Source: Bryobacteraceae bacterium (lineage in GTDB: Bacteria; Acidobacteriota; Terriglobia; Bryobacterales; Bryobacteraceae). From it: 64,000 nt of DNA. Shown piece by piece: positions 1 to 64,000 of the stretch. Numbering within the stretch: position 1 is the first letter of the stretch; the number at the start of each line of letters is the position of its first letter. The notes under the pieces were generated by a model. That model worked only from the letters and a program-made list of their open reading frames with translations. It did not search any database and was not told the DNA's origin. The stretch is taken from NCBI GenBank assembly GCA_035631295.1, contig DASQJB010000200.1, positions 2,227 to 66,226 on the forward strand. Direction: 5' to 3'. A program made the position numbers and the translations under genes.

Positions 1-326
1 TTGTGCTAGCCGGCAGCTTGCGCGACGACGGCCCTCTGCCTGACACCATCACGGACATGAACCGCGCTCAGGACGCCTACGCCGAGCAGCTGAAAGGGGC
101 CGGGCTGGTGCTCTGCCTGGGTTCGATGCTCCACTCCATCGCCGTGGGCAACATGTCTCCGAGTTGGGTGAAAATCGTGTGCGTGGACATCAATCCGGCG
201 GTGGCGACTAAAGTCAGCGATCGCGGCACCGGCCAGGCCATCGGCGTAGTAACCGACGTGGGGCAATTTCTCAGGCTATTGGCCGCTCAACTGCGGCGCG
301 AGGCGGCGGAGACATCGCGGCGGTGA
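1..326 (+). CDS. 3' end of a CDS whose start lies upstream of the window; function uncertain (possibly a LOR/SDH-type, TIGR00300-like protein)
   Basis: Open frame from the window edge to TGA 324-326. The stop overlaps the GTG start of queF (GTGA). The family guess rests only on my recollection of similar C-termini (DDGPLPD ... VCVDINPAV). Confidence 0.3.
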   Translation, partial: VLAGSLRDDGPLPDTITDMNRAQDAYAEQLKGAGLVLCLGSMLHSIAVGNMSPSWVKIVCVDINPAVATKVSDRGTGQAIGVVTDVGQFLRLLAAQLRREAAETSRR

Positions 327-751
327 ACCAAGGCTACAGGGACGAGCACGCGGAAGCCGGCGTGCGGGCCGAGCTTCCTGAGATCGAGACATGGCCCAAC
401 CAATACCGTACCGGCTACGAAATTGAAATCACCATGCCGGAGTTCACGTCGGTTTGTCCGAAGACCGGTTTGCCCGATCACGGCACGCTGACTTTGCGCT
501 ATGTGCCGGATCTCTGCTGCCTTGAGCTTAAGTCGCTCAAGATGTACTCCCTGGCCTACCGCAATCTGGGTATCTTTCAGGAAAACGTAGTGAACCGGTT
601 TCTAGAGGACGTGGTCCGCGCCGCTCGTCCTGTTTCGGCGACGGTGGTGGGGGAGTTCGCGGCACGCGGAGGCATTCCCACGAAAATCACGGCGAGCTAT
701 TCGCGGCGGGGAAAACCCAAGCGCGCCGCCAGGGGCGGGAGCCGGGCATGA
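323..751 (+). CDS. queF: NADPH-dependent 7-cyano-7-deazaguanine (preQ0) reductase QueF, type I
   Basis: 142-aa ORF with the QueF signature EFTSVCPKTGLPD (catalytic Cys). Its start overlaps the upstream stop, and its TGA 749-751 overlaps the next ATG (ATGA). Confidence 0.9.
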   Translation: MNQGYRDEHAEAGVRAELPEIETWPNQYRTGYEIEITMPEFTSVCPKTGLPDHGTLTLRYVPDLCCLELKSLKMYSLAYRNLGIFQENVVNRFLEDVVRAARPVSATVVGEFAARGGIPTKITASYSRRGKPKRAARGGSRA

Positions 752-2211
752 ACCCGAAGGCGGAGCCGGGGGTGCGAGCGGAGCCGAAGCCGGAAATAAA
801 AGATGACGACCTCCTAGCTGCGATCCAAGCGGTGCGCGCTCGCGCCCGTGCCCGCGCGCCCCACGGCAATTTGGGATTGGAGGGAGTCGCCGCTCCCGAC
901 CTCACTCCGCTGCTCCACGCCCGCGACGCCGCAGAAGCCAAAGTCGCTGCCATTGGAACCGTCAATCCCCGGCCCGCAGGTCTCAAGAATTCCATTGCGC
1001 AAGCGTTGAAGAGGTTAATCGCGCGCGCCCTGGACTGGCATGTTCGCGAGCAGGTGGAGTTCAACCAGGCCGCAATGGCCTGCGTGCACGCCACGCTCGA
1101 AGCTTTGGCGGAGACCAGCCGCTCCATGGCCGCGTTGGCTTCGCATCACTGCCAGTTGCGCGAAGAAATGGCCGCGCGCGAGCAGCCGTTGCGTGACGCG
1201 CTGGAAGAGGTGCGGGACGTTCGCCGCCACTGGGCCGAATGGCGGCCGGCGTTCGAGGAACGGCGCTCGGCGAGCGAGATCCATATTCTGCGCACTATCT
1301 CGGAGCTGCAAGCCGCTTTTCAGCATCGCGTCACGCTGCTGGACCAAAGCTATCGGGAACTGGCCCACCAACAGCATGCCAGTTTTACGGCGGAGCTGGA
1401 GCGCAACACGATCGATGTGCAGAAGCGGATTTGGCAGGATCTGGATCAGATCCGGCGGGAATACGAAGGGCTTATCTACACCGAGCTGCGTGCATTGCGG
1501 CAAAAGCAAGTTGTGGCGCAGGCTTCCGTGCCTGTAGCATCGGTCCGCGAACCTGTGGCACAGGCTTCACCCTGTGGAATCGACTGGATGCGCTTTGCCG
1601 AAGTCTTCCGCGGCCCGGAAGACCGCATCCGGGAGCATCAGCGAAAACATGCCGCCCGTTTCGTCGGAGCCGCGCAAGAAGTCCTCGATATCGGCTGCGG
1701 CCGGGGCGAGTTCCTCGAAGCCGCGCGGGAGTTGGGCGTGGCGGCGCGCGGCGTCGATTCGAGCGAGGAATGCGTCGCCCTGTGCGCGTCCAAAGGACTG
1801 GCCGCGGAGCGCGCCGATCTGTTCGAGTTTTTGGCCGCGTTGCCCGACCGTTCGCTCGGTGGCGCATTTTGCTCGCAAGTGATCGAGCATCTGCCGCCGA
1901 ACCGCGTGCCGGTCCTTGTCGCGCTATTGGCCGCCAAACTTCATCCCGGCGGTTTGGCCATCATTGAAACGCCTAATCCGGAATGTCTGGCCATCTTCGC
2001 CACGCACTTCTACATCGACCCAACCCACACTCGCCCCGTCCCGGCTCCGCTGCTGCGATTTTATCTGGAGGAGGCCGGCTTCGGAGGAATCGAGGTAGAA
2101 CGCCTTGAGCCCGCCGTGCATTCGATGCCAGCGCTCCAGGAGCTGCCGGCGCCGATGCGCGAAGCCTTCTTCGGCGGTCTCGATTACGCGATCCTGGCGC
2201 GGAGGCTGTAG
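748..2211 (+). CDS. Class I SAM-dependent methyltransferase with a long N-terminal helical/coiled-coil region
   Basis: The C-terminal third carries SAM motif I (VLDIGCGRGEFLE) and LHPGGLAIIETPN. The N-terminal ~290 aa are Ala/Arg/Glu/Gln-rich and helical. Confidence 0.8.
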   Translation: MNPKAEPGVRAEPKPEIKDDDLLAAIQAVRARARARAPHGNLGLEGVAAPDLTPLLHARDAAEAKVAAIGTVNPRPAGLKNSIAQALKRLIARALDWHVREQVEFNQAAMACVHATLEALAETSRSMAALASHHCQLREEMAAREQPLRDALEEVRDVRRHWAEWRPAFEERRSASEIHILRTISELQAAFQHRVTLLDQSYRELAHQQHASFTAELERNTIDVQKRIWQDLDQIRREYEGLIYTELRALRQKQVVAQASVPVASVREPVAQASPCGIDWMRFAEVFRGPEDRIREHQRKHAARFVGAAQEVLDIGCGRGEFLEAARELGVAARGVDSSEECVALCASKGLAAERADLFEFLAALPDRSLGGAFCSQVIEHLPPNRVPVLVALLAAKLHPGGLAIIETPNPECLAIFATHFYIDPTHTRPVPAPLLRFYLEEAGFGGIEVERLEPAVHSMPALQELPAPMREAFFGGLDYAILARRL

Positions 2212-2236
2212 CCTTGGCGCCCGTGGCTTGCACATA

Positions 2237-3124
2237 ATGAAAGCTGTGATTGCCCTTATCGGGATTTTGTTTGCCGGCGCCGCGTACGCGCAGGATTTCT
2301 CGGATATTCGCGTGGAAACGATCGCCCGCGATATGCACTTCGCCGAAGGCCCGGTCTGGTCGCTGGAGGGCTTCCTTCTATTCAGCGACACCGTCACCGA
2401 CCGGATCCAGAAATGGGTTCCAGGAAAGGGTGTTTCGGAGTTCGCCAGCCGGGCTGGCGGCGCCAACGGCAACGCCTACGACGAGCAGGGACGCCTCTAC
2501 ACTTGCGAATTCCGCGACCGCCGCATCACCCGCGCGTCCAAGAACGGCAAAGTCGACGTGCTCGCGGCGCGCTACGAAGGCAAGCGGCTGAACGCTCCCA
2601 ACGACATCGTCGTTCGACGCGACGGAAACGTCTACTTCACCGATCCGGCCTTCGGCAACCAGCAGGACTCCAAGGAGTTGGATTTCTACGGCGTGTTCCG
2701 CGTCACTACCAAGGGCGAGCTTGAAGCGCTCGCGAAGTGGAACACACGTCCCAATGGCATTGCGCTCTCGCCGAATGGCCGCATCTTGTACGTCGCCGAT
2801 TCCGACCGCCGCTCGGTGCTTGCCTTCGACCTGGATCGCGCCGGCGGGGCCTCAAACGAGCGTGTGTTCCTTCCCAAAATGGAAGGTGTTCCGGGCGGAC
2901 TGCGCACCGACGAAAAAGGAAATGTGTACGTCGCGGCGAAGTATTTATCGGTTTATTCTCAGCGGGGGGAATTATTGAAGGACATTCATTTGTCGCAATC
3001 GCCTTCCAATCTGGCTTTCGGTGATTCGGATTTTTCGACGCTCTACGTCACGGCGCGAAGCGCCGTTTACCGCATCCGCATCGGTGTGAAAGGGGCGTTG
3101 CCATATGCGCCGCAGGTACCCTAA
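2237..3124 (+). CDS. SMP-30/gluconolactonase/LRE family protein (secreted)
   Basis: The ATG at 2237 gives a signal peptide (MKAVIALIGILFAGAAYAQ). Lactonase-type propeller motifs present: EGPVWS, NAPNDIVV, YFTDP, RPNGIALSP, LYVADS. The ORF-track start at 2105 was rejected. Confidence 0.85.
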   Translation: MKAVIALIGILFAGAAYAQDFSDIRVETIARDMHFAEGPVWSLEGFLLFSDTVTDRIQKWVPGKGVSEFASRAGGANGNAYDEQGRLYTCEFRDRRITRASKNGKVDVLAARYEGKRLNAPNDIVVRRDGNVYFTDPAFGNQQDSKELDFYGVFRVTTKGELEALAKWNTRPNGIALSPNGRILYVADSDRRSVLAFDLDRAGGASNERVFLPKMEGVPGGLRTDEKGNVYVAAKYLSVYSQRGELLKDIHLSQSPSNLAFGDSDFSTLYVTARSAVYRIRIGVKGALPYAPQVP

Positions 3125-3542
3125 GCATCCTCTGCTGGGCGTGGGCGCGCTGATCTTCACGCGCGCCGGGCGGCGTGGCCCAATCTTGCTCGTCGAGCGC
3201 GGCGGTAAGCCGCTGAAAGGCTATTGGTCGTTGCCAGGAGGTCTGGTCGAGCCCGGCGAACAACTGGAAGACGCCGTGCGCCGCGAGGTGAAGGAAGAAA
3301 CCGGCCTCGAAATCCAACCCATGCGCCTGTTCGAAATCTTCCAGCGCATCATGCGCGACGAGCAAGGACGCGTGGAATATCACTACGTGCTGGCCGACTA
3401 CGTCTGCAAGGTGGTCGGAGGCAACCTTCGCGCCGGCGATGACGTGAGCCGCGCCGAATGGGCGCGCCGGTCCGAATTAGAGCGCTATCGGCTGACCGAG
3501 GGCACTCTCGAAGTGATCGAGCGGGCTTTTGAAGCGCGTTAG
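3105..3542 (+). CDS. NUDIX hydrolase
   Basis: Nudix box GGLVEPGEQLEDAVRREVKEETGL. Confidence 0.9.
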   Translation: MRRRYPKHPLLGVGALIFTRAGRRGPILLVERGGKPLKGYWSLPGGLVEPGEQLEDAVRREVKEETGLEIQPMRLFEIFQRIMRDEQGRVEYHYVLADYVCKVVGGNLRAGDDVSRAEWARRSELERYRLTEGTLEVIERAFEAR

Positions 3543-4003
3543 CGCTCAAATAGTCGCGCTGTGGCGACGCTCTCCGGAGTGGGCTTGAAATTGCGCCCAT
3601 TGTAGGAGAATTCGAGATGATAGCTCTTCGTGGCTGGAAATATGTCTATCTCGTGGCGCGGCTTGGCTGCGCTGACCCTGTCTTCGCAGGTTTCCTTCTC
3701 TTCGGGCGTGAGCGATTTCCTACCAAGAGATGCGGTAACCAGCGGAGCGGTCCAACATTCGCGGCGGTCCCGAACTCGACCTTTTCACCACCACGCTGTA
3801 GAGGCTCGTCGCATTCTAAAGCGTTAATGTTGTCAAAGACACTGAAGAACTCCTCGCCTTCCGTCGCCATCAGCACAGGTGCGGGGCAAGGAGGTCCTCA
3901 AGGAACAGATCAGTGCAGACAAACCCCTGACCTCCCGTACTGTCCAACGCAAACCAGGACTTCGCGGGTGCTAGGAACCAGGGTTTTATGGCACCGGGAT
4001 GTT

Positions 4004-4414
4004 TCAACGCCAGCTTTGTACCAAAGCATGGTCCACCCATCCGGCTTGCGGGTGAGTAGAATCGTACCCCCGAAATTTTCGGAGTGGGGTTCGCAGCCCG
4101 TCATCCACAAACGGCATCGTCGCTGTTAGGCGCGATGAAATTGCCGCGGATTCACTCACGAGCTGCCACGAAAAGGGCTCCGGAGAGTGACCCGTGAATA
4201 CGGGGCAACCCCCGTCGCAGGCGACATCTGCACCCACGACCACGTGACCCGGACATACCGCTTCAAGCAACTTCGCATCCGTCGGCTGCGCGTCGGAAGG
4301 AAAAACCGGATTGGGCGGCGACATAGAGACGCCTTGCGGTTCCTGACCCCAAGCGATCGCCGCCGTCAGCGCTATCAACAACGCGCCTTTAACGATCGGT
4401 CCCAGGCGGTTCAT
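4004..4414 (-). CDS. Small secreted hypothetical protein downstream of the PQQ dehydrogenase; its 3' part may be frame-disrupted
   Basis: Signal peptide MNRLGPIVKGALLIALTAAIAWGQ. Starts 3 nt after the stop of the upstream gene. From ~4100 a second frame (3910-4110) reads more protein-like (GGTILLTRKPDGWTMLWYKAGVE). Confidence 0.35.
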   Translation of the reverse strand: MNRLGPIVKGALLIALTAAIAWGQEPQGVSMSPPNPVFPSDAQPTDAKLLEAVCPGHVVVGADVACDGGCPVFTGHSPEPFSWQLVSESAAISSRLTATMPFVDDGLRTPLRKFRGYDSTHPQAGWVDHALVQSWR

Positions 4415-4416
4415 CG

Positions 4417-6432
4417 TTACTGATTCTCGTCCGGTGGCGCACCACCGCGACCGCCTCGTCCGCCTCCTCCGCGTCCGCCCCGGCCGCCGGCCGCTCCTGG
4501 TTGCGGCAGCGCCATAGCGACCAACTCCGCTCCCCCGCCCTGCTGGCCGCCGACGACCGCCACGATAAACTGCCGGCCGCCCAGTGAGTACGTCATCGTA
4601 CCGCCGGTCACATTCGCGCCAAACGTCATCTCATAAATCACCGAACCGGTCTTCTTGTCGATGAAGCGGAGATTATCGCTGCCTTCAATCAGCAAAGTCT
4701 TGGTGATCAGAATCGGAGAGCGCTGGCCGCCACCCCAATTGCGGGCGTCGACTCCAGCGGCTTTGAGCGCCGGATTGTTCACAATGGTGTCCGCGGGCCT
4801 GCCGTTCGGAATCATCCATTCGTGCTCGCCTGTGTTCAAGTTGATCGCCGTGATGCGGCCGTACGGACCCTTGATCAGCGGCAAGCCCATGACATTGGGG
4901 CCACCCAACCCTCCGGCGGCAATGTAGGGCATCTCGGACCGCGAGCCGCCCGGCTGAAGCGCGGAGATATAGGGGCTGGTGGTGGAGGGCACGTACAGCA
5001 TGCCCGTCTCCGCATCCACCGAAGCTCCCATCCAATTGGCGCCGCCGCCTGCGCCGGGAAGTTGAATCGTTCCCAGCTTTCCTCCGTCATCCTTCACAAT
5101 GGGCGACGTGTAAATCGGGCCGAGAACGTATTGCGAAGCGACCTTCAACGCTTCGGCTTTGATCTCAGGCGTGTAGTCGGCCAGATCCGCTTCTGTCACA
5201 CCCTGACGATCAAATGGAGCGGGCTTGGTTGGAAAAGGCTGCGTCGGCGAATACCATTCGCCGGGGACTTTGCCTTGCGGCACGGGACGCTCCTCGATCG
5301 GCCACACCGGCTGGCCATTGGTGCGATCGAACACGAACAGGAACGCCGACTTATTCACCTGCGCGAGCGCCTTGATCTTTCGCCCATTCACAGTGATGTC
5401 GAGCAGAATCGGCGCGGCCGGGATGTCGTAATCCCACATCTCATGATGAATGAGCTGATAGTGCCAAATTCGCTTGCCCGTTTTTGCGTCGAGACAAACG
5501 ATGGTGTCGGAGAACAGATTTGCACCGGGACGCTGGCCGCCGAATGTGTCTCCGCTCGGCGCTTCCACTGGGATGTAGACGTAGCCCAGTTCGTCGTCGC
5601 CCGTAAGCGGTCCCCAGGCTCCGGTATTTCCAGTGAACTTCCACGAATCTTCGCCGGTTTGCGGATCTTTCAACCACGTCTCGACCCCGAATTCGCCGGC
5701 TTGCGGCACCGTATGAAACGTCCACAGGAGCTTGCCTGTATGGACATCGTAGCCACGAATATAGCCAGGCGTGTTCAGCTTGGTTGGCAGCGCTACGCCC
5801 ACGCGCAGCGCGGCGCCGACCACCGCCACATCGCGAATAATGATGGGCGGCGAAGTGGCGCCGATAGTTCCGTTTTCCACCTTGGCGCGATCCAGTCCAG
5901 CCCAAAGATCCACATGGCCATCCTGGCCGAAATTCGAAGCGGGTAGGCCGGTTTTGGCGTTCAAGGCGACCAGCTGATAGCCGGGCGTGACGAAGAGGAC
6001 GCGCTCTTCGCTGCCATCGCTCCAATAGCTGAGGCCGCGATTATTTGCGCGCACCGCGCCGCGCTCCTTGGTGTCGTCGCCACGGTAGAGCCACAGAGTT
6101 TCGCCCGTGGCGGCGTCGGCAGCGGCCACCGTCCGTCCCACCCCCGCAGTGAAGTACAACTTCCCGCCCGCCATGAGAGGCGTCACTTCCCAAGCCGCTT
6201 GCGGGCTCGGCCCCATGTTCTGCGCCTTCCAGCGCCAGACCACTTGCAAATTACGCGCGTTGGCGGCGTTGATCTGATCGAGCGGCGAATAACGGGTGTT
6301 GCCGCTGTCGCCTCCATAAGTGCGCCATTCGCCCACGGCGGGCGCTCCTTGCTGGCCGTGCGCCGGCCTCCAGGTCCAACCGATTAACGCGAGAGCAATG
6401 AGAGCGGGCGTCCATAGCTTCAGACGGGTCAT
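4417..6432 (-). CDS. PQQ-dependent dehydrogenase (quinoprotein, 8-bladed propeller type), secreted, with a C-terminal Gly/Arg repeat tail
   Basis: ATG 6432 is preceded by GGGGAGGA and followed by a signal peptide. Quinoprotein hallmarks: NTRYSPLDQIN, HHEMWDYD, repeated W-motif blades. Tail: GGRGGRGGGGRGGRGG. Confidence 0.85.
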   Translation of the reverse strand: MTRLKLWTPALIALALIGWTWRPAHGQQGAPAVGEWRTYGGDSGNTRYSPLDQINAANARNLQVVWRWKAQNMGPSPQAAWEVTPLMAGGKLYFTAGVGRTVAAADAATGETLWLYRGDDTKERGAVRANNRGLSYWSDGSEERVLFVTPGYQLVALNAKTGLPASNFGQDGHVDLWAGLDRAKVENGTIGATSPPIIIRDVAVVGAALRVGVALPTKLNTPGYIRGYDVHTGKLLWTFHTVPQAGEFGVETWLKDPQTGEDSWKFTGNTGAWGPLTGDDELGYVYIPVEAPSGDTFGGQRPGANLFSDTIVCLDAKTGKRIWHYQLIHHEMWDYDIPAAPILLDITVNGRKIKALAQVNKSAFLFVFDRTNGQPVWPIEERPVPQGKVPGEWYSPTQPFPTKPAPFDRQGVTEADLADYTPEIKAEALKVASQYVLGPIYTSPIVKDDGGKLGTIQLPGAGGGANWMGASVDAETGMLYVPSTTSPYISALQPGGSRSEMPYIAAGGLGGPNVMGLPLIKGPYGRITAINLNTGEHEWMIPNGRPADTIVNNPALKAAGVDARNWGGGQRSPILITKTLLIEGSDNLRFIDKKTGSVIYEMTFGANVTGGTMTYSLGGRQFIVAVVGGQQGGGAELVAMALPQPGAAGGRGGRGGGGRGGRGGAPPDENQ

Positions 6433-6682
6433 TCGTATCCTCCCCAAATCCCCAAGTGTAGGGGGCAAAAGGGAGATTGCGCAAGTGCACGGGCAGGCGC
6501 TCCGCGGTGGAATGACCGCGAGCTGGAATCTATTCGAATGGAGAGCCGTCTATCTCTCCGGTTCGCGGGCGCTTGGAACTTCAGCAGTTGATCAAACGCG
6601 ACAAGGCTTGCCGATTCACCCCTTTAGGGCGTCCACTTGGACTGGCTATGAGGTTGCAGAGTGCCAGCAAGGAGGAAATCAT

Positions 6683-7877
6683 ATGCCAGTTAATGAAGAC
6701 CTCCCGTCGTCTATCATCAGCAAGACACTAATTATTACTGCGGAGCCGCCTGCGCGCAGATGGTCTTGGGTGAAATCGGGGCGGGCCTGCTTCCACAGGA
6801 CGATCTTTACAACGAGACCCATTCGCACAGCACGACCGAAGCTGGCTGGGCCACGGGACCCGACGGATTGCAATACACGATGAACGATCGCCGGCCGGCG
6901 TCCTTCAACAACTGGTTCGCGCTATTTACGCTAGCTAATGAAGACTCGATTTCCCGCAAGATCTGCTGGACGATTCATCACTACAAAGTGGGCCCATCGC
7001 GCTGGTCTATGGCTCGCAGCATTGGATTGTGGTGCGCGGCTACGACGCCAGCGCGGCACCCGCGAGCTCGGCCGATAACAGCTACACCATAACCGGTTTC
7101 GAGGTGAACAATCCGTGGCCGCCGACTCCCTCGCCCGGGCCGCCTCCGCCCCACAGCGCCGCTGATGGCTGCGGCAGCGGTGGATCGCGCGGCATCGCTA
7201 ACGAGCACATCAGCTACGCCTCCTGGGAGTCGACCTATATGACGGGCGTTCCGGCAGGACATTGGGCCGGCCAATTCGTCGCGGTTTGCGATCCAGATCC
7301 ACCGGCACCTTTGCCCGCGGGGACCACGCCGGTGACGCGGCGCTTCGATGGCGCCACGCTGTTGTCGAGCGAGCAATCCGGCCGGCTGGCGGTGGAACTT
7401 CTCGATGAGTTGAAGCTGGCGAAGCGCCCTGTTTGGGGGAAGGCGTTGGCGAAGGTCAAGCCGCAGACTCCCTTGTTAGTTCAACGGCTAGACCGAAAGG
7501 ATTCGTTCTACTACATCGTCCCGTTGGGCGCGTCCGCGGAACGCTCCAGCGCGGCTGTGGTGCTGGACGCCCGCTACGGCGTCTACCTCCAGTCGGCCGC
7601 GCTGCCGGAGACGACGGCAGTCATCGGGAGTCTGAGTGCGAAAGCCGCGCTGGAGGCAATCCTCAACCGGCGCTTCGATCTGGAGGATTTCGCGGGGCGC
7701 GTTTTGGCGCGGCCCGGCGCGATCTGCTCCTGCGACTCGCTGGTCTGGAAGCCGTGCCTGGAGTCGCTGTCGCCGTTCTTCCCCTTTTATCGCTTCACGG
7801 TGGGCGGCGCAACTTTGTATGTGCGCATCGACGGAGCGATATTCACGGCATTGCACGACAATTATCGCGGTCTGTAA
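6683..7877 (+). pseudogene. C39-like (papain-fold) cysteine peptidase fused to two PepSY-like modules, interrupted by two 1-nt frameshifts
   Basis: AAGGAGG (6669-6675) lies upstream of ATG 6683. Reading then passes through three frames. Frame a gives MPVNEDLP. Frame b (6697-6993) gives VVYHQQDTNYYCGAACAQMVL, the catalytic-Cys motif. Frame c (6993-7877) gives PIALVYGSQHWIVVRGYD, the His motif, then a Pro-rich linker and C-terminal modules. Both junctions sit in C/G runs (6703-6705 and 6990-6995). Confidence 0.7.
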
Positions 7878-7890
7878 ACTCTATAGGCAG

Positions 7891-8439
7891 GTGGAACAAG
7901 CGGAAGCTGTCGCTCGGGCTCGGCAGACAATCGGGATAGACGCACGCGCGACCGCGCGGGCCTATCGCGTGCGGCGCCTGGACAGGAGCGGGGAGTTTTA
8001 CTACCTGGTGGTTTTCGGCGGGCCAGGGCTGACGATCGCCGTTGCGGCTGTGAACGGCGCAAGCGGCGACATCGAGAGCTGGGCAAGAAGCTCTGGCGCA
8101 CGCGAGCACCTGGAAGTGGACGAGGCGCAAGCTCGGCGGCTATGCCGCGCGACGGCATCCGCCAGCGCGGAATTAGTTTGGAGGCCTGGTCGAGTTTCGC
8201 GCTCCCCGCTGTATCCAGTCTGGGAAGTGCGCGCCGGGCGCGAGGTGTGTTACATCGATCAACAATCAAGAAATACTCCGCCATCGACCCGTAGGCGCGC
8301 GGAGGCTCTGGATACGCTCACGAGCGCCGAAGCTTCCGGATCATTTCTGAGCCGCCCGTGCCAGCCAAAACATTCGAGATCAACACAAGAGAGCGCCCGG
8401 CTCCGGTGTCGTCGAATGCAACGTCGAAGAAAGGATTAA
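7891..8439 (+). CDS. Hypothetical protein paralogous to the C-terminal (PepSY-like) half of the upstream peptidase gene; 3' end uncertain
   Basis: GTG 7891 lies 14 nt after the upstream stop. RRLDRSGEFYYLVVFG matches QRLDRKDSFYYIVPLG upstream, and LVWRPGRVSRSPLYPVW matches LVWKPCLESLSPFFPFY. The last ~50 aa are Arg-rich junk-like. An alternative frame would terminate at TAG 8292-8294 (..KKYSAIDP*). Confidence 0.45.
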   Translation: MEQAEAVARARQTIGIDARATARAYRVRRLDRSGEFYYLVVFGGPGLTIAVAAVNGASGDIESWARSSGAREHLEVDEAQARRLCRATASASAELVWRPGRVSRSPLYPVWEVRAGREVCYIDQQSRNTPPSTRRRAEALDTLTSAEASGSFLSRPCQPKHSRSTQESARLRCRRMQRRRKD

Positions 8440-8840
8440 AACTCAAGTTCCATTCGCCGTCCGGGGAAGCCGCCGTCGACCTCCCGGACCAGACTCTCCC
8501 GTCATGCTCGGATTTGCACGGATCTGCCGTGCGCATCGCTCAACGAGCGGCGCTACCTTCGTTACAAGAACACCATGGGCTTCGCGGTTTGGATCGATCA
8601 AGCGAGCGGAGTGGTGTGGGCACAAGGCACGCACGAATACCGGCCCATGGGCGCGGCCGTGATCGCTGTCACGGATCAATTCCGGACCCGCGACTTCGGC
8701 CCGTCGCGCCGCTGCCCGGCCCGGCTGCGCCGCTCGTTCGCGGGGTTTTTCGGATCGCTCGAGGAAGTGAACGCAAGCCTGCGTTCGCGCCGCCGTTGGC
8801 GGCTCCGCTCGACTCCTTCTCACTTGTGGTAGGGCCAAGC

Positions 8841-9362
8841 ATGGGGCGAATGGGAGCGATTGCCGGCTCGGCCGTGTTTCTCGTCCTCGCTCCGGGCCTA
8901 GTGGCAGGTTGGATCCCTTGGTGGATCTCCGATTGGCGGCTGCAAGCTCCTTTCTTCGGCCTGCCGTTTGTCCGCGTAGGCGGCGGGATCCTCATCGCGC
9001 TTGGCGCAGTTGGCTTGTTAGATTCGTTCGCACGCTTTGCATGGCAGGGCGTCGGCACACCCGCGCCGGTCCTCCCAACGCGCAACCTGGTAGTCACCGG
9101 GCTATACCGTTATGTTCGAAATCCCATATACGTTTCGGTCGTGAGCGCCATCCTCGGCCAGGCGTTGCTTTTCGGAAATGCGATGCTGCTTGCCTACGGC
9201 GGCCTGGTCTGGCTGCTGTTTCACATTTTCGTGCTGGCTTATGAAGAACCTACCCTTCGGAACAAATTCGGCTCTGAGTATGAGGCATTCTGCGGCGAAG
9301 TCCCGAGGTGGATTCCTCGCCTTTCTCCCTGGACAGCACCACCGGAGGCCACGCGCCTATGA
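8841..9362 (+). CDS. Isoprenylcysteine carboxyl methyltransferase (ICMT)/phospholipid methyltransferase family membrane protein
   Basis: Signature GLYRYVRNPIY, several TM helices and EEPTLRNKFGSEYEAF. ATG 8841 was chosen; the 160-aa upstream extension in the ORF track is Arg/Pro-rich and was rejected. Confidence 0.8.
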   Translation: MGRMGAIAGSAVFLVLAPGLVAGWIPWWISDWRLQAPFFGLPFVRVGGGILIALGAVGLLDSFARFAWQGVGTPAPVLPTRNLVVTGLYRYVRNPIYVSVVSAILGQALLFGNAMLLAYGGLVWLLFHIFVLAYEEPTLRNKFGSEYEAFCGEVPRWIPRLSPWTAPPEATRL

Positions 9363-9429
9363 CCGATGATCATTCCAGCATGAGCAGCGTGGATTTGAAA
9401 TAATGATGGTCCGCCCTTGGGAGGATCTT

Positions 9430-10476
9430 ATGCTCGCTTGTCGCATCCCGCTCACGTTGGCCATCATTTCCGGCCTCGCAGCCGCTCAAACCGAGGACCC
9501 GGCCAAAGGCGTTTACCAGCGCACTAAGGTTCACGGTAAATCACTGGAAGGCAATCTTTCCAAAGAACCGTCGGACCGCGATGTTTCCGTATATTTGCCG
9601 CCGAGCTATGCGAAGGACGCGAACCGCCGCTATCCCGTGGTCTACTTGCTCCACGGCTACACTAACTCCGATATTGGCTGGTTCGGGCCGGAGTCGCGCG
9701 GCTCCTTCGCGAACGGAAACACCATGACCGCTGCGGCGGACAGAGCCTTCACTGGCGGAGGCGTAAGGGAGCTGATTCTCGTGATGCCTAACGCCTACAC
9801 CATCTACCAGGGCAGCATGTTTTCGAACTCCGTCACCACTGGCGATTGGGAGAGCTTCATTGCGAAAGACCTGGTGGAGTACATGGACAGCCACTATCGC
9901 ACCATTCCCACGCGCGTCGGCCGCGGTGTGGCGGGGCATTCGATGGGAGGCTACGGCACGATCCGCATTGCGATGAAATATCCGCAGGTGTTTTCAAGCA
10001 TCTACATTTTGAGCGCCTGCTGCCTGACCGCCAATCTCAATCCGAATTCGCAAAACTCCGCGCGCGCCGAAGCTCTCAAGAGTCCCGAGGAAGCCAAGGG
10101 AGCGGAGCGTGGGCTCGCGACGCTGCTCGCCGAGGCAGCGGCCTGGTCACCCAATGCGCAAAACCCACCGTTTTATTTCGATCTGCCGGCCAAAGACGGC
10201 AAGATTCAGCCCGCAGTCGTGGCGCGCTGGGTAGCCAATGCCCCACTTGCGATGGTCGATCAATATGCGACGGGTCTCAAAACTCTGCGGATCGGAATCG
10301 ATGTGGGCGACAAAGATGGCCTGGCGGCCAGCAATCGAGAGCTGAATAGAATATTGAACGGCTACGGCATTCAAACGGCCTTCGAAGTCTACGACGGCGA
10401 CCACACCAACCATATCGTGGACCGGATGGAAAAAGTTGTCCTGCCATTCTTCGCCAGGAATTTGGAGAGCCATTGA
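9430..10476 (+). CDS. Secreted esterase (putative esterase/esterase D-like alpha/beta hydrolase)
   Basis: GGGAGGA lies 4 nt upstream of ATG 9430; signal peptide present. YPVVYLLHGY and nucleophile elbow GHSMGGYG. Confidence 0.8.
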   Translation: MLACRIPLTLAIISGLAAAQTEDPAKGVYQRTKVHGKSLEGNLSKEPSDRDVSVYLPPSYAKDANRRYPVVYLLHGYTNSDIGWFGPESRGSFANGNTMTAAADRAFTGGGVRELILVMPNAYTIYQGSMFSNSVTTGDWESFIAKDLVEYMDSHYRTIPTRVGRGVAGHSMGGYGTIRIAMKYPQVFSSIYILSACCLTANLNPNSQNSARAEALKSPEEAKGAERGLATLLAEAAAWSPNAQNPPFYFDLPAKDGKIQPAVVARWVANAPLAMVDQYATGLKTLRIGIDVGDKDGLAASNRELNRILNGYGIQTAFEVYDGDHTNHIVDRMEKVVLPFFARNLESH

Positions 10477-10486
10477 GGGAGGCAAT

Positions 10487-11809
10487 ATGCGATTCGCGAA
10501 TGTCCTGATTTGTGGACTAGCTTTGATGGGCTTGGGAGCATTCCAAGCCTTTGCTCAACAGGCAACGCTGTTCGAGGGCGCGCGCCTCATTACGGGCGAT
10601 AGCGGCGTCGTGATCGAAAATTCCGCTTTCCTTGTCCAAGGCGACAAGATCACGCGTGTCGGGAAAAAAGGCGAGATTCGCCCGCCATCGAGTGCGGCGC
10701 ATGTGGATCTCACCGGCAAAACCGTGATGCCCACCTTGGTCGACGATCACGCTCACCTGGGTTGGCAGATCGTCAAGACCAGCCAGATCGGCGCCGACAC
10801 TTATTCCCGCCAGAACCTGATCGATCACTTACAGCGCTACGCCTACTACGGCATCGCCGCCGTCCAGAGTATGGGGATTGATCCGGGCGACACTCCTTAT
10901 CTGGTCCGTGCCGATCCAGGTCCCAACGCCGCTCTCTTCCACATCGCGGGCCGCGGCATCGCCATGCCGAACGCGGGTCCCGGACAAGCCTATTGGAAAC
11001 CTGTCGCCTATGGCGTCTCCACGGAAGCCGAGGCGCGGAAAGCCGTTCAGGAATTAGCGGCCAAAAAAGTCGACCTGGTCAAAATCTGGGTCGACGACCG
11101 GAACGGAACCGTGCCGAAGCTCACTCCGCCGCTCTATCGCGCCATTATCGACGAAGCACACAAACACAAAATCCGCGTAGCAGCCCACATTTATTATTTG
11201 GCGGACGCCAAGGAACTTCTGCGTTCGGGCGTGGACATTTTCGCTCATGGCATTCGCGATCGCGACGCCGACGACGAAGTCATCGCGCTTTTCAAAGGGC
11301 ATCCCAACGTCACCGTGATCCCGAACCTGCCGGAGCGCGAAACCACCGAAGACGATTTGCGGTTTGCGGCCGAAACGGTTCCGGCGGCTGAGATCCAAAA
11401 AATGCGCGATGCCATCGCGCATCGAAAGCCCGAGGACGTCCAGAAGGCTCGGGACTTCTACGGCGTTCAGGCGCGGAATCTAATGAAGCTCAATGCCGCG
11501 GGCGTGCGGATCGCCTTCGGCACCGATTCGAGCACCACGATTGGCTGGGCCGCGCATCAGGAGATGACGGATATGGTCGCGGCGGGACTGCCCCCCGCTC
11601 AGGTTCTAGCAGCGGCAACCAAGACCGCGGCCGAGTTGATGAAGCTCGATCAGCTTGGGACAGTCGGGGCCGGCAAGACCGCGGATTTCCTGGTGCTCGA
11701 CGCCAATCCTCTGGACAACATCAACAACTCGCGCCGCATCGCGAAAGTCTATTTGAATGGAAAGGAACTGGACCGGGCGGCGAAGCGCGCGGCTTGGGTG
11801 AGCCAGTAG
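10487..11809 (+). CDS. Amidohydrolase family protein (metal-dependent hydrolase), secreted
   Basis: GAGGGAGG lies upstream of ATG 10487; signal peptide present. DDHAHL metal motif, AHIYY, FGTDS. Confidence 0.8.
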   Translation: MRFANVLICGLALMGLGAFQAFAQQATLFEGARLITGDSGVVIENSAFLVQGDKITRVGKKGEIRPPSSAAHVDLTGKTVMPTLVDDHAHLGWQIVKTSQIGADTYSRQNLIDHLQRYAYYGIAAVQSMGIDPGDTPYLVRADPGPNAALFHIAGRGIAMPNAGPGQAYWKPVAYGVSTEAEARKAVQELAAKKVDLVKIWVDDRNGTVPKLTPPLYRAIIDEAHKHKIRVAAHIYYLADAKELLRSGVDIFAHGIRDRDADDEVIALFKGHPNVTVIPNLPERETTEDDLRFAAETVPAAEIQKMRDAIAHRKPEDVQKARDFYGVQARNLMKLNAAGVRIAFGTDSSTTIGWAAHQEMTDMVAAGLPPAQVLAAATKTAAELMKLDQLGTVGAGKTADFLVLDANPLDNINNSRRIAKVYLNGKELDRAAKRAAWVSQ

Positions 11810-11811
11810 CG

Positions 11812-12615
11812 TCAGTTTTCGGAAGGTCGCTCGATGCGATCGATCATCAGCGCGTCCACCTGCCCCTTGGTCGCCTCCAATTGAAGCCCAAGCTGCTCCT
11901 GGACGGCTTTGAATAGATCCGGCAGATCGCTATTTTCCGGCCGAGGCACAATTCCGGCCCACAAACGGTCGTCGGGTGCAAACTCCAGGTCGAAATCGTA
12001 CCGGCCCGAAAGCCCGGTTCGATCCAGAACCGGACGATCCAGCGGCGATCGCTGTAACACTGAGGCAAATTCAGACATGGTCGCGTAGCGCGCCGGCAGC
12101 CGAGCAAAAGTGGGCGCCAGAGTAAAGACAAGCGGTGGAGGACCTTGCGGCGTGGCGTCCGGAATAACCGTGCTCTGCTTCAGCTTCGACCCTCCCTTTG
12201 CGACGCTCAACGCATAAATCGAGAGTTGCTTCGGCTCTCGATGGAAGGCAAGTTTGTACCGCTCCCTCAGGAGCTCCCGAAGCATCGTCATCTGCTCATC
12301 TAAGTTAGGCCGAATCGTCCCCGGCGTTTTTGCAAGAATGTCCCAATGCTCGGAATCGACCCACGCCGGACCGCCTGAAATCGCCTGCGGGCTCAAATCG
12401 TAAGCCGCGGCGATAAGCGTTCGAACCGCGTGGTTGTGCGCCTGGAAGCGGTCGGCGCTCTGCATTCTGATCCACCGTCCGTCCCGGGCATCGGGGTCGC
12501 TGGGCTTTACTGTCGCCACTTCGAACGCATCGAATTGACGCCGCGTCGTCTGCCCGGCGATGCCGACTGTCGAAGCAACAAGAGCGGCAAAAACGCATCG
12601 TGGAGCATGCTGCAT
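11812..12615 (-). CDS. TIGR03435 family soil-associated (Acidobacteria-type) protein
   Basis: N-terminal signal followed by FEVATVKPSDPD, and a C-terminal ...IDRIERPSEN pattern typical of this paralogous family. Confidence 0.75.
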   Translation of the reverse strand: MQHAPRCVFAALVASTVGIAGQTTRRQFDAFEVATVKPSDPDARDGRWIRMQSADRFQAHNHAVRTLIAAAYDLSPQAISGGPAWVDSEHWDILAKTPGTIRPNLDEQMTMLRELLRERYKLAFHREPKQLSIYALSVAKGGSKLKQSTVIPDATPQGPPPLVFTLAPTFARLPARYATMSEFASVLQRSPLDRPVLDRTGLSGRYDFDLEFAPDDRLWAGIVPRPENSDLPDLFKAVQEQLGLQLEATKGQVDALMIDRIERPSEN

Positions 12616-12671
12616 TCCTTTATCGTATATCCGATGTCACGAAAACGATGTAAACTGGTCTCCCAGACGCC

Positions 12672-14423
12672 ATGCAGCAACTCAAGTCCGTGGATGTCGT
12701 AATCGCCGGCGGCGGTTTTGTCGGCCTCACATTGGCCAAGGAGATTACCGCGCGCACCGGGCTCTCCGTCGTGGTTCTCGAACGCGGCCGACCTCGCAAG
12801 ACCTCCGACTACGGCGCCGATATGGATGAGCTGGACTACGCCCTCCGCTATCGCATGATGCAGAACCCCGCCGAGGAGACCGCCACGCACCGTCATTCTT
12901 CTCGCGCGAGCGCAGTCCCCATTCGCCAGTACGGCTCCTTCAATCCGGGAACGGGGGTGGGAGGCGCTGGAGAGCACTGGGGCGCCATCTCCTACCGCTT
13001 CTATCCGGAACATTTCAAGCTCGCCACGTTCTTACGCGAAAAGCACGGCAGCCGGCTGCCCGAGGGAGTAGCCGTTCAGGACTGGGGATTCGGATACGAC
13101 GAAATCGAGCCTTATTACTGGCGCGTAGAGCAAATGATGGGCGTCGGCGGCAAGGCGGGAAACTTACAGAATCGTCGGATCGATGGCGGCAATGTCTTCG
13201 AAGGTTCTCGCTCGCACGAGTATCCCAATCCACCGCACAAGATGCCATACGCGCCCATCGTGTTTGAAACGGCAGCGCGCGAGCTGGGCTACCATCCCTA
13301 TCCCATCCCCACGGCCACGCTCAGCCGCGCTTACACCAACCCCGATGGCGTCTCGCGCCCGGGCTGCGCTTATTGCGGCTTTTGCTCGCGCTACGGCTGC
13401 ATGATCGGAGCCAAGGCCCAGCCGACAAACATATTGATGCCGCTACTGCAAAAGCGGAAAAATTTCACGCTGCGCACTGGCTGCAACGTGCGGAGAATCG
13501 TCCACAAGGACGGCCGCGCGGTTGGCTTGAGTTATTTCGATGCTTCCGGCCAGGAGATTCTCCAACCGGCGGACATCGTAATTGTCGCCTCCTGGACGCT
13601 GAACAACTCGCGCCTGCTGCTGCTGTCGAAGCTAGGCGAGCCCTACGATCCGACTACGGGAAAAGGAACGGTGGGAAAAAACCTCACCCACCAGGTCAAC
13701 CAAGCGACTCGAATCTTCCTCGACAAGCCCCTCAATGCTTTTATGGGCGCCGGCGGATTGGGAATGGGCATCAGCGACTTCGATGGCAAAGAAGGCGTGG
13801 ATGCATTTCCCGGCGTGCTGCGTGGCGGCAACATCCGTCTGATGAGCACAGGCGAGGGGCAAATCGCCTCCTTCGGCGTGATTCCTCCAGGCGAGGCGAA
13901 ATCGGATTGGGGATCGGAGTGGAAGAAGGCGGCGCTAAAATGGCACGATCACGCCGCCGCGATCAGCACCGAAGCGGAACACCTCGCCTATCGCCAGAAC
14001 CACATCGACCTCGATCCTACCTACACCGATAAGTTCGGCGATCCGCTGACGCGCTTGACGCTGGACTGGACAGAGCACGAGCGCGCCCAGGGGGCGATGC
14101 TCACTCAGATTCACGCAAAAATCGCCAATGCGATGAACGCGAAATCTGGCGGCGCCAACTCGCGCCTGCTGGAGCGTTACACGGTTACTCAGTATCAGAG
14201 CACGCACATCAATGGAGGCGCGATCATGGGCGGCTCGCCTGAGTCGAGCGTCGTGAATCCGTGGCTGCAACACTGGCAAGCGCAGAACCTGTGGGTAGTA
14301 GGAGGGTCGGCTTTTCCGCAGAACGGCTCAGGCAACCCGACGCTCACCATTTTGGCGATCACATTCCGCGCCGCCGACGCGTTGATCGATCGCTACTTGA
14401 AGCATCCGGGAGGCCTCGCATGA
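12672..14423 (+). CDS. GMC family FAD-dependent oxidoreductase (gluconate 2-dehydrogenase flavoprotein-like)
   Basis: FAD fold DVVIAGGGFVGLTLA and C-terminal GMC motifs (GGAIMG, NPTLTILA). Confidence 0.85.
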   Translation: MQQLKSVDVVIAGGGFVGLTLAKEITARTGLSVVVLERGRPRKTSDYGADMDELDYALRYRMMQNPAEETATHRHSSRASAVPIRQYGSFNPGTGVGGAGEHWGAISYRFYPEHFKLATFLREKHGSRLPEGVAVQDWGFGYDEIEPYYWRVEQMMGVGGKAGNLQNRRIDGGNVFEGSRSHEYPNPPHKMPYAPIVFETAARELGYHPYPIPTATLSRAYTNPDGVSRPGCAYCGFCSRYGCMIGAKAQPTNILMPLLQKRKNFTLRTGCNVRRIVHKDGRAVGLSYFDASGQEILQPADIVIVASWTLNNSRLLLLSKLGEPYDPTTGKGTVGKNLTHQVNQATRIFLDKPLNAFMGAGGLGMGISDFDGKEGVDAFPGVLRGGNIRLMSTGEGQIASFGVIPPGEAKSDWGSEWKKAALKWHDHAAAISTEAEHLAYRQNHIDLDPTYTDKFGDPLTRLTLDWTEHERAQGAMLTQIHAKIANAMNAKSGGANSRLLERYTVTQYQSTHINGGAIMGGSPESSVVNPWLQHWQAQNLWVVGGSAFPQNGSGNPTLTILAITFRAADALIDRYLKHPGGLA

Positions 14424-15082
14424 AACGGCGCGAATTCATCACCCTGCCCGCGAAGAGCTTGGGCGGCGTCCTGCTGTATACGCTCGCCGGCGAACCGATC
14501 CGAGTGCACGCCCAAACCGGCGCTGCCCGCATCCCTTTGCGATTCTTCACCGCGGCCGAGGCGCGCATCGTCGAAACCGCCTGCGACCGCATTTTCCCCA
14601 GCGACGAAAGCGGCCCCGGCGCCAAGGAGGCCGGCGTGGTGGTCTTCATCGATCGCCAGCTCGCAGGGCCTTACGGCAAAGACAAATACCGCTATACCAA
14701 GCCGCCCTTTGTCGATTCCGTGCCCGAACACGGATACCAGGGAAAGGCGACTCCGCGAGACATCTATCGTGAAGGAATCCAGAACCTCGGGAACTTCGCC
14801 GAGCTTTCCCCAGCCGAACGCGATCAGCGGCTGCGCTCCATCGAGAATACGCAGTTCTTCCGGCTGCTCCGCCAGCACACCATTGAAGGAATGTTCAGCG
14901 ATCCGATGCACGGCGGCAATGCCGGGCTGATTGGCTGGCAGCTCATCGGATATCCGGGCCCGCTGATGAGCTATCGCGACGAAATCGATAAATTCCACGG
15001 CATTCCGTTCCGGCGTAAGCCCGCGGGTCTGGCGCAGCTAGCCGGCCGGCCCGTTACGGGTTGGGAAGAAGAGAAGGATTGA
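14420..15082 (+). CDS. Gluconate 2-dehydrogenase subunit 3 family protein (Tat-signal small subunit)
   Basis: ATG 14420 overlaps the GMC stop (ATGA). MKRREFITL is Tat-like. FFTAAEARIVETACDRIFPSDE is typical of the family. Confidence 0.8.
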   Translation: MKRREFITLPAKSLGGVLLYTLAGEPIRVHAQTGAARIPLRFFTAAEARIVETACDRIFPSDESGPGAKEAGVVVFIDRQLAGPYGKDKYRYTKPPFVDSVPEHGYQGKATPRDIYREGIQNLGNFAELSPAERDQRLRSIENTQFFRLLRQHTIEGMFSDPMHGGNAGLIGWQLIGYPGPLMSYRDEIDKFHGIPFRRKPAGLAQLAGRPVTGWEEEKD

Positions 15083-15091
15083 CGCGCGACG

Positions 15092-15898
15092 TCAGCAGTC
15101 CGGAAAACTGAGCCCGAATCTGCTGCGCGACGCTAAAAGGCCGGTGGCCGCGCCAATGTCGATGTCCGCAATCAGAAGCCCTTCTTTCCCGTAAGGCTGA
15201 TAGCAGAGCACCATTCCGTCCGGCCGCACCACGGCCGAGGTGGTCGGCGACCCGGGGCTGGCGACATTCACCGTCGCGACGTAGCAGGTGTTCTCGGCGG
15301 CACGGCATAACACCGCTTTTTCGTGGAACGTGTTGCGCGGATCAGCGAAAGTCGAGGGAACGTAACCGCCCGGCTCCGCTTCGTGAAAGTGCGGGTGAAA
15401 TACGATATGCGCGCCGCGCTGCGCGGCCCATCGGACCGTTTCCGGATATCGCCAGCCCTCATGGCAGATCGCGACGCCAAACGTCACCGGGCCTGCTTGA
15501 AACATCCGCCTCCCGCATCCCAGCGAATAAACTGCCTCCTCGGAAGGATCGATCTGACCCTTGTCTTGGAAACCGGCGATCGCCCCATCCCGATTGACCA
15601 CCAACGCCGTTAAGAATAAGGCTCCATCAACCACGCGCTCCGTTCCGAGAACGACCCCAATGTCCGCTCTCCCCGCCGCCGCCGCGATCGCTCGCCACGC
15701 CCGATCCAGAAATGCTGCGTCGGGAGGCGGAATCGCCTTGCCTTTCCCGCGGTATCCCGGGACATAACCCTCCGGAAAGCACATCAAGCTGGCGCCCTCC
15801 GTCGACGCCTGAGCAATGGCTTCTTCGGCCAATGCAACGGACTCTTCCGGCGTCGACGGGAATCGCAAGTTGGCTAGCGCAATCCGAAAGCTGTCCAT
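15092..15898 (-). CDS. Carbon-nitrogen hydrolase (nitrilase superfamily) protein
   Basis: Nitrilase-superfamily signature elements: FPEGYVPGY (Glu), a Lys region, and GVAICHEGWRYPE (Cys). Confidence 0.85.
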   Translation of the reverse strand: MDSFRIALANLRFPSTPEESVALAEEAIAQASTEGASLMCFPEGYVPGYRGKGKAIPPPDAAFLDRAWRAIAAAAGRADIGVVLGTERVVDGALFLTALVVNRDGAIAGFQDKGQIDPSEEAVYSLGCGRRMFQAGPVTFGVAICHEGWRYPETVRWAAQRGAHIVFHPHFHEAEPGGYVPSTFADPRNTFHEKAVLCRAAENTCYVATVNVASPGSPTTSAVVRPDGMVLCYQPYGKEGLLIADIDIGAATGLLASRSRFGLSFPDC

Positions 15899-15900
15899 AA

Positions 15901-16770
15901 CTACTCCAGTCCCAACGCCCGCGCTGGGTTGGCCTTCGCCATTTTCTCAATGTCCGACGCTGCAATTCCTTCCTTCCGCATCGCCTCAAAGAATGCAAGC
16001 ATGCCGTCAGGATGCATAGGGCTATTGGGCTGGCCCAGGTCCGAGGAAAGAATGACATGCTCCGCGCCAACTGCCCGAATCGCGCGCGCCCATTCGGCGG
16101 CGTTCATGCGTCCGTACACGAGCTCAATGTATGCCCCGAGCCGCGCAGCCTCCCGCATCTGCTCCACGTTCATTCGCACGGGAGGCGTAAGGGCGTGCGT
16201 CACCACCCTATGCCGCACTCCCTGCCGTTGCGCCTCGCGAAGAATCATCAGGCATTCCTCGGGCGAGGAGTGCCCGGTCTCCAGCGTCAGGTTGTGGCGC
16301 GCGGCCGCCGCGATCACCTCTTTGGTAGCCGGCAGCAACTGTCCGTCCTTCGCCACGGCCACAAACGGACGGTTCTCCTTGGAGTAGCGCACCTGGTTCT
16401 CCGCGTCGTACGTCGGCATCCAAACCACGCGGCCCCATCCGCCTTTCACCATCGTCATCCGTTCCACCGCGGCCGGATTCAGTCCTCCCACCGGAAGATT
16501 CAGAACGATGCCGCCGAAGACCTCGATTCCCGGAACCTCTTTGCGCACCAGATATGCGACCGATGCCGTGGACTCCCAATGATTCTTGAGCACCAGGCCC
16601 CGCATCCCGCGGCCCTTGGCTAGCTTGGCAAGGTCGATCGCGTCGATGGACCGCGGCGAGCTGTCCGGATCGCTGTGGGCGTGGACGTCGATCACTCCAT
16701 CGAGAGTCTGTCCGCGGCCGCACACGCCCGCCAGAAGGGCCCAAGCGAGAAGTGTTCTTCGATGATTCAT
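15901..16770 (-). CDS. TIM-barrel metal-dependent hydrolase-like protein (amidohydrolase-related), secreted
   Basis: ATG 16770 gives a signal peptide, followed by IDVHAHSDPD (metal-binding His pair). The ORF-track start at 16866 was rejected. Confidence 0.6.
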   Translation of the reverse strand: MNHRRTLLAWALLAGVCGRGQTLDGVIDVHAHSDPDSSPRSIDAIDLAKLAKGRGMRGLVLKNHWESTASVAYLVRKEVPGIEVFGGIVLNLPVGGLNPAAVERMTMVKGGWGRVVWMPTYDAENQVRYSKENRPFVAVAKDGQLLPATKEVIAAAARHNLTLETGHSSPEECLMILREAQRQGVRHRVVTHALTPPVRMNVEQMREAARLGAYIELVYGRMNAAEWARAIRAVGAEHVILSSDLGQPNSPMHPDGMLAFFEAMRKEGIAASDIEKMAKANPARALGLE

Positions 16771-16838
16771 CTTTTCTCGCACGATCTTCCCTATTATGAC
16801 GATTACGACGCCGGATGGCGGTTTATGGCCGGCTTCAA

Positions 16839-16866
16839 CGCATAGAATCATACCGCATAGAATCAT
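16839..16866. repeat. Perfect 13-nt direct repeat x2 (CGCATAGAATCAT, period 15), each copy containing a -10-like TAGAAT
   Basis: Copies at 16839-16851 and 16854-16866, in the divergent intergenic region. The second copy ends 12 nt before the TIR gene ATG. Confidence 0.6.
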
Positions 16867-16877
16867 GAAGAGGAAGA

Positions 16878-17780
16878 ATGGACGCCTTCCTTAGCCACTC
16901 GTCGCAAGACATCGCAATGGCGATGAAAGCTCGCACGATCCTCAGCGAAGCGGGGCTACAGCCGTGGCTGGACCAGTCGGACCTGCCGTTTGGTTTTTTG
17001 CTGCGCGATGAGTTATTGGCCGCGATTCGAGGCAGCCGCGTCTTGGTGCTGCTCTGGTCAAAGGCGGCCTCGAAGTCTCCGTGGGTTGCCTCGGAGTTGC
17101 TCACCGCGTTTCACTTGGGTCGCTTCATTGTCCCCGTGACGCTTGACAAAACGCATCTTCCGCAATTTCTTCAGAACACGGTCTATCTCGGTCCTGGTCG
17201 GCGCGGTGAGGCGGCCCTGCAAAACTTGCCGCGCGCCATCCGCGAAGCTCCGGATGCGCCCAACAAATTTCCACCGGTTGTCGCGAATCTCACGATCGAG
17301 CAAGATCTGATGGGAGTCACCATCGCGCTCGCTCAGCGCAAGGAATTGGCGCTGATGCCAGGCGACGATGCGCGCAAGGTGCACGTAGAGGTCGACGCCA
17401 TGATCCGCGAAGCTCTGAAGAAGTGGAAGTACGACTCGTTGATTCTTGCGGAAGCAGGCTACCACGTCAAGAACGCGTATCTGCTGAAGCACTGGCAAGC
17501 TTATCAAGCCGGCCGTCCTCCTCAAGACCCCCTCCTGGCTCGCGCGGAGGCCAGATTTTTTGACACCCTGTTTGTGAACCCGGAGGATCCTTCCGCATTG
17601 AATGGACTCGGCAGCATTTTGAGCCTTCAGCGAGAGCCCTACGCCGCGGAGTTCTTCATCCTGCGCGCGCTCGAGATTACTCGTCGAATGGGCCAGCCGT
17701 ATCCGGAAGCCGAGCACGACCTAGCCTTGGTCCGGAGCTTTCTCCCGGAGCGCGCGCAAACTCGCGAAACCAGGGCGTAA
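16878..17780 (+). CDS. TIR domain protein with a C-terminal helical/TPR-like region
   Basis: N-terminal ~125 aa: DAFLSHSSQD ... WLDQSDLPFG ... AIRGSRVLVLLWSKAASKSPWVASEL (TIR beta-A strand and WxxxE Glu). The C-terminal ~170 aa are helical repeats (NPEDPSALNGLGSILSLQREPYAAEFFILRALEI). Confidence 0.8.
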   Translation: MDAFLSHSSQDIAMAMKARTILSEAGLQPWLDQSDLPFGFLLRDELLAAIRGSRVLVLLWSKAASKSPWVASELLTAFHLGRFIVPVTLDKTHLPQFLQNTVYLGPGRRGEAALQNLPRAIREAPDAPNKFPPVVANLTIEQDLMGVTIALAQRKELALMPGDDARKVHVEVDAMIREALKKWKYDSLILAEAGYHVKNAYLLKHWQAYQAGRPPQDPLLARAEARFFDTLFVNPEDPSALNGLGSILSLQREPYAAEFFILRALEITRRMGQPYPEAEHDLALVRSFLPERAQTRETRA

Positions 17781-17819
17781 ACTCTGTTCCAAACTACCAT
17801 CGCCAATAACGCCGTTCCA

Positions 17820-18086
17820 ATGTGGTATCAATTGAGAGTTATGCCATCAGAAGAAGAATTAACAGCGGAAATCGAGCGGCTTCGAAAAGAAAACGAGGCG
17901 CTGAAAAAACCAACACGCGGACAGATCTCACTAAGAGTAAGCGAAAAAGGCGCACTTTCGGTATATGGTTTGGGCAGGTTCCCCGTCACGCTCTACCGCG
18001 AGCAGTGGGAAAAGCTTCTGGGAATCGCGGATGAAATCACAAACTTTATCCGTGAAAATGACCGTGCCCTGAAGAAAAAGGAATAA
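17820..18086 (+). CDS. Small hypothetical coiled-coil protein (81-88 aa) downstream of the TIR gene
   Basis: The ORF is visibly AT-richer than its flanks. Heptad-like EEELTAEIERLRKENEALKK is followed by ISLRVSEKGALSVYGLGRFPVTLYREQWEKLL. Alternative start at ATG 17841. Confidence 0.55.
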   Translation: MWYQLRVMPSEEELTAEIERLRKENEALKKPTRGQISLRVSEKGALSVYGLGRFPVTLYREQWEKLLGIADEITNFIRENDRALKKKE

Positions 18087-18175
18087 CACTCCAGTTATCG
18101 TGTGGCGACCTCTGGCTCGGCAGCAGCTCGTCCGGGAACGTGATAGATTTGTCTCGAAGAAGGGAGAATGCCGTG

Positions 18176-19138
18176 ATGCATTTTCAAAAGAGAAGCATGT
18201 TCGGATTTGTGTCAATCCTCGCATTTGTCCGTCTTGTCCCGTCGGCTTTCGCGCAAGGACCCGCCCCTGCGCCGCTCATGGTTCACCAGTTGGCGTCCAA
18301 CGTCTACTGGGTGGAGGGGGGCGGCGGAAACAGCGGCGTTGTCGTCGGCGATAAAGGCGTCATTGTGGTCGACGCCAAGACTACGCCGGCCGGCGGAAAG
18401 GAACTGCTCGACGACATCGCGAAAATCACCCCGAAGCCGGTCACGGCCGTTATCCTCACGCACAGCGACGGCGATCACGTCAACGGACTGGCCTCGTTCC
18501 CCAAGGGCATTACGATCATTGCCCACGAGAACAACAAAAAGGAACAGGAGGCTGCCCTCTCAGCCGGTGGCCGCGGCGCTCCGCCTGCCGACCATCTTCC
18601 CACTCAGGTAGTCTCCAAGAATAAAGAGAATCTCAAGATCGATGGAGTGAAGATCGAGGCGCTCCACTGGGCGCCGGCCCATACCAGCGGCGATCTGGTG
18701 GTTTATCTGCCCGACCAAAAGATCGTCTTCACCGGAGACATCATCGCGACGACCCTTCCCGATCCGCTGATCCACTTGGAAAAGAACGGCTCGTCGGAAG
18801 GCTGGATCGCCACTACCAAAGGCATCGCCGCTCTCAATTCCGATAGGTTCGTCCCCGGGCATGGAGACGTGCAGACCAAGGCCGCCATTCAGAAGAGGCT
18901 CGCGGATGCGCAGATGAAGCGGACCAAGATCATGGAACTGATCGCGCAGGGAAAGTCGCTGGATGAGATCAAGGCCGCGGTCGATCCAGCTCCTGCTGCG
19001 GGAAAGGGTGGAGGCAAAGGACCGGCGTTTGCCAGTTTCACCGAGGTCGTGTATCGCGAGCTCACCAAGAAGAGCGCATGGAACGAGCGGCTTCCGGGTC
19101 GGACGCGGCTGGTAGCCGTTGCCGGCTTGCCGCGATAG
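18176..19138 (+). CDS. MBL-fold metallo-hydrolase, secreted
   Basis: AAGGGAGAA lies upstream of ATG 18176; signal peptide present. VILTHSDGDHVNG (HxHxDH-type variant) and PGHGD. Confidence 0.8.
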   Translation: MHFQKRSMFGFVSILAFVRLVPSAFAQGPAPAPLMVHQLASNVYWVEGGGGNSGVVVGDKGVIVVDAKTTPAGGKELLDDIAKITPKPVTAVILTHSDGDHVNGLASFPKGITIIAHENNKKEQEAALSAGGRGAPPADHLPTQVVSKNKENLKIDGVKIEALHWAPAHTSGDLVVYLPDQKIVFTGDIIATTLPDPLIHLEKNGSSEGWIATTKGIAALNSDRFVPGHGDVQTKAAIQKRLADAQMKRTKIMELIAQGKSLDEIKAAVDPAPAAGKGGGKGPAFASFTEVVYRELTKKSAWNERLPGRTRLVAVAGLPR

Positions 19139-19151
19139 ACTCTGTGCTGAT

Positions 19152-20258
19152 ATGCGCCTTGCTCTTATTCTCACCATTTCGGCCTTTGCGTCGGTTCCAT
19201 CTTCGGCCCAGACGCGTCCGTCAGCCACGCTGGACGTATACGTTATCGACGTCGAGGGCGGCAATTCGACTTTGTTCGTGTCACCTTCTCGTGAGTCGCT
19301 GCTGATAGATACCGGCAATGCCGGCGCTGCCGCGGCCCGCGACGCGGGCCGCATCGTGGAAGCCATAAATGACGCCGGTCTGCGGCAGATTGACCATCTG
19401 ATCACCACTCACTGGCACGGAGACCACTTCGGCGGCATGGCGGAGCTGGCCGCCAAAGTCCCCATTCGCGAATTCATCGATCATGGCCCCAACGTCCAGC
19501 CGGGAGAAGCGGCCGACACGTTTCTCCAAAAGACCTATCCCCAGCTTTTCGCCAATGCCAAACACACCGTGGCGAAAGCCGGTGACAGGATCGCCATGGC
19601 GGGTCTGGATATCCGTGTGGTGACTTCCGCCGGCCAAACCATCCAATCGCCGCTCCCTGGCGCCGGCAAGCCTAATCCCTATTGCGCTACATTCCAACCG
19701 GGACAGAATAACGCCGAAGACCCGCAATCCGTAGGAGTCTGGACGAGCTTCGGCAAATTTCGCACGGTGCATTTAGGGGACCTGACGAAGAACAAAGAAT
19801 TCGAGCTGATGTGTCCCAACAATCGTCTGGGCGTGGTGGATGTGCTCTTGGGCTTGCACCATGGGCAGGCGAGCTCGAATTCTCAGGTTCTGGTGCACGC
19901 TCTGCATCCCCGTGTCGCCATCATGAACGATGGCACACGGAAAGGCGGCGAGCCGGAGGTGATGAAGACCATGCATTCCTCCCCTGGCCTCGAAGATCTC
20001 TGGCAACTACATTTTTCCCTTCTAAGCGGCCAGGAGTACACTGTGCCGGGAATGTTCATCGCAAATACGGTTGACGAGGCTCCGGCCGCCATGCCCATCG
20101 CGCCCGCGGCGGCTCCGCAGCCCGGACCCGGCGCGCCAGCCGCACCGGTGCACAACGGCAAAGCGTACTGGATCAAGCTCTCCGCACAGCAGGATGGATC
20201 GTTCACCGTGACCAACGCGCGGAACGGATTCAGCAAGACCTACAAACCCGGGAGCTAG
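19152..20258 (+). CDS. MBL-fold metallo-hydrolase (ComEC C-terminal-like), secreted
   Basis: Signal peptide; LITTHWHGDHFGG; LGLHHG. Confidence 0.8.
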   Translation: MRLALILTISAFASVPSSAQTRPSATLDVYVIDVEGGNSTLFVSPSRESLLIDTGNAGAAAARDAGRIVEAINDAGLRQIDHLITTHWHGDHFGGMAELAAKVPIREFIDHGPNVQPGEAADTFLQKTYPQLFANAKHTVAKAGDRIAMAGLDIRVVTSAGQTIQSPLPGAGKPNPYCATFQPGQNNAEDPQSVGVWTSFGKFRTVHLGDLTKNKEFELMCPNNRLGVVDVLLGLHHGQASSNSQVLVHALHPRVAIMNDGTRKGGEPEVMKTMHSSPGLEDLWQLHFSLLSGQEYTVPGMFIANTVDEAPAAMPIAPAAAPQPGPGAPAAPVHNGKAYWIKLSAQQDGSFTVTNARNGFSKTYKPGS

Positions 20259-20292
20259 GGCTCGCGGGCCTCCGCGCCTCTAGCCCGTTGAC

Positions 20293-21123
20293 ATGCACTG
20301 TCTCGGGATGTATCGTCATACGGTGCGAATTTCCAGGTTGGCGTTCGTGCTGTGTGTCGCCCCCTTGGCCTCAGCCGCGGGGCAACCCCAAACCTTGAAC
20401 GTCTGCGCCGATCCCGACTACTTGCCCTATTCCAACCGCGCGGGTGAAGGCTTTGAAAACAAAGTCGCGGAAGTGGTGGCGAAGGCTATGGGAGAAACCG
20501 TCGCCTACAAATGGGCCAGCTACCGCGGCCATGGCGGATTTCCGCAATTTCTATCCTCCACACTCGACGCCAAGAGATGCGACGTCGTCATGAACATTCC
20601 GTACGGCAGCCGCGAAGAGCTGACCACCAAGCCTTACTACATTTCCTCCTACGTTTTCGTTTTTCCAAAGAGCAAAGGCTACTCGATTTCCAGCATTGAT
20701 TCGCCGGCGCTGAAGAAACTGAGGATCGGATTCGAGCACGAGACTCCCGCCGAGGAGGCCGTAAAATTGCGTGGCATGATCCCCCAGGCGCGTGGATTCG
20801 ATGTCGCCGGGGACCCAGAGCAATCGCCCGAGGTCATGCTGAAAGCCTTGGCCAGCGGCAAGATCGACGTCCTGATCACGTGGCAGCCTTCTATTGGAGC
20901 CTTCCTGCGCCATTATCCGGGCCTCGAGACCGTTCCCGTTCCAAATACGCGCACGCTCGGCAGCCCGGAGCAGTTCTCATTTCCTATGTCGATGGGCGTG
21001 CGCATGGGCGACCAGGCGTTAAAGGCTAAGCTCGATGGCGTCATCGAAAAGCACGCAACCGAAATCGAAGCGGCGCTGATCCGCGCCGGCGTAAAATCGT
21101 CCGCGGCTCAGGAAAGGCAATAG
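20293..21123 (+). CDS. xoxJ: Quinoprotein dehydrogenase-associated periplasmic substrate-binding protein (MoxJ/XoxJ-like)
   Basis: LNVCADPDYLPYSNRAGEGFENKVAEVVAKAMG is typical of the MoxJ/TIGR03871-type family. Sits in the same operon as a cytochrome c and xoxF. Confidence 0.7.
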   Translation: MHCLGMYRHTVRISRLAFVLCVAPLASAAGQPQTLNVCADPDYLPYSNRAGEGFENKVAEVVAKAMGETVAYKWASYRGHGGFPQFLSSTLDAKRCDVVMNIPYGSREELTTKPYYISSYVFVFPKSKGYSISSIDSPALKKLRIGFEHETPAEEAVKLRGMIPQARGFDVAGDPEQSPEVMLKALASGKIDVLITWQPSIGAFLRHYPGLETVPVPNTRTLGSPEQFSFPMSMGVRMGDQALKAKLDGVIEKHATEIEAALIRAGVKSSAAQERQ

Positions 21124-21581
21124 TGAGAGTCCTTATTTTGATCGTGGCGATAGCGGTAGAGCTCGGGGCGCAGCAGACAGATTCCGCCCAGAAGCAGACC
21201 AAACCCGGCAAAACCTACACTTACAAACTCAAGAACGGCTCCACGCGCCAACTGGATTTTCCCGTCTATGTCGAAGGCAGCGCCCCCAAAGTCACGAAGG
21301 AAGTCTTCAAAGGCTACGCGCTCTATAACTCGTATTGCTACCGCTGCCATGGCACGGACGCGACCGGCGGCGAGCTTGCGCCGGATTTGCGGGCGTCGCT
21401 GAATACGGGAGTGAAACAACAGACTTTTATCGCCACCGCCATGGCGGGTAAGAAAGATAAGGGCATGCCGAGCTGGTCAGGCTTTCTGAGCGACGACGAC
21501 ATGATCAAGATCTACCGGTACGTGAAGGCCCGGAGCCTCGAGTTGGTCCAGGCCGGCCGGCCCCCATCGGAGCAGGACTAG
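21123..21581 (+). CDS. xoxG: c-type cytochrome, methanol-metabolism-related (XoxG/cytochrome cL-like)
   Basis: The GTG start overlaps the xoxJ stop. Signal peptide, single haem motif CYRCH, and a GMPSW ... YVKARS tail. Confidence 0.7.
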   Translation: MRVLILIVAIAVELGAQQTDSAQKQTKPGKTYTYKLKNGSTRQLDFPVYVEGSAPKVTKEVFKGYALYNSYCYRCHGTDATGGELAPDLRASLNTGVKQQTFIATAMAGKKDKGMPSWSGFLSDDDMIKIYRYVKARSLELVQAGRPPSEQD

Positions 21582-21601
21582 AAGGAGTCAGGAGCCAGAA
21601 T

Positions 21602-23365
21602 ATGCCTCGTTGCACTTTACCTCTATATGGTTTGATAGTCGTCCTTGCGGGATGCGGAGCATCCTCCAGCGCCCCGGAGGTGAGCGATTGGACGATCCCC
21701 CTGGGAAGCTACAGCGCGATCCGCCACAGCCCTTTGAAGCAGATCGATAAGTCCAATGCCGGCAAGATGAGAATGGCCTGGTCCATGTCCACCGGCACTC
21801 TGCGCGGGCAAGAGGGGCAGCCGTTGGTGGTGGGGGACATGATGTACTTCGAGAGCTCCTACCCGAACTATGTGTATGCAGTCAACCTCGACGACGTCGG
21901 CAAGATCGTCTGGAAGTTTGCGCCGGAACAAGATAAATTCGCGCCATCGGTGGCTTGCTGCGACGTGGTCAACCGCGGCGTCGCCTATGACAACGGAAAG
22001 ATTTTCGCCGGCGCGCTGGATACCAAGCTGTACGCGCTCGACGCCAAGACCGGCAAAGTGCTCTGGACCGCGACCAACGGCGATCCGCAGCTCGGCCAAA
22101 CCATGACCAACGCGCCTCTCGTCGTTCACGACAAAGTGATTGTCGGAATTGCGGGCGGAGAATATGGCGTCCGCGGCTATGTCACCGCGTACGACGTCAA
22201 CAGCGGCAAGCAGGTGTGGCGCGCATATAACGTCGGCCCGGACTCGGACATCCTCTCCGATCCGCAAAAGACTGTCGACGGCGCCACACAACAGCCTGTG
22301 GGAGAAAGTTCCAGCCTCAAGACTTGGCGCGGCGACGAGTGGAAGCTGGGAGGCGGCACAACCTGGGGCTGGTACACCTACGATCCGCAACTCAATCTGA
22401 TTTTCTACGGCAGTGGCAATCCGGGAACTTGGAATCCCACGCAGCGGCCGGGCGACAACAAATGGTCGACCACCATCTTCGCCCGCAATCCCGATACGGG
22501 CGTCGCGGCCTGGGCCTATCAGATGACTCCGCATGACGAATGGGATTACGACGGCATCAACGAGGGCGTGCTGACCGACAGCGCCATCGATGGCCAAACC
22601 GTGCCGACGATCACCCACTTCGATCGCAACGGCTTCGCCTACGTGCTCGATCGCCGTAATGGCAAGCTTCTGCGAGCCAACAAATTCGATCCCTCCACCA
22701 ACTGGGCGAAGGAAATCGACATGAAGACGGGCCGGCCTGTGCTCAACCCGGAAAAAGAAACGCACGAAGACGTGAACGTCAAAGAGATTTGCCCCGCGGC
22801 GCAGGGCGCGAAGAATCACCAGCCCGCTTCTTACGATCCCCGCACCAAACTCTTCTACGTGGGAACGAATCACATTTGCATGGATTACCAAGCGTTCGGA
22901 GTGAAATACAAGAGCGGCTTCCCCTACGTCGGGGCGATCCTGAGCATGTATCCCGCCGATCACGGCAACACCCGCGGCCGGCTCATCGCGTACGATACGA
23001 TCACGGGCCAAACCAAGTGGGCCAACGACGAGACGTTTCAAGTCTATAGCGGACCTCTCACCACCGACGGCAACGTGGTCTTCTATGGAACGCTGGATGG
23101 GTGGTTCAAAGCGGCGGATGAGGATTCCGGAAAAGAACTGTACAAGTTTCACGCGCCGTCCGGTATCATTGGCAACCCGATGACCTACTCCTACAAAGGA
23201 AAGCAGTATGTCGCCGTACTCTCGGGCGTAGGAGGTTGGGCCGCCATCGGTCTGGCGGAGGGCCTGACGAAAGGAACGGAGGGCCTCGGTGCCGTCGGTT
23301 TGACGACGTCGCTCGCCGACTACACAAACCTCGGCGGAGCGCTGCTGGTTTTTTCCTTGGAGTAA
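21602..23365 (+). CDS. xoxF: PQQ-dependent methanol/ethanol-family dehydrogenase, XoxF (lanthanide-dependent) type
   Basis: RBS GAAGGAG. Vicinal Cys pair VACCDV (21956-21961). RPGDNKW. HDEWDYDG with the extra Asp two residues after the catalytic Asp (22544-22552). ICPAAQGAKNHQPASYDP. Confidence 0.8.
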   Translation: MPRCTLPLYGLIVVLAGCGASSSAPEVSDWTIPLGSYSAIRHSPLKQIDKSNAGKMRMAWSMSTGTLRGQEGQPLVVGDMMYFESSYPNYVYAVNLDDVGKIVWKFAPEQDKFAPSVACCDVVNRGVAYDNGKIFAGALDTKLYALDAKTGKVLWTATNGDPQLGQTMTNAPLVVHDKVIVGIAGGEYGVRGYVTAYDVNSGKQVWRAYNVGPDSDILSDPQKTVDGATQQPVGESSSLKTWRGDEWKLGGGTTWGWYTYDPQLNLIFYGSGNPGTWNPTQRPGDNKWSTTIFARNPDTGVAAWAYQMTPHDEWDYDGINEGVLTDSAIDGQTVPTITHFDRNGFAYVLDRRNGKLLRANKFDPSTNWAKEIDMKTGRPVLNPEKETHEDVNVKEICPAAQGAKNHQPASYDPRTKLFYVGTNHICMDYQAFGVKYKSGFPYVGAILSMYPADHGNTRGRLIAYDTITGQTKWANDETFQVYSGPLTTDGNVVFYGTLDGWFKAADEDSGKELYKFHAPSGIIGNPMTYSYKGKQYVAVLSGVGGWAAIGLAEGLTKGTEGLGAVGLTTSLADYTNLGGALLVFSLE

Positions 23366-23368
23366 CGT

Positions 23369-24688
23369 ATGAAATACTTCGTAACCGCGCTCGTCTTCGC
23401 CGCCGGAATCGCCGCGGCCGCCGACGTTAACAACGGCGCCGCCCCGAAAACGAAGAAATTTATGACCAAGCCGCTGGTCATCGAAGACCAGGGCAGTTTT
23501 TTTATCGGAGGCGTGCCCAAGGTCACCAACTACGCCTCCGCTCCCACACCCAACAATCCCAACGCTACGCCCATACCGAATCAGATCACCATCGGCCAGA
23601 TGTATGTTCAGTTCGAAATCCCGCTAAACAAGAAACGCGGGATGCCTCCGGTGATCATGGTGCATGGATCGACGCACACCGCAGCCTGCCTCGAATCGAC
23701 ACCGGATGGCCGCGAGGGCTGGTATCCGTATTTCGTGCGCCATGGAATCTCGACATATCTGGTCGATCAAGCTGGCCGCGGCCGCTCGGGCTTCGACGAA
23801 TCCGTGATTCACGAAGCCGCCGCGATGATTCGCTCGGGCGACGTCCAGAGCGGCCTCAAATTGCTGCCGGGGTTCCAGCGAATTTCCGACAACGGCGCAT
23901 GGACTGCATGGTTCGGTCACCTCGACCCACCCGGATCGAACATCCTCACAGGCAAGCTCATTCGCCACGGCGATCCCAATGACCCGCCGAGCGACAAGGC
24001 CATCCACGGCAACGACTACTTCCCTGCATATCCTATTGATTCCGCCGATCCCGCGATTACCGCCCGCACGGGCGCCATCGGCAGCGCGCCCGCTGGGCCA
24101 AGCGATTACTACGCGCTCAACTACTACAAGGAACTTGTGCCCAACGCAGAGTCCACGCTGCCCGGCTCGACCTGTTCTACATGCGATCCCAAAGAGCTTG
24201 CGCCTGCGAATACCTGGACTCCGATGGATCTCGCGCTGCTGGTCGAAAAGCTCGGCGGCGCGGTGGTCGCTACGCATTCGCAGTCCGGCGCCATGGGCCA
24301 CCATATGGCGCGCATCTTGAAGGAACGCGGCCATCTGGATCTGCTGAAAGGTCTGATCACCATCGAGGGATCGTGCTCACTACCCAATAGCGGCCTGAAG
24401 CCCGAAGACTTCGACGGCATCCCGTATCTCGCGCTTAAAGGCGACTACACCGCGACGAGCGAAGTCTGCCAGACGACGGTGAACCAGATCAATGCCCGCC
24501 GCACCGCCGGCCACGGAACCGCTAAAGCCGATTACCTCAAGCTGGACGAAGTCGGTAATCCCGTGTTTAAGGGCACGACCCACATGATGATGGACGGCAG
24601 CAACAATCTCGAAGTCGCCGATGTAATCCTGAACTGGGCCGACGAAAACATCCTGGGGAAGAAGGGTTCCAGCAAGCAGAAGAAGTAA
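23369..24688 (+). CDS. Secreted alpha/beta-fold hydrolase
   Basis: Starts 3 nt after the xoxF stop. Signal peptide; PPVIMVHGS; nucleophile elbow-like THSQSGA. Confidence 0.6.
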   Translation: MKYFVTALVFAAGIAAAADVNNGAAPKTKKFMTKPLVIEDQGSFFIGGVPKVTNYASAPTPNNPNATPIPNQITIGQMYVQFEIPLNKKRGMPPVIMVHGSTHTAACLESTPDGREGWYPYFVRHGISTYLVDQAGRGRSGFDESVIHEAAAMIRSGDVQSGLKLLPGFQRISDNGAWTAWFGHLDPPGSNILTGKLIRHGDPNDPPSDKAIHGNDYFPAYPIDSADPAITARTGAIGSAPAGPSDYYALNYYKELVPNAESTLPGSTCSTCDPKELAPANTWTPMDLALLVEKLGGAVVATHSQSGAMGHHMARILKERGHLDLLKGLITIEGSCSLPNSGLKPEDFDGIPYLALKGDYTATSEVCQTTVNQINARRTAGHGTAKADYLKLDEVGNPVFKGTTHMMMDGSNNLEVADVILNWADENILGKKGSSKQKK

Positions 24689-24764
24689 AGGCCGGACAGC
24701 CCGTTTCTCGCCCAACATCGTGCTGGGCTGTGCGGGGAAGCTGGATAATGAACTAGGATTCTTC

Positions 24765-24992
24765 ATGATTGACTGGACGATGTGCCCGGCAGTCGAGCGC
24801 CATTCCGGCAAACTCGGTGGCGCCTGGGTCTTTCGCGGAACTCGCGTACCCGTTTCAGCCTTGTTTTCGAACCTGGAGGGCGGGGCGACGCTCGAAGAGT
24901 TCCTCGAGTGGTTCCCAGGCGTGTCGCGCGAGCAGGTGAATGAAGTGCTCCAACACGCTTCGCGCAGCCTGGACGACCCGATTCCCGCCTGA
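24765..24992 (+). CDS. DUF433 (COG2442) antitoxin-like protein
   Basis: GKLGGAWVFRGTRVPVSALFSNLEGGATLEEFLEWFPGVSREQV is the characteristic DUF433 core. The ORF-track start 24720 (GTG) is a possible alternative. Confidence 0.75.
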   Translation: MIDWTMCPAVERHSGKLGGAWVFRGTRVPVSALFSNLEGGATLEEFLEWFPGVSREQVNEVLQHASRSLDDPIPA

Positions 24993-25003
24993 CCCGCGCT
25001 TGG

Positions 25004-25371
25004 ATGCGAATCCTGCTCGATCACAACACCCGGGCTCCGCTGCGCTGCTGGCTCATCGGGCATAGCGTAGAAACTGCCTGCGAGCGCGGTTGGGTCGGAG
25101 TTTACCAACGGAGATCTCCTTCGAATCGCCGAGGAAGAAGGGGTTCGATGTAATGATCACGACTGACAAGAGTATTCGGCATCAGCAGAATCTTGCCGGA
25201 TGCACTCTTGCGTTGCTGGTCATCAACACGAACGACTGGACGCAAATTCGGCACTGGAAATCGGTTATATTAGACGCCGTCTCGCGAGCTGAGCCTGGAC
25301 AGGTTATTGAAGCGGCGATTCCGCTTAGGAATAGGGCGCAACGCCGCGCTAGCTTTGGAGAGGAGCTATGA
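25004..25371 (+). pseudogene. DUF5615 (COG4634, PIN-like/Mut7-C) toxin-like gene with two +1 frameshifts
   Basis: Three frames are needed. MRILLDHNTRAPLRCWLIGHSVETACERGW, then (S)EFTNGDLLRIAEEEG, then FDVMITTDKSIRHQQNLAGCTLALLVI... The junctions sit at G-runs 25092-25094 and 25140-25143. Confidence 0.7.
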
Positions 25372-26321
25372 ATCAAATTCCCAAGTTCGACGAACTTCCC
25401 GTCAAGCAAGGCGCTCCGCCAGAGTCCAGTTGGGGCGTTTTCGGAGACGACGATGGAATCGGTTGCCTGAACTTCCTGACGCCCGAAGGCATTGTGGAAG
25501 CGGCCCGCCTGGTCCAGAGCGGCAAGGTCTTCCGCTTGGATGCGAAGCTGGGATTCGCCAAGCCAACTTTGTTAGGCCGAGCGACTCTAGTGCGCAGCAT
25601 CGTTCCGCTCGGCCCTTTTGCGAACGACGATATTCTCGAGCGCTTCAACACGCAGGAGGGCACCCAGTGGGACGGACTCGGTCACGTCGGGCATGGCCGC
25701 TATGAGCGGTTCTATAACGACGTCACCGTCTCGGACGTTCGCGAAGACGGCAATCGCCAGCTTGGCATTCATCGTTGGGCGGACAGGGTGGTGGGCCGGG
25801 GTGTGTTGATTGACGCGTTTGGCTTTCGGAAGGCTCAAGGCCGCCCGGTCTTCCCGCTAAAGAAGGACGTTTACACTTTGGAAGAGCTGCAAGCTTGCCT
25901 CGAGGCGCAAGGGGTCGCTCTGAAGCCCGGAACCGTTCTGCTGGTCCGAACCGGCTGGATGGAAGAATACGAAAAGTGCACAGCGGAAGAAAAGCACGCT
26001 CTGGCCCCTTTCGACAAGATCCAATCCGCGGGAGTCGAAGCGAGCCGCCGGATGGCGGCTTGGCTGTGGGACAATCGCGTGGCGGCGATCGCCGCCGACT
26101 GTCCGGCCGTGGAGGCGCTGCCCATGGAACTGGGCGATGATAATCTCCTGCACTATCGCGCACTGCCGCTGTTGGGGTTGCCTCTGGGCGAGCTGTTCAT
26201 CCTGGCGCCGCTGGCCGAGGATTGTGCGCGCGACCGGCGTTATGAATTCATGCTCGTCTCGGCGCCTCTGAATGTGGAAGGAGGTATCGCTTCGCCGCCA
26301 AACGCCGTCGCGATCAAATGA
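25368..26321 (+). CDS. Cyclase family protein (kynurenine formamidase-like fold)
   Basis: ATG overlaps the upstream stop (ATGA). GTQWDGLGHVGH motif and a ...LHYRALPLLGLPLGELF tail. Confidence 0.75.
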   Translation: MNQIPKFDELPVKQGAPPESSWGVFGDDDGIGCLNFLTPEGIVEAARLVQSGKVFRLDAKLGFAKPTLLGRATLVRSIVPLGPFANDDILERFNTQEGTQWDGLGHVGHGRYERFYNDVTVSDVREDGNRQLGIHRWADRVVGRGVLIDAFGFRKAQGRPVFPLKKDVYTLEELQACLEAQGVALKPGTVLLVRTGWMEEYEKCTAEEKHALAPFDKIQSAGVEASRRMAAWLWDNRVAAIAADCPAVEALPMELGDDNLLHYRALPLLGLPLGELFILAPLAEDCARDRRYEFMLVSAPLNVEGGIASPPNAVAIK

Positions 26322-26324
26322 GGC

Positions 26325-27596
26325 TCACTTCTTAGGCGTCAGCTTCAGCAGCGAGCCGGTCCGCGTCAAAACATAAACCTCTCCGTGCGGCCCTAGACGA
26401 ATGTCGCGAACGGGTTGTTTGAGATCGCTCAGCAGCTTCTCCTCCGCGGCCACGCGCTCGCCATTCAACACCAGGCGCACCATTCCCCTTTGGCTCGCTT
26501 CCATTCCGCCGATAAATAAGTTGCCTTTCCATTCGGGGAAGAGATCGCCCGTGTAAAACATCATGCCGGAGGGCGCGATGTCGGGGAACCAAAAGTACAC
26601 AGGTTCCTCCACGCCGGGCATGCTGGTGCGTCCGTTTCCGACCGGCACGTTCTTTCGGCCATCTCTTCTCCGCGCGTCGTACTGGTATCCATACGAGACG
26701 TCGGGCCAACCGTAATCTTTGCCCGGCCGGATGATGTTGATCTCGTCGCCGCCTTGCGGGCCGTGATCGGTGACCCAAAGCTCTCCAGTAGCAGGATTGA
26801 TCGCCGCGCCCTCCGGATCGCGAAGCCCATGGGCGAAGGTGTCCGGCGGCACTGTGGCGCGGCTCAGCCACGGATTGTCTTTGGGAATCGAGCCGTCGCG
26901 GTTGATGCGGAGAACGCGTCCTGAGAAGTTGCGGCGAATATCCGGGTTTTCGGTGAAATCGTGCTCCACGCCATCCAGATCGGACTCGTAAAAACGGAAG
27001 CGGTCGGCGCCTGTGACTAAAAGCGTTCCGTCGAGCGCCAGTACAATGCGTCGTTCGGCGCCTTCGGCTAAAGTTTGCACGTCTTCCAGATGTTTGTTAT
27101 CGTCGCTCAGACGCGCGCGGGCGACCCGCTCCATCCCGATATTCATTGTCCGGCGCTCGGCCAGAGACTTGGTCCAAACGTGTTCGTAAAAGAACTCAGT
27201 GGGCCAGAGGGCTGGTTCTTCGCCCTTGGGCGGCGCAAAGTAGGTGAAATATAGGATGCGGTTGCGCGCGAAATCCGGATCCAGCAGCACATCGTGCAGA
27301 CCCTGGGCAGCCACTACCTTCACGCCAGGAACTCCAGCGATGGGCGCGAGCACCACGCCGTCGGGGCGGACGATTCGCATGCTGCCGATGCTTTCCGTGA
27401 CCAGGACATTGCCGTCCGGTAGAAAGGCGAAAGACCAAGGGCTCGTCAGCCGGGTCGTGATGGTCGTGACCTCGAACGGAGGTGAAGGCTTGGCCGGCGC
27501 GGGAGCGCCTGTCTGACCGGAAAAGGCAGGCTTAGGTTTGGGATCTTGCGCGTAAAGCACCGCCGTGAACACGGCCGCAACAAGCGTCAGTCTCAT
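26325..27596 (-). CDS. PQQ-dependent sugar dehydrogenase (soluble aldose/sorbosone dehydrogenase, YliI-like)
   Basis: Signal peptide; GLHDVLLDPDF; HGLRDPEGAAINPATGELWVTDHGPQGGDEINIIRPGKDYGWP. Confidence 0.85.
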   Translation of the reverse strand: MRLTLVAAVFTAVLYAQDPKPKPAFSGQTGAPAPAKPSPPFEVTTITTRLTSPWSFAFLPDGNVLVTESIGSMRIVRPDGVVLAPIAGVPGVKVVAAQGLHDVLLDPDFARNRILYFTYFAPPKGEEPALWPTEFFYEHVWTKSLAERRTMNIGMERVARARLSDDNKHLEDVQTLAEGAERRIVLALDGTLLVTGADRFRFYESDLDGVEHDFTENPDIRRNFSGRVLRINRDGSIPKDNPWLSRATVPPDTFAHGLRDPEGAAINPATGELWVTDHGPQGGDEINIIRPGKDYGWPDVSYGYQYDARRRDGRKNVPVGNGRTSMPGVEEPVYFWFPDIAPSGMMFYTGDLFPEWKGNLFIGGMEASQRGMVRLVLNGERVAAEEKLLSDLKQPVRDIRLGPHGEVYVLTRTGSLLKLTPKK

Positions 27597-27816
27597 CTTT
27601 GCCTCCTGTGATTCTTACTCACTATACAGGAGGCTCCGCACGGAGGGGCTAGGTTAACCGCGCGGCGCAGATTGAACAGCACCTGCGATTTGGCAAAGCC
27701 CGCAGGGAATTCATATCGCGGCTCCATTCACTGCGCGCTCCTTAAAAATCGTACCTCACCGTTTAGGAACTTGAGGTGCGCGAGCCCGAGCGCGGGAGCG
27801 GTTTGGGCTTCTTATC

Positions 27817-29508
27817 GTGAGGAAAAGAGATGCGGAATGTTACTCTGGTCTCGGCTTGAACATACGCGCTTCCAGCTCCAAGCTGACGCTCGCTGTCATC
27901 CCGGTGGGGTTATTCGCCGCGGGTGTTCTCCTTAAGCATGAGCACGGGCCGTACTATCTGCGCAACAACTTTGATCCCGAATACAACTATCTCCTCAACT
28001 CCCTCAGCCTGTTAACCCTGCATGCTCCGAGGCACAACGATCACCCAGGCGTGACGCTTCAGATACTCGGCGCGGCGGTCGAATGGCTCAAATGGCTCGG
28101 GCGCTTCCTGCTCGGGAACCGCCAGTCCCTGAGCGACTCGGTCCTGTCCCGCCCGGAATCGTATTTGCGCACGATGAATCTGGTTCTGAATGTCTTGCTT
28201 GGCGGAGCGCTCTATTGGTCTGCCAGCGCCATTTACAAGGCGTCGAAATCGCTTCCTTCAGCGATGCTCCTTCAGGGAACCGTGGTGATGTATCACCAAA
28301 CGTTTCTGGCGCTGCCGCGCGTGTCTCCCGAGCCGCTGGTGGTGGCGATCGGCCTCGCACTCATGGCCGTGCTGGCTCCTGTCGTCCTCGCGGAAGAAGG
28401 CAATGCGGTGAATGAACTGCGGCTCGCTACGACCGCCGGGGCGCTCTTTGGGTTGGGACTGATGACCAAGGTCACTTTCGCGCCCTGGGTTGCGGTGGTT
28501 CTATTGTTCTCCCAGAAATCTTATCGAAAGCGCTTTTTGATGGCGGCTGTCGCCACTGTGCTCATCCTCCTCCTGCCTATAGCCACGAGAATCCCCCACA
28601 TGGCGTCCTGGTTTACATCGCTGGCGACGCATTCGGGATCTTACGGCCAAGGCCCGGTTGGACTTCCTGCGGCGCATGTCCTTGCCACGAGCTTGTTCTT
28701 GCTCTGGCAGGAGGAGTCGCCCTTCTTTTGGCTTTTTGGACTGTATCTCGCCTTGCTGATCCTGCTTTTCTTGTTCCGGCTGCAAGGCGACGCGGCCAGG
28801 GTCCGAGTTAGGCGCGCCGCGCTGCGCTTGCTTCTGGCAGGCGTCATCGCCATAGTTGCCGCAACCGCGATGGTGACGAAACACACTGAAACTCGCTACC
28901 TGTTGCCTGCACTGATCCTGACGGCGTTCGTCAACTCGACTTTCTGCGCTTTGGCGCTGCATTCCGAATTCGACCGGCCGGCGGCGCGGTGGCTATGTCT
29001 GGCTGTGGTAATCGCGTTCCTCGGAATCGGGCTCGTCCGCAACGAGCCGTTTCTGCGGCGGTGGGTCGACAAGTCGCGATCCGATCAGCGGAGTATCGCC
29101 CAAGTGCGCACCCTGGAAGGCCGCTTGTCCGGATGCGAGATCATCGGCTCGTATGCGCCTTCTCTTCCCATTTATGCGCTCGCCTTTGGAAGCGACTATT
29201 CCGGGGGTGTCCATTGGAATGCCCTGCAGAAACTCTATCCTGGCGTGATCCACTACGATCCTTTCGGGCGGCAATTCCTGTCGTTTGCGTTTGACCAGAA
29301 GATCGACGACGTGAAACAGATGGTGAAGAGCGGGAAATGTGTCCTTATAGAAAGCGACCCGCTGGACGAGAGCACCTTTAACGTGTTTCGGCTCCGCGAC
29401 GGCATCGAGCTCGAGACATTGACGATTGTCGGCAATCCGTTTCCGCCCTCGGAGCCGACAGCCCTGTACCGATTGCGGCCTGCCGTCGCCGCTAAAGTAG
29501 ATCCGTAA
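27817..29508 (+). CDS. Polytopic membrane protein with a C-terminal soluble domain; GT-C-type glycosyltransferase is only a guess
   Basis: 563-aa ORF with ~10 hydrophobic segments, an early loop motif FDPEYNY ... HNDHPG, and a non-hydrophobic last ~160 aa. GTG start. Confidence 0.5.
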   Translation: MRKRDAECYSGLGLNIRASSSKLTLAVIPVGLFAAGVLLKHEHGPYYLRNNFDPEYNYLLNSLSLLTLHAPRHNDHPGVTLQILGAAVEWLKWLGRFLLGNRQSLSDSVLSRPESYLRTMNLVLNVLLGGALYWSASAIYKASKSLPSAMLLQGTVVMYHQTFLALPRVSPEPLVVAIGLALMAVLAPVVLAEEGNAVNELRLATTAGALFGLGLMTKVTFAPWVAVVLLFSQKSYRKRFLMAAVATVLILLLPIATRIPHMASWFTSLATHSGSYGQGPVGLPAAHVLATSLFLLWQEESPFFWLFGLYLALLILLFLFRLQGDAARVRVRRAALRLLLAGVIAIVAATAMVTKHTETRYLLPALILTAFVNSTFCALALHSEFDRPAARWLCLAVVIAFLGIGLVRNEPFLRRWVDKSRSDQRSIAQVRTLEGRLSGCEIIGSYAPSLPIYALAFGSDYSGGVHWNALQKLYPGVIHYDPFGRQFLSFAFDQKIDDVKQMVKSGKCVLIESDPLDESTFNVFRLRDGIELETLTIVGNPFPPSEPTALYRLRPAVAAKVDP

Positions 29509-29597
29509 GGCCTATCTTTCGGTAGACTCCAAAATCCTCCCAAATCTCGATGGTATTGACCGTTGCTTCGGCTTACTCTCGCTCTGGGAGGCATTTC

Positions 29598-31427
29598 ATG
29601 AAAACACTGTTATTTCTCTGTTGCGCTGCGGCGCTGCACGCCGCGGATCGCTGGTACGAGATCCGGATCGCCGGACAGCCGTCGGGCTATCAGCACTCGA
29701 CCGCTGAAGTTTTGGACGGCGGTCAGATTCAGTCGACCGACGAAATGGTTATCGTCATCAACCGCCTGGGTAGCAAAGTCGAAATCAAGACGAAGGAAGA
29801 GAGCCTTGAAAACGCCGCTGGAGAATTGCTTTCCGTGCGGGAGGAAACAAGCCAGTCTGCGCAGACTGTAATTACCGACGCGCAGCTCAAGGGAGACCGG
29901 ATTCTGTTACACTCGACCGTTGGATCAAGCTCGTACAATCGTTCGATGACGCTCAAGGCGCCAGTCTGCGGACCTGCGGCGTTCGCCCGCCTGATTGAAC
30001 GGCTCAAAGGTGCGGGCGACGAAGTCTCGTGCAGACTCTACACTCCCAGCATCGGCGCGCCGTATAAATCCACACGTACTCTCATGGGGGTGGAAACCTC
30101 GGATGGCCAGAGAGTTCTGCGAGTAAAAACCGAACTTGACGGTGTTCCAGGGGCGCTCACCGAGTTGCTGGATCCTGAAGGTTTCCCTTTCCAAAGCCAA
30201 CGCGAGATGCCGTTCGGCATGATGGTCGTGAAATCCGTGGATCGGGAAACAGCGCTTCGGGCAGCCGTTGGCGCCGAACTGCCTGCCGAGTCCTTTGATC
30301 GCACCCTGGCCCGCTCCAACGTCCGCTTCGCGAATGCGCGCGCGGTCGAACGCGTGAGGCTTAAGCTGACCCATAAGAAGCCCGAACTGGGGTGGCCTGC
30401 GTTCACCAGCCCGATGCAAACGGTCCTTGAAAAGACTCCGTCAACGATGGTCCTGGAAATCAAGAGTCCCTCGCGCCAGGCATCCAACGAAAAGATCGAC
30501 GAAGCGCCATTCCTGAGGCCGAACCAGATTCTTCAATCCGACGATCCCGAGGTGGCGCGACTGGCGCGTGAAATCGCGGGCGACGAACGCGACCGATTCA
30601 AAGTCGCCCGCAAGCTACAGGACTGGGTCGCGGCCAACATGACCTTCGATCTTGGCGTCGCGCTGGCGCCGGCATCCGAGGTGGTCCGTAATCGACATGG
30701 CACATGCATGGCTTACTCGGTTCTGCTGGCCTCCATGGCGCGGGCGCTTGGCATTCCGTCGCGGCTAGCGGGCGGATACATCTATGTCTACGGCATATGG
30801 GGCGGGCATGCGTGGGTGGAACTCCTGATCGATAATCAATGGTTGCCCATCGACGCCGCGGGATATCGTCCGGGTCTAGCCGACGCGGCCCGTATTCAGT
30901 TCGGAAGCTACACGGCTGAGAACAATCTGGCCGCGTTCGTCGTTTCGGGCAGTCAAATGTATGCCAACGTCGAAATCGAGGTCCTTGACTATTCAGTCGG
31001 AGGAAAAACGATCCGCGTTCCGGAACCAGCGGAACGGTACGCAGTCTCCGGGAACGAGTACCGCAGCGACGGGCTGGGGGTGTCTATCCGCAAGCCCGAA
31101 GGTTTTAGCTTCGCCAAGCTCGATGCAGTTTATCCAGACCCTACCATTCTCGAAATGCAGCGGGGCAAGGAGAAGGTCACAATCGCAATGGCGGAGGCGG
31201 TCGCCAACGCAGATTCCGCCATCCGCAAGCTGGCTGCGCGCGCCGGCTCGGAGGCAGTTCCCGCGAAGATCGACAGCCGGGAGGCGGTGATTATCTCGTC
31301 GGTTGGTAAAGTCAGTCTGGTTTCCAGGGACGGCCAGTCTCTGTGGATTATCAACGCCGAGGGCCCGGATGCCGGGGGCCTTCTCGATCAGGTCTTGAGA
31401 GGTTGGAAATGGCGCTCGCCTCAGTGA
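29598..31427 (+). CDS. Transglutaminase-like (papain-fold Cys protease superfamily) domain protein, secreted
   Basis: CTGGGAGG lies upstream of ATG 29598; signal peptide present. Core RNRHGTCMAYSVLLASMARALGIPSRL ... GGHAWVELL ... WLPIDAA (Cys-His-Asp). Confidence 0.8.
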   Translation: MKTLLFLCCAAALHAADRWYEIRIAGQPSGYQHSTAEVLDGGQIQSTDEMVIVINRLGSKVEIKTKEESLENAAGELLSVREETSQSAQTVITDAQLKGDRILLHSTVGSSSYNRSMTLKAPVCGPAAFARLIERLKGAGDEVSCRLYTPSIGAPYKSTRTLMGVETSDGQRVLRVKTELDGVPGALTELLDPEGFPFQSQREMPFGMMVVKSVDRETALRAAVGAELPAESFDRTLARSNVRFANARAVERVRLKLTHKKPELGWPAFTSPMQTVLEKTPSTMVLEIKSPSRQASNEKIDEAPFLRPNQILQSDDPEVARLAREIAGDERDRFKVARKLQDWVAANMTFDLGVALAPASEVVRNRHGTCMAYSVLLASMARALGIPSRLAGGYIYVYGIWGGHAWVELLIDNQWLPIDAAGYRPGLADAARIQFGSYTAENNLAAFVVSGSQMYANVEIEVLDYSVGGKTIRVPEPAERYAVSGNEYRSDGLGVSIRKPEGFSFAKLDAVYPDPTILEMQRGKEKVTIAMAEAVANADSAIRKLAARAGSEAVPAKIDSREAVIISSVGKVSLVSRDGQSLWIINAEGPDAGGLLDQVLRGWKWRSPQ

Positions 31428-32569
31428 TGGATTGGATCGGAAGGTTGGTTGCTAATCCCGATCCTGCCCTGCAGAAGCGGATGGAACGTGCGCAGCCGTT
31501 TCGCGCAGAGCTGATTCGGCGCATCCGTGCGGTTTGGGCGGTTGTTTTTGCTGGACTCATCGCATTTCGCCTTTGGACGGGAGTTCATTTCCTGGACGTA
31601 TTCTTGGGAATTGCGTTTCCGGCTTTTTGGTTGTTGGGCGCCTGGAGTAACAACAGGGCGATCGCGGGCGCAGCGCTTTTGGTGAGCGTTGTGTTCGGGA
31701 CAATGTTCCTTTCGCCCATTCCTCAGTCCGGCGCTCTCGTGATCCTGCAAATCCTGGTTGCCGGGCTCGTGGTGGGCGAATTCTTCGTGGGCATCTGGAC
31801 GTTCGTGTGCGCGGTGGCCTTCCCGATTGCCACGCTGGATGGTAGCTGGCAAGTGAAAGCAGGATGGTCGGCCGTGTACATAGCGTCGGGGTGGCTCGTC
31901 ATACTGTTCTCGCGTCATTTGGAACGGCTGCTGGAAGCGAATCTGGCGGCGGAGGAGCAACAGCGCGGAGCGATTGTGGAGGAGCGCACTCGGTTCGCCC
32001 GGGAGATCCACGATACGCTGGCGCAGGGCTTCACCGGCATCATGATGCAGTTGAACGCTGCCGAGCAACGATTGCCGGCCGATTCTGAAGCTCGCGAATA
32101 TGTGAGTAAAGCGCGGGAGCTCGCCCGCGAGAGCCTGGATCAGGCGCGGCGCTCCGTATCCGCACTTCGAATGGGCGTGCTTGCCGATAGCACGCTATTG
32201 GAGGCGATCGAGCAGATTGGCCGGCAACTTACGGCTGAATCCAAGGTGAATTTTGAAACCAGCCTGGAAGGAGCGCCCTATCCGCTCAGTGAGCCGCGCG
32301 AAGCCAATCTTTTACGGATCGCTCAGGAAGCGCTGACAAACGCGGTGCGGCATTCGGGCGCCGACCACATTCGTGTCCGGCTCGCGTATCAGGCCAGCTC
32401 GACCGCCCTCGAAGTCGAAGACAATGGGGGCGGCATGGGCGATGCGACGGGAGGAGGTTTCGGCGTGGATGGGATTCGGGAACGCGTCCGGCAGATCGGC
32501 GGCCAGATCGACATCCGCACGCAGTCTGGCCGTGGCACACGCGTTATAGTGATCGTTCCGAATGCCTGA
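31409..32569 (+). CDS. Sensor histidine kinase (HisKA_3/NarX-DesK type), membrane-bound
   Basis: Several TM segments; H-box EERTRFAREIHDTLAQ; ATPase motifs EALTNAVRHSGA, DNGGGM, GFGVDGIRERV. Alternative start at ATG 31427. Confidence 0.85.
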   Translation: MALASVMDWIGRLVANPDPALQKRMERAQPFRAELIRRIRAVWAVVFAGLIAFRLWTGVHFLDVFLGIAFPAFWLLGAWSNNRAIAGAALLVSVVFGTMFLSPIPQSGALVILQILVAGLVVGEFFVGIWTFVCAVAFPIATLDGSWQVKAGWSAVYIASGWLVILFSRHLERLLEANLAAEEQQRGAIVEERTRFAREIHDTLAQGFTGIMMQLNAAEQRLPADSEAREYVSKARELARESLDQARRSVSALRMGVLADSTLLEAIEQIGRQLTAESKVNFETSLEGAPYPLSEPREANLLRIAQEALTNAVRHSGADHIRVRLAYQASSTALEVEDNGGGMGDATGGGFGVDGIRERVRQIGGQIDIRTQSGRGTRVIVIVPNA

Positions 32570-33188
32570 GCCGATCCGGATCCTAATCGCGGACGATCAT
32601 GCCGTGGTCCGAGACGGACTCGCCGCGATGCTGTCGTTCCAGCCGGATATGGCAGTCGCCACCCACGCGCGAAACGGGCGTGAAGCCCTTGAGCAATATC
32701 GCGCTGTCAGACCGGACGTCGTGGTCATGGACCTTGCCATGCCCGAGCTCGACGGCGTGGGCGCCATCATCGCGATCCGCGCCGAATTCACGGACGCCCG
32801 CATCCTGGTGCTGACGACTTACGACGGCGATGAGAACGTGTACCGCGCCCTGGAGAACGGAGCTAAAGGATATCTGCTGAAGGACTGCTCGACCGAAGAC
32901 TTACTCACTGCCATTCGCGCGGTGCACATGGGCGGTACGCACGTCTCAGCGCGCGCCGCCGCCAAGCTGGCGGAACGAACCATGGGCGGCGCGGCGCTCT
33001 CGGCCCGGGAGGTTGAGGTATTGACGCTGATCGCCGCGGGCAAGAGCAACAAGGAGATTGCCGGGCTCCTGTTCATCAGCGAGGGCACCGTGAAGACGCA
33101 CGTGCTCAGCATCCACGAAAAACTCGGCGTTGGCGATCGAACCGAAGCCGTGGTTACTGCGATCAAGCGAGGGATTCTGCGGGTGTAG
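32562..33188 (+). CDS. Response regulator, NarL/FixJ family (LuxR-type HTH)
   Basis: Receiver domain (ILIADDH ... VVVMDLAMP ... K) plus LSAREVEVLTLIAAGKSNKEIAGLLFISEGTVKTHV. Overlaps the kinase stop by 8 nt. Confidence 0.9.
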   Translation: MPEPIRILIADDHAVVRDGLAAMLSFQPDMAVATHARNGREALEQYRAVRPDVVVMDLAMPELDGVGAIIAIRAEFTDARILVLTTYDGDENVYRALENGAKGYLLKDCSTEDLLTAIRAVHMGGTHVSARAAAKLAERTMGGAALSAREVEVLTLIAAGKSNKEIAGLLFISEGTVKTHVLSIHEKLGVGDRTEAVVTAIKRGILRV

Positions 33189-33206
33189 ATAGGCGCGGGC
33201 GTTGGC

Positions 33207-34421
33207 CTACTTGCCGATCTCGACCAATCCCACCATGTTCAGCCCGCTCTCGGCGATCACGATGTTTCCGTCGCGCGTGGTCATCATGTTGCGCACCACG
33301 CCGCCGCCCGCGGGAATCGCCCAAGTTTGGAACTTCTCCGTCTTCGGATCGAACCGGACCATCGTGTTCGGCTTCACCGCCGACTCGCTGTACCAGATGA
33401 CTCCGTTCAGGAACGTGATTCCGTAGGGCTGCGAAAACGGACCGCCGGGCGAAGGCCAATCCTTCACCGATCCCGTCTTGGGATCGAGCCGCCCCAAGTA
33501 TCCGCGCGAGTAATCGGCGTAGTAGATCATGTCGTCGTTGGTGATGGCGATGCGCCTCGGGCGCGACTCGGGATTGGGCAGCGTCCATTCTTTGATCGCC
33601 ATGGTTTGCGGATCGATCGCCGCGATCTTCGGTGCGCCAAATTCGCAGTAGTAGGGGGTTCCTTTGGAATCCACAACCATGCCGTACGGCAGCGAGCCCT
33701 TCGTAGGCGAATCCACCAGCTTGATCTCGCCGGTCTGCGGATTGAGCCTACCGAGTTTATTCGACTGCTGCACCGTAAAGAACAAGGTGCCCTTCGAATC
33801 GAAGATCGGAGTGTGCGGGTCGCGAGCCTCAGGCGGAAGCTTGTACTCGGTGAACTTGCCGGTCTTAGGATCGAGCTTGCCAATATAGCCCTTGGAGTTC
33901 GCCGTGAACCAGATGTTGCCGTCCTTGTCTTCCGTGAGTCCATGCGGACCGGAGCCAGAAACGGTCGGACGGAACTCCTTGATCTCTCCCGTCTTCATAT
34001 CCACGCGGCCGAGCACGCTCGCGTACTGGCCGGTGTACCAGAGATAATCGTCGTGCGTCGCCAGCGGGTCGTGCGGCCGGGAGCCGACCGTGGGCGCCGT
34101 CCATTCTTTGAAGCTGATCTTCACCGTCCCGGGAATGATCTTCGCCGGCGGCACGTTACCTTCAGGGAAATTCTTCGCGAGGTAAGTGGTCACCGCGGTC
34201 ATTTTGTCCTTTGGGATTTCTGCGCCGGCCGACACCATGCGTTCGACCACCAATTTCCAATCCTCAGCAGTGTGCCCTGCTCCAGTAATCATCGTTATGG
34301 GGTGGCAGGTCGTACAAGCCGACTGAACCAGGGCTTGGACGTCTCCGGCGGGCAGCGGTTTCGCGGCCTGCTGAGCAAAAGCGGGCGCCGTTAAAAGCAC
34401 AAAGAGAAATTTCGAGGACAT
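33207..34421 (-). CDS. Secreted protein: N-terminal c-type haem-binding motif domain fused to a Vgb (virginiamycin B lyase)-like beta-propeller
   Basis: Signal peptide; CTTCH haem motif with ...AEDWKLVVERM. Repeated ~40-aa blades (GPHGLTEDKDGNIWFT, LPYGMVVDSKGTPYY, QPYGITFLNGVIWYS). Confidence 0.65.
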   Translation of the reverse strand: MSSKFLFVLLTAPAFAQQAAKPLPAGDVQALVQSACTTCHPITMITGAGHTAEDWKLVVERMVSAGAEIPKDKMTAVTTYLAKNFPEGNVPPAKIIPGTVKISFKEWTAPTVGSRPHDPLATHDDYLWYTGQYASVLGRVDMKTGEIKEFRPTVSGSGPHGLTEDKDGNIWFTANSKGYIGKLDPKTGKFTEYKLPPEARDPHTPIFDSKGTLFFTVQQSNKLGRLNPQTGEIKLVDSPTKGSLPYGMVVDSKGTPYYCEFGAPKIAAIDPQTMAIKEWTLPNPESRPRRIAITNDDMIYYADYSRGYLGRLDPKTGSVKDWPSPGGPFSQPYGITFLNGVIWYSESAVKPNTMVRFDPKTEKFQTWAIPAGGGVVRNMMTTRDGNIVIAESGLNMVGLVEIGK

Positions 34422-34492
34422 GCGAAAACCTCCAGGGGTTTATTCTATCCCGATCCAGCAGCGCCGGCGCGTGCTTAACTTAAAGGTACGCC

Positions 34493-35533
34493 ATGCCCCT
34501 TACGCCCTTCCTTCACCGGGTCGCAGCCGGTGCGCACCTTAGCTCCGAAGACGCGTTTCAGGCTATGAGCGTGTTGCTGGAAGGCTCCTCGAGCGAAAGC
34601 GTCATTGCGGCCTTTCTGATTGCGCTCAAGATGAAGGGCGAGACGGCGGAGGAACTCGCTGGATTCGCCCGCGCGATGCGCGAGCGCATGATCGCGGTAG
34701 AAGCAGGCAGCGATGTCGTCGACACCTGCGGAACCGGTGGCGACGGCTCGAACACTTTCAACATCTCTACCGTCGCGGCGTTGGTGATGGCGGGAGCCGG
34801 AGCGCGGGTCGCCAAGCATGGCAACCGGTCGCTCTCGAGCCAAACCGGCAGCGCAGACGTCCTGGAAGCTCTGGGCGTGCGCGTCGCCATGACGCCGGAC
34901 GAGGCCGCGCGCGCGATTCGTGAAGTCGGCATCGGCTTTCTTTTCGCGCCCCACTTGCACCCGGCCATGAAATACGCGCAGCCCGTGCGCCGAGCGCTGA
35001 AGTTACGCACGGTGTTCAATCTGCTGGGTCCTTTGGCGAACCCCGCGCGTGCGTCCCGGCAATTGATTGGAGCACCCTCTCCCCAAGCAGCCAAACTCAT
35101 GGCGGAAGCTCTAGCGGAATTGGGCGCCGTTCATGCGTTCGTGGTCCATGGTCATGATGGGCTGGACGAGATTACCATCACCGGCCCCACCGATGTCTGG
35201 CGAGTTTGCGCCGGAAGCGTTCAAAAGACTGTGTGGACGCCGTCCGATTTCGACTTGAAGTGCGCCCCGCTCGAATCGCTGCGCGGAGGCAGCGCGGCTT
35301 CGAACGCCTTGATCACCCAGGAGATTTTGGCTGGCGAGCCGGGTCCGCGCCGCGACATTGTGCTGGCAAACGCCGCCGCGGGGCTCGTGGCGGCGGGCAT
35401 TTCGCCGGATCTTCGCTCAGGCATGAAACTCGCCAGGGAATCGATCGATTCCGGATGCGCTTTGCGAACGCTGGAATTACTTAAAAAAAACTTTCCCGCC
35501 GCTGATCCACTTTTCTTGGAGACTGCGCGTTAA
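34493..35533 (+). CDS. trpD: Anthranilate phosphoribosyltransferase
   Basis: DTCGTGGDGSNTFNISTVAALV, KHGNRS, and full-length colinearity with TrpD. Confidence 0.92.
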   Translation: MPLTPFLHRVAAGAHLSSEDAFQAMSVLLEGSSSESVIAAFLIALKMKGETAEELAGFARAMRERMIAVEAGSDVVDTCGTGGDGSNTFNISTVAALVMAGAGARVAKHGNRSLSSQTGSADVLEALGVRVAMTPDEAARAIREVGIGFLFAPHLHPAMKYAQPVRRALKLRTVFNLLGPLANPARASRQLIGAPSPQAAKLMAEALAELGAVHAFVVHGHDGLDEITITGPTDVWRVCAGSVQKTVWTPSDFDLKCAPLESLRGGSAASNALITQEILAGEPGPRRDIVLANAAAGLVAAGISPDLRSGMKLARESIDSGCALRTLELLKKNFPAADPLFLETAR

Positions 35534-35661
35534 CTTGTGTCGGAGGGAGCAGGCGGTAGTGGAGCGCGTGCTTCCAAATACCGGCGGCGCCGGCCGGGTC
35601 GCGCTGGGGTAGAGCGTGAGCCTGGCCGTGCCGTCCGTTCTTATTGGTATTATTCCGGGGA

Positions 35662-36429
35662 ATGCCGCGAGTGCGCTTGTTCCACTGGAAAACTCAGGAA
35701 GCCGTCCCTCTGATTGCCGATCTCGAGGCGGCGGGTTTTTCGGTCGATTACGAAGAGCAGCTATCTTCATCTTCCTTCCGCCGCGTGAGGGAATCGCAGC
35801 CCCATGCGTTCGTCGTGGATTTGTCGTCGCGGCCCTCGCACGGGAGAGAAGTCGCGATCGCCCTACGTGGCCATAAGGCCACGCGTCATGTGCCGATCCT
35901 ATTCGTGAACGGCGAGCCCGAGAAAGTGGAAGGCGTGCGGCGCATGCTTCCGGACGCGACCTACGTCACGGGCGCTCGCCTGATTCCAGCCCTTCGGCGA
36001 GCCAAGACAGTCTCAAAGCCCCTCATTCCCGCTCAGATGATGGATCGCTACGCCGGTCGCACCGCGGCGCAAAAGCTCGGCATCGGCAAAGGAGCCCGGG
36101 TGGCTGTGGTGGATCCGCCTGCCGATTACGCCCGTGCGATCGGCGACCTTCCCGAGGGGGCATTCTTTGAAGAGGAAGATTTCGCCGTCTGCAAGATCAC
36201 GCTGTGGTTCGTGCACGATTACCCCGCTTTGCAGGCCGCGATGCCGGAAATAAGGCGAACCGCCACGCGGCATCGGCTCTGGATTCTGTGGCGCAAAGGC
36301 AAGGGTGGCCCACTGGATGGGGGCATAATCCGAACTTGCGCGAACCGGGTAGGTCTGGTGGATTATAAGGTCTGCTCGGTTAACGAAACCTGGAGCGGCA
36401 TGGCGTTCGCGGTCAAAAAGCCGCGGTGA
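35662..36429 (+). CDS. Hypothetical protein: receiver-like N-terminal fold plus a DUF3052-like C-terminal region (tentative)
   Basis: ATG 35662. The N-terminus resembles a CheY-like alpha/beta layer (VRLFHW ... AFVVDLS ... PILFV) without the acidic pair. The C-terminus carries AAQKLGIGKGARVAVVDPP. Confidence 0.5.
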   Translation: MPRVRLFHWKTQEAVPLIADLEAAGFSVDYEEQLSSSSFRRVRESQPHAFVVDLSSRPSHGREVAIALRGHKATRHVPILFVNGEPEKVEGVRRMLPDATYVTGARLIPALRRAKTVSKPLIPAQMMDRYAGRTAAQKLGIGKGARVAVVDPPADYARAIGDLPEGAFFEEEDFAVCKITLWFVHDYPALQAAMPEIRRTATRHRLWILWRKGKGGPLDGGIIRTCANRVGLVDYKVCSVNETWSGMAFAVKKPR

Positions 36430-36464
36430 AGCGCAGCCAAGGTTCTCGCGCGTCTCGTGGCGAC

Positions 36465-37142
36465 TTATGCGTCCTCGTTTGGACTGGCAACGGGGGCCAG
36501 CCACAATACGGTGTCGCCAAGCAAGTCGACCCGGGTTAGATCTTGATCGATGCTGACGCCGTTTACGATCTGTTTTTTGCTCTGGATCATCTGATACCCG
36601 CGGCCTTCTATCTCAGGCACGTCGCTCAAAGACTTCCAATAATGCGTGAACTTGAGGCGGAAACGGAGTTCGTGCCCATCCAGAACTCCATCCGCGCCAA
36701 CATACAAGCCTGGAACGTAGCCGGCTGAAGCCACTGCATCGTACCAGGAGTTACAGTAGCCGATCACCTGTTGGTTAGACGCATTCCCGCTCACTCCCTC
36801 GAGATCGCACCAGACATTAACGCCCTGCGGAAATCCGATGACAAATGCATGGTAGGCGGCAAGAACGCCATCCAAGGCGCCAAGGTCCGAGGAAGGAACC
36901 CAACCTGGGCCACGAACATGTTGTACCGGCATCAGAGCGAGCCCCGCACTGAGAATTGCCAGAGCTTCCTCAGTGGACAGGTCATCCGGATCTTGCTTTG
37001 GGACTCGGGAGACGTAGCGGATGCAATACCGATATCCGCTGCCGAAAAAGTCCTGAGCATTCGCTGGGGTTATGATGACGTCGGTGTCGAAACCCAATAG
37101 CCCGCCGGCTGCGGCATCGACAATCCCGGGAAGCGTCGGCAT
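36465..37142 (-). CDS. DUF1906 (Rv2525c-like glycoside-hydrolase-like) domain protein
   Basis: GFDT...ITPANAQDF...YRYCIRYVS...LSTEEALAILSAGLALMPV pattern. By eye the gene is AT-richer than its neighbours. Alternative GTG start at 37184. Confidence 0.6.
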   Translation of the reverse strand: MPTLPGIVDAAAGGLLGFDTDVIITPANAQDFFGSGYRYCIRYVSRVPKQDPDDLSTEEALAILSAGLALMPVQHVRGPGWVPSSDLGALDGVLAAYHAFVIGFPQGVNVWCDLEGVSGNASNQQVIGYCNSWYDAVASAGYVPGLYVGADGVLDGHELRFRLKFTHYWKSLSDVPEIEGRGYQMIQSKKQIVNGVSIDQDLTRVDLLGDTVLWLAPVASPNEDA

Positions 37143-37246
37143 ACAGCGAGATTGTATCTGCTTCGCGGCGGCTGAGGCTTTCACCAGAAGTCAACGAAAC
37201 CTGGAGGCCGTAATCCGTTGGTAAGCGCAGAACATGGACGCAGTCC

Positions 37247-37321
37247 GCTCCCTGACGGTCGCGGTTCGTGGCAGAGTGTTGGCGTTCAGCAGCCTACACC
37301 GAACCGCGACCGTTAGGGAGC
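37247..37321. repeat. 22-bp imperfect inverted repeat (one mismatch) around a 31-nt loop; REP/MITE-like palindromic element
   Basis: Left arm GCTCCCTGACGGTCGCGGTTCG (37247-37268). Right arm CGAACCGCGACCGTTAGGGAGC (37300-37321). Weaker outer complementarity at 37208-37221 and 37327-37340. Confidence 0.6.
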
Positions 37322-37400
37322 CGCAACCGATGGATTACGGGAGCCTGGACGTCCGCACTGGACTAAGTCTAGTCCGATACGTTAGGGTGGATTTGGCATA

Positions 37401-37636
37401 GTGACCAATATCCACGAGGCGAAAACCCATTTATCCAGGTTCGTAGACGGTGCCGCAGCTGGAGAGGAAATCGTGATTGCGAAGGCGGGCAAGCCGATGG
37501 CGAGGGCGGTGCATTTCGGAAGGCCCCGCCGAAACGGAAGCTAGGGGGATGGAAGGGCAAGGTCTGGATCGCTCCGGATTTCGATGAGCTCCCACCGGAG
37601 ATCCTGGCTCCGTTCAACAAAGGCGAGGCGTTTTGA
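37401..37636 (+). pseudogene. Phd/YefM-family antitoxin, frameshifted, without a cognate toxin gene
   Basis: From GTG 37401: TNIHEAKTHLSRFVDGAAAGEEIVIAKAGKPMARAV, then a premature TAG at 37542-37544. The -1 frame continues KAPPKRKLGGWKGKVWIAPDFDELPPEILAPFNKGEAF* with TGA at 37634-37636. Only 33 nt remain before the next gene. Confidence 0.7.
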
Positions 37637-37669
37637 ATACGGCGCCACAGTATGCTGGCGTAGATGCGT

Positions 37670-38887
37670 TCACGGTAGCTTCAGCTCGGCCACCGTCTCC
37701 AGGTGGTACGTCTGCGGAAACAGGTCGACCATGGTCAGCCGTTCAATAGAGTATGCGGACAACGCCGCCAGGTCGCGCGCCAGAGTCGCCGGATCGCAGG
37801 AAACGATCGTGAGGCGCGGCGGCCGAAGCCTGAGCAATTCCTCCACGACGCTTTTGTCTAAGCCCGCGCGCGGAGGATCAGCGAGGACAAAATCGGGCGT
37901 GACGTCAAGCGCGTGCAAATAATCCTCGACGCGGGCGTGCTCAACGCGGACGTTCGCTCCCGCGCGGTCAGCGTTAAATTCCAAATCGCGGACCGCGCTC
38001 GCGCCGCCTTCCACCGCGACCACTGAGCCGAATTTCCGGGCCATGGGAATTGCGAACAGGCCAACCCCAGCGTAAAGGTCCAGCGCTGTATGGCCGCTGT
38101 CGGAAGGGCCTCCGGCGTCGCCCAACGCTGTCTCCATCAGTTTCTCAATCAAAAACCGGTTCACCTGGAAGAACGACCGAGGGCTTACGCGGAAGGCTCC
38201 GAAAGAGGTTGGGTAATCGAGGGCGACGGAAGATTCAAACCATTCAAAGAACGCCCGCGCCACGGGGCGATCCGATTCGAGAATGTTCACTTGCAGATCG
38301 GTTTCGTTGGTAAATAGTTCCAGCGAGCGGACGAAACGCGGAAAGTGTGGATCTTTCAGTCGCCCGCGCACGGCGGCAATCGCCTGATTGATGCGGGGCG
38401 AAGAGATGGGGCACTCGCCTTCCACCGCCACCAGTTCGTGCGATCCCGCCGCCAGGTATCCGATGCGGCTTTCTTTGACGTGCAACTGGACGCGATTGCG
38501 GTATCCAAAGGGATCTCCGCTTACGATGCCGATCTCGCCGGGGTATTCGATCTTGCCCACTCTCCGGAGTTGCTCGCGTAAAACCTCGGCCTTGCGCGCG
38601 AGCTGGAATTCGTAAGGCGCGTGCTGATAATGGCAGCCTCCGCACCGACTGAATATGGGACAGGGCGCGGAGACTCGCTCGGGCGCCTGCTCGACTACTT
38701 CCACCAGTTTCGCGTGGACTCCGGCATCCTCGATTCGGACCTTTTCGCCGGGCAGCGTGAAGGGAACAAGCACCACTCTGCCGTCAATCCGCGCCAGCCC
38801 GGCGCCCCCATAAACCCACTTCTCGACGGTGACAACGGGCTCGCGCGGGGACGCTTCGTTTACGATGGAAGTTCCTCTATCGCTCAA
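37670..38887 (-). CDS. RumA/TrmA-family RNA (uracil-C5)-methyltransferase with TRAM domain and Fe-S Cys motif
   Basis: TRAM-like VTVEKWVYGGAGLARIDGRVVLVPFTLPGEKV. Cys cluster PCPIFSRCGGCHYQH. SAM fold ALDLYAGVGLFAI and DPPRAG. The nearest in-frame start is TTG 38887 (alternative: an upstream GTG). The ORF-track extension to 39415 overlaps trpS and was rejected. Confidence 0.75.
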   Translation of the reverse strand: MSDRGTSIVNEASPREPVVTVEKWVYGGAGLARIDGRVVLVPFTLPGEKVRIEDAGVHAKLVEVVEQAPERVSAPCPIFSRCGGCHYQHAPYEFQLARKAEVLREQLRRVGKIEYPGEIGIVSGDPFGYRNRVQLHVKESRIGYLAAGSHELVAVEGECPISSPRINQAIAAVRGRLKDPHFPRFVRSLELFTNETDLQVNILESDRPVARAFFEWFESSVALDYPTSFGAFRVSPRSFFQVNRFLIEKLMETALGDAGGPSDSGHTALDLYAGVGLFAIPMARKFGSVVAVEGGASAVRDLEFNADRAGANVRVEHARVEDYLHALDVTPDFVLADPPRAGLDKSVVEELLRLRPPRLTIVSCDPATLARDLAALSAYSIERLTMVDLFPQTYHLETVAELKLP

Positions 38888-39877
38888 ATGAAGAAACGAG
38901 TTCTCTCCGGCATCCAGCCGACCGGCAGCCCGCACATCGGAAATTATCTGGGCGCTCTGAAAAACTGGGCCAAAATCCAGTACGACTACGATAGCATCTA
39001 CTGCATTGTCGACCTGCACGCCATCACCGTCTACCAAGATCCTCTGGAACTGCGAAACAAGATTGAGGAGCTGGCAGGTCTGCTGCTGGCGGTCGGCATC
39101 GATCCCACGCATTCGGCATTGGTGGTCCAATCTTCGGTGCCCGAGCATGCGGAACTGGCCTGGATGCTGACCTGCGTCACGCCGGTCGGGTGGCTCGAGC
39201 GCATGACGCAATACAAGGCGAAGGGGGAGGAGCAAGAAAGCGTCGGCGACGGGCTGTTGCAATATCCTGTGCTGATGGCCGCTGACATTCTTCTTTATCA
39301 GGCGGCCATTGTTCCCGTGGGGGAAGATCAGAAGCAGCATCTGGAGCTGTCTCGCGACATAGCCCAGCGTTTCAATTCGCTCTATGGCGAGACGTTCGTC
39401 ATGCCGAATACGCATCTGCCCACGGTGGGCGCGCGCATCATGGGTCTGGACGATCCGGAAAAAAAGATGAGCAAATCCACGCCGGGTTCCTCACACGCCA
39501 TCAGCCTGCTGGACCCCCCTAACGTGATTCGCAAAAAGATCATGCGGGCCACTACCGATTCGAATCCGGCCGTCGATTTCGAAAATCTGGGGCCGGGCGT
39601 GCAAAACCTGTTAACCATCTTCCAGGCTTTCTCAGAATGGTCTGACGACCGCATGCGGGATCATTTCATAGGCATGCGCTACGGCGATCTGAAGAAGCAG
39701 GTGGCGGACACGGTGGTGGAAGCGCTGGAGCCTGTCCAGCAGCGCTACCACAAGATCAGGCAGGAATCGGGGTACATCGAAAAGGTTCTCGAGGAAGGCG
39801 CGCTCCGCGTGGGGCCGATCGCGCGCGGTACCGTGCACAAAGCGAAAAAAGCGATGGGACTGTTTACTTCGGATTAG
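38888..39877 (+). CDS. trpS: Tryptophan--tRNA ligase
   Basis: MKKRVLSGIQPTGSPHIGNYLGA (HIGH-type motif), KMSKS, ~329 aa. Confidence 0.92.
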   Translation: MKKRVLSGIQPTGSPHIGNYLGALKNWAKIQYDYDSIYCIVDLHAITVYQDPLELRNKIEELAGLLLAVGIDPTHSALVVQSSVPEHAELAWMLTCVTPVGWLERMTQYKAKGEEQESVGDGLLQYPVLMAADILLYQAAIVPVGEDQKQHLELSRDIAQRFNSLYGETFVMPNTHLPTVGARIMGLDDPEKKMSKSTPGSSHAISLLDPPNVIRKKIMRATTDSNPAVDFENLGPGVQNLLTIFQAFSEWSDDRMRDHFIGMRYGDLKKQVADTVVEALEPVQQRYHKIRQESGYIEKVLEEGALRVGPIARGTVHKAKKAMGLFTSD

Positions 39878-39882
39878 CGAGG

Positions 39883-40671
39883 CTATTTCGCCGGACCGAC
39901 GCCGAAATCCCAAATCTGGGGATTCACGGCGCCTTCGGTATATTCGATCAGGGCGTATTCGCCCGGCTCAAGCGGCATCTCGGGCCAGATTTTGAAAAGC
40001 TGTTCGCCCACTTCTTTCTTGAAGGTCGGGACAATCTGGCGCTCCTCGGTGGTTTCCTGGGTCACCTGAAGTACGGTGACATTCTCCACGACGCGCAGCG
40101 TCTTCTTTGGCGCCAATTTTACGATGGCGAATCCTTCGATATCGGACAGGCGGAAATAGAATTCCGGCCGGTCCTCCGTAATCCGGAACTGCGCAGCGCC
40201 GCCATCCACTTCCACTGTGCTCTTCCCCGGCACCATGGGAATCGGGGAAATGATTTTCAGTATGTTGCGCTTTTTGTCATTGACAATTTTGACTTCGGCC
40301 TGCTTCAGAGGATCCAGTTTTTCACCGTGAATGTAATATGCGCCATGCTCCTGCGGAATTCGGCCGACCTCCTCGCGCGCAGCGCGGATCGCGGCGTCCT
40401 CTTCATCTTGTTCCTTGGCTTCCTTCTTGATCGTTTCCTCGCGCGCGACGGCCTCTTTCTTGGTTCGTTCCAGATCCACCAGATCGAGCGGCAATTCTTC
40501 CCATTCGCCGCGCTCTGCGCTTAGGTACTTCACGCGGTCCAGGAGCACCTGGTATTCGCGAGCCAACTGATAATTCCCGTCCTTCAGATATAGGCGAATG
40601 GTTTGAGCCATTGCCGGAATCCCGAATAAAATGACGGCGAGCGGCAGAAGAACAAAAAACCGCAACTTCAT
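39883..40671 (-). CDS. Secreted hypothetical protein
   Basis: ATG 40671 gives a signal peptide (MKLRFFVLLPLAVILFGIPAMAQ). Charged coiled-coil segment in the middle. Lies 8 nt downstream of the preceding gene. Confidence 0.6.
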   Translation of the reverse strand: MKLRFFVLLPLAVILFGIPAMAQTIRLYLKDGNYQLAREYQVLLDRVKYLSAERGEWEELPLDLVDLERTKKEAVAREETIKKEAKEQDEEDAAIRAAREEVGRIPQEHGAYYIHGEKLDPLKQAEVKIVNDKKRNILKIISPIPMVPGKSTVEVDGGAAQFRITEDRPEFYFRLSDIEGFAIVKLAPKKTLRVVENVTVLQVTQETTEERQIVPTFKKEVGEQLFKIWPEMPLEPGEYALIEYTEGAVNPQIWDFGVGPAK

Positions 40672-40678
40672 GCCTCTA

Positions 40679-42460
40679 TTATGGGGCAGCGGATGGCCGC
40701 GGGCTCGGGGTCGCAAGACTCTTGTAGGCGGCCTCGACGAAGATGTCCGTGGTCCACGGGCCTGCCGTTGCGCCGTACAGCGGATCGTAATCGAGCGTGG
40801 GGCGCGCAGCCGTGACCTGCTCCAGGGTCATGCCCTTGGCGATCATCGCGCGCAGACGGTCGCGGACGATGGCCAGCATGTCGCGATACTCCAGCACGTC
40901 GGCCTCGTCGCAAAGCCTGCCGTGGCCGGGAATCACCATTGTGCCGCCCTCCTCGGCTTTAGCAGGGATGGCCAAATCGAGAACGCGATTCAGCCCATCT
41001 ATAATTCCCTCAAGGCTCCCTCCCCGCGCCAGATCGATCACCGGATAGCGATCGGTGTCCATGATGTCGCCCGTGGCGATCACGTCGGAACGCCGGAAGA
41101 AGACTATGCTGTCGCCGTCAGTGTGCGCCGCGGGCGGATGATGCAACTCGATCGCTTCGCCGTCGAAGAACAGCTCGTTGCGGCCGCCGATGTATGTCTC
41201 GGTAGGCCAGGCTTCGGACGGATAATCTTTCATGCGCGCGGCCACCGGATCGCTGGCGATGATCTCCGCTGCCTGGGCGGCGGTGGCGAAAGGAGTGTTC
41301 ACCAGTTCGATGTGTCGCGATGAGCCGTTGATGTTTGCCACGGCTTCGTTGGCGCCGACATGATCGGCATCCGCGCTGGTGTTCAGGATGTAGCGGATCG
41401 GGCGCGGGGAGATCTTGCGCACTGCCGCCAGCGTCTTGTCTCGCCGTTCGGCCGCGCCCGTGTCCACCAGCAGCACTCCCTGTTCGCTCGCCTGCACCGC
41501 GATGTTTCCACCCGCGCCGACAAGCATCGAGACATTGCCCTGCACGGGAACGATTTGGATCTCCGCCGGAAGAGCGGGAGGCGGAACGGCCCGATTCTTC
41601 GTGACCAAGCCGCCAGTCGACGTCTTCATGCTCGAACGGTATTCGGGAAACATGGTTTCCGGGCCGCCAAGAGCAGCAGCCTCGGGAATTCCGAAGCGGT
41701 TCGGGAATTCTTTCAGGAACGGGTTTTCACCGGGCAGATAGTTTGGCACGTCGCCTTTCGGCCGCTCCGAGAGTTCTTGAACGTATCGGCAGGGATATAC
41801 CCACTGAATGTCGTTGCCGTTCAGAGTGAGCACAAAGTCTTCGCTCTTAATCAGCGGCTCCGTTAAATAGACCGGGTCATGGAGAATCATCACGTGCGTC
41901 AGATGATCGCCGTGACGGATGAAGTGCTCGGTCATCGTGGCCTGATCGCTCTGCGGAAGGCCGTTGCGGCGGATCCAGCCCTGCTTGATATGCGTGGTGT
42001 AGACCGTGAGGATGTCTCCCTCCCACTTCCCGGTCGAAAATCCCATCCAGGTGTGAGGCGCGTAATCGGGAGGATGTGGGCGGCCATCCATCCAGACGGT
42101 TCGCGTTTGCGAATAGGTGCTGATGTAGTTCTTGATCGCGATCACTTGCTGCGTCTCGGGATCTTTCTCTTCCCAGATGCGCAGGTTATTCGGCCCTCGG
42201 TAAATATAGGGCGAGACGTGCACGCGGCACTGCTGTTCTTGCAGCGTGAGCCGCGAGGCGTTCCAGCTTTCCGCCCTCAGCCGCGCCGCGTCGTTGATGG
42301 GGAGGCCTAGATAATCCCCCAAATCGGGTCCGGGGAGCCGCTCGGTCTGGTCTTCGTGAAATTGGGGCGTCCACTCCCCCGCCAGAAGAACTTGCCCTGG
42401 CGCCGGGCGCTCTGAGAGCCCGCCGAGTAACACAGCCAAAGTAAGTAAGCGATTGCGCAT
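40679..42460 (-). CDS. Secreted protein with an N-terminal domain of unknown function and a C-terminal MBL-fold metallo-hydrolase domain
   Basis: Signal peptide. C-terminal half: LVDTGAA ... ILNTSADADHVGANEA ... HTDGDS ... IPGHG. Confidence 0.7.
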   Translation of the reverse strand: MRNRLLTLAVLLGGLSERPAPGQVLLAGEWTPQFHEDQTERLPGPDLGDYLGLPINDAARLRAESWNASRLTLQEQQCRVHVSPYIYRGPNNLRIWEEKDPETQQVIAIKNYISTYSQTRTVWMDGRPHPPDYAPHTWMGFSTGKWEGDILTVYTTHIKQGWIRRNGLPQSDQATMTEHFIRHGDHLTHVMILHDPVYLTEPLIKSEDFVLTLNGNDIQWVYPCRYVQELSERPKGDVPNYLPGENPFLKEFPNRFGIPEAAALGGPETMFPEYRSSMKTSTGGLVTKNRAVPPPALPAEIQIVPVQGNVSMLVGAGGNIAVQASEQGVLLVDTGAAERRDKTLAAVRKISPRPIRYILNTSADADHVGANEAVANINGSSRHIELVNTPFATAAQAAEIIASDPVAARMKDYPSEAWPTETYIGGRNELFFDGEAIELHHPPAAHTDGDSIVFFRRSDVIATGDIMDTDRYPVIDLARGGSLEGIIDGLNRVLDLAIPAKAEEGGTMVIPGHGRLCDEADVLEYRDMLAIVRDRLRAMIAKGMTLEQVTAARPTLDYDPLYGATAGPWTTDIFVEAAYKSLATPSPRPSAAP

Positions 42461-42480
42461 GCGACGTCCAAGCTGCGGTT

Positions 42481-42503
42481 CATTATATCGGACGGATATA
42501 ATG
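42481..42503. promoter_or_regulatory. Perfect 9-bp AT-rich inverted repeat presenting a TATAAT hexamer on each strand (possible bidirectional promoter/operator)
   Basis: CATTATATC-GGACG-GATATAATG, in the divergent intergenic region between the gene starts at 42460 (-) and 42572 (+). Confidence 0.4.
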
Positions 42504-42571
42504 GCGAGCGTCGTGCAAGCGGGTTCGCGCCTGAGCGCTCCAACCCGTTAGGAGTCGGGTTTAGGGGCAAG

Positions 42572-43420
42572 ATGAAGGAACACAAGATTGCGGGCGGCGG
42601 CGGCGTCCAACTCCACTTAGTTGAAACCGGGAACACGAACGGACGCCCGATCCTCTTCATTCACGGGTTTTCCCAGTGTTGGCGCTCCTGGGTGCGCCAA
42701 TTGCACTCGGACCTAGCCGATGACCATCGCTTGATAGCGATGGACATGCGCGGCCACGGGCTCTCGGACAAACCTCGCGAGGGCTATAACAACTCTCGAG
42801 TTTGGGCTGACGACGTGAAGTGCGCTATATCGGCCTTGCACCTGGACCACCCTATCCTCTGTGGGTGGTCCTATGGGCCGCTCCCGATTTTCGACTACAT
42901 TCGCCATTACGGCGAGGACCAAATCGGCGGCGTCCACATCGTCGGCGGGATTTCCAAGCTAGGCGGCGAGGAGGCTATATCTGTATTGACGCCCGAGTTT
43001 CTGAATCTCCTGACAGGCTTCTTTTCCACCGAAGTAGAAGCGAGCGTGCGCAGCCTGGGCAGTCTGTTGCGCCTGTGCTTCGCCCGGGAGCCCGCTTGGG
43101 AGGATCTGTGCCTGATGCTGGGGTACAATCTCTCCGTTCCCCCCTCGGTTCGTGAAGCCTTGCTCTTTCGTTCGGTCGACAACGACGACATCCTGCCGAA
43201 GATTCGGAAGCCTGTATTGATAACGCACGGCGCCGCGGATAAGATCATTAAGTTCGAAATAATGGATCAGCATAAGGCGCGCATAGTTCACGCGCAGACC
43301 CACGTCGTAGCCAACGCCGGGCACGCACCCTTCTGGGACGATGCGGACGATTTTAACCGGCGATTGCGCGCCTTCGCCGGTAGCCTTCAGGATTCGGCTA
43401 CGAGCGGAAGCGCAGCCTAA
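42572..43420 (+). CDS. Alpha/beta hydrolase
   Basis: PILFIHGFSQ, nucleophile elbow CGWSYGP, C-terminal NAGHAPFWD. Confidence 0.85.
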   Translation: MKEHKIAGGGGVQLHLVETGNTNGRPILFIHGFSQCWRSWVRQLHSDLADDHRLIAMDMRGHGLSDKPREGYNNSRVWADDVKCAISALHLDHPILCGWSYGPLPIFDYIRHYGEDQIGGVHIVGGISKLGGEEAISVLTPEFLNLLTGFFSTEVEASVRSLGSLLRLCFAREPAWEDLCLMLGYNLSVPPSVREALLFRSVDNDDILPKIRKPVLITHGAADKIIKFEIMDQHKARIVHAQTHVVANAGHAPFWDDADDFNRRLRAFAGSLQDSATSGSAA

Positions 43421-43542
43421 ACTCTGCGGCCCGTTCAACGGAAAGGCCTCCAGCGCGCCGGCTGATCTCACGAGCTGCGCATACAGCGGCTTGAATGGCC
43501 AGAGGCGCCGCCGCGCTAGAATGGCCTGAGCACTCCCAACAA

Positions 43543-45084
43543 ATGACAATTCTCGGAATCGGTGGACTGCTCGGCGACCCCGCTTGCGCGGTCCTCAAAG
43601 ACGGCGAGTTGAAAGCCGCTGTCGAAGAAACCAAAGTGACCCGCGGCTTCCGGCCTGGCGAGATGCCGCAGACGTCGATCAGCGAATGCCTGCGCCTAGC
43701 GGGCGCGACTGCCGACGAAGTGGAGTGCGTGGCCGTAGCGCGCCCGTTCGCGCGCGGGCCGGAATCGATCTTTCATCTCGCCTTGCGGCATCAGTTTCCA
43801 AACGCGGAAGTGGTGGTGGTGGAGCATCATCAGGCCCACGCGGCGTCGGCTTTCTTCGCCTCTCCTTTTGAAGAGGCGACGGTGCTCACTCTCGACCACT
43901 CCGGCGACTTTCGATGCGGCGCGCTGTGGCGGGCCAGCGGCAATGAAATCCACGTGGAGAAGGAGTGGTACTACCCGGATTCGCTCGGGCGGCTCTATGG
44001 CGCCGTCACGGAGTTCCTTGGCTTCCGCGCCCGCGCCGACGAACATAAAGTCCAGTGGCTTTCCGCCTCGGGCGACGAATGTCTGGCGCCGCTCTTCCGG
44101 GAGATCCTTTCTCGCTCGACGCGGCTCGATCCTTCCTTTTTCGACGCCAGCCGTCATGCGGGAGGAGGGTTCAGCGCCAAGTTCCACGAGCGAGTCAGCA
44201 AAGCCGATGCAGCTTCGGTCGCGCGCGGTCTCCAGGAGGCCGTGCAAGAGACAGTCCTGGCGATGGCGGGCGAGGGCGAGAACCTTTGCCTGGCGGGCGG
44301 CCTGTTTTTCAACGCCCTGCTTATCGAGCACATCGAGCACAGCGGCAAGTGGAAGAACGTCTTTGTACAGGCGGCGGCGGGAAATGCGGGGACCGCGCTG
44401 GGCGCCGTGTTTCACGTCTGGCATCAGATGCGACGCAATCCACGCAGGCCGGATGGCGCATCGCTGCTGCTCGGCGCCAGCTATGATGCCGCCGAAATCA
44501 AGAAAGTGTTGGAGAACTGCAAGTTGCGCTTCCAATATCTGCGCTCCACCCATGAGCTCCTGGCGAGCGCGGTGCGGCTTTTGGGGGAACAAAAAATCCT
44601 GGCGTGGATGCAAGGCCGCATGGAGTTCGGCCCGCGAGCGCTCGGCAATCGCAGCATCCTGGCGTCGCCGCTGGATCCTTATTCCACCGAAAACCTGAAC
44701 GTTTTCATCAAGCACCGGGAGCCATTCCGGAAATTTGCGGCATCCGTGCCCGCGGAATTGGCGAGCCAGTACTTCGAGGTAGGGCCAAACGCGCGCAACC
44801 TCGCGACCGTGGGCCGGGTTCTTCCTGAGCATCGGAAAACCTTCGCCTCAGCGATTCTCGGGCGCGATCTGATCCGCGTCCACACGGTGGAAGAAAGGGA
44901 AAATCCTCTTTACCACCGGCTGTTGCATTGCGCCGGCTCCGCCACTGGCCTCCCGGTTCTGTACAACACCAGCTTCAACTTGTTCGGCGACCCTCTTGTC
45001 TCCACTCCCCGCGACGCAGTCCGAAGCTTTTACTCCTCTGGTATCGACGCGCTATTCGTGGGAAACTTCCTGCTGGAAAAGTAG
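43543..45084 (+). CDS. Carbamoyltransferase (NodU/CmcH family)
   Basis: MTILGIGG ... DPACAVLKDGEL ... HHQAHAASAF, and a C-terminal domain with GRMEFGPRALGNRSILA. Confidence 0.85.
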   Translation: MTILGIGGLLGDPACAVLKDGELKAAVEETKVTRGFRPGEMPQTSISECLRLAGATADEVECVAVARPFARGPESIFHLALRHQFPNAEVVVVEHHQAHAASAFFASPFEEATVLTLDHSGDFRCGALWRASGNEIHVEKEWYYPDSLGRLYGAVTEFLGFRARADEHKVQWLSASGDECLAPLFREILSRSTRLDPSFFDASRHAGGGFSAKFHERVSKADAASVARGLQEAVQETVLAMAGEGENLCLAGGLFFNALLIEHIEHSGKWKNVFVQAAAGNAGTALGAVFHVWHQMRRNPRRPDGASLLLGASYDAAEIKKVLENCKLRFQYLRSTHELLASAVRLLGEQKILAWMQGRMEFGPRALGNRSILASPLDPYSTENLNVFIKHREPFRKFAASVPAELASQYFEVGPNARNLATVGRVLPEHRKTFASAILGRDLIRVHTVEERENPLYHRLLHCAGSATGLPVLYNTSFNLFGDPLVSTPRDAVRSFYSSGIDALFVGNFLLEK

Positions 45085-45195
45085 CCCAGCCAGATGAAAT
45101 CGGTCCTTGCGCCAAATCCCGCCATGGTGTTATGATTGCCCCCAATACGACGCACGAACCGACCGGCTGACAGGTTAGGGAAGGAGATTCAACCT

Positions 45196-46521
45196 ATGGA
45201 ACGCAAAGTGAAAATCGGAGCTGGATTTGTGACGGTTCTGGCCTCGCTCGGCATCGCCGCTTCCATTTTGGAAAGGCGCGCCATCGTCGAAGCCGCCGGA
45301 GTCCAGGCGCCCCGATTCGAAGTGGACGTGATGTGGCCCAAGCCGTTGCCGAATCACTGGGTGGTGGGCAACGTCATCGGGGTTTCCGTCGATGATAAAG
45401 ACCACATCTGGATTGTTCACCGGCAAGGTTCGCTCGAAGCAATGGAAGACTACGCCGTCGCGAACCCGCCGGGTCCCAAGCGGCGGGCGGGCAGGATCGA
45501 AGCCGAATGCTGCGCGCCGGCGCCGGCGGTTCTCGAATTCGATGAAGACGGCAACCTGCTCCGCTCTTGGGGCGGCCCCGAGGACGCCAAGAGAGGCGGC
45601 TATGTGTGGCCCAATTCGAATCACGGAATCACGGTCGATTATAAGGGCAACGTGTGGGTCGGCGGTAACGGCCGCAACGCGGCGCCGACCGCCGAAGAAG
45701 GCGGTCCCGCTCCGGCGCAGACCAAGCAAGCCGAGAAAGGCAAGCAAGGCGGCCGCGGACCCGCATTCAACCCCGCTGCTTTCCACGACAGCTATCTCAT
45801 GAAGTTTACCCAGGAAGGCAAGCTCCTGATGCAGATCGGCAAGCCGTCGTCCAGCCATGGCAGCAACGATGTCGAAAACCTGGGCTTGCCGGCGAAGACA
45901 TTCGTGGATCCAAAGACCAACGAACTGTACGTCGCCGACGGCTACGGTAATCATCGAGTCATTGTGTTCGACGCCGATACCGGAAAATACAAACGGCACT
46001 GGGGCGCTTACGGCAACAAGCCGGACGATACGCCGCTGGGCAACTACGAGCCCGACGCGCCCGTTTCCCAGCAGTTCCGCAATCCCGTGCATTGCGCCGA
46101 GCTATCGCGCGACAACCTGCTCTACGTCTGCGATCGCGTCAACGACCGCATTCAGGTCTTCAAACCGGATGGGACGTTCGTCAAGGAACAGGTCGTCGCC
46201 AAAAACACGTTGGGCGACGGGTCGGCTTGGGATATCGCGTTTTCCAAGGACCCGCAGCAGAAGTACATTTTCCTGGCAGACGGCTCGAACGAAAAAATCT
46301 ACATCATGCAGCGGGACACACTAGAGATTCTTACCAGCTTCGGCGACGGCGGGCGTCAGCCCGGCCAATTTTACGCCGTGCACAGCATCGCCACGGATTC
46401 CAAGGGCAACATCTTCACGACCGAGACTTACCGCGGGCAGCGCCTTCAGAAATTCGTCTACAAAGGCATGGCGCCGGTGACCAAGAAGGATCAAGGCGTA
46501 GTTTGGCCAAAAAAGGGGTGA
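45196..46521 (+). CDS. NHL repeat-containing protein (peptidyl-alpha-hydroxyglycine lyase-like propeller), membrane-anchored or secreted
   Basis: GGGAAGGAG lies upstream of ATG 45196. NHL-type blades: LYVADGYGNHRVIVFDADTG, LYVCDRVNDRIQVFKPDG, GQFYAVHSIATDSKGNIFTTE. Confidence 0.75.
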   Translation: MERKVKIGAGFVTVLASLGIAASILERRAIVEAAGVQAPRFEVDVMWPKPLPNHWVVGNVIGVSVDDKDHIWIVHRQGSLEAMEDYAVANPPGPKRRAGRIEAECCAPAPAVLEFDEDGNLLRSWGGPEDAKRGGYVWPNSNHGITVDYKGNVWVGGNGRNAAPTAEEGGPAPAQTKQAEKGKQGGRGPAFNPAAFHDSYLMKFTQEGKLLMQIGKPSSSHGSNDVENLGLPAKTFVDPKTNELYVADGYGNHRVIVFDADTGKYKRHWGAYGNKPDDTPLGNYEPDAPVSQQFRNPVHCAELSRDNLLYVCDRVNDRIQVFKPDGTFVKEQVVAKNTLGDGSAWDIAFSKDPQQKYIFLADGSNEKIYIMQRDTLEILTSFGDGGRQPGQFYAVHSIATDSKGNIFTTETYRGQRLQKFVYKGMAPVTKKDQGVVWPKKG

Positions 46522-46619
46522 GCACCGCGAAGCTGGGCCAGCCATGATGCCGGCATTTCGGGCGATCGCGTAAAATAAGCAACGTGGTCTGAATTTTCCC
46601 GAGGAGAAAAGTAATCATC

Positions 46620-47309
46620 ATGCGTTTGGTCTTCGTAGGGCTGGTTTGCGTGCTCGTCGCTTCGGCGCTCGATGCGCAAAATGATGCGTCTCGCGTTGTG
46701 GCCGGCGGCGGCATTTCCGTCCCGCAATGGACCGGCAAAATCGACGCCAATGAGGAGAGGCTCGGCCGGAATTTGAACGATGCAAAGTTCGCGAAAGAAG
46801 GCGAGACTTTTCACATCGTCACCGGTCCGGCCGTGACATATTGGAATCCCGCCGATAAAGCGGCCGGCGATTACACGGTGAAGGCGACATTTACCGAACC
46901 GAAGTACATGAACCTGAATAACCATCCGCATCCGTATGGGATTTTCATTGGCGGCAACGATATGGGAACTGCCGCCGAGAGCTTTCTCTACTGCGCGGCC
47001 TACGGCGACGGAAGATTCATCGTGCGCGGCTTTGGACCGGCTGCGTTTCAGATGAACGGCTTCGCTGGCCAAGCTAATCCAGCGGTGCACAAGGCCGCCG
47101 GAGTCGGGCAACCCGTCTCGCAGGAAATCGCTCTTTCCGTGAAAGGGTCCCGCATCGAGTGCTCGATCAACGGAACTGTGGTGGCGGGCTACGACAAGCC
47201 CGCTCTGGTGACGGCTGGCAAGCTGAAGGCTACCGAGGGGATTTATGGCCTTCGCTTCGCGCACAATACCGAGGTGAATGTAACCGGCCTGACGGTGGCG
47301 AAGAACTGA
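46620..47309 (+). CDS. Secreted hypothetical protein (beta-rich)
   Basis: Signal peptide MRLVFVGLVCVLVASALDAQ; clean 229-aa ORF; no family recognised. Confidence 0.55.
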   Translation: MRLVFVGLVCVLVASALDAQNDASRVVAGGGISVPQWTGKIDANEERLGRNLNDAKFAKEGETFHIVTGPAVTYWNPADKAAGDYTVKATFTEPKYMNLNNHPHPYGIFIGGNDMGTAAESFLYCAAYGDGRFIVRGFGPAAFQMNGFAGQANPAVHKAAGVGQPVSQEIALSVKGSRIECSINGTVVAGYDKPALVTAGKLKATEGIYGLRFAHNTEVNVTGLTVAKN

Positions 47310-47319
47310 GGAGGGATCT

Positions 47320-47901
47320 ATGAGAAGTCAAATGAGCAGAACCGTAGTGGGGTGTGCGCTGGGGATCGCTGGTCTGGCGCACGCCGGTTGGGCGCAGGCG
47401 CCTGGCGCCCAGCCCGCTCCCGCTGCGCCCGTGGTGGCCAATCCGACTTACGTCTCCATTCCTCTGGAGATCATGGTGAACCGTCCCGCCGCCGAAGTGT
47501 GGAAACGGGTCGGCAAGTTTTGCGACATTGGTGAGTGGCTGCGCGTCCAGTGCACCATCACGTCGGGAAAGGACGGTGAATTCGGCGCCATGCGTTCCGT
47601 CGCGAACGAGGTCCTGGTCGGAAAAACCGAGCTCTCCTACACCTATACTCAGCCTGTAAGAACGGGCCAGACGTACAACCTCTATCACGGCACGCTCGAG
47701 GCGAGGCCGGTGACGGCAACCACGTCAAAACTCGTTTACACCTTGGTATTCGATAATTCGATGCTGGCTGACGACGCCGCTCGCGAAAGAGACAAGCAGC
47801 AACGAGCCACGCGGTTCATGCAGGCGCTCGAGAACATGAAGATCCTCGCCGAAGGCGGCACGCTGCCGCCGACACCTGCCCCCGCACGCGGCGGCCGCTG
47901 A
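47320..47901 (+). CDS. SRPBCC (START/polyketide cyclase-like) family protein with signal peptide
   Basis: IMVNRPAAEVWKRVGKFCDIGEWL ... is the typical SRPBCC N-terminal strand-helix. Confidence 0.6.
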   Translation: MRSQMSRTVVGCALGIAGLAHAGWAQAPGAQPAPAAPVVANPTYVSIPLEIMVNRPAAEVWKRVGKFCDIGEWLRVQCTITSGKDGEFGAMRSVANEVLVGKTELSYTYTQPVRTGQTYNLYHGTLEARPVTATTSKLVYTLVFDNSMLADDAARERDKQQRATRFMQALENMKILAEGGTLPPTPAPARGGR

Positions 47902-47939
47902 CAATATCAGTCTTTCGGCCCCGGTCTCACCGAAGCGGC

Positions 47940-47961
47940 GGTTGCGGCTAGCTCCGCAACC
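47940..47961. terminator. GC hairpin (8-bp stem, 6-nt loop) in a convergent intergenic region; no U-tract
   Basis: GGTTGCGG-CTAGCT-CCGCAACC, 39 nt after the stop at 47901. Confidence 0.3.
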
Positions 47962-48089
47962 AAGTCCTCCAGCCGGTGGTCGCTGATTCGCGAACCCCTG
48001 GCCACCCCAGACGATTCGCTGCGCCAAGAAACCCGAACCGGCAGCCGATTGTTCATGGATCTTTACATGAGCCGGCTGGAAAGCTGACT

Positions 48090-48107
48090 GCGGCCAGATT
48101 TGGCCGC
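48090..48107. terminator. GC hairpin (7-bp stem, 4-nt loop) just downstream of the minus-strand flavodoxin-like gene
   Basis: GCGGCCA-GATT-TGGCCGC, 13 nt beyond the stop at 48120-48122. Confidence 0.3.
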
Positions 48108-48119
48108 CCGACGACATTG

Positions 48120-48602
48120 TCACGGCGCGCCCGCGGCACCGGTCTTGGCCGCGCGCACGGCTTCGACGGTCCGGCGCGCATAAGCGGTCGCAGCCGCGGC
48201 ATCTCCGGCGTCATCCGTGGGCAGCGCGACGGTCACGCCCACGACGGCAGCCTTCGCCGCAAACGTTCCTAACACGACGCCGGTCCTCCCTTGGATCACG
48301 TCCCTCGCGGAATCGAGATATTGCTCCATCTCCTCCGTGCGGTCCGGGGGCGCAGACAGGACCAGCACGTCCGCCCACTGCGCATCCACCTCGCGCGGCG
48401 CGATGTAGTCTTTGCTCATTCGCTCCACGTTTTCGCTCCAAGCCGCGTCGGATTGGATCGTCTCCGGATCGGCGAGGTCCGGTAGTCTCCGCAACCGGAC
48501 ATTCGCCCGGGCTTGAATCGCCCCCACGCCTGCAGCCAGCGCGAGCGCTTCGCTCTTTCCGCGGCGCGAATAAAAGACTATCAATACGTTGATCGCCGTC
48601 AT
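48120..48602 (-). CDS. Flavodoxin-like fold protein (WrbA/NAD(P)H:quinone oxidoreductase-like)
   Basis: ATG 48602 overlaps the pirin stop (ATGA). INVLIVFYSRRGKSEALA is a flavodoxin-like first strand-loop. Confidence 0.5.
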   Translation of the reverse strand: MTAINVLIVFYSRRGKSEALALAAGVGAIQARANVRLRRLPDLADPETIQSDAAWSENVERMSKDYIAPREVDAQWADVLVLSAPPDRTEEMEQYLDSARDVIQGRTGVVLGTFAAKAAVVGVTVALPTDDAGDAAAATAYARRTVEAVRAAKTGAAGAP

Positions 48603-49309
48603 GCTAAATCGATAAGAAGAAGCTCTCCGCCTGAAGGTCCGCAGCCGGCGAGCATCAAGGCTCGCTCGCCGCTCACCGCCGCTCCGTCGCCGCCTTTGAG
48701 CGCATGTCCGTTCAGCGTAATGTTTCCATTCGCGCAATGCACCCAGGCGTGGCGTCCAGGCACGATTGGCTGCTCCAGAGTTTTTCCCGGCGCGAGCACG
48801 GACGCGTACGCGCGCGCATCCTGGTGAATAAAGGCAGCGGGCTCTGGAGGGTCCGGGTCTGGCCCGACCAGCAAGCGGAGCCGGCCCTGCTTTTCGGAGG
48901 GATCGTAGGCGAACTGCTGGTATCGCGGCGGCACATCTTCCGCCGCAGGAAGAATCCAGATCTGGAGCAGGTGCACCGGCTCGGTCTGTGAGGCGTTAAA
49001 CTCGCTGTGGATCACGCCGGTGCCCGCCGACATCGCCTGGATCTCATTCGGCTTGAGCACGTGCCGCTCGCCCGTGCTGTCGTTATGCGCCAGGCCGCCT
49101 TCCATCACGTAGGTAAAAATTTCCATATCGCGATGGCCGTGCGCCCCAAAACCTCTGCCCGGCGCGATCGTGTCGTCGTTCAGGACATGCAGCGCGCGAA
49201 AGCCTGCGTGCGCCTGGTCGGAGTAGTTTCCAAAAGAAAATGTGTGATATGTGTTCAGCCAGCCGCGGTCAAAATGGCCCCGCTCTTCGCTCTTACGGAT
49301 CGTTATCAT
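48599..49309 (-). CDS. Pirin family protein (quercetin 2,3-dioxygenase-like bicupin)
   Basis: RGFGAHGHRDMEIFTYVMEGGLAHNDSTG (metal-binding His/Glu motif). Confidence 0.9.
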   Translation of the reverse strand: MITIRKSEERGHFDRGWLNTYHTFSFGNYSDQAHAGFRALHVLNDDTIAPGRGFGAHGHRDMEIFTYVMEGGLAHNDSTGERHVLKPNEIQAMSAGTGVIHSEFNASQTEPVHLLQIWILPAAEDVPPRYQQFAYDPSEKQGRLRLLVGPDPDPPEPAAFIHQDARAYASVLAPGKTLEQPIVPGRHAWVHCANGNITLNGHALKGGDGAAVSGERALMLAGCGPSGGELLLIDLA

Positions 49310-49854
49310 GCCGCCGTCTCTCCTCCTGCAAGTTTACCTTCATCGCGCGCGGAGGCGCGGGCCAGCTTCGCCGCGCTGATCGCCTGGCCCGCGTGCCTTT
49401 GCGTGTGCTCCGCGATGTGCGTCAGGAGGCCGATTATCGTCGTCGGCAGGCGCTTCCTTCCCACTTCGCGCGGCTCGGCGAGCAGCGCCACATCAATGGA
49501 GCGCGCAAAGCTCTCCACTCGCTGGAACGCGGCGTCCATTTCCGTCAGCAACTCTTCGCGCGTCGCGCCCGGCTCGTGCTCCCTGGCCAGAAACTCCATC
49601 TGCGCTTGGGAGAGCCGCTCGCCTCGAAGGTATGCCGACAGTCGGTCCACGCTGCCGGCGACGTGCCGCAGATGAAATCCCACCGAGCCGAAGCCGTGTG
49701 GCGTTGCCCAGATCTGCTCCACCGTGAGTCCTTCGGTGTACTTCGCCAAGTCCTCGCGCGCCTGCTGGAATCCGTACAGCGAGGGTGCGATCAGCGGATG
49801 AACGCCTGTCAGCGGCCCGCGCAGCCACGGCTCAGGAAGAGTCTCAGATGCCAT
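49306..49854 (-). CDS. DinB family protein
   Basis: DinB_2-like four-helix pattern with His triad candidates (FHLRHVAGSVDRL ... LLTHIAEHTQRHAGQ). Stop overlaps the pirin start. Confidence 0.75.
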   Translation of the reverse strand: MASETLPEPWLRGPLTGVHPLIAPSLYGFQQAREDLAKYTEGLTVEQIWATPHGFGSVGFHLRHVAGSVDRLSAYLRGERLSQAQMEFLAREHEPGATREELLTEMDAAFQRVESFARSIDVALLAEPREVGRKRLPTTIIGLLTHIAEHTQRHAGQAISAAKLARASARDEGKLAGGETAA

Positions 49855-50114
49855 ATGACCATGGTAAGATGACTATGGTTATGAAGGCAACCATCGCAGC
49901 GGGCGAGTTCAAAGCGAAGTGCTTGGCGCTGCTGGACGAGGTCCAGCAGACGCGGAAAGAATACGTCATTACAAAGCGCGGCAAGCCGGTCGCGCGTTTG
50001 GTTCCAGCCGAGACCCCAAAAAAGACGAAAGACGTTTTCGGTCGTATGAAAGGAACTGGAAAAATTCTCGGCGACATCTTCTCCACGGGTGAGCGCTGGG
50101 AGGCGGATGAATAG
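49848..50114 (+). CDS. Phd/YefM-family type II antitoxin
   Basis: MKATIAAGEFKAKCLALLDEVQQTRKEYVITKRGKPVARLVP. The start is ambiguous among ATG 49848 (AGGAAGAG upstream), 49869, 49875 and 49881. Family N-termini favour 49881. Confidence 0.8.
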   Translation: MPYDHGKMTMVMKATIAAGEFKAKCLALLDEVQQTRKEYVITKRGKPVARLVPAETPKKTKDVFGRMKGTGKILGDIFSTGERWEADE

Positions 50115-50526
50115 CGACTTACTGCTCGACACTCACTGTTGGGTGTGGATGCAGTTCGGAATTACCTCTCAATTCTCGCTAGAGGGCCGCGCGGCGCTGG
50201 ACAGGGCGGCGGACGAAAACAGGCTGCTGCTCTCGGTGATTTCGGTTTGGGAGGTGGCTGTATTGGAATCCAAGCGCCGGCTCGAGTTATGGATGGACTG
50301 CGCCGCCTGGGTGGAGCAGGCGCTGCGGACTCCCGGCCTCACACTAGCGCCGCTCACCCCGGAAATCGCCATTCAGAGCACACGTCTCCCGGGCGTGCTG
50401 CATGGCGATCCCGCCGACCGGCTCATCGTCGCCACCGCCCGAGCCCACGGAGCCATGCTGATGACCAAGGACCGCAAACTGCTTGCCTACGGCCGCGCCA
50501 AGCACGTTCGGGTGATCAGCGCATGA
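50107..50526 (+). CDS. vapC: PIN-domain ribonuclease toxin VapC
   Basis: LLLDTHCWVW, VWEVAVL, GDPADRLIVATA, LMTKDRKL (four acidic PIN residues). Overlaps the antitoxin by 8 nt. Confidence 0.85.
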   Translation: MNSDLLLDTHCWVWMQFGITSQFSLEGRAALDRAADENRLLLSVISVWEVAVLESKRRLELWMDCAAWVEQALRTPGLTLAPLTPEIAIQSTRLPGVLHGDPADRLIVATARAHGAMLMTKDRKLLAYGRAKHVRVISA

Positions 50527-50921
50527 CTCCGCGACCGGCCCTGGACGCGGCGCTGGCGTTCGTCCACGCTATCAACCACCGGAATCCCGATGCACTCGCG
50601 GCTCTGATGACCGAGGATCATGCCTTTGTCGACGGACTGGGAGCGAGGATCGAGGGCAGGCAGCGGGTTAAGGCCGCGTTTGAGGCTTACTTCCGCATGG
50701 TCCCAGACTACATGATCGCGATCGACGAAACGTTCAGCGAAGGCTCCGTTGTGGTGATGCTCGGCAGCGCGGAAGGAACTTACTCCGCGGATGGAACGCT
50801 ACGCCCGGAGAACCGCTGGATCACGCCCGCGGCATGGCGCGCCAGCATTCGCGATGGCTTGGTGGCGGAGTGGCGTGTCTACGCCGACAACGAACCAATC
50901 CGGCAGATTATGAGGCGGTGA
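50523..50921 (+). CDS. NTF2-like (SnoaL-like) family protein
   Basis: ATG overlaps the vapC stop (ATGA). AINHRNPDALAALMTEDHAFVD ... WRVYAD is a typical SnoaL_2/NTF2-like pattern. Confidence 0.7.
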   Translation: MTPRPALDAALAFVHAINHRNPDALAALMTEDHAFVDGLGARIEGRQRVKAAFEAYFRMVPDYMIAIDETFSEGSVVVMLGSAEGTYSADGTLRPENRWITPAAWRASIRDGLVAEWRVYADNEPIRQIMRR

Positions 50922-50927
50922 CTGCGG

Positions 50928-52382
50928 TTATCGCAGCGCCGCCTTGCTGGCGAACTCGAGCACCCAACCCGGGAAGATGCCCAACGCTAGCGTCCCCAGC
51001 GCGCTCCCGTACACTGCCGCCTTCAGGGCTGGGCCCGCCGGAGGCAGGTGCTCTACCGCTTCGCCCGGCTCGCGGAAATACATCACTACGAGAATCCGAA
51101 GATAATAGTACGCCGCGACAGCACTGTTCAGCAGTCCCAGCACGGTCAGCCACACCAGGTTCGCGTCCAGGGCGGCTTTGAAGATGTAGAACTTCCCGAA
51201 GAAGCCGCCGGTAAGCGGCACGCCGATCAGGCTTAGAAGGAAAATCGTCAGCATCGCGGCCATGACGGGCTGCCGTTGCGCCAGGCCGGCGAAGTCATCC
51301 ACTTTGGTGAAGCGCTCGCCTTTGCGCGAAAAGTACGTCACCACAGCGAAGGCTCCAATGTTGGTGAACGCATATGCGGCGAGATAAAACATCGCGGCGG
51401 CCGACCCCGCGCCGGAATGCGCCGTTACCGCTACCAGCACGTAGCCCGCGTGCGCTATCGAACTGTAGCCGAGCAGGCGCTTGATATCCGATTGGAGGAT
51501 CGCGGCGAAGTTTCCGACCGTCATCGTCGCGAGGGACACGGCCCAGAGAAGCGGCGCCCAAGTGGAGGCGATCGGCCCGAAGGCGGTGAAGAAGACCCGC
51601 AGCAGAATCGCGAACGCAGCACCTTTTGGCCCTACCGTCAGGAACGCGGCCACCGGCGCGGGCGCGCCCTGGTACACATCCGGCGCCCAGCTTTGGAACG
51701 GCGCCGCGGAGATCTTGAACGCAAATCCCACGAACATCAACGCCGCGGCGGTAGAAACGAAGGCCAGCGGCTCGTTCGCGTTCAGGAGCGCGCGGCGGAT
51801 GTCCACCAGGTTCGTCGTTCCCGTGACCCCGTAAATCCACGCGATGCCGTAAAGCAGGAAGGCTGTAGCGAACGACCCCAGCAGGAAATATTTGAGCGCG
51901 CTTTCGTTGTTGCGCTTATCGTCCCGAAGATAGCCCGCCAGAACATAAGAGGCGATCGAGGAGATCTCCAGGCCGATGAAGATCATGATCAGCTCCTCAG
52001 CCGACGCCATGATGGATTGGCCGGCAGTGCTCCACAGAAGCAGCGCGTAGAACTCGCCGCCCATAGAACCTTCCCTCCGCAAATAGTCGGAGGAGCTCAG
52101 CACCGCCAGCAGCGCCACTCCAATCACCAGCACGCGGAAGAACGTCGCGAATCCGTCCACGACGATCATGTTCTGGAACGCCGTTCCGGGATCGCTATAC
52201 GCCGCGAGCGCGCCCAGGAGCGCCGCCACCAATCCGGCTAATGAAAGCGGAGCGAAGATCCACTTCTGGCGGTCGGGAAGCGCCGCTTCCAAGAGCAGAA
52301 TCAGAGTGCCCATCACCGTGAGGATGATCTCCGGCAGGACACGTATGTATTCGGCGGAGGTGGGAAGGAAATTAGCGGGCAT
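50928..52382 (-). CDS. nuoN: NADH-quinone oxidoreductase subunit N
   Basis: 14-TM antiporter-like protein; WAPDVYQGAPAPVAAFL; last gene of the nuo cluster. Confidence 0.9.
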   Translation of the reverse strand: MPANFLPTSAEYIRVLPEIILTVMGTLILLLEAALPDRQKWIFAPLSLAGLVAALLGALAAYSDPGTAFQNMIVVDGFATFFRVLVIGVALLAVLSSSDYLRREGSMGGEFYALLLWSTAGQSIMASAEELIMIFIGLEISSIASYVLAGYLRDDKRNNESALKYFLLGSFATAFLLYGIAWIYGVTGTTNLVDIRRALLNANEPLAFVSTAAALMFVGFAFKISAAPFQSWAPDVYQGAPAPVAAFLTVGPKGAAFAILLRVFFTAFGPIASTWAPLLWAVSLATMTVGNFAAILQSDIKRLLGYSSIAHAGYVLVAVTAHSGAGSAAAMFYLAAYAFTNIGAFAVVTYFSRKGERFTKVDDFAGLAQRQPVMAAMLTIFLLSLIGVPLTGGFFGKFYIFKAALDANLVWLTVLGLLNSAVAAYYYLRILVVMYFREPGEAVEHLPPAGPALKAAVYGSALGTLALGIFPGWVLEFASKAALR

Positions 52383-53877
52383 TCAGGGCCACCTTCCCCA
52401 CGGGCTGCGTTTGTTGAAGAATCTGAGCATTCTGCGCGCTGATGGGCGGCAGGAAGCTCTGCGTGAACGTGCCCATCCAAACCATGAGCGCCAGCAGCGG
52501 TAAAATCGCCGCCCACTCGCGCGGCGTCAAATCGAACATACGATGGCTCACCGGTTCCGCAGCCCTTCCATAAAACGCCCGCTGATATAACCACAGCATG
52601 TAGCACGCGGAAAGAATCACTCCCAGCGCGGCGAACACCACCCACGTGAAATTCGCCTGCGCAGTTCCCTGCAAGACCAAATATTCGCCCACGAAATTGT
52701 TCAGCAAGGGCAGGCCAATCGAGGCCAGCGTGGTGATCAGAAACACCGCCGCGAGATTCGGCGCGGGCGTCGCCACGCCTCCGTACGCCGCGATCTCCAG
52801 CGAATGCCGCCGCTCATACATGTAGCCCACCAGCATGAAGAGCGCGCCCGTAGAGACTCCGTGATTCAGCATCTGGTAGACCGCGCCGTCGAAGCCTTGC
52901 TGGGTGAACGAAAAAATTCCAAGGACGACAAAGCCCAAGTGGCTCACAGAAGAATAGGCCACCAGCTTTTTCATGTTCGGCTGGACCAGCGCCACCAAAG
53001 CCCCATAAATAATCCCGACGATCGCCAGACCCGCCACCCACGGCGCCGAGTTGCGCGACGCGTCCGGAAACAATGGCAGGCAGTAGCGCATCAGCCCATA
53101 AGTGCCCATCTTCAACATGACGGACGCCAGCATTACCGACCCGGCGGTGGGCGCCTCTACGTGCGCGTCCGGCAGCCAGGTATGAAGCGGAAACAGCGGC
53201 ACCTTGATCGCAAACGCGCCGAAGAACGCCAGGAACAGCAGTAACTGCACGCGCGCATCGAAGATCAGCCGTCCGGATTGGATCTGCATCAGAATATCGG
53301 AATAATCGAACGTGCCGGATTTGTTGTACAGATAAATGATCGCCGCCAGCATCAATACGGAGCCGGCCATTGTGTAAAGGAAGAATTTCACGGCGGCGTA
53401 AATGCGCCGCTCGTGGCCCCAGATTCCGATGAGGAAATACATCGGAACTAGCGACACTTCCCAAAAGACGTAGAACAGGAACAAATCCAGCGCCACGAAC
53501 ACGCCGATCAAGCCGAATTCCAGCAAAATCAGGAGAGCGTAGTATTCTTTCACGCGCTTGTCGATGTGCTTCCAGCTCACCAGTACCGCAATGGGTGTTA
53601 GCAGCGTCGATAGCAGGACCAGCCACAGGCTCAATCCGTCCAGCGCGACGTGATAGCGAATTGGCGGGTAACTGATCCACGGGACGTTGGTCTCAAAATG
53701 CCACCCCGCCGGGGCGGCGAACCAATAGGGCGCGATTAACCCCAGCGACGCCGCGAACGCGACCACCGAGATCAGCAACGCTCCCATGCGCGACGCGTTC
53801 GGATTGTCTTTGGGAACCAGCAGCAGGAGGAAAAAGCCCACCAACGGCAGGAATAGAACCGTATCCAGGAGGGTCAC
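52372..53877 (-). CDS. nuoM: NADH-quinone oxidoreductase subunit M
   Basis: GTG 53877 overlaps the nuoL stop (GTGA). HTWLPDAHVEAPTAGSVMLASVMLKMGTYG. Confidence 0.9.
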   Translation of the reverse strand: MTLLDTVLFLPLVGFFLLLLVPKDNPNASRMGALLISVVAFAASLGLIAPYWFAAPAGWHFETNVPWISYPPIRYHVALDGLSLWLVLLSTLLTPIAVLVSWKHIDKRVKEYYALLILLEFGLIGVFVALDLFLFYVFWEVSLVPMYFLIGIWGHERRIYAAVKFFLYTMAGSVLMLAAIIYLYNKSGTFDYSDILMQIQSGRLIFDARVQLLLFLAFFGAFAIKVPLFPLHTWLPDAHVEAPTAGSVMLASVMLKMGTYGLMRYCLPLFPDASRNSAPWVAGLAIVGIIYGALVALVQPNMKKLVAYSSVSHLGFVVLGIFSFTQQGFDGAVYQMLNHGVSTGALFMLVGYMYERRHSLEIAAYGGVATPAPNLAAVFLITTLASIGLPLLNNFVGEYLVLQGTAQANFTWVVFAALGVILSACYMLWLYQRAFYGRAAEPVSHRMFDLTPREWAAILPLLALMVWMGTFTQSFLPPISAQNAQILQQTQPVGKVALNAR

Positions 53878-55772
53878 CGCAGTCCTCCTCTCCACTCCAT
53901 GAATACGATCGCCAGAATCGATCCTGCCACCACCCAGGCGGCGTAGTTGCGGATGTAGCCCGATTGCGCCAAACGCAGCAGACTGCCCGTGGCCCGCGCC
54001 ACTGCGCCGACGCCGTTGACCGCCCCGTCTACGATGCGAACGTCCCCCACGCGCCAAAGCACCTGCCGAGAGCCGTCAACCACGGGGCTCACGACGGTGA
54101 CGTCATAAAGCTCGTCGACGAAGTATTTGTTATAAACCCAGCGGTATGGACCGCGGAACACCCGCACGAATGCATCCGCCAAAGCAGGTGAAACGAGGTA
54201 GAACAAAGCCGCGAATAAAATCCCGGCCGCTCCCGCCGCCACGGAAACGTACATGAGCCACGGTTCGCCCTCATGAGGTTCGCCGAACATCGGCTCCAAA
54301 AACTTCGGGACGTTGATAAAGCCGCCTCCCAAACTGAGCGCAGCCAAAATCACCAGGGGGATCAACATCACCGCGGGCGATTCGTGAATGCCGCCGTGGC
54401 CGTGCCCATGGTCATGCGAGCCGTGATGCTCGGGCGGCTTGCCGCGGTAGTCCCCGAAGAAGCATAAAAACAACGCCCGGAACACGTAAAATGCCGTCAA
54501 TCCCGCCGTCAAAACGCCCACCCAGTAAATCCATGGCGCGCGCTCGTATGCGGCAGCCAAAATCGCGTCTTTGCTAAAGAATCCGGAAAAGGGCGGAATG
54601 CCGGCAATCGCTACGCCTGCACAGAACAGCGTGATGCACGTAATGGGAACCTTCCTGGCCAGGCCGCCCATTTTTTGCAAATCCTGCTCGCCGGACAACG
54701 CATGAATTACGCTGCCCGCGCCCAGAAACAGCAGAGCCTTGAAGAACGCGTGGGTCATGACGTGGAACACACCCGCCGAAAATGCCCCCACGCCCAGGCC
54801 AACAAACATGTAGCCCAACTGCGAAACCGTCGAATAGGCGAAGACTTTCTTGATGTCGTTCTGCGCCAAACCGATCGTGGCGGAGAAGAAGGCCGTCGCG
54901 ATTCCGATTACCGCCACCACATCCAGCGCCAACGCCGAGTGCAGATAGATCTGCGCGCTGCGCGCGACCATGTAAACTCCGGCCGTCACCATCGTGGCCG
55001 CGTGAATCAAAGCGCTCACGGGAGTGGGGCCGGCCATCGCATCCGGCAACCAGACGTAGAGGGGAATCTGCGCCGATTTGCCGGTGGCGCCAACAAGCAG
55101 CAGCAGCCCCGCCGCTGTGATCCATCCGGCTTGCGTCTCCACTGGCATTGCCTTGACGGCCGCGAAGACCCTGTCAAAATCGAGCGTGCCGAAATGCACC
55201 CCAATCAGAAAAATGGCCAGTGCGAAACCGAAATCGCCAATGCGATTCACGATGAAGGCCTTGTTACCCGCATCGGTGGCGAACTTCTCCAGAAAATAAA
55301 ACCCGATCAGCAGGTAGCTGCACAATCCCACGCCCTCCCAACCGACGAACATCAGCAGGAAATTCGCGCCCAACACAAGAACCAGCATGAAAAACATGAA
55401 TAGGTTCATGTAGGAGAAAAAGCGGTAATAGCCGCCTTCGTGCGCCATATAGCCGACCGCATAGATATGAATCAACAGGCCGACGCCGGTGATGATGCCG
55501 AGCCAAACGGCGGTCAACCGGTCTATCGCGAAATCCACAGAAATATTAAAGGCGCCCGATTGAATCCAGGTGTAATAGTGCTCGCGGTACGGCTCCAGCA
55601 GGCCGCCGTTGAAAATTCCCAGGGCGCTTAGCGTTTTGACTACCCACAGAAAGCTCAGCAGCACCGAGCCGACCGCGATCGCGTTAATTGCCGCCTTCGA
55701 GAGCCGCCGTCCGAAAAGCCCGTTCAGCCCGAATCCGGCTAGCGGGAAAAAAGGTATAAGCCAAAGTAGCAT
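53874..55772 (-). CDS. nuoL: NADH-quinone oxidoreductase subunit L
   Basis: 632 aa; WLPDAMAGPTPVSALIHAATMVTAGVY; C-terminal lateral-helix region. Confidence 0.92.
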   Translation of the reverse strand: MLLWLIPFFPLAGFGLNGLFGRRLSKAAINAIAVGSVLLSFLWVVKTLSALGIFNGGLLEPYREHYYTWIQSGAFNISVDFAIDRLTAVWLGIITGVGLLIHIYAVGYMAHEGGYYRFFSYMNLFMFFMLVLVLGANFLLMFVGWEGVGLCSYLLIGFYFLEKFATDAGNKAFIVNRIGDFGFALAIFLIGVHFGTLDFDRVFAAVKAMPVETQAGWITAAGLLLLVGATGKSAQIPLYVWLPDAMAGPTPVSALIHAATMVTAGVYMVARSAQIYLHSALALDVVAVIGIATAFFSATIGLAQNDIKKVFAYSTVSQLGYMFVGLGVGAFSAGVFHVMTHAFFKALLFLGAGSVIHALSGEQDLQKMGGLARKVPITCITLFCAGVAIAGIPPFSGFFSKDAILAAAYERAPWIYWVGVLTAGLTAFYVFRALFLCFFGDYRGKPPEHHGSHDHGHGHGGIHESPAVMLIPLVILAALSLGGGFINVPKFLEPMFGEPHEGEPWLMYVSVAAGAAGILFAALFYLVSPALADAFVRVFRGPYRWVYNKYFVDELYDVTVVSPVVDGSRQVLWRVGDVRIVDGAVNGVGAVARATGSLLRLAQSGYIRNYAAWVVAGSILAIVFMEWRGGLR

Positions 55773-56098
55773 TAGTCCTTGAGCGAACTCACTTCATCGA
55801 TCTCCAGAGTCTGGCGGTTTTTGAAAACCGTGAGTATGATGGCGAGCCCTACCGCCGCCTCCGCGGCGGCTACCACCATTACGAAAAAGCTGAAAATGTG
55901 GCCGTCGTTCTGCTTCAGTTTGTAGGAGAAGCTCACGAAGCTCAGATTCACGGCGTTCAGCATCAGCTCGATCGAGATGAATACTGTAATAATGTTGCGG
56001 CGGAACAGAAATCCAGCCACGCCCAGCGCAAACAGGATCGCGCTCAGGACCAGATACCAAGTGAGCGGAGTTTCAGCAGGGAATGGAAGCGCGGGCAT
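55772..56098 (-). CDS. nuoK: NADH-quinone oxidoreductase subunit K
   Basis: 108 aa, 3 [13 protein letters not shown] motif. Confidence 0.9.
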
Positions 56099-56598
56099 CA
56101 GTCGATCTCCTTGCGCGCCAGAACGATGGCGCCGGCGATCGCGATCAGAATCAAGAGACTGGTTACTTCAAACGGCAGCAGGTATTCGGTGAACAGGCGC
56201 GCGCCGATCGCTTCGACCGTCCCGCCGTCGAATCCGCCAAACCTCACCGGCGCCGAGGGTGGAAGGCCGGTCTCTAAAACGTACGCCACCGCGCCGACAA
56301 AGAAAATGAGCAGCGGCGGACCCGCCCATCTCACCCAGATGCGCGGCTTGGTTTTGCGCTCCTTGCCCGCGCCCAGCAGCATGATCACGAAAACAAACAG
56401 CACCATCACCGCTCCGGCGTAGACAATAAGCTGCGCCGCGGCGATGAATTCGCCTCCGAGCTGAAGGTAAAACACTGCCAACGCCCCCATCACACCCACC
56501 AAGGAGAGGGCGCTCGAAATCGGGTGCGTCTGAAGAACCACGTTGATTCCGCAGCCCACGGCGATTGCGGCTAAAATCAGAAACAGAATCGAGTTCAT
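56098..56598 (-). CDS. nuoJ: NADH-quinone oxidoreductase subunit J
   Basis: 166 aa; [23 protein letters not shown]. Confidence 0.88.
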
Positions 56599-56599
56599 A

Positions 56600-57793
56600 T
56601 TATTTGGCAGTAAGAGCTACGGCTAGGCTGGTGGCCAGTAGGTTCAACATCCCCAACGGAAACAGAAACAGCCACGCGAACCTCATGAGCTGGTCGTAGC
56701 GGAAGCGCGGGAGCGTCGCCCGAACCCAGATAAACAGGAACAGAATCGCGCCGGTTTTCGCGCCAAACCAAAACAAGGGCAGCAGAATGGGCTGAACCGC
56801 CGGAATCAGGAATAGTCCGGCGATTCCCAAACTCAGCACGCCGAATACTGGAAGCGTGATGCGGTCAAGCGGCCGCGCCGGGTTCGCCGCGTGGTAGAAG
56901 CACAACAGGCCTGCAGCGGCGTGCACGAGAGAGGGAATGTACTTCGAGCCATACTCCGCCGGAAAGGGAGGCTGCCAACCTCCTAGGAACAACAGCGTCG
57001 CCACGCACGAAACCGTCACCATGTTGGCGTATTCCGCCATGAAAAACGCCGCGAACTTCATGCTCGAATACTCGGTGTGGAATCCGGCAACTAACTCATT
57101 TTCCGCTTCCGGCAGATCGAACGGTACGCGGTTAGTCTCTGCAAACGCCGCGATCAGGAAAACGAGGAACGCAAGGATTTGGGGGAACGGGCTGTGAAAG
57201 ATGCCCCAATTCGGTATAAATTTGGCGTAGTAAAAGCCTTGTTTCGCGACGATTTCGCGAAAGTTCAGCGTGTTGAAAATCAGCAGCGGCGCGGCGATCG
57301 CGAGAGCCATAGGCAACTCATAGCTGATCATCTGCGCCGAGCTGCGCAAGCCGCCCAGCAGCGAATACTTGTTGTTAGAAGACCAACCCGCGAGCGCCAC
57401 CCCGTATACTCCCAAACCCGAGATGGCTAGAATAAATAAAACGCCGATGTCGAGGTCCGTCAACTCCATCCCCGTCCGGACGCCGCCGACTTCAATTACC
57501 GGACCAAAAGGAATCACTGCGATCGAGATCAGCGCGAACGTTACCGCAATGAATGGCGCGAGCAAATAGAATATCGTGCTCACGTGGGAAGGCAGCATGC
57601 CTTCTTTCGTGATCAGCTTGATGACGTCGGCCAACGGTTGCAGCAAACCATGCGGCCCCACGCGCCGGGGCCCGACGCGAAGCTGCACATGCGCGATGAC
57701 CTTTCTCTCGATCCACTGCAAGTAAGCTAACGTATGCATCAAGACGGCGACAACGATTGCGGTCTTGATGAGGCTGAGAAGGTAGAAATTCAT
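56600..57793 (-). CDS. nuoH: NADH-quinone oxidoreductase subunit H
   Basis: ERKVIAHVQLRVGPRRVGPHGLLQPLADVIKL and EAENELVAGFHTEYS. Confidence 0.92.
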   Translation of the reverse strand: MNFYLLSLIKTAIVVAVLMHTLAYLQWIERKVIAHVQLRVGPRRVGPHGLLQPLADVIKLITKEGMLPSHVSTIFYLLAPFIAVTFALISIAVIPFGPVIEVGGVRTGMELTDLDIGVLFILAISGLGVYGVALAGWSSNNKYSLLGGLRSSAQMISYELPMALAIAAPLLIFNTLNFREIVAKQGFYYAKFIPNWGIFHSPFPQILAFLVFLIAAFAETNRVPFDLPEAENELVAGFHTEYSSMKFAAFFMAEYANMVTVSCVATLLFLGGWQPPFPAEYGSKYIPSLVHAAAGLLCFYHAANPARPLDRITLPVFGVLSLGIAGLFLIPAVQPILLPLFWFGAKTGAILFLFIWVRATLPRFRYDQLMRFAWLFLFPLGMLNLLATSLAVALTAK

Positions 57794-59883
57794 GCCAGAA
57801 CTTCTCCCGGCGCGACGGGATGCGGCGCGGCGGCTCCATCCTGATATAGTGCTCCGGGCGCCTCAATCACCGAGTTTAGGACGCTTGAATAGCGGCCCAG
57901 TGTCCCCGAAGTGAATAACGTGTCGCCGCTTGATGCAATGCTCCCTGGAAGCGCCGCCACTCGTCCATTCAAGGGCGCCGTTGGAGCGGCGCCACCCGCG
58001 GCGACCACCGGCATCGGCACGTTATAACCCGGAACCGAACGGCAAATTTCCTCCAACACCTTCTCGGGCAGCCAGATGCCCAGGTTCACTCCCATTTCCT
58101 TTGCGATCAGCCCCATGATCTCCAGATCCGTCTTGGTTCCCATCGCTTTGATGGCGGCTCTGAGCTTCTGGACCTCGCCGCAAGTGTTAGTCACAGTCCC
58201 GTTCTTCTCGTAAGCCGAAGCAGCGGGAAGCACGATGTCCGCGCGTTTCGCGGTCTCCGTCATGAACAGATCCTGCACCACCACCCAGGCTCTCGCCGCT
58301 GCGAGCGTGGCGGCTTTGAGCGGATTCGCGCCGACAACCCAAAGCACGTCCAGGTCAGGAGCTGCCAGCATCTGCTCGCGGCTCATTCCGCCGTCTCGCG
58401 GGATCACACCCATATCAAACGCGCCCCGCGAGTTCGAATAATCCACGAGGCAGACGTATTTCACTGGAATCCCAAGGGAATCGCCGAACGCGATCAGCTT
58501 GCGCAACCCGCTACCCTGGATGGCGGCGCCGAAAAGTATGACCAGATCGCCTTCACTCTTCAACTGGTCGCGCAGCGACTCCACCGCGGCCAGTTCCCCG
58601 CCCGGCTGCACATGAACGGCGGCCGCGCCCTGCTTTTCTTCCCGCACCGGGCCGTAAGTCACTGCGTAGACATGCGCTCCGTGATGCCGTATATTCGCGC
58701 GGATTTGATAAGCCAACAGGGGGTGCTGCTGCGAAAGATCGTTCGCTACAATCAGCACAGCCTTGGCCGTATACAGATCGTCCACTGTAGCGAGCGCGTT
58801 CGTCCTGCCTGAAAGAGCGTCGAAAAATGTCGCCAGATCGCCGGTTCTATGATGATCGATGTTGGGCGTCCCTAGCCCCTGGCGCGCGAACTTCTGCAGG
58901 AAAAAATTCTCTTCGTTGCTCGTGTGATTCGAACCGATCACCCCGAAACGCGCGCCGGCCTTCTTGAACTCGGCAAACCGGCCTCCGACAATCTCCAGAG
59001 CCTTCGACCAGGAGATCGGCTCAAAACCCGATCCCGTCTTGAGCATCGGGGACTGCAACCGCTCAGGATGTTCCGTAAAGTCGAAGGCATAGCGGCCCTT
59101 GACGCACAGAAACTCGCCATTGACGCCGCTGCGGTCGCGATTATTTCCGCGAAGGATTTTTTCGTTTCGCACGCCCAGCGTGGTCTTACAGCCGTCGGCG
59201 CAATGCGTGCAGATCGTGCCGACGTGATTCATCTCCCACGGGCGCGTCTTATAGCGATAGGCTCCGCTCGTCAGCGCGCCCACCGGGCAAATGTCGATGC
59301 AAGCGCCGCATTCGTCGCATTCCAAATAATCGTGCCGGTTGGGGACGATTTCCGAAATCACGCCCCGGTCGGAAACGCCCAGAGCGTTCACGCCCATCCC
59401 TTCATTGCAGACGCGTACGCAGCGGTAACACAGAATGCAGCGCGGCGCGTCGAAATAAACCACCGGCGACCATTGTTTCTCCGGAACGTGCTGTTTGCGC
59501 TCCGTGAAGCGGCTTTCGCCCGCGCCATAGCGAAAGACCATGTCCTGGAGCTCGCATTCGCCGCCTTTGTCGCAGACCGGGCAATCCAAAGGATGATTCG
59601 TTAGCAGGAATTCGAGCGTGCCCTTGCGGGCCTGCGTCACGACGTCCGACTCGGTCCGCACCACCATGCCCTCGGCCACCGGAAGCGTGCAGCCCACCTG
59701 AAGCTTGGGCGTCTTCTCCACTTCCACCAGGCACATGCGGCAGGCAGCTTGCAGCGTCAGGCCCTCGTAATAGCAGAACGCGGGAACTTCGATGCCGTTC
59801 TCCCGCGCGACCTCGATCAGGAGCTTGCCCTTTTCGGCTTCGACGCCCTGTCCGTTAATGGTGAGCTTCACGGTTTCGGCCAT
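57790..59883 (-). CDS. nuoG: NADH-quinone oxidoreductase subunit G
   Basis: 2Fe-2S region CYYEGLTLQAACRMCLVEV; HPLDCPVCDKGGECELQD; CILCYRCVRVC; molybdopterin-like C-terminal domain. Confidence 0.92.
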   Translation of the reverse strand: MAETVKLTINGQGVEAEKGKLLIEVARENGIEVPAFCYYEGLTLQAACRMCLVEVEKTPKLQVGCTLPVAEGMVVRTESDVVTQARKGTLEFLLTNHPLDCPVCDKGGECELQDMVFRYGAGESRFTERKQHVPEKQWSPVVYFDAPRCILCYRCVRVCNEGMGVNALGVSDRGVISEIVPNRHDYLECDECGACIDICPVGALTSGAYRYKTRPWEMNHVGTICTHCADGCKTTLGVRNEKILRGNNRDRSGVNGEFLCVKGRYAFDFTEHPERLQSPMLKTGSGFEPISWSKALEIVGGRFAEFKKAGARFGVIGSNHTSNEENFFLQKFARQGLGTPNIDHHRTGDLATFFDALSGRTNALATVDDLYTAKAVLIVANDLSQQHPLLAYQIRANIRHHGAHVYAVTYGPVREEKQGAAAVHVQPGGELAAVESLRDQLKSEGDLVILFGAAIQGSGLRKLIAFGDSLGIPVKYVCLVDYSNSRGAFDMGVIPRDGGMSREQMLAAPDLDVLWVVGANPLKAATLAAARAWVVVQDLFMTETAKRADIVLPAASAYEKNGTVTNTCGEVQKLRAAIKAMGTKTDLEIMGLIAKEMGVNLGIWLPEKVLEEICRSVPGYNVPMPVVAAGGAAPTAPLNGRVAALPGSIASSGDTLFTSGTLGRYSSVLNSVIEAPGALYQDGAAAPHPVAPGEVLA

Positions 59884-60059
59884 CGATTACAGTCCACCTT
59901 GCGCCGCAAACGATGCGGTGGCGCAGGCACTCGTCCCTGCCGCCGCACCCGTGTCGAGGCCTGGCGCCGGCGAAGACTGCGGCAGGCGTCGAGACGAGTC
60001 TCGACGCGGCACGCAAGAGTGCGTGCGCCACGAAAATCTAGTAGTAGACAACCCTAGAT
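59884..60059 (-). other. 176-bp GC-rich, hairpin-dense spacer inside the nuo operon (between nuoF and nuoG)
   Basis: Inverted repeats at 59986-60007 (10-bp stem, GA loop), 60009-60026 (7-bp stem, 4-nt loop), 60035-60060 (7-bp stem, 12-nt loop) and an imperfect one at 59901-59924. No ORF. Confidence 0.6.
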
Positions 60060-61343
60060 TCATGCCGCCACCGCCAGCAGTTTCTCAAAGTCCTCTGGGA
60101 ATTTGTCCACGATGGAAATGGTGGGCATCGCCGCCGCGTCTCCCAGCGCGCAAAAAGTGCGGCCCAGCATGTTCTTGGAGAGCTCGCCCAATAACGACAC
60201 ATCCTCGCGCCGCCCGCCGCCGTCCACGAAGCGCTGCAGAATTTTCCGCAGCCACGTCGTGCCCTCGCGGCACGGAATGCACCAGCCACAGCTTTCGTGG
60301 GCGTAAAAGCGCATAATGCGCAGCGCTACCTTCACCATGTCCGTAGTTTCATCCATTACTACCATGCCGCCCGAGCCCAGCATGCTTCCGACTTTCGCCA
60401 GCGTGTCGTAGTCCATCGGGATGTCGCATTCTTCCGCTTTGAGAAGCGGGCAGGACGATCCTCCCGGCACCACTGCTTTGAGCTTCTTGCCGCCCGGGAT
60501 TCCGCCCCCCACTTCGTAAATCGCCTTGAGCATCGGATAGCCCAGCGGCAGCTCGTACACTCCAGGCTTGTTCACGTGCCCCGAAATGCACACCAGGCGC
60601 GTGCCGCCGTTCTTGGGAGTCCCCAGGTCCGCGAACGCTCTTCCGCCGTCGCGAATGATCGCCGGAACCGCACTGAACGTCTCCACATTGTTCAGCAGCG
60701 TAGGACTGGCCCAAGCGCCTGCCACCGCTGGAAACGGAGGCTTCATCCGCGGAATCCCGCGCTTGCCCTCGAGCGAATCCAGCAGCGCCGTCTCTTCGCC
60801 GCATTCGTAAGCCCCAGCTCCCGAATGCGTGTATAGATCGAATTCGAATCCCGTGCCAGCGACGTTCTTGCCGAGATACCCTTTCGAATACGCCTCGGCG
60901 ATCGCCCGATCCATGTGGTCGATCAGGTAGCGGTACTCACCGCGAATGTAGATGTAGCCCTTGTGCGAATCCATCGCCAGGCCGGCGATCAGAATTCCCT
61001 CGATCAACTGGTGCGGATCATACTCCATCAGCAGCCGGTCTTTGCAGGTTCCCGGCTCGCTCTCATCCGCGTTCACCACGATGTATTTGGGCTTAGGCGA
61101 AGAGCGTGGCACGAAGCTCCACTTCAAGCCCGTCGGGAATCCCGCTCCGCCACGGCCCCGGAGCGAGGAAACCTTCACTTCCTCGATAATCTGCTCCGGC
61201 GTCATCTCGCGAGCTTTCAGAAATGCCTTGAATCCGTCGTTGGCCAGATAGGTGTCTAGCGACTCCGAATTCTCGAGGCTGAAGCGCTTGCTGACGACTC
61301 TCGTCTCGAGTGGGCTCGGTTCGTTATAGAGCTGTTTGGGCAT
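60060..61343 (-). CDS. nuoF: NADH-quinone oxidoreductase subunit F
   Basis: GRGGAGFPTGLKW (FMN/NADH site) and ESCGWCIPCREG (N3 cluster). Confidence 0.95.
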   Translation of the reverse strand: MPKQLYNEPSPLETRVVSKRFSLENSESLDTYLANDGFKAFLKAREMTPEQIIEEVKVSSLRGRGGAGFPTGLKWSFVPRSSPKPKYIVVNADESEPGTCKDRLLMEYDPHQLIEGILIAGLAMDSHKGYIYIRGEYRYLIDHMDRAIAEAYSKGYLGKNVAGTGFEFDLYTHSGAGAYECGEETALLDSLEGKRGIPRMKPPFPAVAGAWASPTLLNNVETFSAVPAIIRDGGRAFADLGTPKNGGTRLVCISGHVNKPGVYELPLGYPMLKAIYEVGGGIPGGKKLKAVVPGGSSCPLLKAEECDIPMDYDTLAKVGSMLGSGGMVVMDETTDMVKVALRIMRFYAHESCGWCIPCREGTTWLRKILQRFVDGGGRREDVSLLGELSKNMLGRTFCALGDAAAMPTISIVDKFPEDFEKLLAVAA

Positions 61344-61864
61344 TAGGAATCCGCTCCCTCACGGTCGCGGCTCGGTAGGGAAGGGTTGCGGCTCTGTAGG
61401 GCGTCGATCAACTGGTCGAGCTTTTCCGGAGTCACGAAATGATGAAAATCGTAGTTGATCTCAACCGCCGGCGCCCAGGAGCATGCTCCCATGCACTCCA
61501 CTTCCTCGAGCGAAAACTGCCCGTCCGCCGTCACTTCCTTGTGACCGATCCCCAGCTTCTTCCGCGCATGCTCATAAAGCTCTTCGCCGCCCACCAGCAG
61601 GCAACTGATGTTGGTGCAGACCTGGACGTGGTGTTTCCCCATGGGCTTGCGGTGAAGCATCGAATAGTAGCCCACCACTTCGTCCACTTGCAGCGGCGCA
61701 ACTTCGCAGCGCCGCGCCACTTCTTCGACCAACTCCCGCGTCACCGCGCCGACTTCGTCCTGCGCGTAAATGAGCATGGGAACCACGGCGGAACGCTTCC
61801 GCCCTTCGGGGTAACTTGCCAGCATTTTTTGGAATCGCTCTTCGAGCTGGGGAGAAAAGGTCAT
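61343..61864 (-). CDS. nuoE: NADH-quinone oxidoreductase subunit E
   Basis: Thioredoxin-like 2Fe-2S subunit: VCTNISCLLVG and CMGACSWAP. Confidence 0.92.
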   Translation of the reverse strand: MTFSPQLEERFQKMLASYPEGRKRSAVVPMLIYAQDEVGAVTRELVEEVARRCEVAPLQVDEVVGYYSMLHRKPMGKHHVQVCTNISCLLVGGEELYEHARKKLGIGHKEVTADGQFSLEEVECMGACSWAPAVEINYDFHHFVTPEKLDQLIDALQSRNPSLPSRDREGADS

Positions 61865-63105
61865 TAACGGTCCGTGTCCCCCAGGACGAAGTCCATGCTG
61901 CCCAAGGCCGCGATCGAATCGGCGATCAAGATCCCTTCAAGCATGTTCGGCAACCCTTGCAAGTTGCCAAAGCTGGGCGTGCGCATGTGCACCCGGTAGG
62001 GTTTGGAGGTTCCGTCGCTGACGACGTAATATCCGATCTCGCCGCGCGGCGATTCTATGCACTGAAACACCTCGCCGGCCGGCACGCGGAATCCTTCGGT
62101 GACGATCTTGAAATGGTAAATCAGGGCCTCCATCTGGGTCTTCATCTTTTCCCGGTCCGGCAGCACCACGTGCGGGGCATCGGCCTGGTATGGCCCTTCC
62201 GGCATGCCCTCCAGGGCCTGCGCGATGATGTTGGCGCTTTCCCGCATCTCTTGTAGCCGCACCCGATAACGGGCGTACACGTCGTTTTCGGTGCGTGTGG
62301 CGATGTTGAAATCGAACTTGTCATAGCTGGAGTAGGGCTCGTTCTTGCGCAGATCCATGGGCACGCCCGCGGCGCGCACCATCGGGCCGGTCACGCCCAA
62401 ATCCAGCATGTCTTCGAGCGAAATGAAACCCACGCCCTGGGTGCGGCGCTTCCAGATCGGATTGGAGTCGAGCAGCTCTTCATACTCGTCCACCTTGCTG
62501 GGAAAAGCGCGAATGAATTTGCCCACCGCCTGCTGCCAGCCTCGCGGCGGCTCCAGCGCCAGCCCGCCGATGCGGATGTAACTGGTCATCATCCTCTGCC
62601 CGGAGAACATTTCCAGGATGCGCAAAATGTCTTCGCGCTCGCGGAAGCAGTAGAAGAAGACCGTCATCGCGCCGATATCCAGCGCGTGGGTGCCCAGCCA
62701 CACCAAGTGGCTATTGAGGCGTGAAAACTCCGTCATCATCACACGCATCCATTGCGCACGAGGCGGAATCTCCAGTTGCAGCAGCTTCTCCACGGCCAGG
62801 GCGTAACACAGGTTGTTGGACAGGTTCGCAAGGTAGTCGACGCGGTCGGTCAGCGTAACGGCCTGTTGCCAGTTTTTTTGCTCGCATTCTTTCTCGATGC
62901 CGGTGTGGAGGAATCCGATGTCCGGCTCCGCCTTGACGATGGTTTCGCCCTCGAGCTCCAGCACGATGCGCAGAACCCCGTGCGTGGAGGGGTGCTGCGG
63001 GCCCATGTTCAGGGTCATGCGCCGCGGCGCGGCGGGCGACTCGGGCCTCTCCGGCACTGCCTCGATCGTCGCAACGTGCTCTTCAAATAGGGGCGGCTTC
63101 TTCAT
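61864..63105 (-). CDS. nuoD: NADH-quinone oxidoreductase subunit D
   Basis: LNMGPQHPSTHGVLR and C-terminal SMDFVLGDTDR. Confidence 0.95.
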   Translation of the reverse strand: MKKPPLFEEHVATIEAVPERPESPAAPRRMTLNMGPQHPSTHGVLRIVLELEGETIVKAEPDIGFLHTGIEKECEQKNWQQAVTLTDRVDYLANLSNNLCYALAVEKLLQLEIPPRAQWMRVMMTEFSRLNSHLVWLGTHALDIGAMTVFFYCFREREDILRILEMFSGQRMMTSYIRIGGLALEPPRGWQQAVGKFIRAFPSKVDEYEELLDSNPIWKRRTQGVGFISLEDMLDLGVTGPMVRAAGVPMDLRKNEPYSSYDKFDFNIATRTENDVYARYRVRLQEMRESANIIAQALEGMPEGPYQADAPHVVLPDREKMKTQMEALIYHFKIVTEGFRVPAGEVFQCIESPRGEIGYYVVSDGTSKPYRVHMRTPSFGNLQGLPNMLEGILIADSIAALGSMDFVLGDTDR

Positions 63106-63108
63106 ACT

Positions 63109-63558
63109 TCACTCATTCCCGTAGCCGTACTTGTAGCCGTGCACCGGATAATCCTTGCGCAGCGGATATCCTTCCCAATCGACGGGCATCAGAATCCTCA
63201 CCAGGTTGGGATGATTGCGGAAGCGGATGCCGAACATATCGTAAACTTCACGCTCATACCAATTGGCGCCCCGCCACACGGACGTCACGGACTCGATCTC
63301 CGGGTCGTTCCCGCTTAACCGGCACTTCAGTCGCAACCGTCGATTCCGCTCGATTGAATGCAGATGATAAACGACCTCGAATCGCGCGCCATCCTTCATC
63401 AGTGCTGGATGCCAATCCACCGCGGTCACCGCGCTCAAGCGGATGAATTTCTCGCTGTCCTTTAGATAGCGGCAAAGATCCACGATCTGGGATGGCTCGG
63501 CAATTAGCGTTGTTTCGCCGAATGCTTCCGTGGTTTCCAGGATGGCAGGATGATTCAT
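63109..63558 (-). CDS. nuoC: NADH-quinone oxidoreductase subunit C
   Basis: ATG 63558 overlaps the nuoA stop (ATGA). WYEREVYDMFGIRFRNHPN. The longer ORF-track start at 63705 overlaps nuoA and was rejected. Confidence 0.88.
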   Translation of the reverse strand: MNHPAILETTEAFGETTLIAEPSQIVDLCRYLKDSEKFIRLSAVTAVDWHPALMKDGARFEVVYHLHSIERNRRLRLKCRLSGNDPEIESVTSVWRGANWYEREVYDMFGIRFRNHPNLVRILMPVDWEGYPLRKDYPVHGYKYGYGNE

Positions 63559-63953
63559 TTGGAAGCTGCTTCCTCGTCGCGGTGAGGCGTCCAGTCGAGC
63601 ACGCCTTTTTTCCAGACATAAAAGAAGCCCACTAGAATCAGGACGACGAAGATCAACATCTCCACAAATCCGAACAGCTTGAGCTGCCGGAAAACCACCG
63701 CCCACGGGTACAGGAATACCGCTTCGATGTCGAACAAAATAAAGATCATCCCCACCAGGTAAAACTTCACGCTGAAGCGCTCGCGAGCCGAGCCGACCGG
63801 CGCCATTCCCGATTCGTAAGGAGTGTCCTTCAGAGGGCTCCGCGCGCGTTTGCCGAGCAGCACTGAGATTGTGATCAGCGCAGCAGCGATCCCGGCCGCG
63901 ATCACGATCTGGACCAGGACCGGAAAGTAAATCTCAGGGTAGCTTGTCGGCAT
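63555..63953 (-). CDS. nuoA: NADH-quinone oxidoreductase subunit A
   Basis: 132 aa, 3 TM; PYESGM ... FDIEAVFLYPWA. Confidence 0.9.
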   Translation of the reverse strand: MPTSYPEIYFPVLVQIVIAAGIAAALITISVLLGKRARSPLKDTPYESGMAPVGSARERFSVKFYLVGMIFILFDIEAVFLYPWAVVFRQLKLFGFVEMLIFVVLILVGFFYVWKKGVLDWTPHRDEEAASK

Positions 63954-64000
63954 GCTTGGAGGAAGCGGAAGGCTTAACTCCTTACTATAATGACCGGCGG

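Follow-up and report, generated by a model that had tools for sequence, protein, structure and literature searches.

A predicted single-protein TIR-TPR NADase gene and an unrelated small core gene, probably independent neighbours in a Bryobacteraceae genome

Two genes at positions 16878-18086 of a 64,000-nucleotide stretch of Bryobacteraceae DNA (the window) had been proposed, from the sequence alone, to form a two-gene module made of a TIR protein and a small coiled-coil partner. Our analysis does not uphold that module. We consider it probable that these are two independent adjacent genes, a stand-alone TIR-TPR sensor-NADase and an unrelated small gene whose product binds nucleic acid, brought side by side by local rearrangement. 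The first belongs to a conserved family and is predicted to encode a single-protein TIR-TPR, NAD-cleaving enzyme of immune type, while the second is a core gene of the Acidobacteriota, unrelated to the TIR gene and shared with phages. A false lead is thereby removed, there being no new two-gene TIR system at this place, and the TIR-TPR gene is a further member of an already known sort of TIR protein. The two genes are as follows:

16878..17780, plus strand: stand-alone TIR-TPR protein gene, 300 aa (open reading frame list, Pfam, family conservation, AF2)
17841..18086, plus strand: small conserved gene, 81 aa (family conservation, AF2, synteny in a sister genome that has no TIR gene)

Evidence for independence comes from the absence of co-occurrence. 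The small protein was missing from all 42 loci that carry a TIR homologue (tblastn, E<=1), including those of relatives 79, 70, 68 and 66% identical, and none of the 83 loci encoding small-protein homologues held a TIR relative. Further, the small-protein family is about 10 times larger than the TIR family, and phages carry the former and not the latter. The adjacency is kept in all strain-level contigs of the lineage but, because the two do not co-occur elsewhere, it is limited to one cluster of strains at least 97% identical; most likely, it arose by a local rearrangement in one Bryobacteraceae lineage. A dedicated module for defence or signalling in which the small protein served as regulator, antitoxin or effector would account for that constancy within the lineage, for the shared orientation, and for the 60-nt gap with no terminator-like site in it (a consensus scan for intergenic promoters and terminators was uninformative), and the presence of the small family in phages makes a role as trigger or inhibitor conceivable. 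We nevertheless judge it very improbable, since even the nearest TIR relatives lack the small gene, a sister genome holds the small gene in the same slot with no TIR gene, the small gene has a conserved upstream element of its own, and it is perfectly conserved while the TIR gene gains frameshifts.

The comparison with the sister Bryobacteraceae genome (L052) and with closely related strains defines two more features at this locus:

15125..17819, no strand: strain-variable block of 2.7 kb containing the genes for a CN_hydrolase, a DUF6282 amidohydrolase and the TIR-TPR protein (blastn against L052)
17425..17599, plus strand: positions at which closely related strains have frameshifted alleles of the TIR gene (alignments to the window)

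The block is missing from L052, where positions 12646-15124 and 17820-19086 of the window are collinear with positions 5442-7925 and 7980-9251, respectively (blastn). The conserved backbone restarts exactly at 17820, with the small gene, which in L052 has the corresponding place and the same metallo-beta-lactamase gene as neighbour. The idea that the pair sits on a small inserted islet is therefore half right: the TIR gene does lie in a strain-variable segment, but the small gene is part of the backbone. Around the block there are no meaningful direct or inverted repeats and no flanking repeats, no integrase was seen, and the sole tRNA lies 12 kb away. The composition of the TIR gene is native, with a GC3 of 0.70. 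Genes in the surroundings encode an esterase, amidohydrolases, a GMC oxidoreductase, the CN_hydrolase, the DUF6282 protein, metallo-beta-lactamases and a PQQ dehydrogenase cluster.

In close strains the TIR gene carries frameshifts, namely a G deleted at 17425/6, a T deleted at 17598/9 and an A inserted at 17596, which correspond to at least two independent events in this population. The alignments of four related contigs (L043, over 12.6 kb, L046, L048 and L050) to the window contain no other indels. Within the population, the pN/pS of the TIR gene is 0.73, compared with 0.1-0.33 for most of its neighbours, these values coming from small counts and non-independent comparisons. The TIR gene is probably undergoing loss in part of the population. 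Frameshift alleles and variation in presence or absence are typical of dispensable, costly genes.

Within the TIR-TPR protein, two domains can be delimited:

16878..17255, plus strand: TIR domain, residues 1-126 (Foldseek, PDB profile search, family alignment, AF2)
17295..17735, plus strand: all-helical TPR-like C-terminal domain, residues 140-286 (AF2, Foldseek, consensus-TPR matches)

Pfam assigns residues 4-103 to TIR_2 (PF13676; E=2.9e-16; 60.5 bits, with the cut-off at 28). The AF2 model (pLDDT 87.8, pTM 0.86) and Foldseek predict a flavodoxin-like alpha/beta TIR fold, with TM-target values of 0.66-0.81 to the TIR domains of TRR-2, MAL, SARM1, MyD88, AbTir and SPARTA, and a PDB profile search returned AbTir as the best sequence match (E=7.7e-8). 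Glu73 (codon 17094-17096, in 'WVASE') is invariant among the 34 family members aligned, as are the other TIR motifs, and in alignment it falls on the Glu of AbTir '..DWTNYEL' and of Roq1 'WCLEEL', the known catalytic residue of those proteins. The BB-loop region, at about residues 33-40, appears flexible, the pLDDT dipping at residues 31-50. The remaining C-terminal stretch of about 160 aa, modelled as helices over residues 140-286, matches the TPR domains of CHIP/STUB1 (TM-target ~0.7) as well as designed TPRs; consensus TPR repeats are matched at residues 224-270, and the family conserves the motifs GYHxKNAYxLKHW, GRPPxDPLL and ALNGLGSIL. We regard this part as a putative sensor or oligomerisation domain. 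The sequence-only reading had described this protein well: the N-terminal TIR domain, the motifs it quoted, the NADase-type Glu and the helical, TPR-like C-terminus are all borne out.

PADLOC and NCBIfam have no model that spans the whole protein; their matches are weak and confined to the TIR core. PADLOC ThsB models match that core with a best E of 1.8e-6, and PADLOC SAVED_TIR spans the TIR part alone (residues 3-80). Pfam ThsB_TIR (PF08937) scores 19.0 bits, below its cut-off of 21.2, and the NCBIfam model for Thoeris type III ThcB4 reaches 18 bits where 220 are required. The TPR domain shows no significant relation to TPR-S.

The full-length architecture of about 295 aa is kept in 506 clusters and 36 GTDB species. 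The scan of GTDB genomes, which used an alignment as query (a single-sequence query gave no match), recovered it at 45-52% identity in Acidobacteriota, Nitrospirota, Binatia, Chloroflexota, Actinomycetota, Planctomycetota, Rokubacteria and Pseudomonadota. Altogether the family reaches at least nine phyla, with a patchy distribution at around 50% identity. No relative was found in IMG/VR viral contigs, and a plasmid search with the protein yielded nothing but partial TIR-domain matches at ~30-36% identity.

The earlier claim that no classical TIR-system partner lies within several kb of the gene was also correct. Using Pfam, we detected no gene for ThsA, cyclase, STING, STAND or RT within ~8 kb, no adjacent Thoeris effector (ThsA SIR2/SLOG, Macro, SLATT or ThsI) over the same distance, and no Ago gene among the neighbours. 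An assignment as a TIR effector of CBASS, Pycsar or SPARTA was rejected on these grounds, as the C-terminal domain is TPR-like, not SAVED, STING, cNMP-binding or APAZ, and no cyclase or Ago gene is nearby. Since no effector gene is linked, the TIR-TPR protein would act alone or with an effector encoded elsewhere. Relatives are in general no better connected: across the 39 loci compared there is no conserved neighbour gene, and most loci, this one included, have metabolic or housekeeping surroundings without a recognisable defence island. Effector-type genes adjoin the homologue in 4 of the 42 related loci. Two of these (L007 and L016) show a co-oriented series of TPR-S, CBASS-like patatin and TIR homologue, a third (L138) has a gene for a MAP3K_TRAF_bd+TPR-S protein followed by the TIR homologue, and in the fourth (L035) a patatin gene lies beside it. 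The three-gene cluster, at 2732-6885 in L007, is a Nitrospiraceae version of the locus.

These few loci bear on whether the protein is a Thoeris-like, ThsB-type generator of a cADPR-type messenger, whose effector would be encoded elsewhere in the genome and which would not kill its own cell by depleting NAD+. The third place of the homologue in the Nitrospiraceae cluster, its position in L138 behind a protein resembling ThsI, the type VIII Thoeris effector, and the weak ThsB-type HMM matches all lean that way. Type VIII Thoeris is described in a preprint (bioRxiv 10.64898/2025.12.03.692087) as a TIR protein with ThsI, which has a TPR sensor, and three of the relatives, by adjoining TPR-S (in one case with MAP3K_TRAF_bd), resemble such TIR/ThsI pairs. 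However, our family has its TPR, which is not detectably TPR-S, within the TIR polypeptide, and the patatin phospholipase added in the Nitrospiraceae version is absent from the part of the preprint's text that describes types VII and VIII. No effector gene adjoins the TIR gene here or in ~90% of relatives, tblastn found no TPR-S or patatin relative anywhere in the 64-kb window, the Pfam ThsB_TIR score falls short of its cut-off, and immune signalling pairs are normally tightly linked. For the present gene we therefore hold this explanation to be unlikely. Still, a compact family has been defined in which TIR sensor-enzymes stand as orphans or, occasionally, have TPR-S or patatin effectors beside them, and the coexistence of orphan and effector-linked copies makes it useful for tracing the assembly and decay of Thoeris-like systems.

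Somewhat less likely again is a non-immune role, either as a housekeeping or regulatory scaffold that uses TIR as an interaction module or as an NAD-linked regulator of metabolism or stress. It would fit the mostly metabolic surroundings, the native codon usage, the lack of relatives in viral contigs with only partial TIR-domain matches on plasmids, and one Acidobacteriaceae clade in which the homologue lies in stable synteny, a situation less typical of mobile defence genes; the same observations count against a role in defence. It would not fit so well the invariance of the NADase-type Glu and of the remaining TIR motifs, the patchy spread across phyla, the linkage of several relatives to CBASS-like patatin and TPR-S genes, the frameshift alleles, and the presence of the gene in one genome but not in a close one. 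The effector-type neighbours in some loci, the location in a variable block, the frameshifts and the raw pN/pS value all give support to an immune-type role.

Such a role is further supported, by analogy, by systems already described. Single-protein TIR+TPR systems, in the form of E. coli TIR-II, have been experimentally validated (PMC11350192). TIR-II, which occurs as a single protein or split, is reported as the commonest and most broadly distributed TIR system in that survey and as causing cells to die or stop growing; about 30% of the systems also carry an ATPase, and some are found in Caudoviricetes (PMC11350192). The product of 16878-17780 likewise has TIR, with the NADase-type Glu, and TPR in one polypeptide. 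The likeness compared here is one of domain types; our protein is small (300 aa) with a compact TPR-like domain of ~150 aa, and TIR-II differs in its presence in Caudoviricetes, given that our family has no IMG/VR relative. Sensor-plus-TIR NADases have been validated too: SpbK is presented in PMC12847820 as a one-gene TIR NADase that follows an abortive-infection logic and interacts with a phage protein. SpbK and AbTir (PDB 7uwg/7uxu) are both single-protein TIR NADases, and the W-x-x-x-E catalytic motif is common to AbTir and our protein, but their non-TIR regions are unlike that of TIR-TPR.

Most likely, then, judging from sequence and predicted structure, the TIR-TPR gene is a stand-alone sensor-plus-NADase defence gene. 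We infer that the C-terminal TPR-like domain would hold the protein in an inactive state until a trigger is bound, which is probably a phage protein or some other sign of infection. The triggered TIR domains would then assemble and cleave NAD+ through Glu73, and the outcome could be depletion of NAD+ (abortive infection), a cADPR-type signal, or both. The protein may do so on its own or together with an unlinked effector.

As for the small gene, its start and its upstream region could be refined by comparison:

17821..17832, plus strand: conserved cis-element TGTGGTATCAAT, immediately upstream of the small gene (comparative motif analysis)

The open reading frame had been given as 81-88 aa. 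It exists, but we place its start at the ATG at 17841, giving 81 aa and not the 88-aa version, because most homologues are also 81 aa long and because a conserved motif lies inside the 88-aa extension. This motif, GTG[GC]TA[TC]CA, precedes the gene in 28 of the 35 close homologues whose upstream regions were compared, ending 7-18 nt before the ATG; its background rate is 0.0026 per 70 nt, and the 64-kb window contains it a single time, at 17822. TGTGGTATCAAT is likely an extended -10 promoter that would give a leaderless or short-leader mRNA, or else an operator.

The small-protein family has no Pfam model and numbers at least 4354 clusters at 50% identity, with members both on bacterial chromosomes and in phages. 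A plasmid of Acidisarcina polymorpha also carries a copy. The protein is 80-90% identical across many lineages, and in acidobacterial chromosomes its gene belongs to the syntenic core, with no TIR gene nearby. The family is also carried by 145 IMG/VR contigs, often adjoining terminase and portal genes. One could thus imagine a phage-derived anti-defence factor, for instance a sponge or inhibitor of TIR signalling, kept beside the TIR gene as it is in this lineage. The chromosomal core status, the high identity among lineages and an architecture that points to nucleic-acid binding argue strongly against this, and we give it only a very slight chance.

That architecture, in the AF2 model (pLDDT 86), consists of a leucine zipper on a helix at residues 4-22 and a compact beta-beta-beta-alpha-alpha core at residues 28-72. 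The heptad-like N-terminus noticed in the sequence is real, with an a/d pattern of L7, I11, L14, N18 and L21 that places Asn at an 'a' position; L14 and N18 are conserved at >=90% and L21 is invariant. So is the conserved look of the core, which contains the family-wide invariant motif VSxKGxxSxYGxGRFPVTLYxEQW. Among the relatives there are one HU fusion and one protein with three tandem copies. The zipper, the HU fusion and the tandem-domain architectures favour nucleic-acid binding, and the protein is most likely a nucleic-acid-binding, putative leucine-zipper dimer.

Comparisons with known proteins gave a local resemblance. Pfam returned coiled-coil models only, all sub-threshold (bZIP, HALZ, DivIC), PHROGs, PADLOC and NCBIfam gave nothing more than coiled-coil noise, and structural searches of PDB and BFVD gave no significant match. 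The nearest known likeness is to PC4/Sub1 (PF02229) and the bacterial and phage PC4-like ssDNA-binding proteins, which share a small domain of beta-sheet plus helix and in which GR-x-x-[IV][ST]L-x-x-EQW-x-x-L and the helix that follows align with the small protein. In hhalign this local motif scored 22.8 against a shuffled null of 10.2 +/- 2.3, a score reached by 0 of 150 shuffles, with a probability of 43% and E=2.4e-4 over 26 aligned columns. HMMER with PF02229 found no match. In Foldseek, MoSub1, compared as a DNA-bound PC4 orthologue, had the highest query-normalised TM among PDB matches (0.41-0.42), but at E=3.4. PC4 has four strands, compared with three in the small protein, and PC4 has no counterpart to the N-terminal leucine zipper. 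A relation to H-NS, suggested by the GxGRxP motif, was rejected (hhalign probability 0.2%, no Pfam Histone_HNS match). From the one fusion, the genomic context and the 26-column motif, we conclude that the small protein probably binds nucleic acid.

We also weighed two bolder readings, one for each gene, which we hold only tentatively. In the first, the small protein would found an undescribed zipper/mini-PC4 family, very large, core to the Acidobacteriota and common to their phages, whose members would serve as nucleoid-associated proteins or as transcription factors and might regulate their own genes through the GTGGTATCAC element. The TIR-TPR family, for its part, may be an undescribed type of Thoeris-like generator whose effectors, as the Nitrospiraceae loci suggest, are TPR-S and patatin proteins, and an orphan at this locus. 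A search of the literature returned no acidobacterial nucleoid protein of this type. In either case, an abundant protein family that Pfam does not model, with a sharply conserved core and a promoter-like element, has been uncovered in soil Acidobacteria and in phages, a candidate new DNA- or RNA-binding protein in a phylum whose chromatin and regulatory proteins are poorly known.

Finally, the AT-richness of the small gene, first noticed by eye, is confirmed by calculation: it has 47.6% GC and a GC3 of 0.49, against ~60% GC and a GC3 of ~0.72 in the flanks, and 55.4% GC would be predicted from its amino-acid composition. Its homologues are likewise GC-poorer than their own locus in 38 of 43 loci. 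Low GC is thus a trait of the whole small-gene family and gives no sign of insertion at 17841-18086.

The sequence-only reading had paired a TIR protein with a small coiled-coil partner as a candidate two-gene module. The genes concerned are:

16878-17780, plus strand: TIR-TPR gene, 300 aa
17841-18086, plus strand: small gene, 81 aa, start ATG 17841

All the peptide motifs quoted in that reading are present, and the N-terminal TIR domain of the large ORF was confirmed with Pfam TIR_2, which matches residues 4-103 with 60.5 bits, far over the curated cut-off of 28 (E=2.9e-16). The Pfam TIR and ThsB_TIR models match more weakly, and the PADLOC and NCBIfam matches (SAVED_TIR, ThsB, retron-TIR and Thoeris-III ThcB4) are weak, cover the TIR core only and fall far under their equivalog cut-offs. 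An AlphaFold2 model calculated from an alignment of 34 homologues is confident (pLDDT 87.8, pTM 0.86); in it residues 1 to ~125 form an α/β TIR domain, and residues 140-286 a domain made of helices only. Foldseek against the PDB retrieved TIR domains (Hydra TRR-2, MAL, SARM1, MyD88, AbTir, SPARTA; TM-target 0.66-0.81) and TPR domains (CHIP/STUB1, APC subunits, designed TPRs; TM-target ~0.7), the latter bearing out the TPR-like character suspected for the C-terminal region. The best match in a profile search of PDB sequences was the NAD+ hydrolase AbTir (E=7.7e-8); the same search matched consensus TPR repeats to residues 224-270 and placed Glu73 (WVASEL) opposite the Glu in AbTir (DWTNYEL) and in Roq1 (WCLEEL). 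Glu73 is invariant across the family, and by its position relative to AbTir and Roq1 it is the predicted catalytic Glu of NADase-type TIRs, as had been claimed. The search also drew attention to PDB 9m0n/9umd, an 824-aa solved "Tetratricopeptide repeat protein" whose N-terminal segment matches the TIR profile (E=0.005); it may represent a TIR-TPR defence protein of known structure and so a useful comparison.

By its domain types the gene fits a known, TIR-II-like kind, a TIR fused to a TPR sensor. The antiphage activity of a single protein of this kind, E. coli TIR-II, needs the TIR active site (PMC11350192), and sensor-plus-TIR NADases such as SpbK act by abortive infection (PMC12847820). In the mechanism that we favour as likely, the TPR-like domain would sense a trigger or release autoinhibition, the TIR domains would assemble, and Glu73 would mediate NAD+ cleavage, so that NAD+ is depleted, a cADPR-type signal is made, or both. 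Of this scheme the data show the domain layout and the conservation of Glu73; the remainder is inferred. That the protein is instead a non-immune scaffold or regulator seems improbable: the mostly ordinary metabolic or housekeeping genes around its homologues speak for this, the Glu retained throughout the family against it.

The small ORF is co-oriented with the TIR-TPR gene and lies 39 or 60 nt downstream of it (start 17820 or 17841). The 42 TIR loci that we collected came from 36 GTDB species across many phyla, from 3 long metagenome contigs and from the three nearest relatives (79, 70 and 68% identity); by tblastn none of them contained a relative of the small protein, even at E≤1. Conversely, no TIR-family relative was found in 83 bacterial loci encoding small-protein homologues. 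The decisive case is the sister Bryobacteraceae genome GCA_035293905.1. There the small protein is 93% identical and sits in the same synteny as in the window, after genes for a GMC oxidoreductase and a Gluconate_2-dh3 subunit and before a metallo-β-lactamase gene, while the CN_hydrolase, DUF6282 and TIR genes are missing. Its DNA is collinear with window positions 12646-15124 and 17820-19086 and lacks 15125-17819, homology restarting exactly 21 nt 5' of ATG 17841. The two genes are neighbours only within a single strain cluster, whose members share at least 97% identity. The proposed two-gene TIR and small-protein system therefore does not exist: the earlier description of both ORFs, their motifs and the AT-richness stands, and its interpretation holds for the TIR half and fails for the pairing.

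The TIR-TPR family comprises 506 clusters at 90% identity, with proteins of ~295 aa conserved from end to end. It is patchily distributed over Acidobacteriota, Nitrospirota, Binatia, Chloroflexota, Actinomycetota, Planctomycetota, Rokubacteria, Thermodesulfobacteriota and several Pseudomonadota, where members are 45-52% identical to the query, a pattern that fits horizontal spread of a single-gene unit. All-against-all clustering of flanking ORFs in the first 39 loci yielded no conserved neighbour, the sole exception being local synteny inside one Acidobacteriaceae clade. Genes of effector type adjoin the TIR gene in four of the 42 loci:

L007 2732-6885 (Nitrospiraceae; L016, a second Nitrospiraceae genome, has the same layout), co-oriented: TPR-S protein (664 aa), patatin phospholipase (373 aa), then TIR-TPR (294 aa)
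L138 4510-6909, co-oriented: MAP3K_TRAF_bd plus TPR-S protein (474 aa) directly upstream of TIR-TPR
L035, divergent: patatin gene beside the TIR gene

The Nitrospiraceae TPR-S protein matches PF20308 (E=1e-14), and the patatin matches PADLOC phospholipase effectors (1e-44) and NCBIfam CBASS_lipase (6e-35). This cluster, for which we found no corresponding named system, has the appearance of Thoeris-like signalling in which a lipase is the effector; together with the very large small-protein family it is a by-product of the analysis. In L138, whose TIR-TPR protein is 68% identical to the window copy, the upstream protein resembles ThsI, the effector with TPRs in type VIII Thoeris, and the pair resembles that system (TIR plus ThsI). 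ThsI responds to canonical cADPR (bioRxiv 10.64898/2025.12.03.692087). These loci bear on a further reading, in which the window protein generates a Thoeris-like signal for an unlinked effector. We consider this unlikely: TPR-S, patatin and MAP3K_TRAF_bd partners are absent from the whole window. The protein's own TPR domain has no detectable relationship to TPR-S. Membership in Thoeris, CBASS, Pycsar or SPARTA was rejected, since the gene lacks the linked partner that defines them.

Four contigs of the strain cluster carry a frameshifted TIR-TPR gene, with the following changes:

17598/9: deletion of T (three assemblies, L043, L046 and L050)
17425/6: deletion of G (two assemblies, L043 and L050)
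17596: independent insertion of A (L048)

Aligned to the window over up to 12.6 kb, those contigs show no other indel. Intact copies have a pN/pS of ~0.73, from the small counts of 16 non-synonymous and 7 synonymous differences; most neighbour genes have 0.1-0.33, and within the cluster not one amino-acid change falls in the small gene. The TIR-TPR gene thus shows signs of decay in these strains, and we infer that the window copy is an orphan, dispensable and partly decaying.

The GC content of the small gene is 47.6% against ~60% in the flanks (GC3 0.49 against ~0.72), so it is AT-rich as described, and its amino-acid composition, which predicts 55.4%, is insufficient to explain this. GC lies below that of the locus in 38 of 43 loci; low GC is a trait of the family. 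The 21 nt upstream of ATG 17841 include TGTGGTATCAAT (17821-17832), and the core GTG[GC]TA[TC]CA precedes close homologues in 28 of 35 cases, its end 7-18 nt from the ATG regardless of which gene lies before it (background 0.0026 per 70 nt; one occurrence in the 64-kb window). The small gene hence has its own cis-element, probably an operator or an extended -10-type promoter whose mRNA would be leaderless or have a short leader, and this conserved element rules out the 88-aa reading from 17820 in favour of the start at 17841. One acidobacterial clade (L140, L142, L147, L150-L155 and others) has a second block, TTCAGCGTA[AT]CA[TC]G, ~10-15 nt further upstream of GTG[GC]TATCA; the TTCAGCGTA block may be a -35-like element or operator.

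The two families differ greatly in size. The homologue search with the small protein saturated (at least 7996 significant among 8000 candidates scored, mostly 81 aa), and an exhaustive scan gave 4354 clusters at 50% identity (E≤1e-3). The protein is 80-90% identical over many acidobacterial lineages, always annotated as hypothetical, and present once in every sampled locus, in stable chromosomal contexts that differ by clade (for example HAD hydrolase, small gene, Abhydrolase_11 in ~15 loci). We regard it as a conserved gene that stands alone. Phages truly carry it too: IMG/VR holds 145 relatives, and in ~25 of 80 retained viral loci (L055-L134; for example L103 5001-8124 and L120 2691-7849) the homologue has a recurring gene set at its side, encoding a GIY-YIG-like endonuclease, a 226-aa protein that matches no family, the large terminase and a T7-type portal (PF12236). 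A complete 44-kb phage (MW202637.1) has it at a divergent junction adjoining the packaging operon. The family, common to phages and bacteria, has a conserved cis-element of its own and no Pfam model.

The AF2 model of the small protein (pLDDT 86) has a helix at 4-22, three short strands and two helices. The N-terminus described earlier as heptad-like does follow a heptad pattern (L7-I11-L14-N18-L21), and the Asn that it has at an "a" position is nearly invariant; such an Asn-containing pattern is the signature of parallel dimeric leucine zippers (GCN4). The suspected conserved core, VSxKGxxSxYGxGRFPVTLYxEQW, is invariant in 30 closer homologues (alignment A2) and gave nothing significant against Pfam, PHROGs, PDB sequences, PDB structures or BFVD; Pfam matches to the protein were coiled-coil models alone, all sub-threshold. 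Two relatives hint at nucleic-acid binding through their predicted architectures: P0268 (220 aa) joins two core copies to an HU/IHF domain (Bac_DNA_binding, E=2.6e-25), and P0252 (216 aa) has three tandem core copies and a single N-terminal zipper-like helix. A kinship with PC4/Sub1 is a tentative lead. DNA-bound MoSub1, a PC4 orthologue, had the highest query-normalised TM-scores among PDB matches, but at an E-value of 3.4. HMMER found no PC4 in the protein; profile-profile comparison with an alignment of the genuine PC4 family aligned GRFPVTLYxEQWxxLL...I..FI over 26 columns only (score 22.8, E=2.4e-4, probability 43%; column-shuffled null 10.2±2.3, real score attained by 0/150 shuffles). 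An H-NS-like identity was rejected. We give about an even chance to a dimeric small nucleic-acid-binding protein. It might be nucleoid-associated or a regulator, and the element upstream of its own gene is a possible target.

Further features of the window are:

11810-12645, minus strand: DUF3738 gene (TIGR03435-like, soil-associated)
19119-20258: metallo-β-lactamase-fold protein
24720-25371: DUF433 gene (E=1.5e-14), then a 93-aa ORF without Pfam match

A second block, 19087-25362, is absent from the sister genome and holds a second exported metallo-β-lactamase, an SBP_bac_3/cytochrome c/PQQ-dehydrogenase trio with an xoxJ-xoxG-xoxF-like layout, a 439-aa protein without Pfam match and with high within-population pN/pS (0.94), and the DUF433 gene. 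The 19119-20258 protein has a weak precomputed match to Anti-Pycsar_Apyc1 (PF23023); its hydrophobic N-terminus suggests export, making a cytosolic nucleotide-signalling role unlikely. The 24720-25371 layout resembles DUF433-type toxin-antitoxin pairs. The DUF3738 gene is also missing from the sister genome, so indels in at least three blocks make the region a mosaic.
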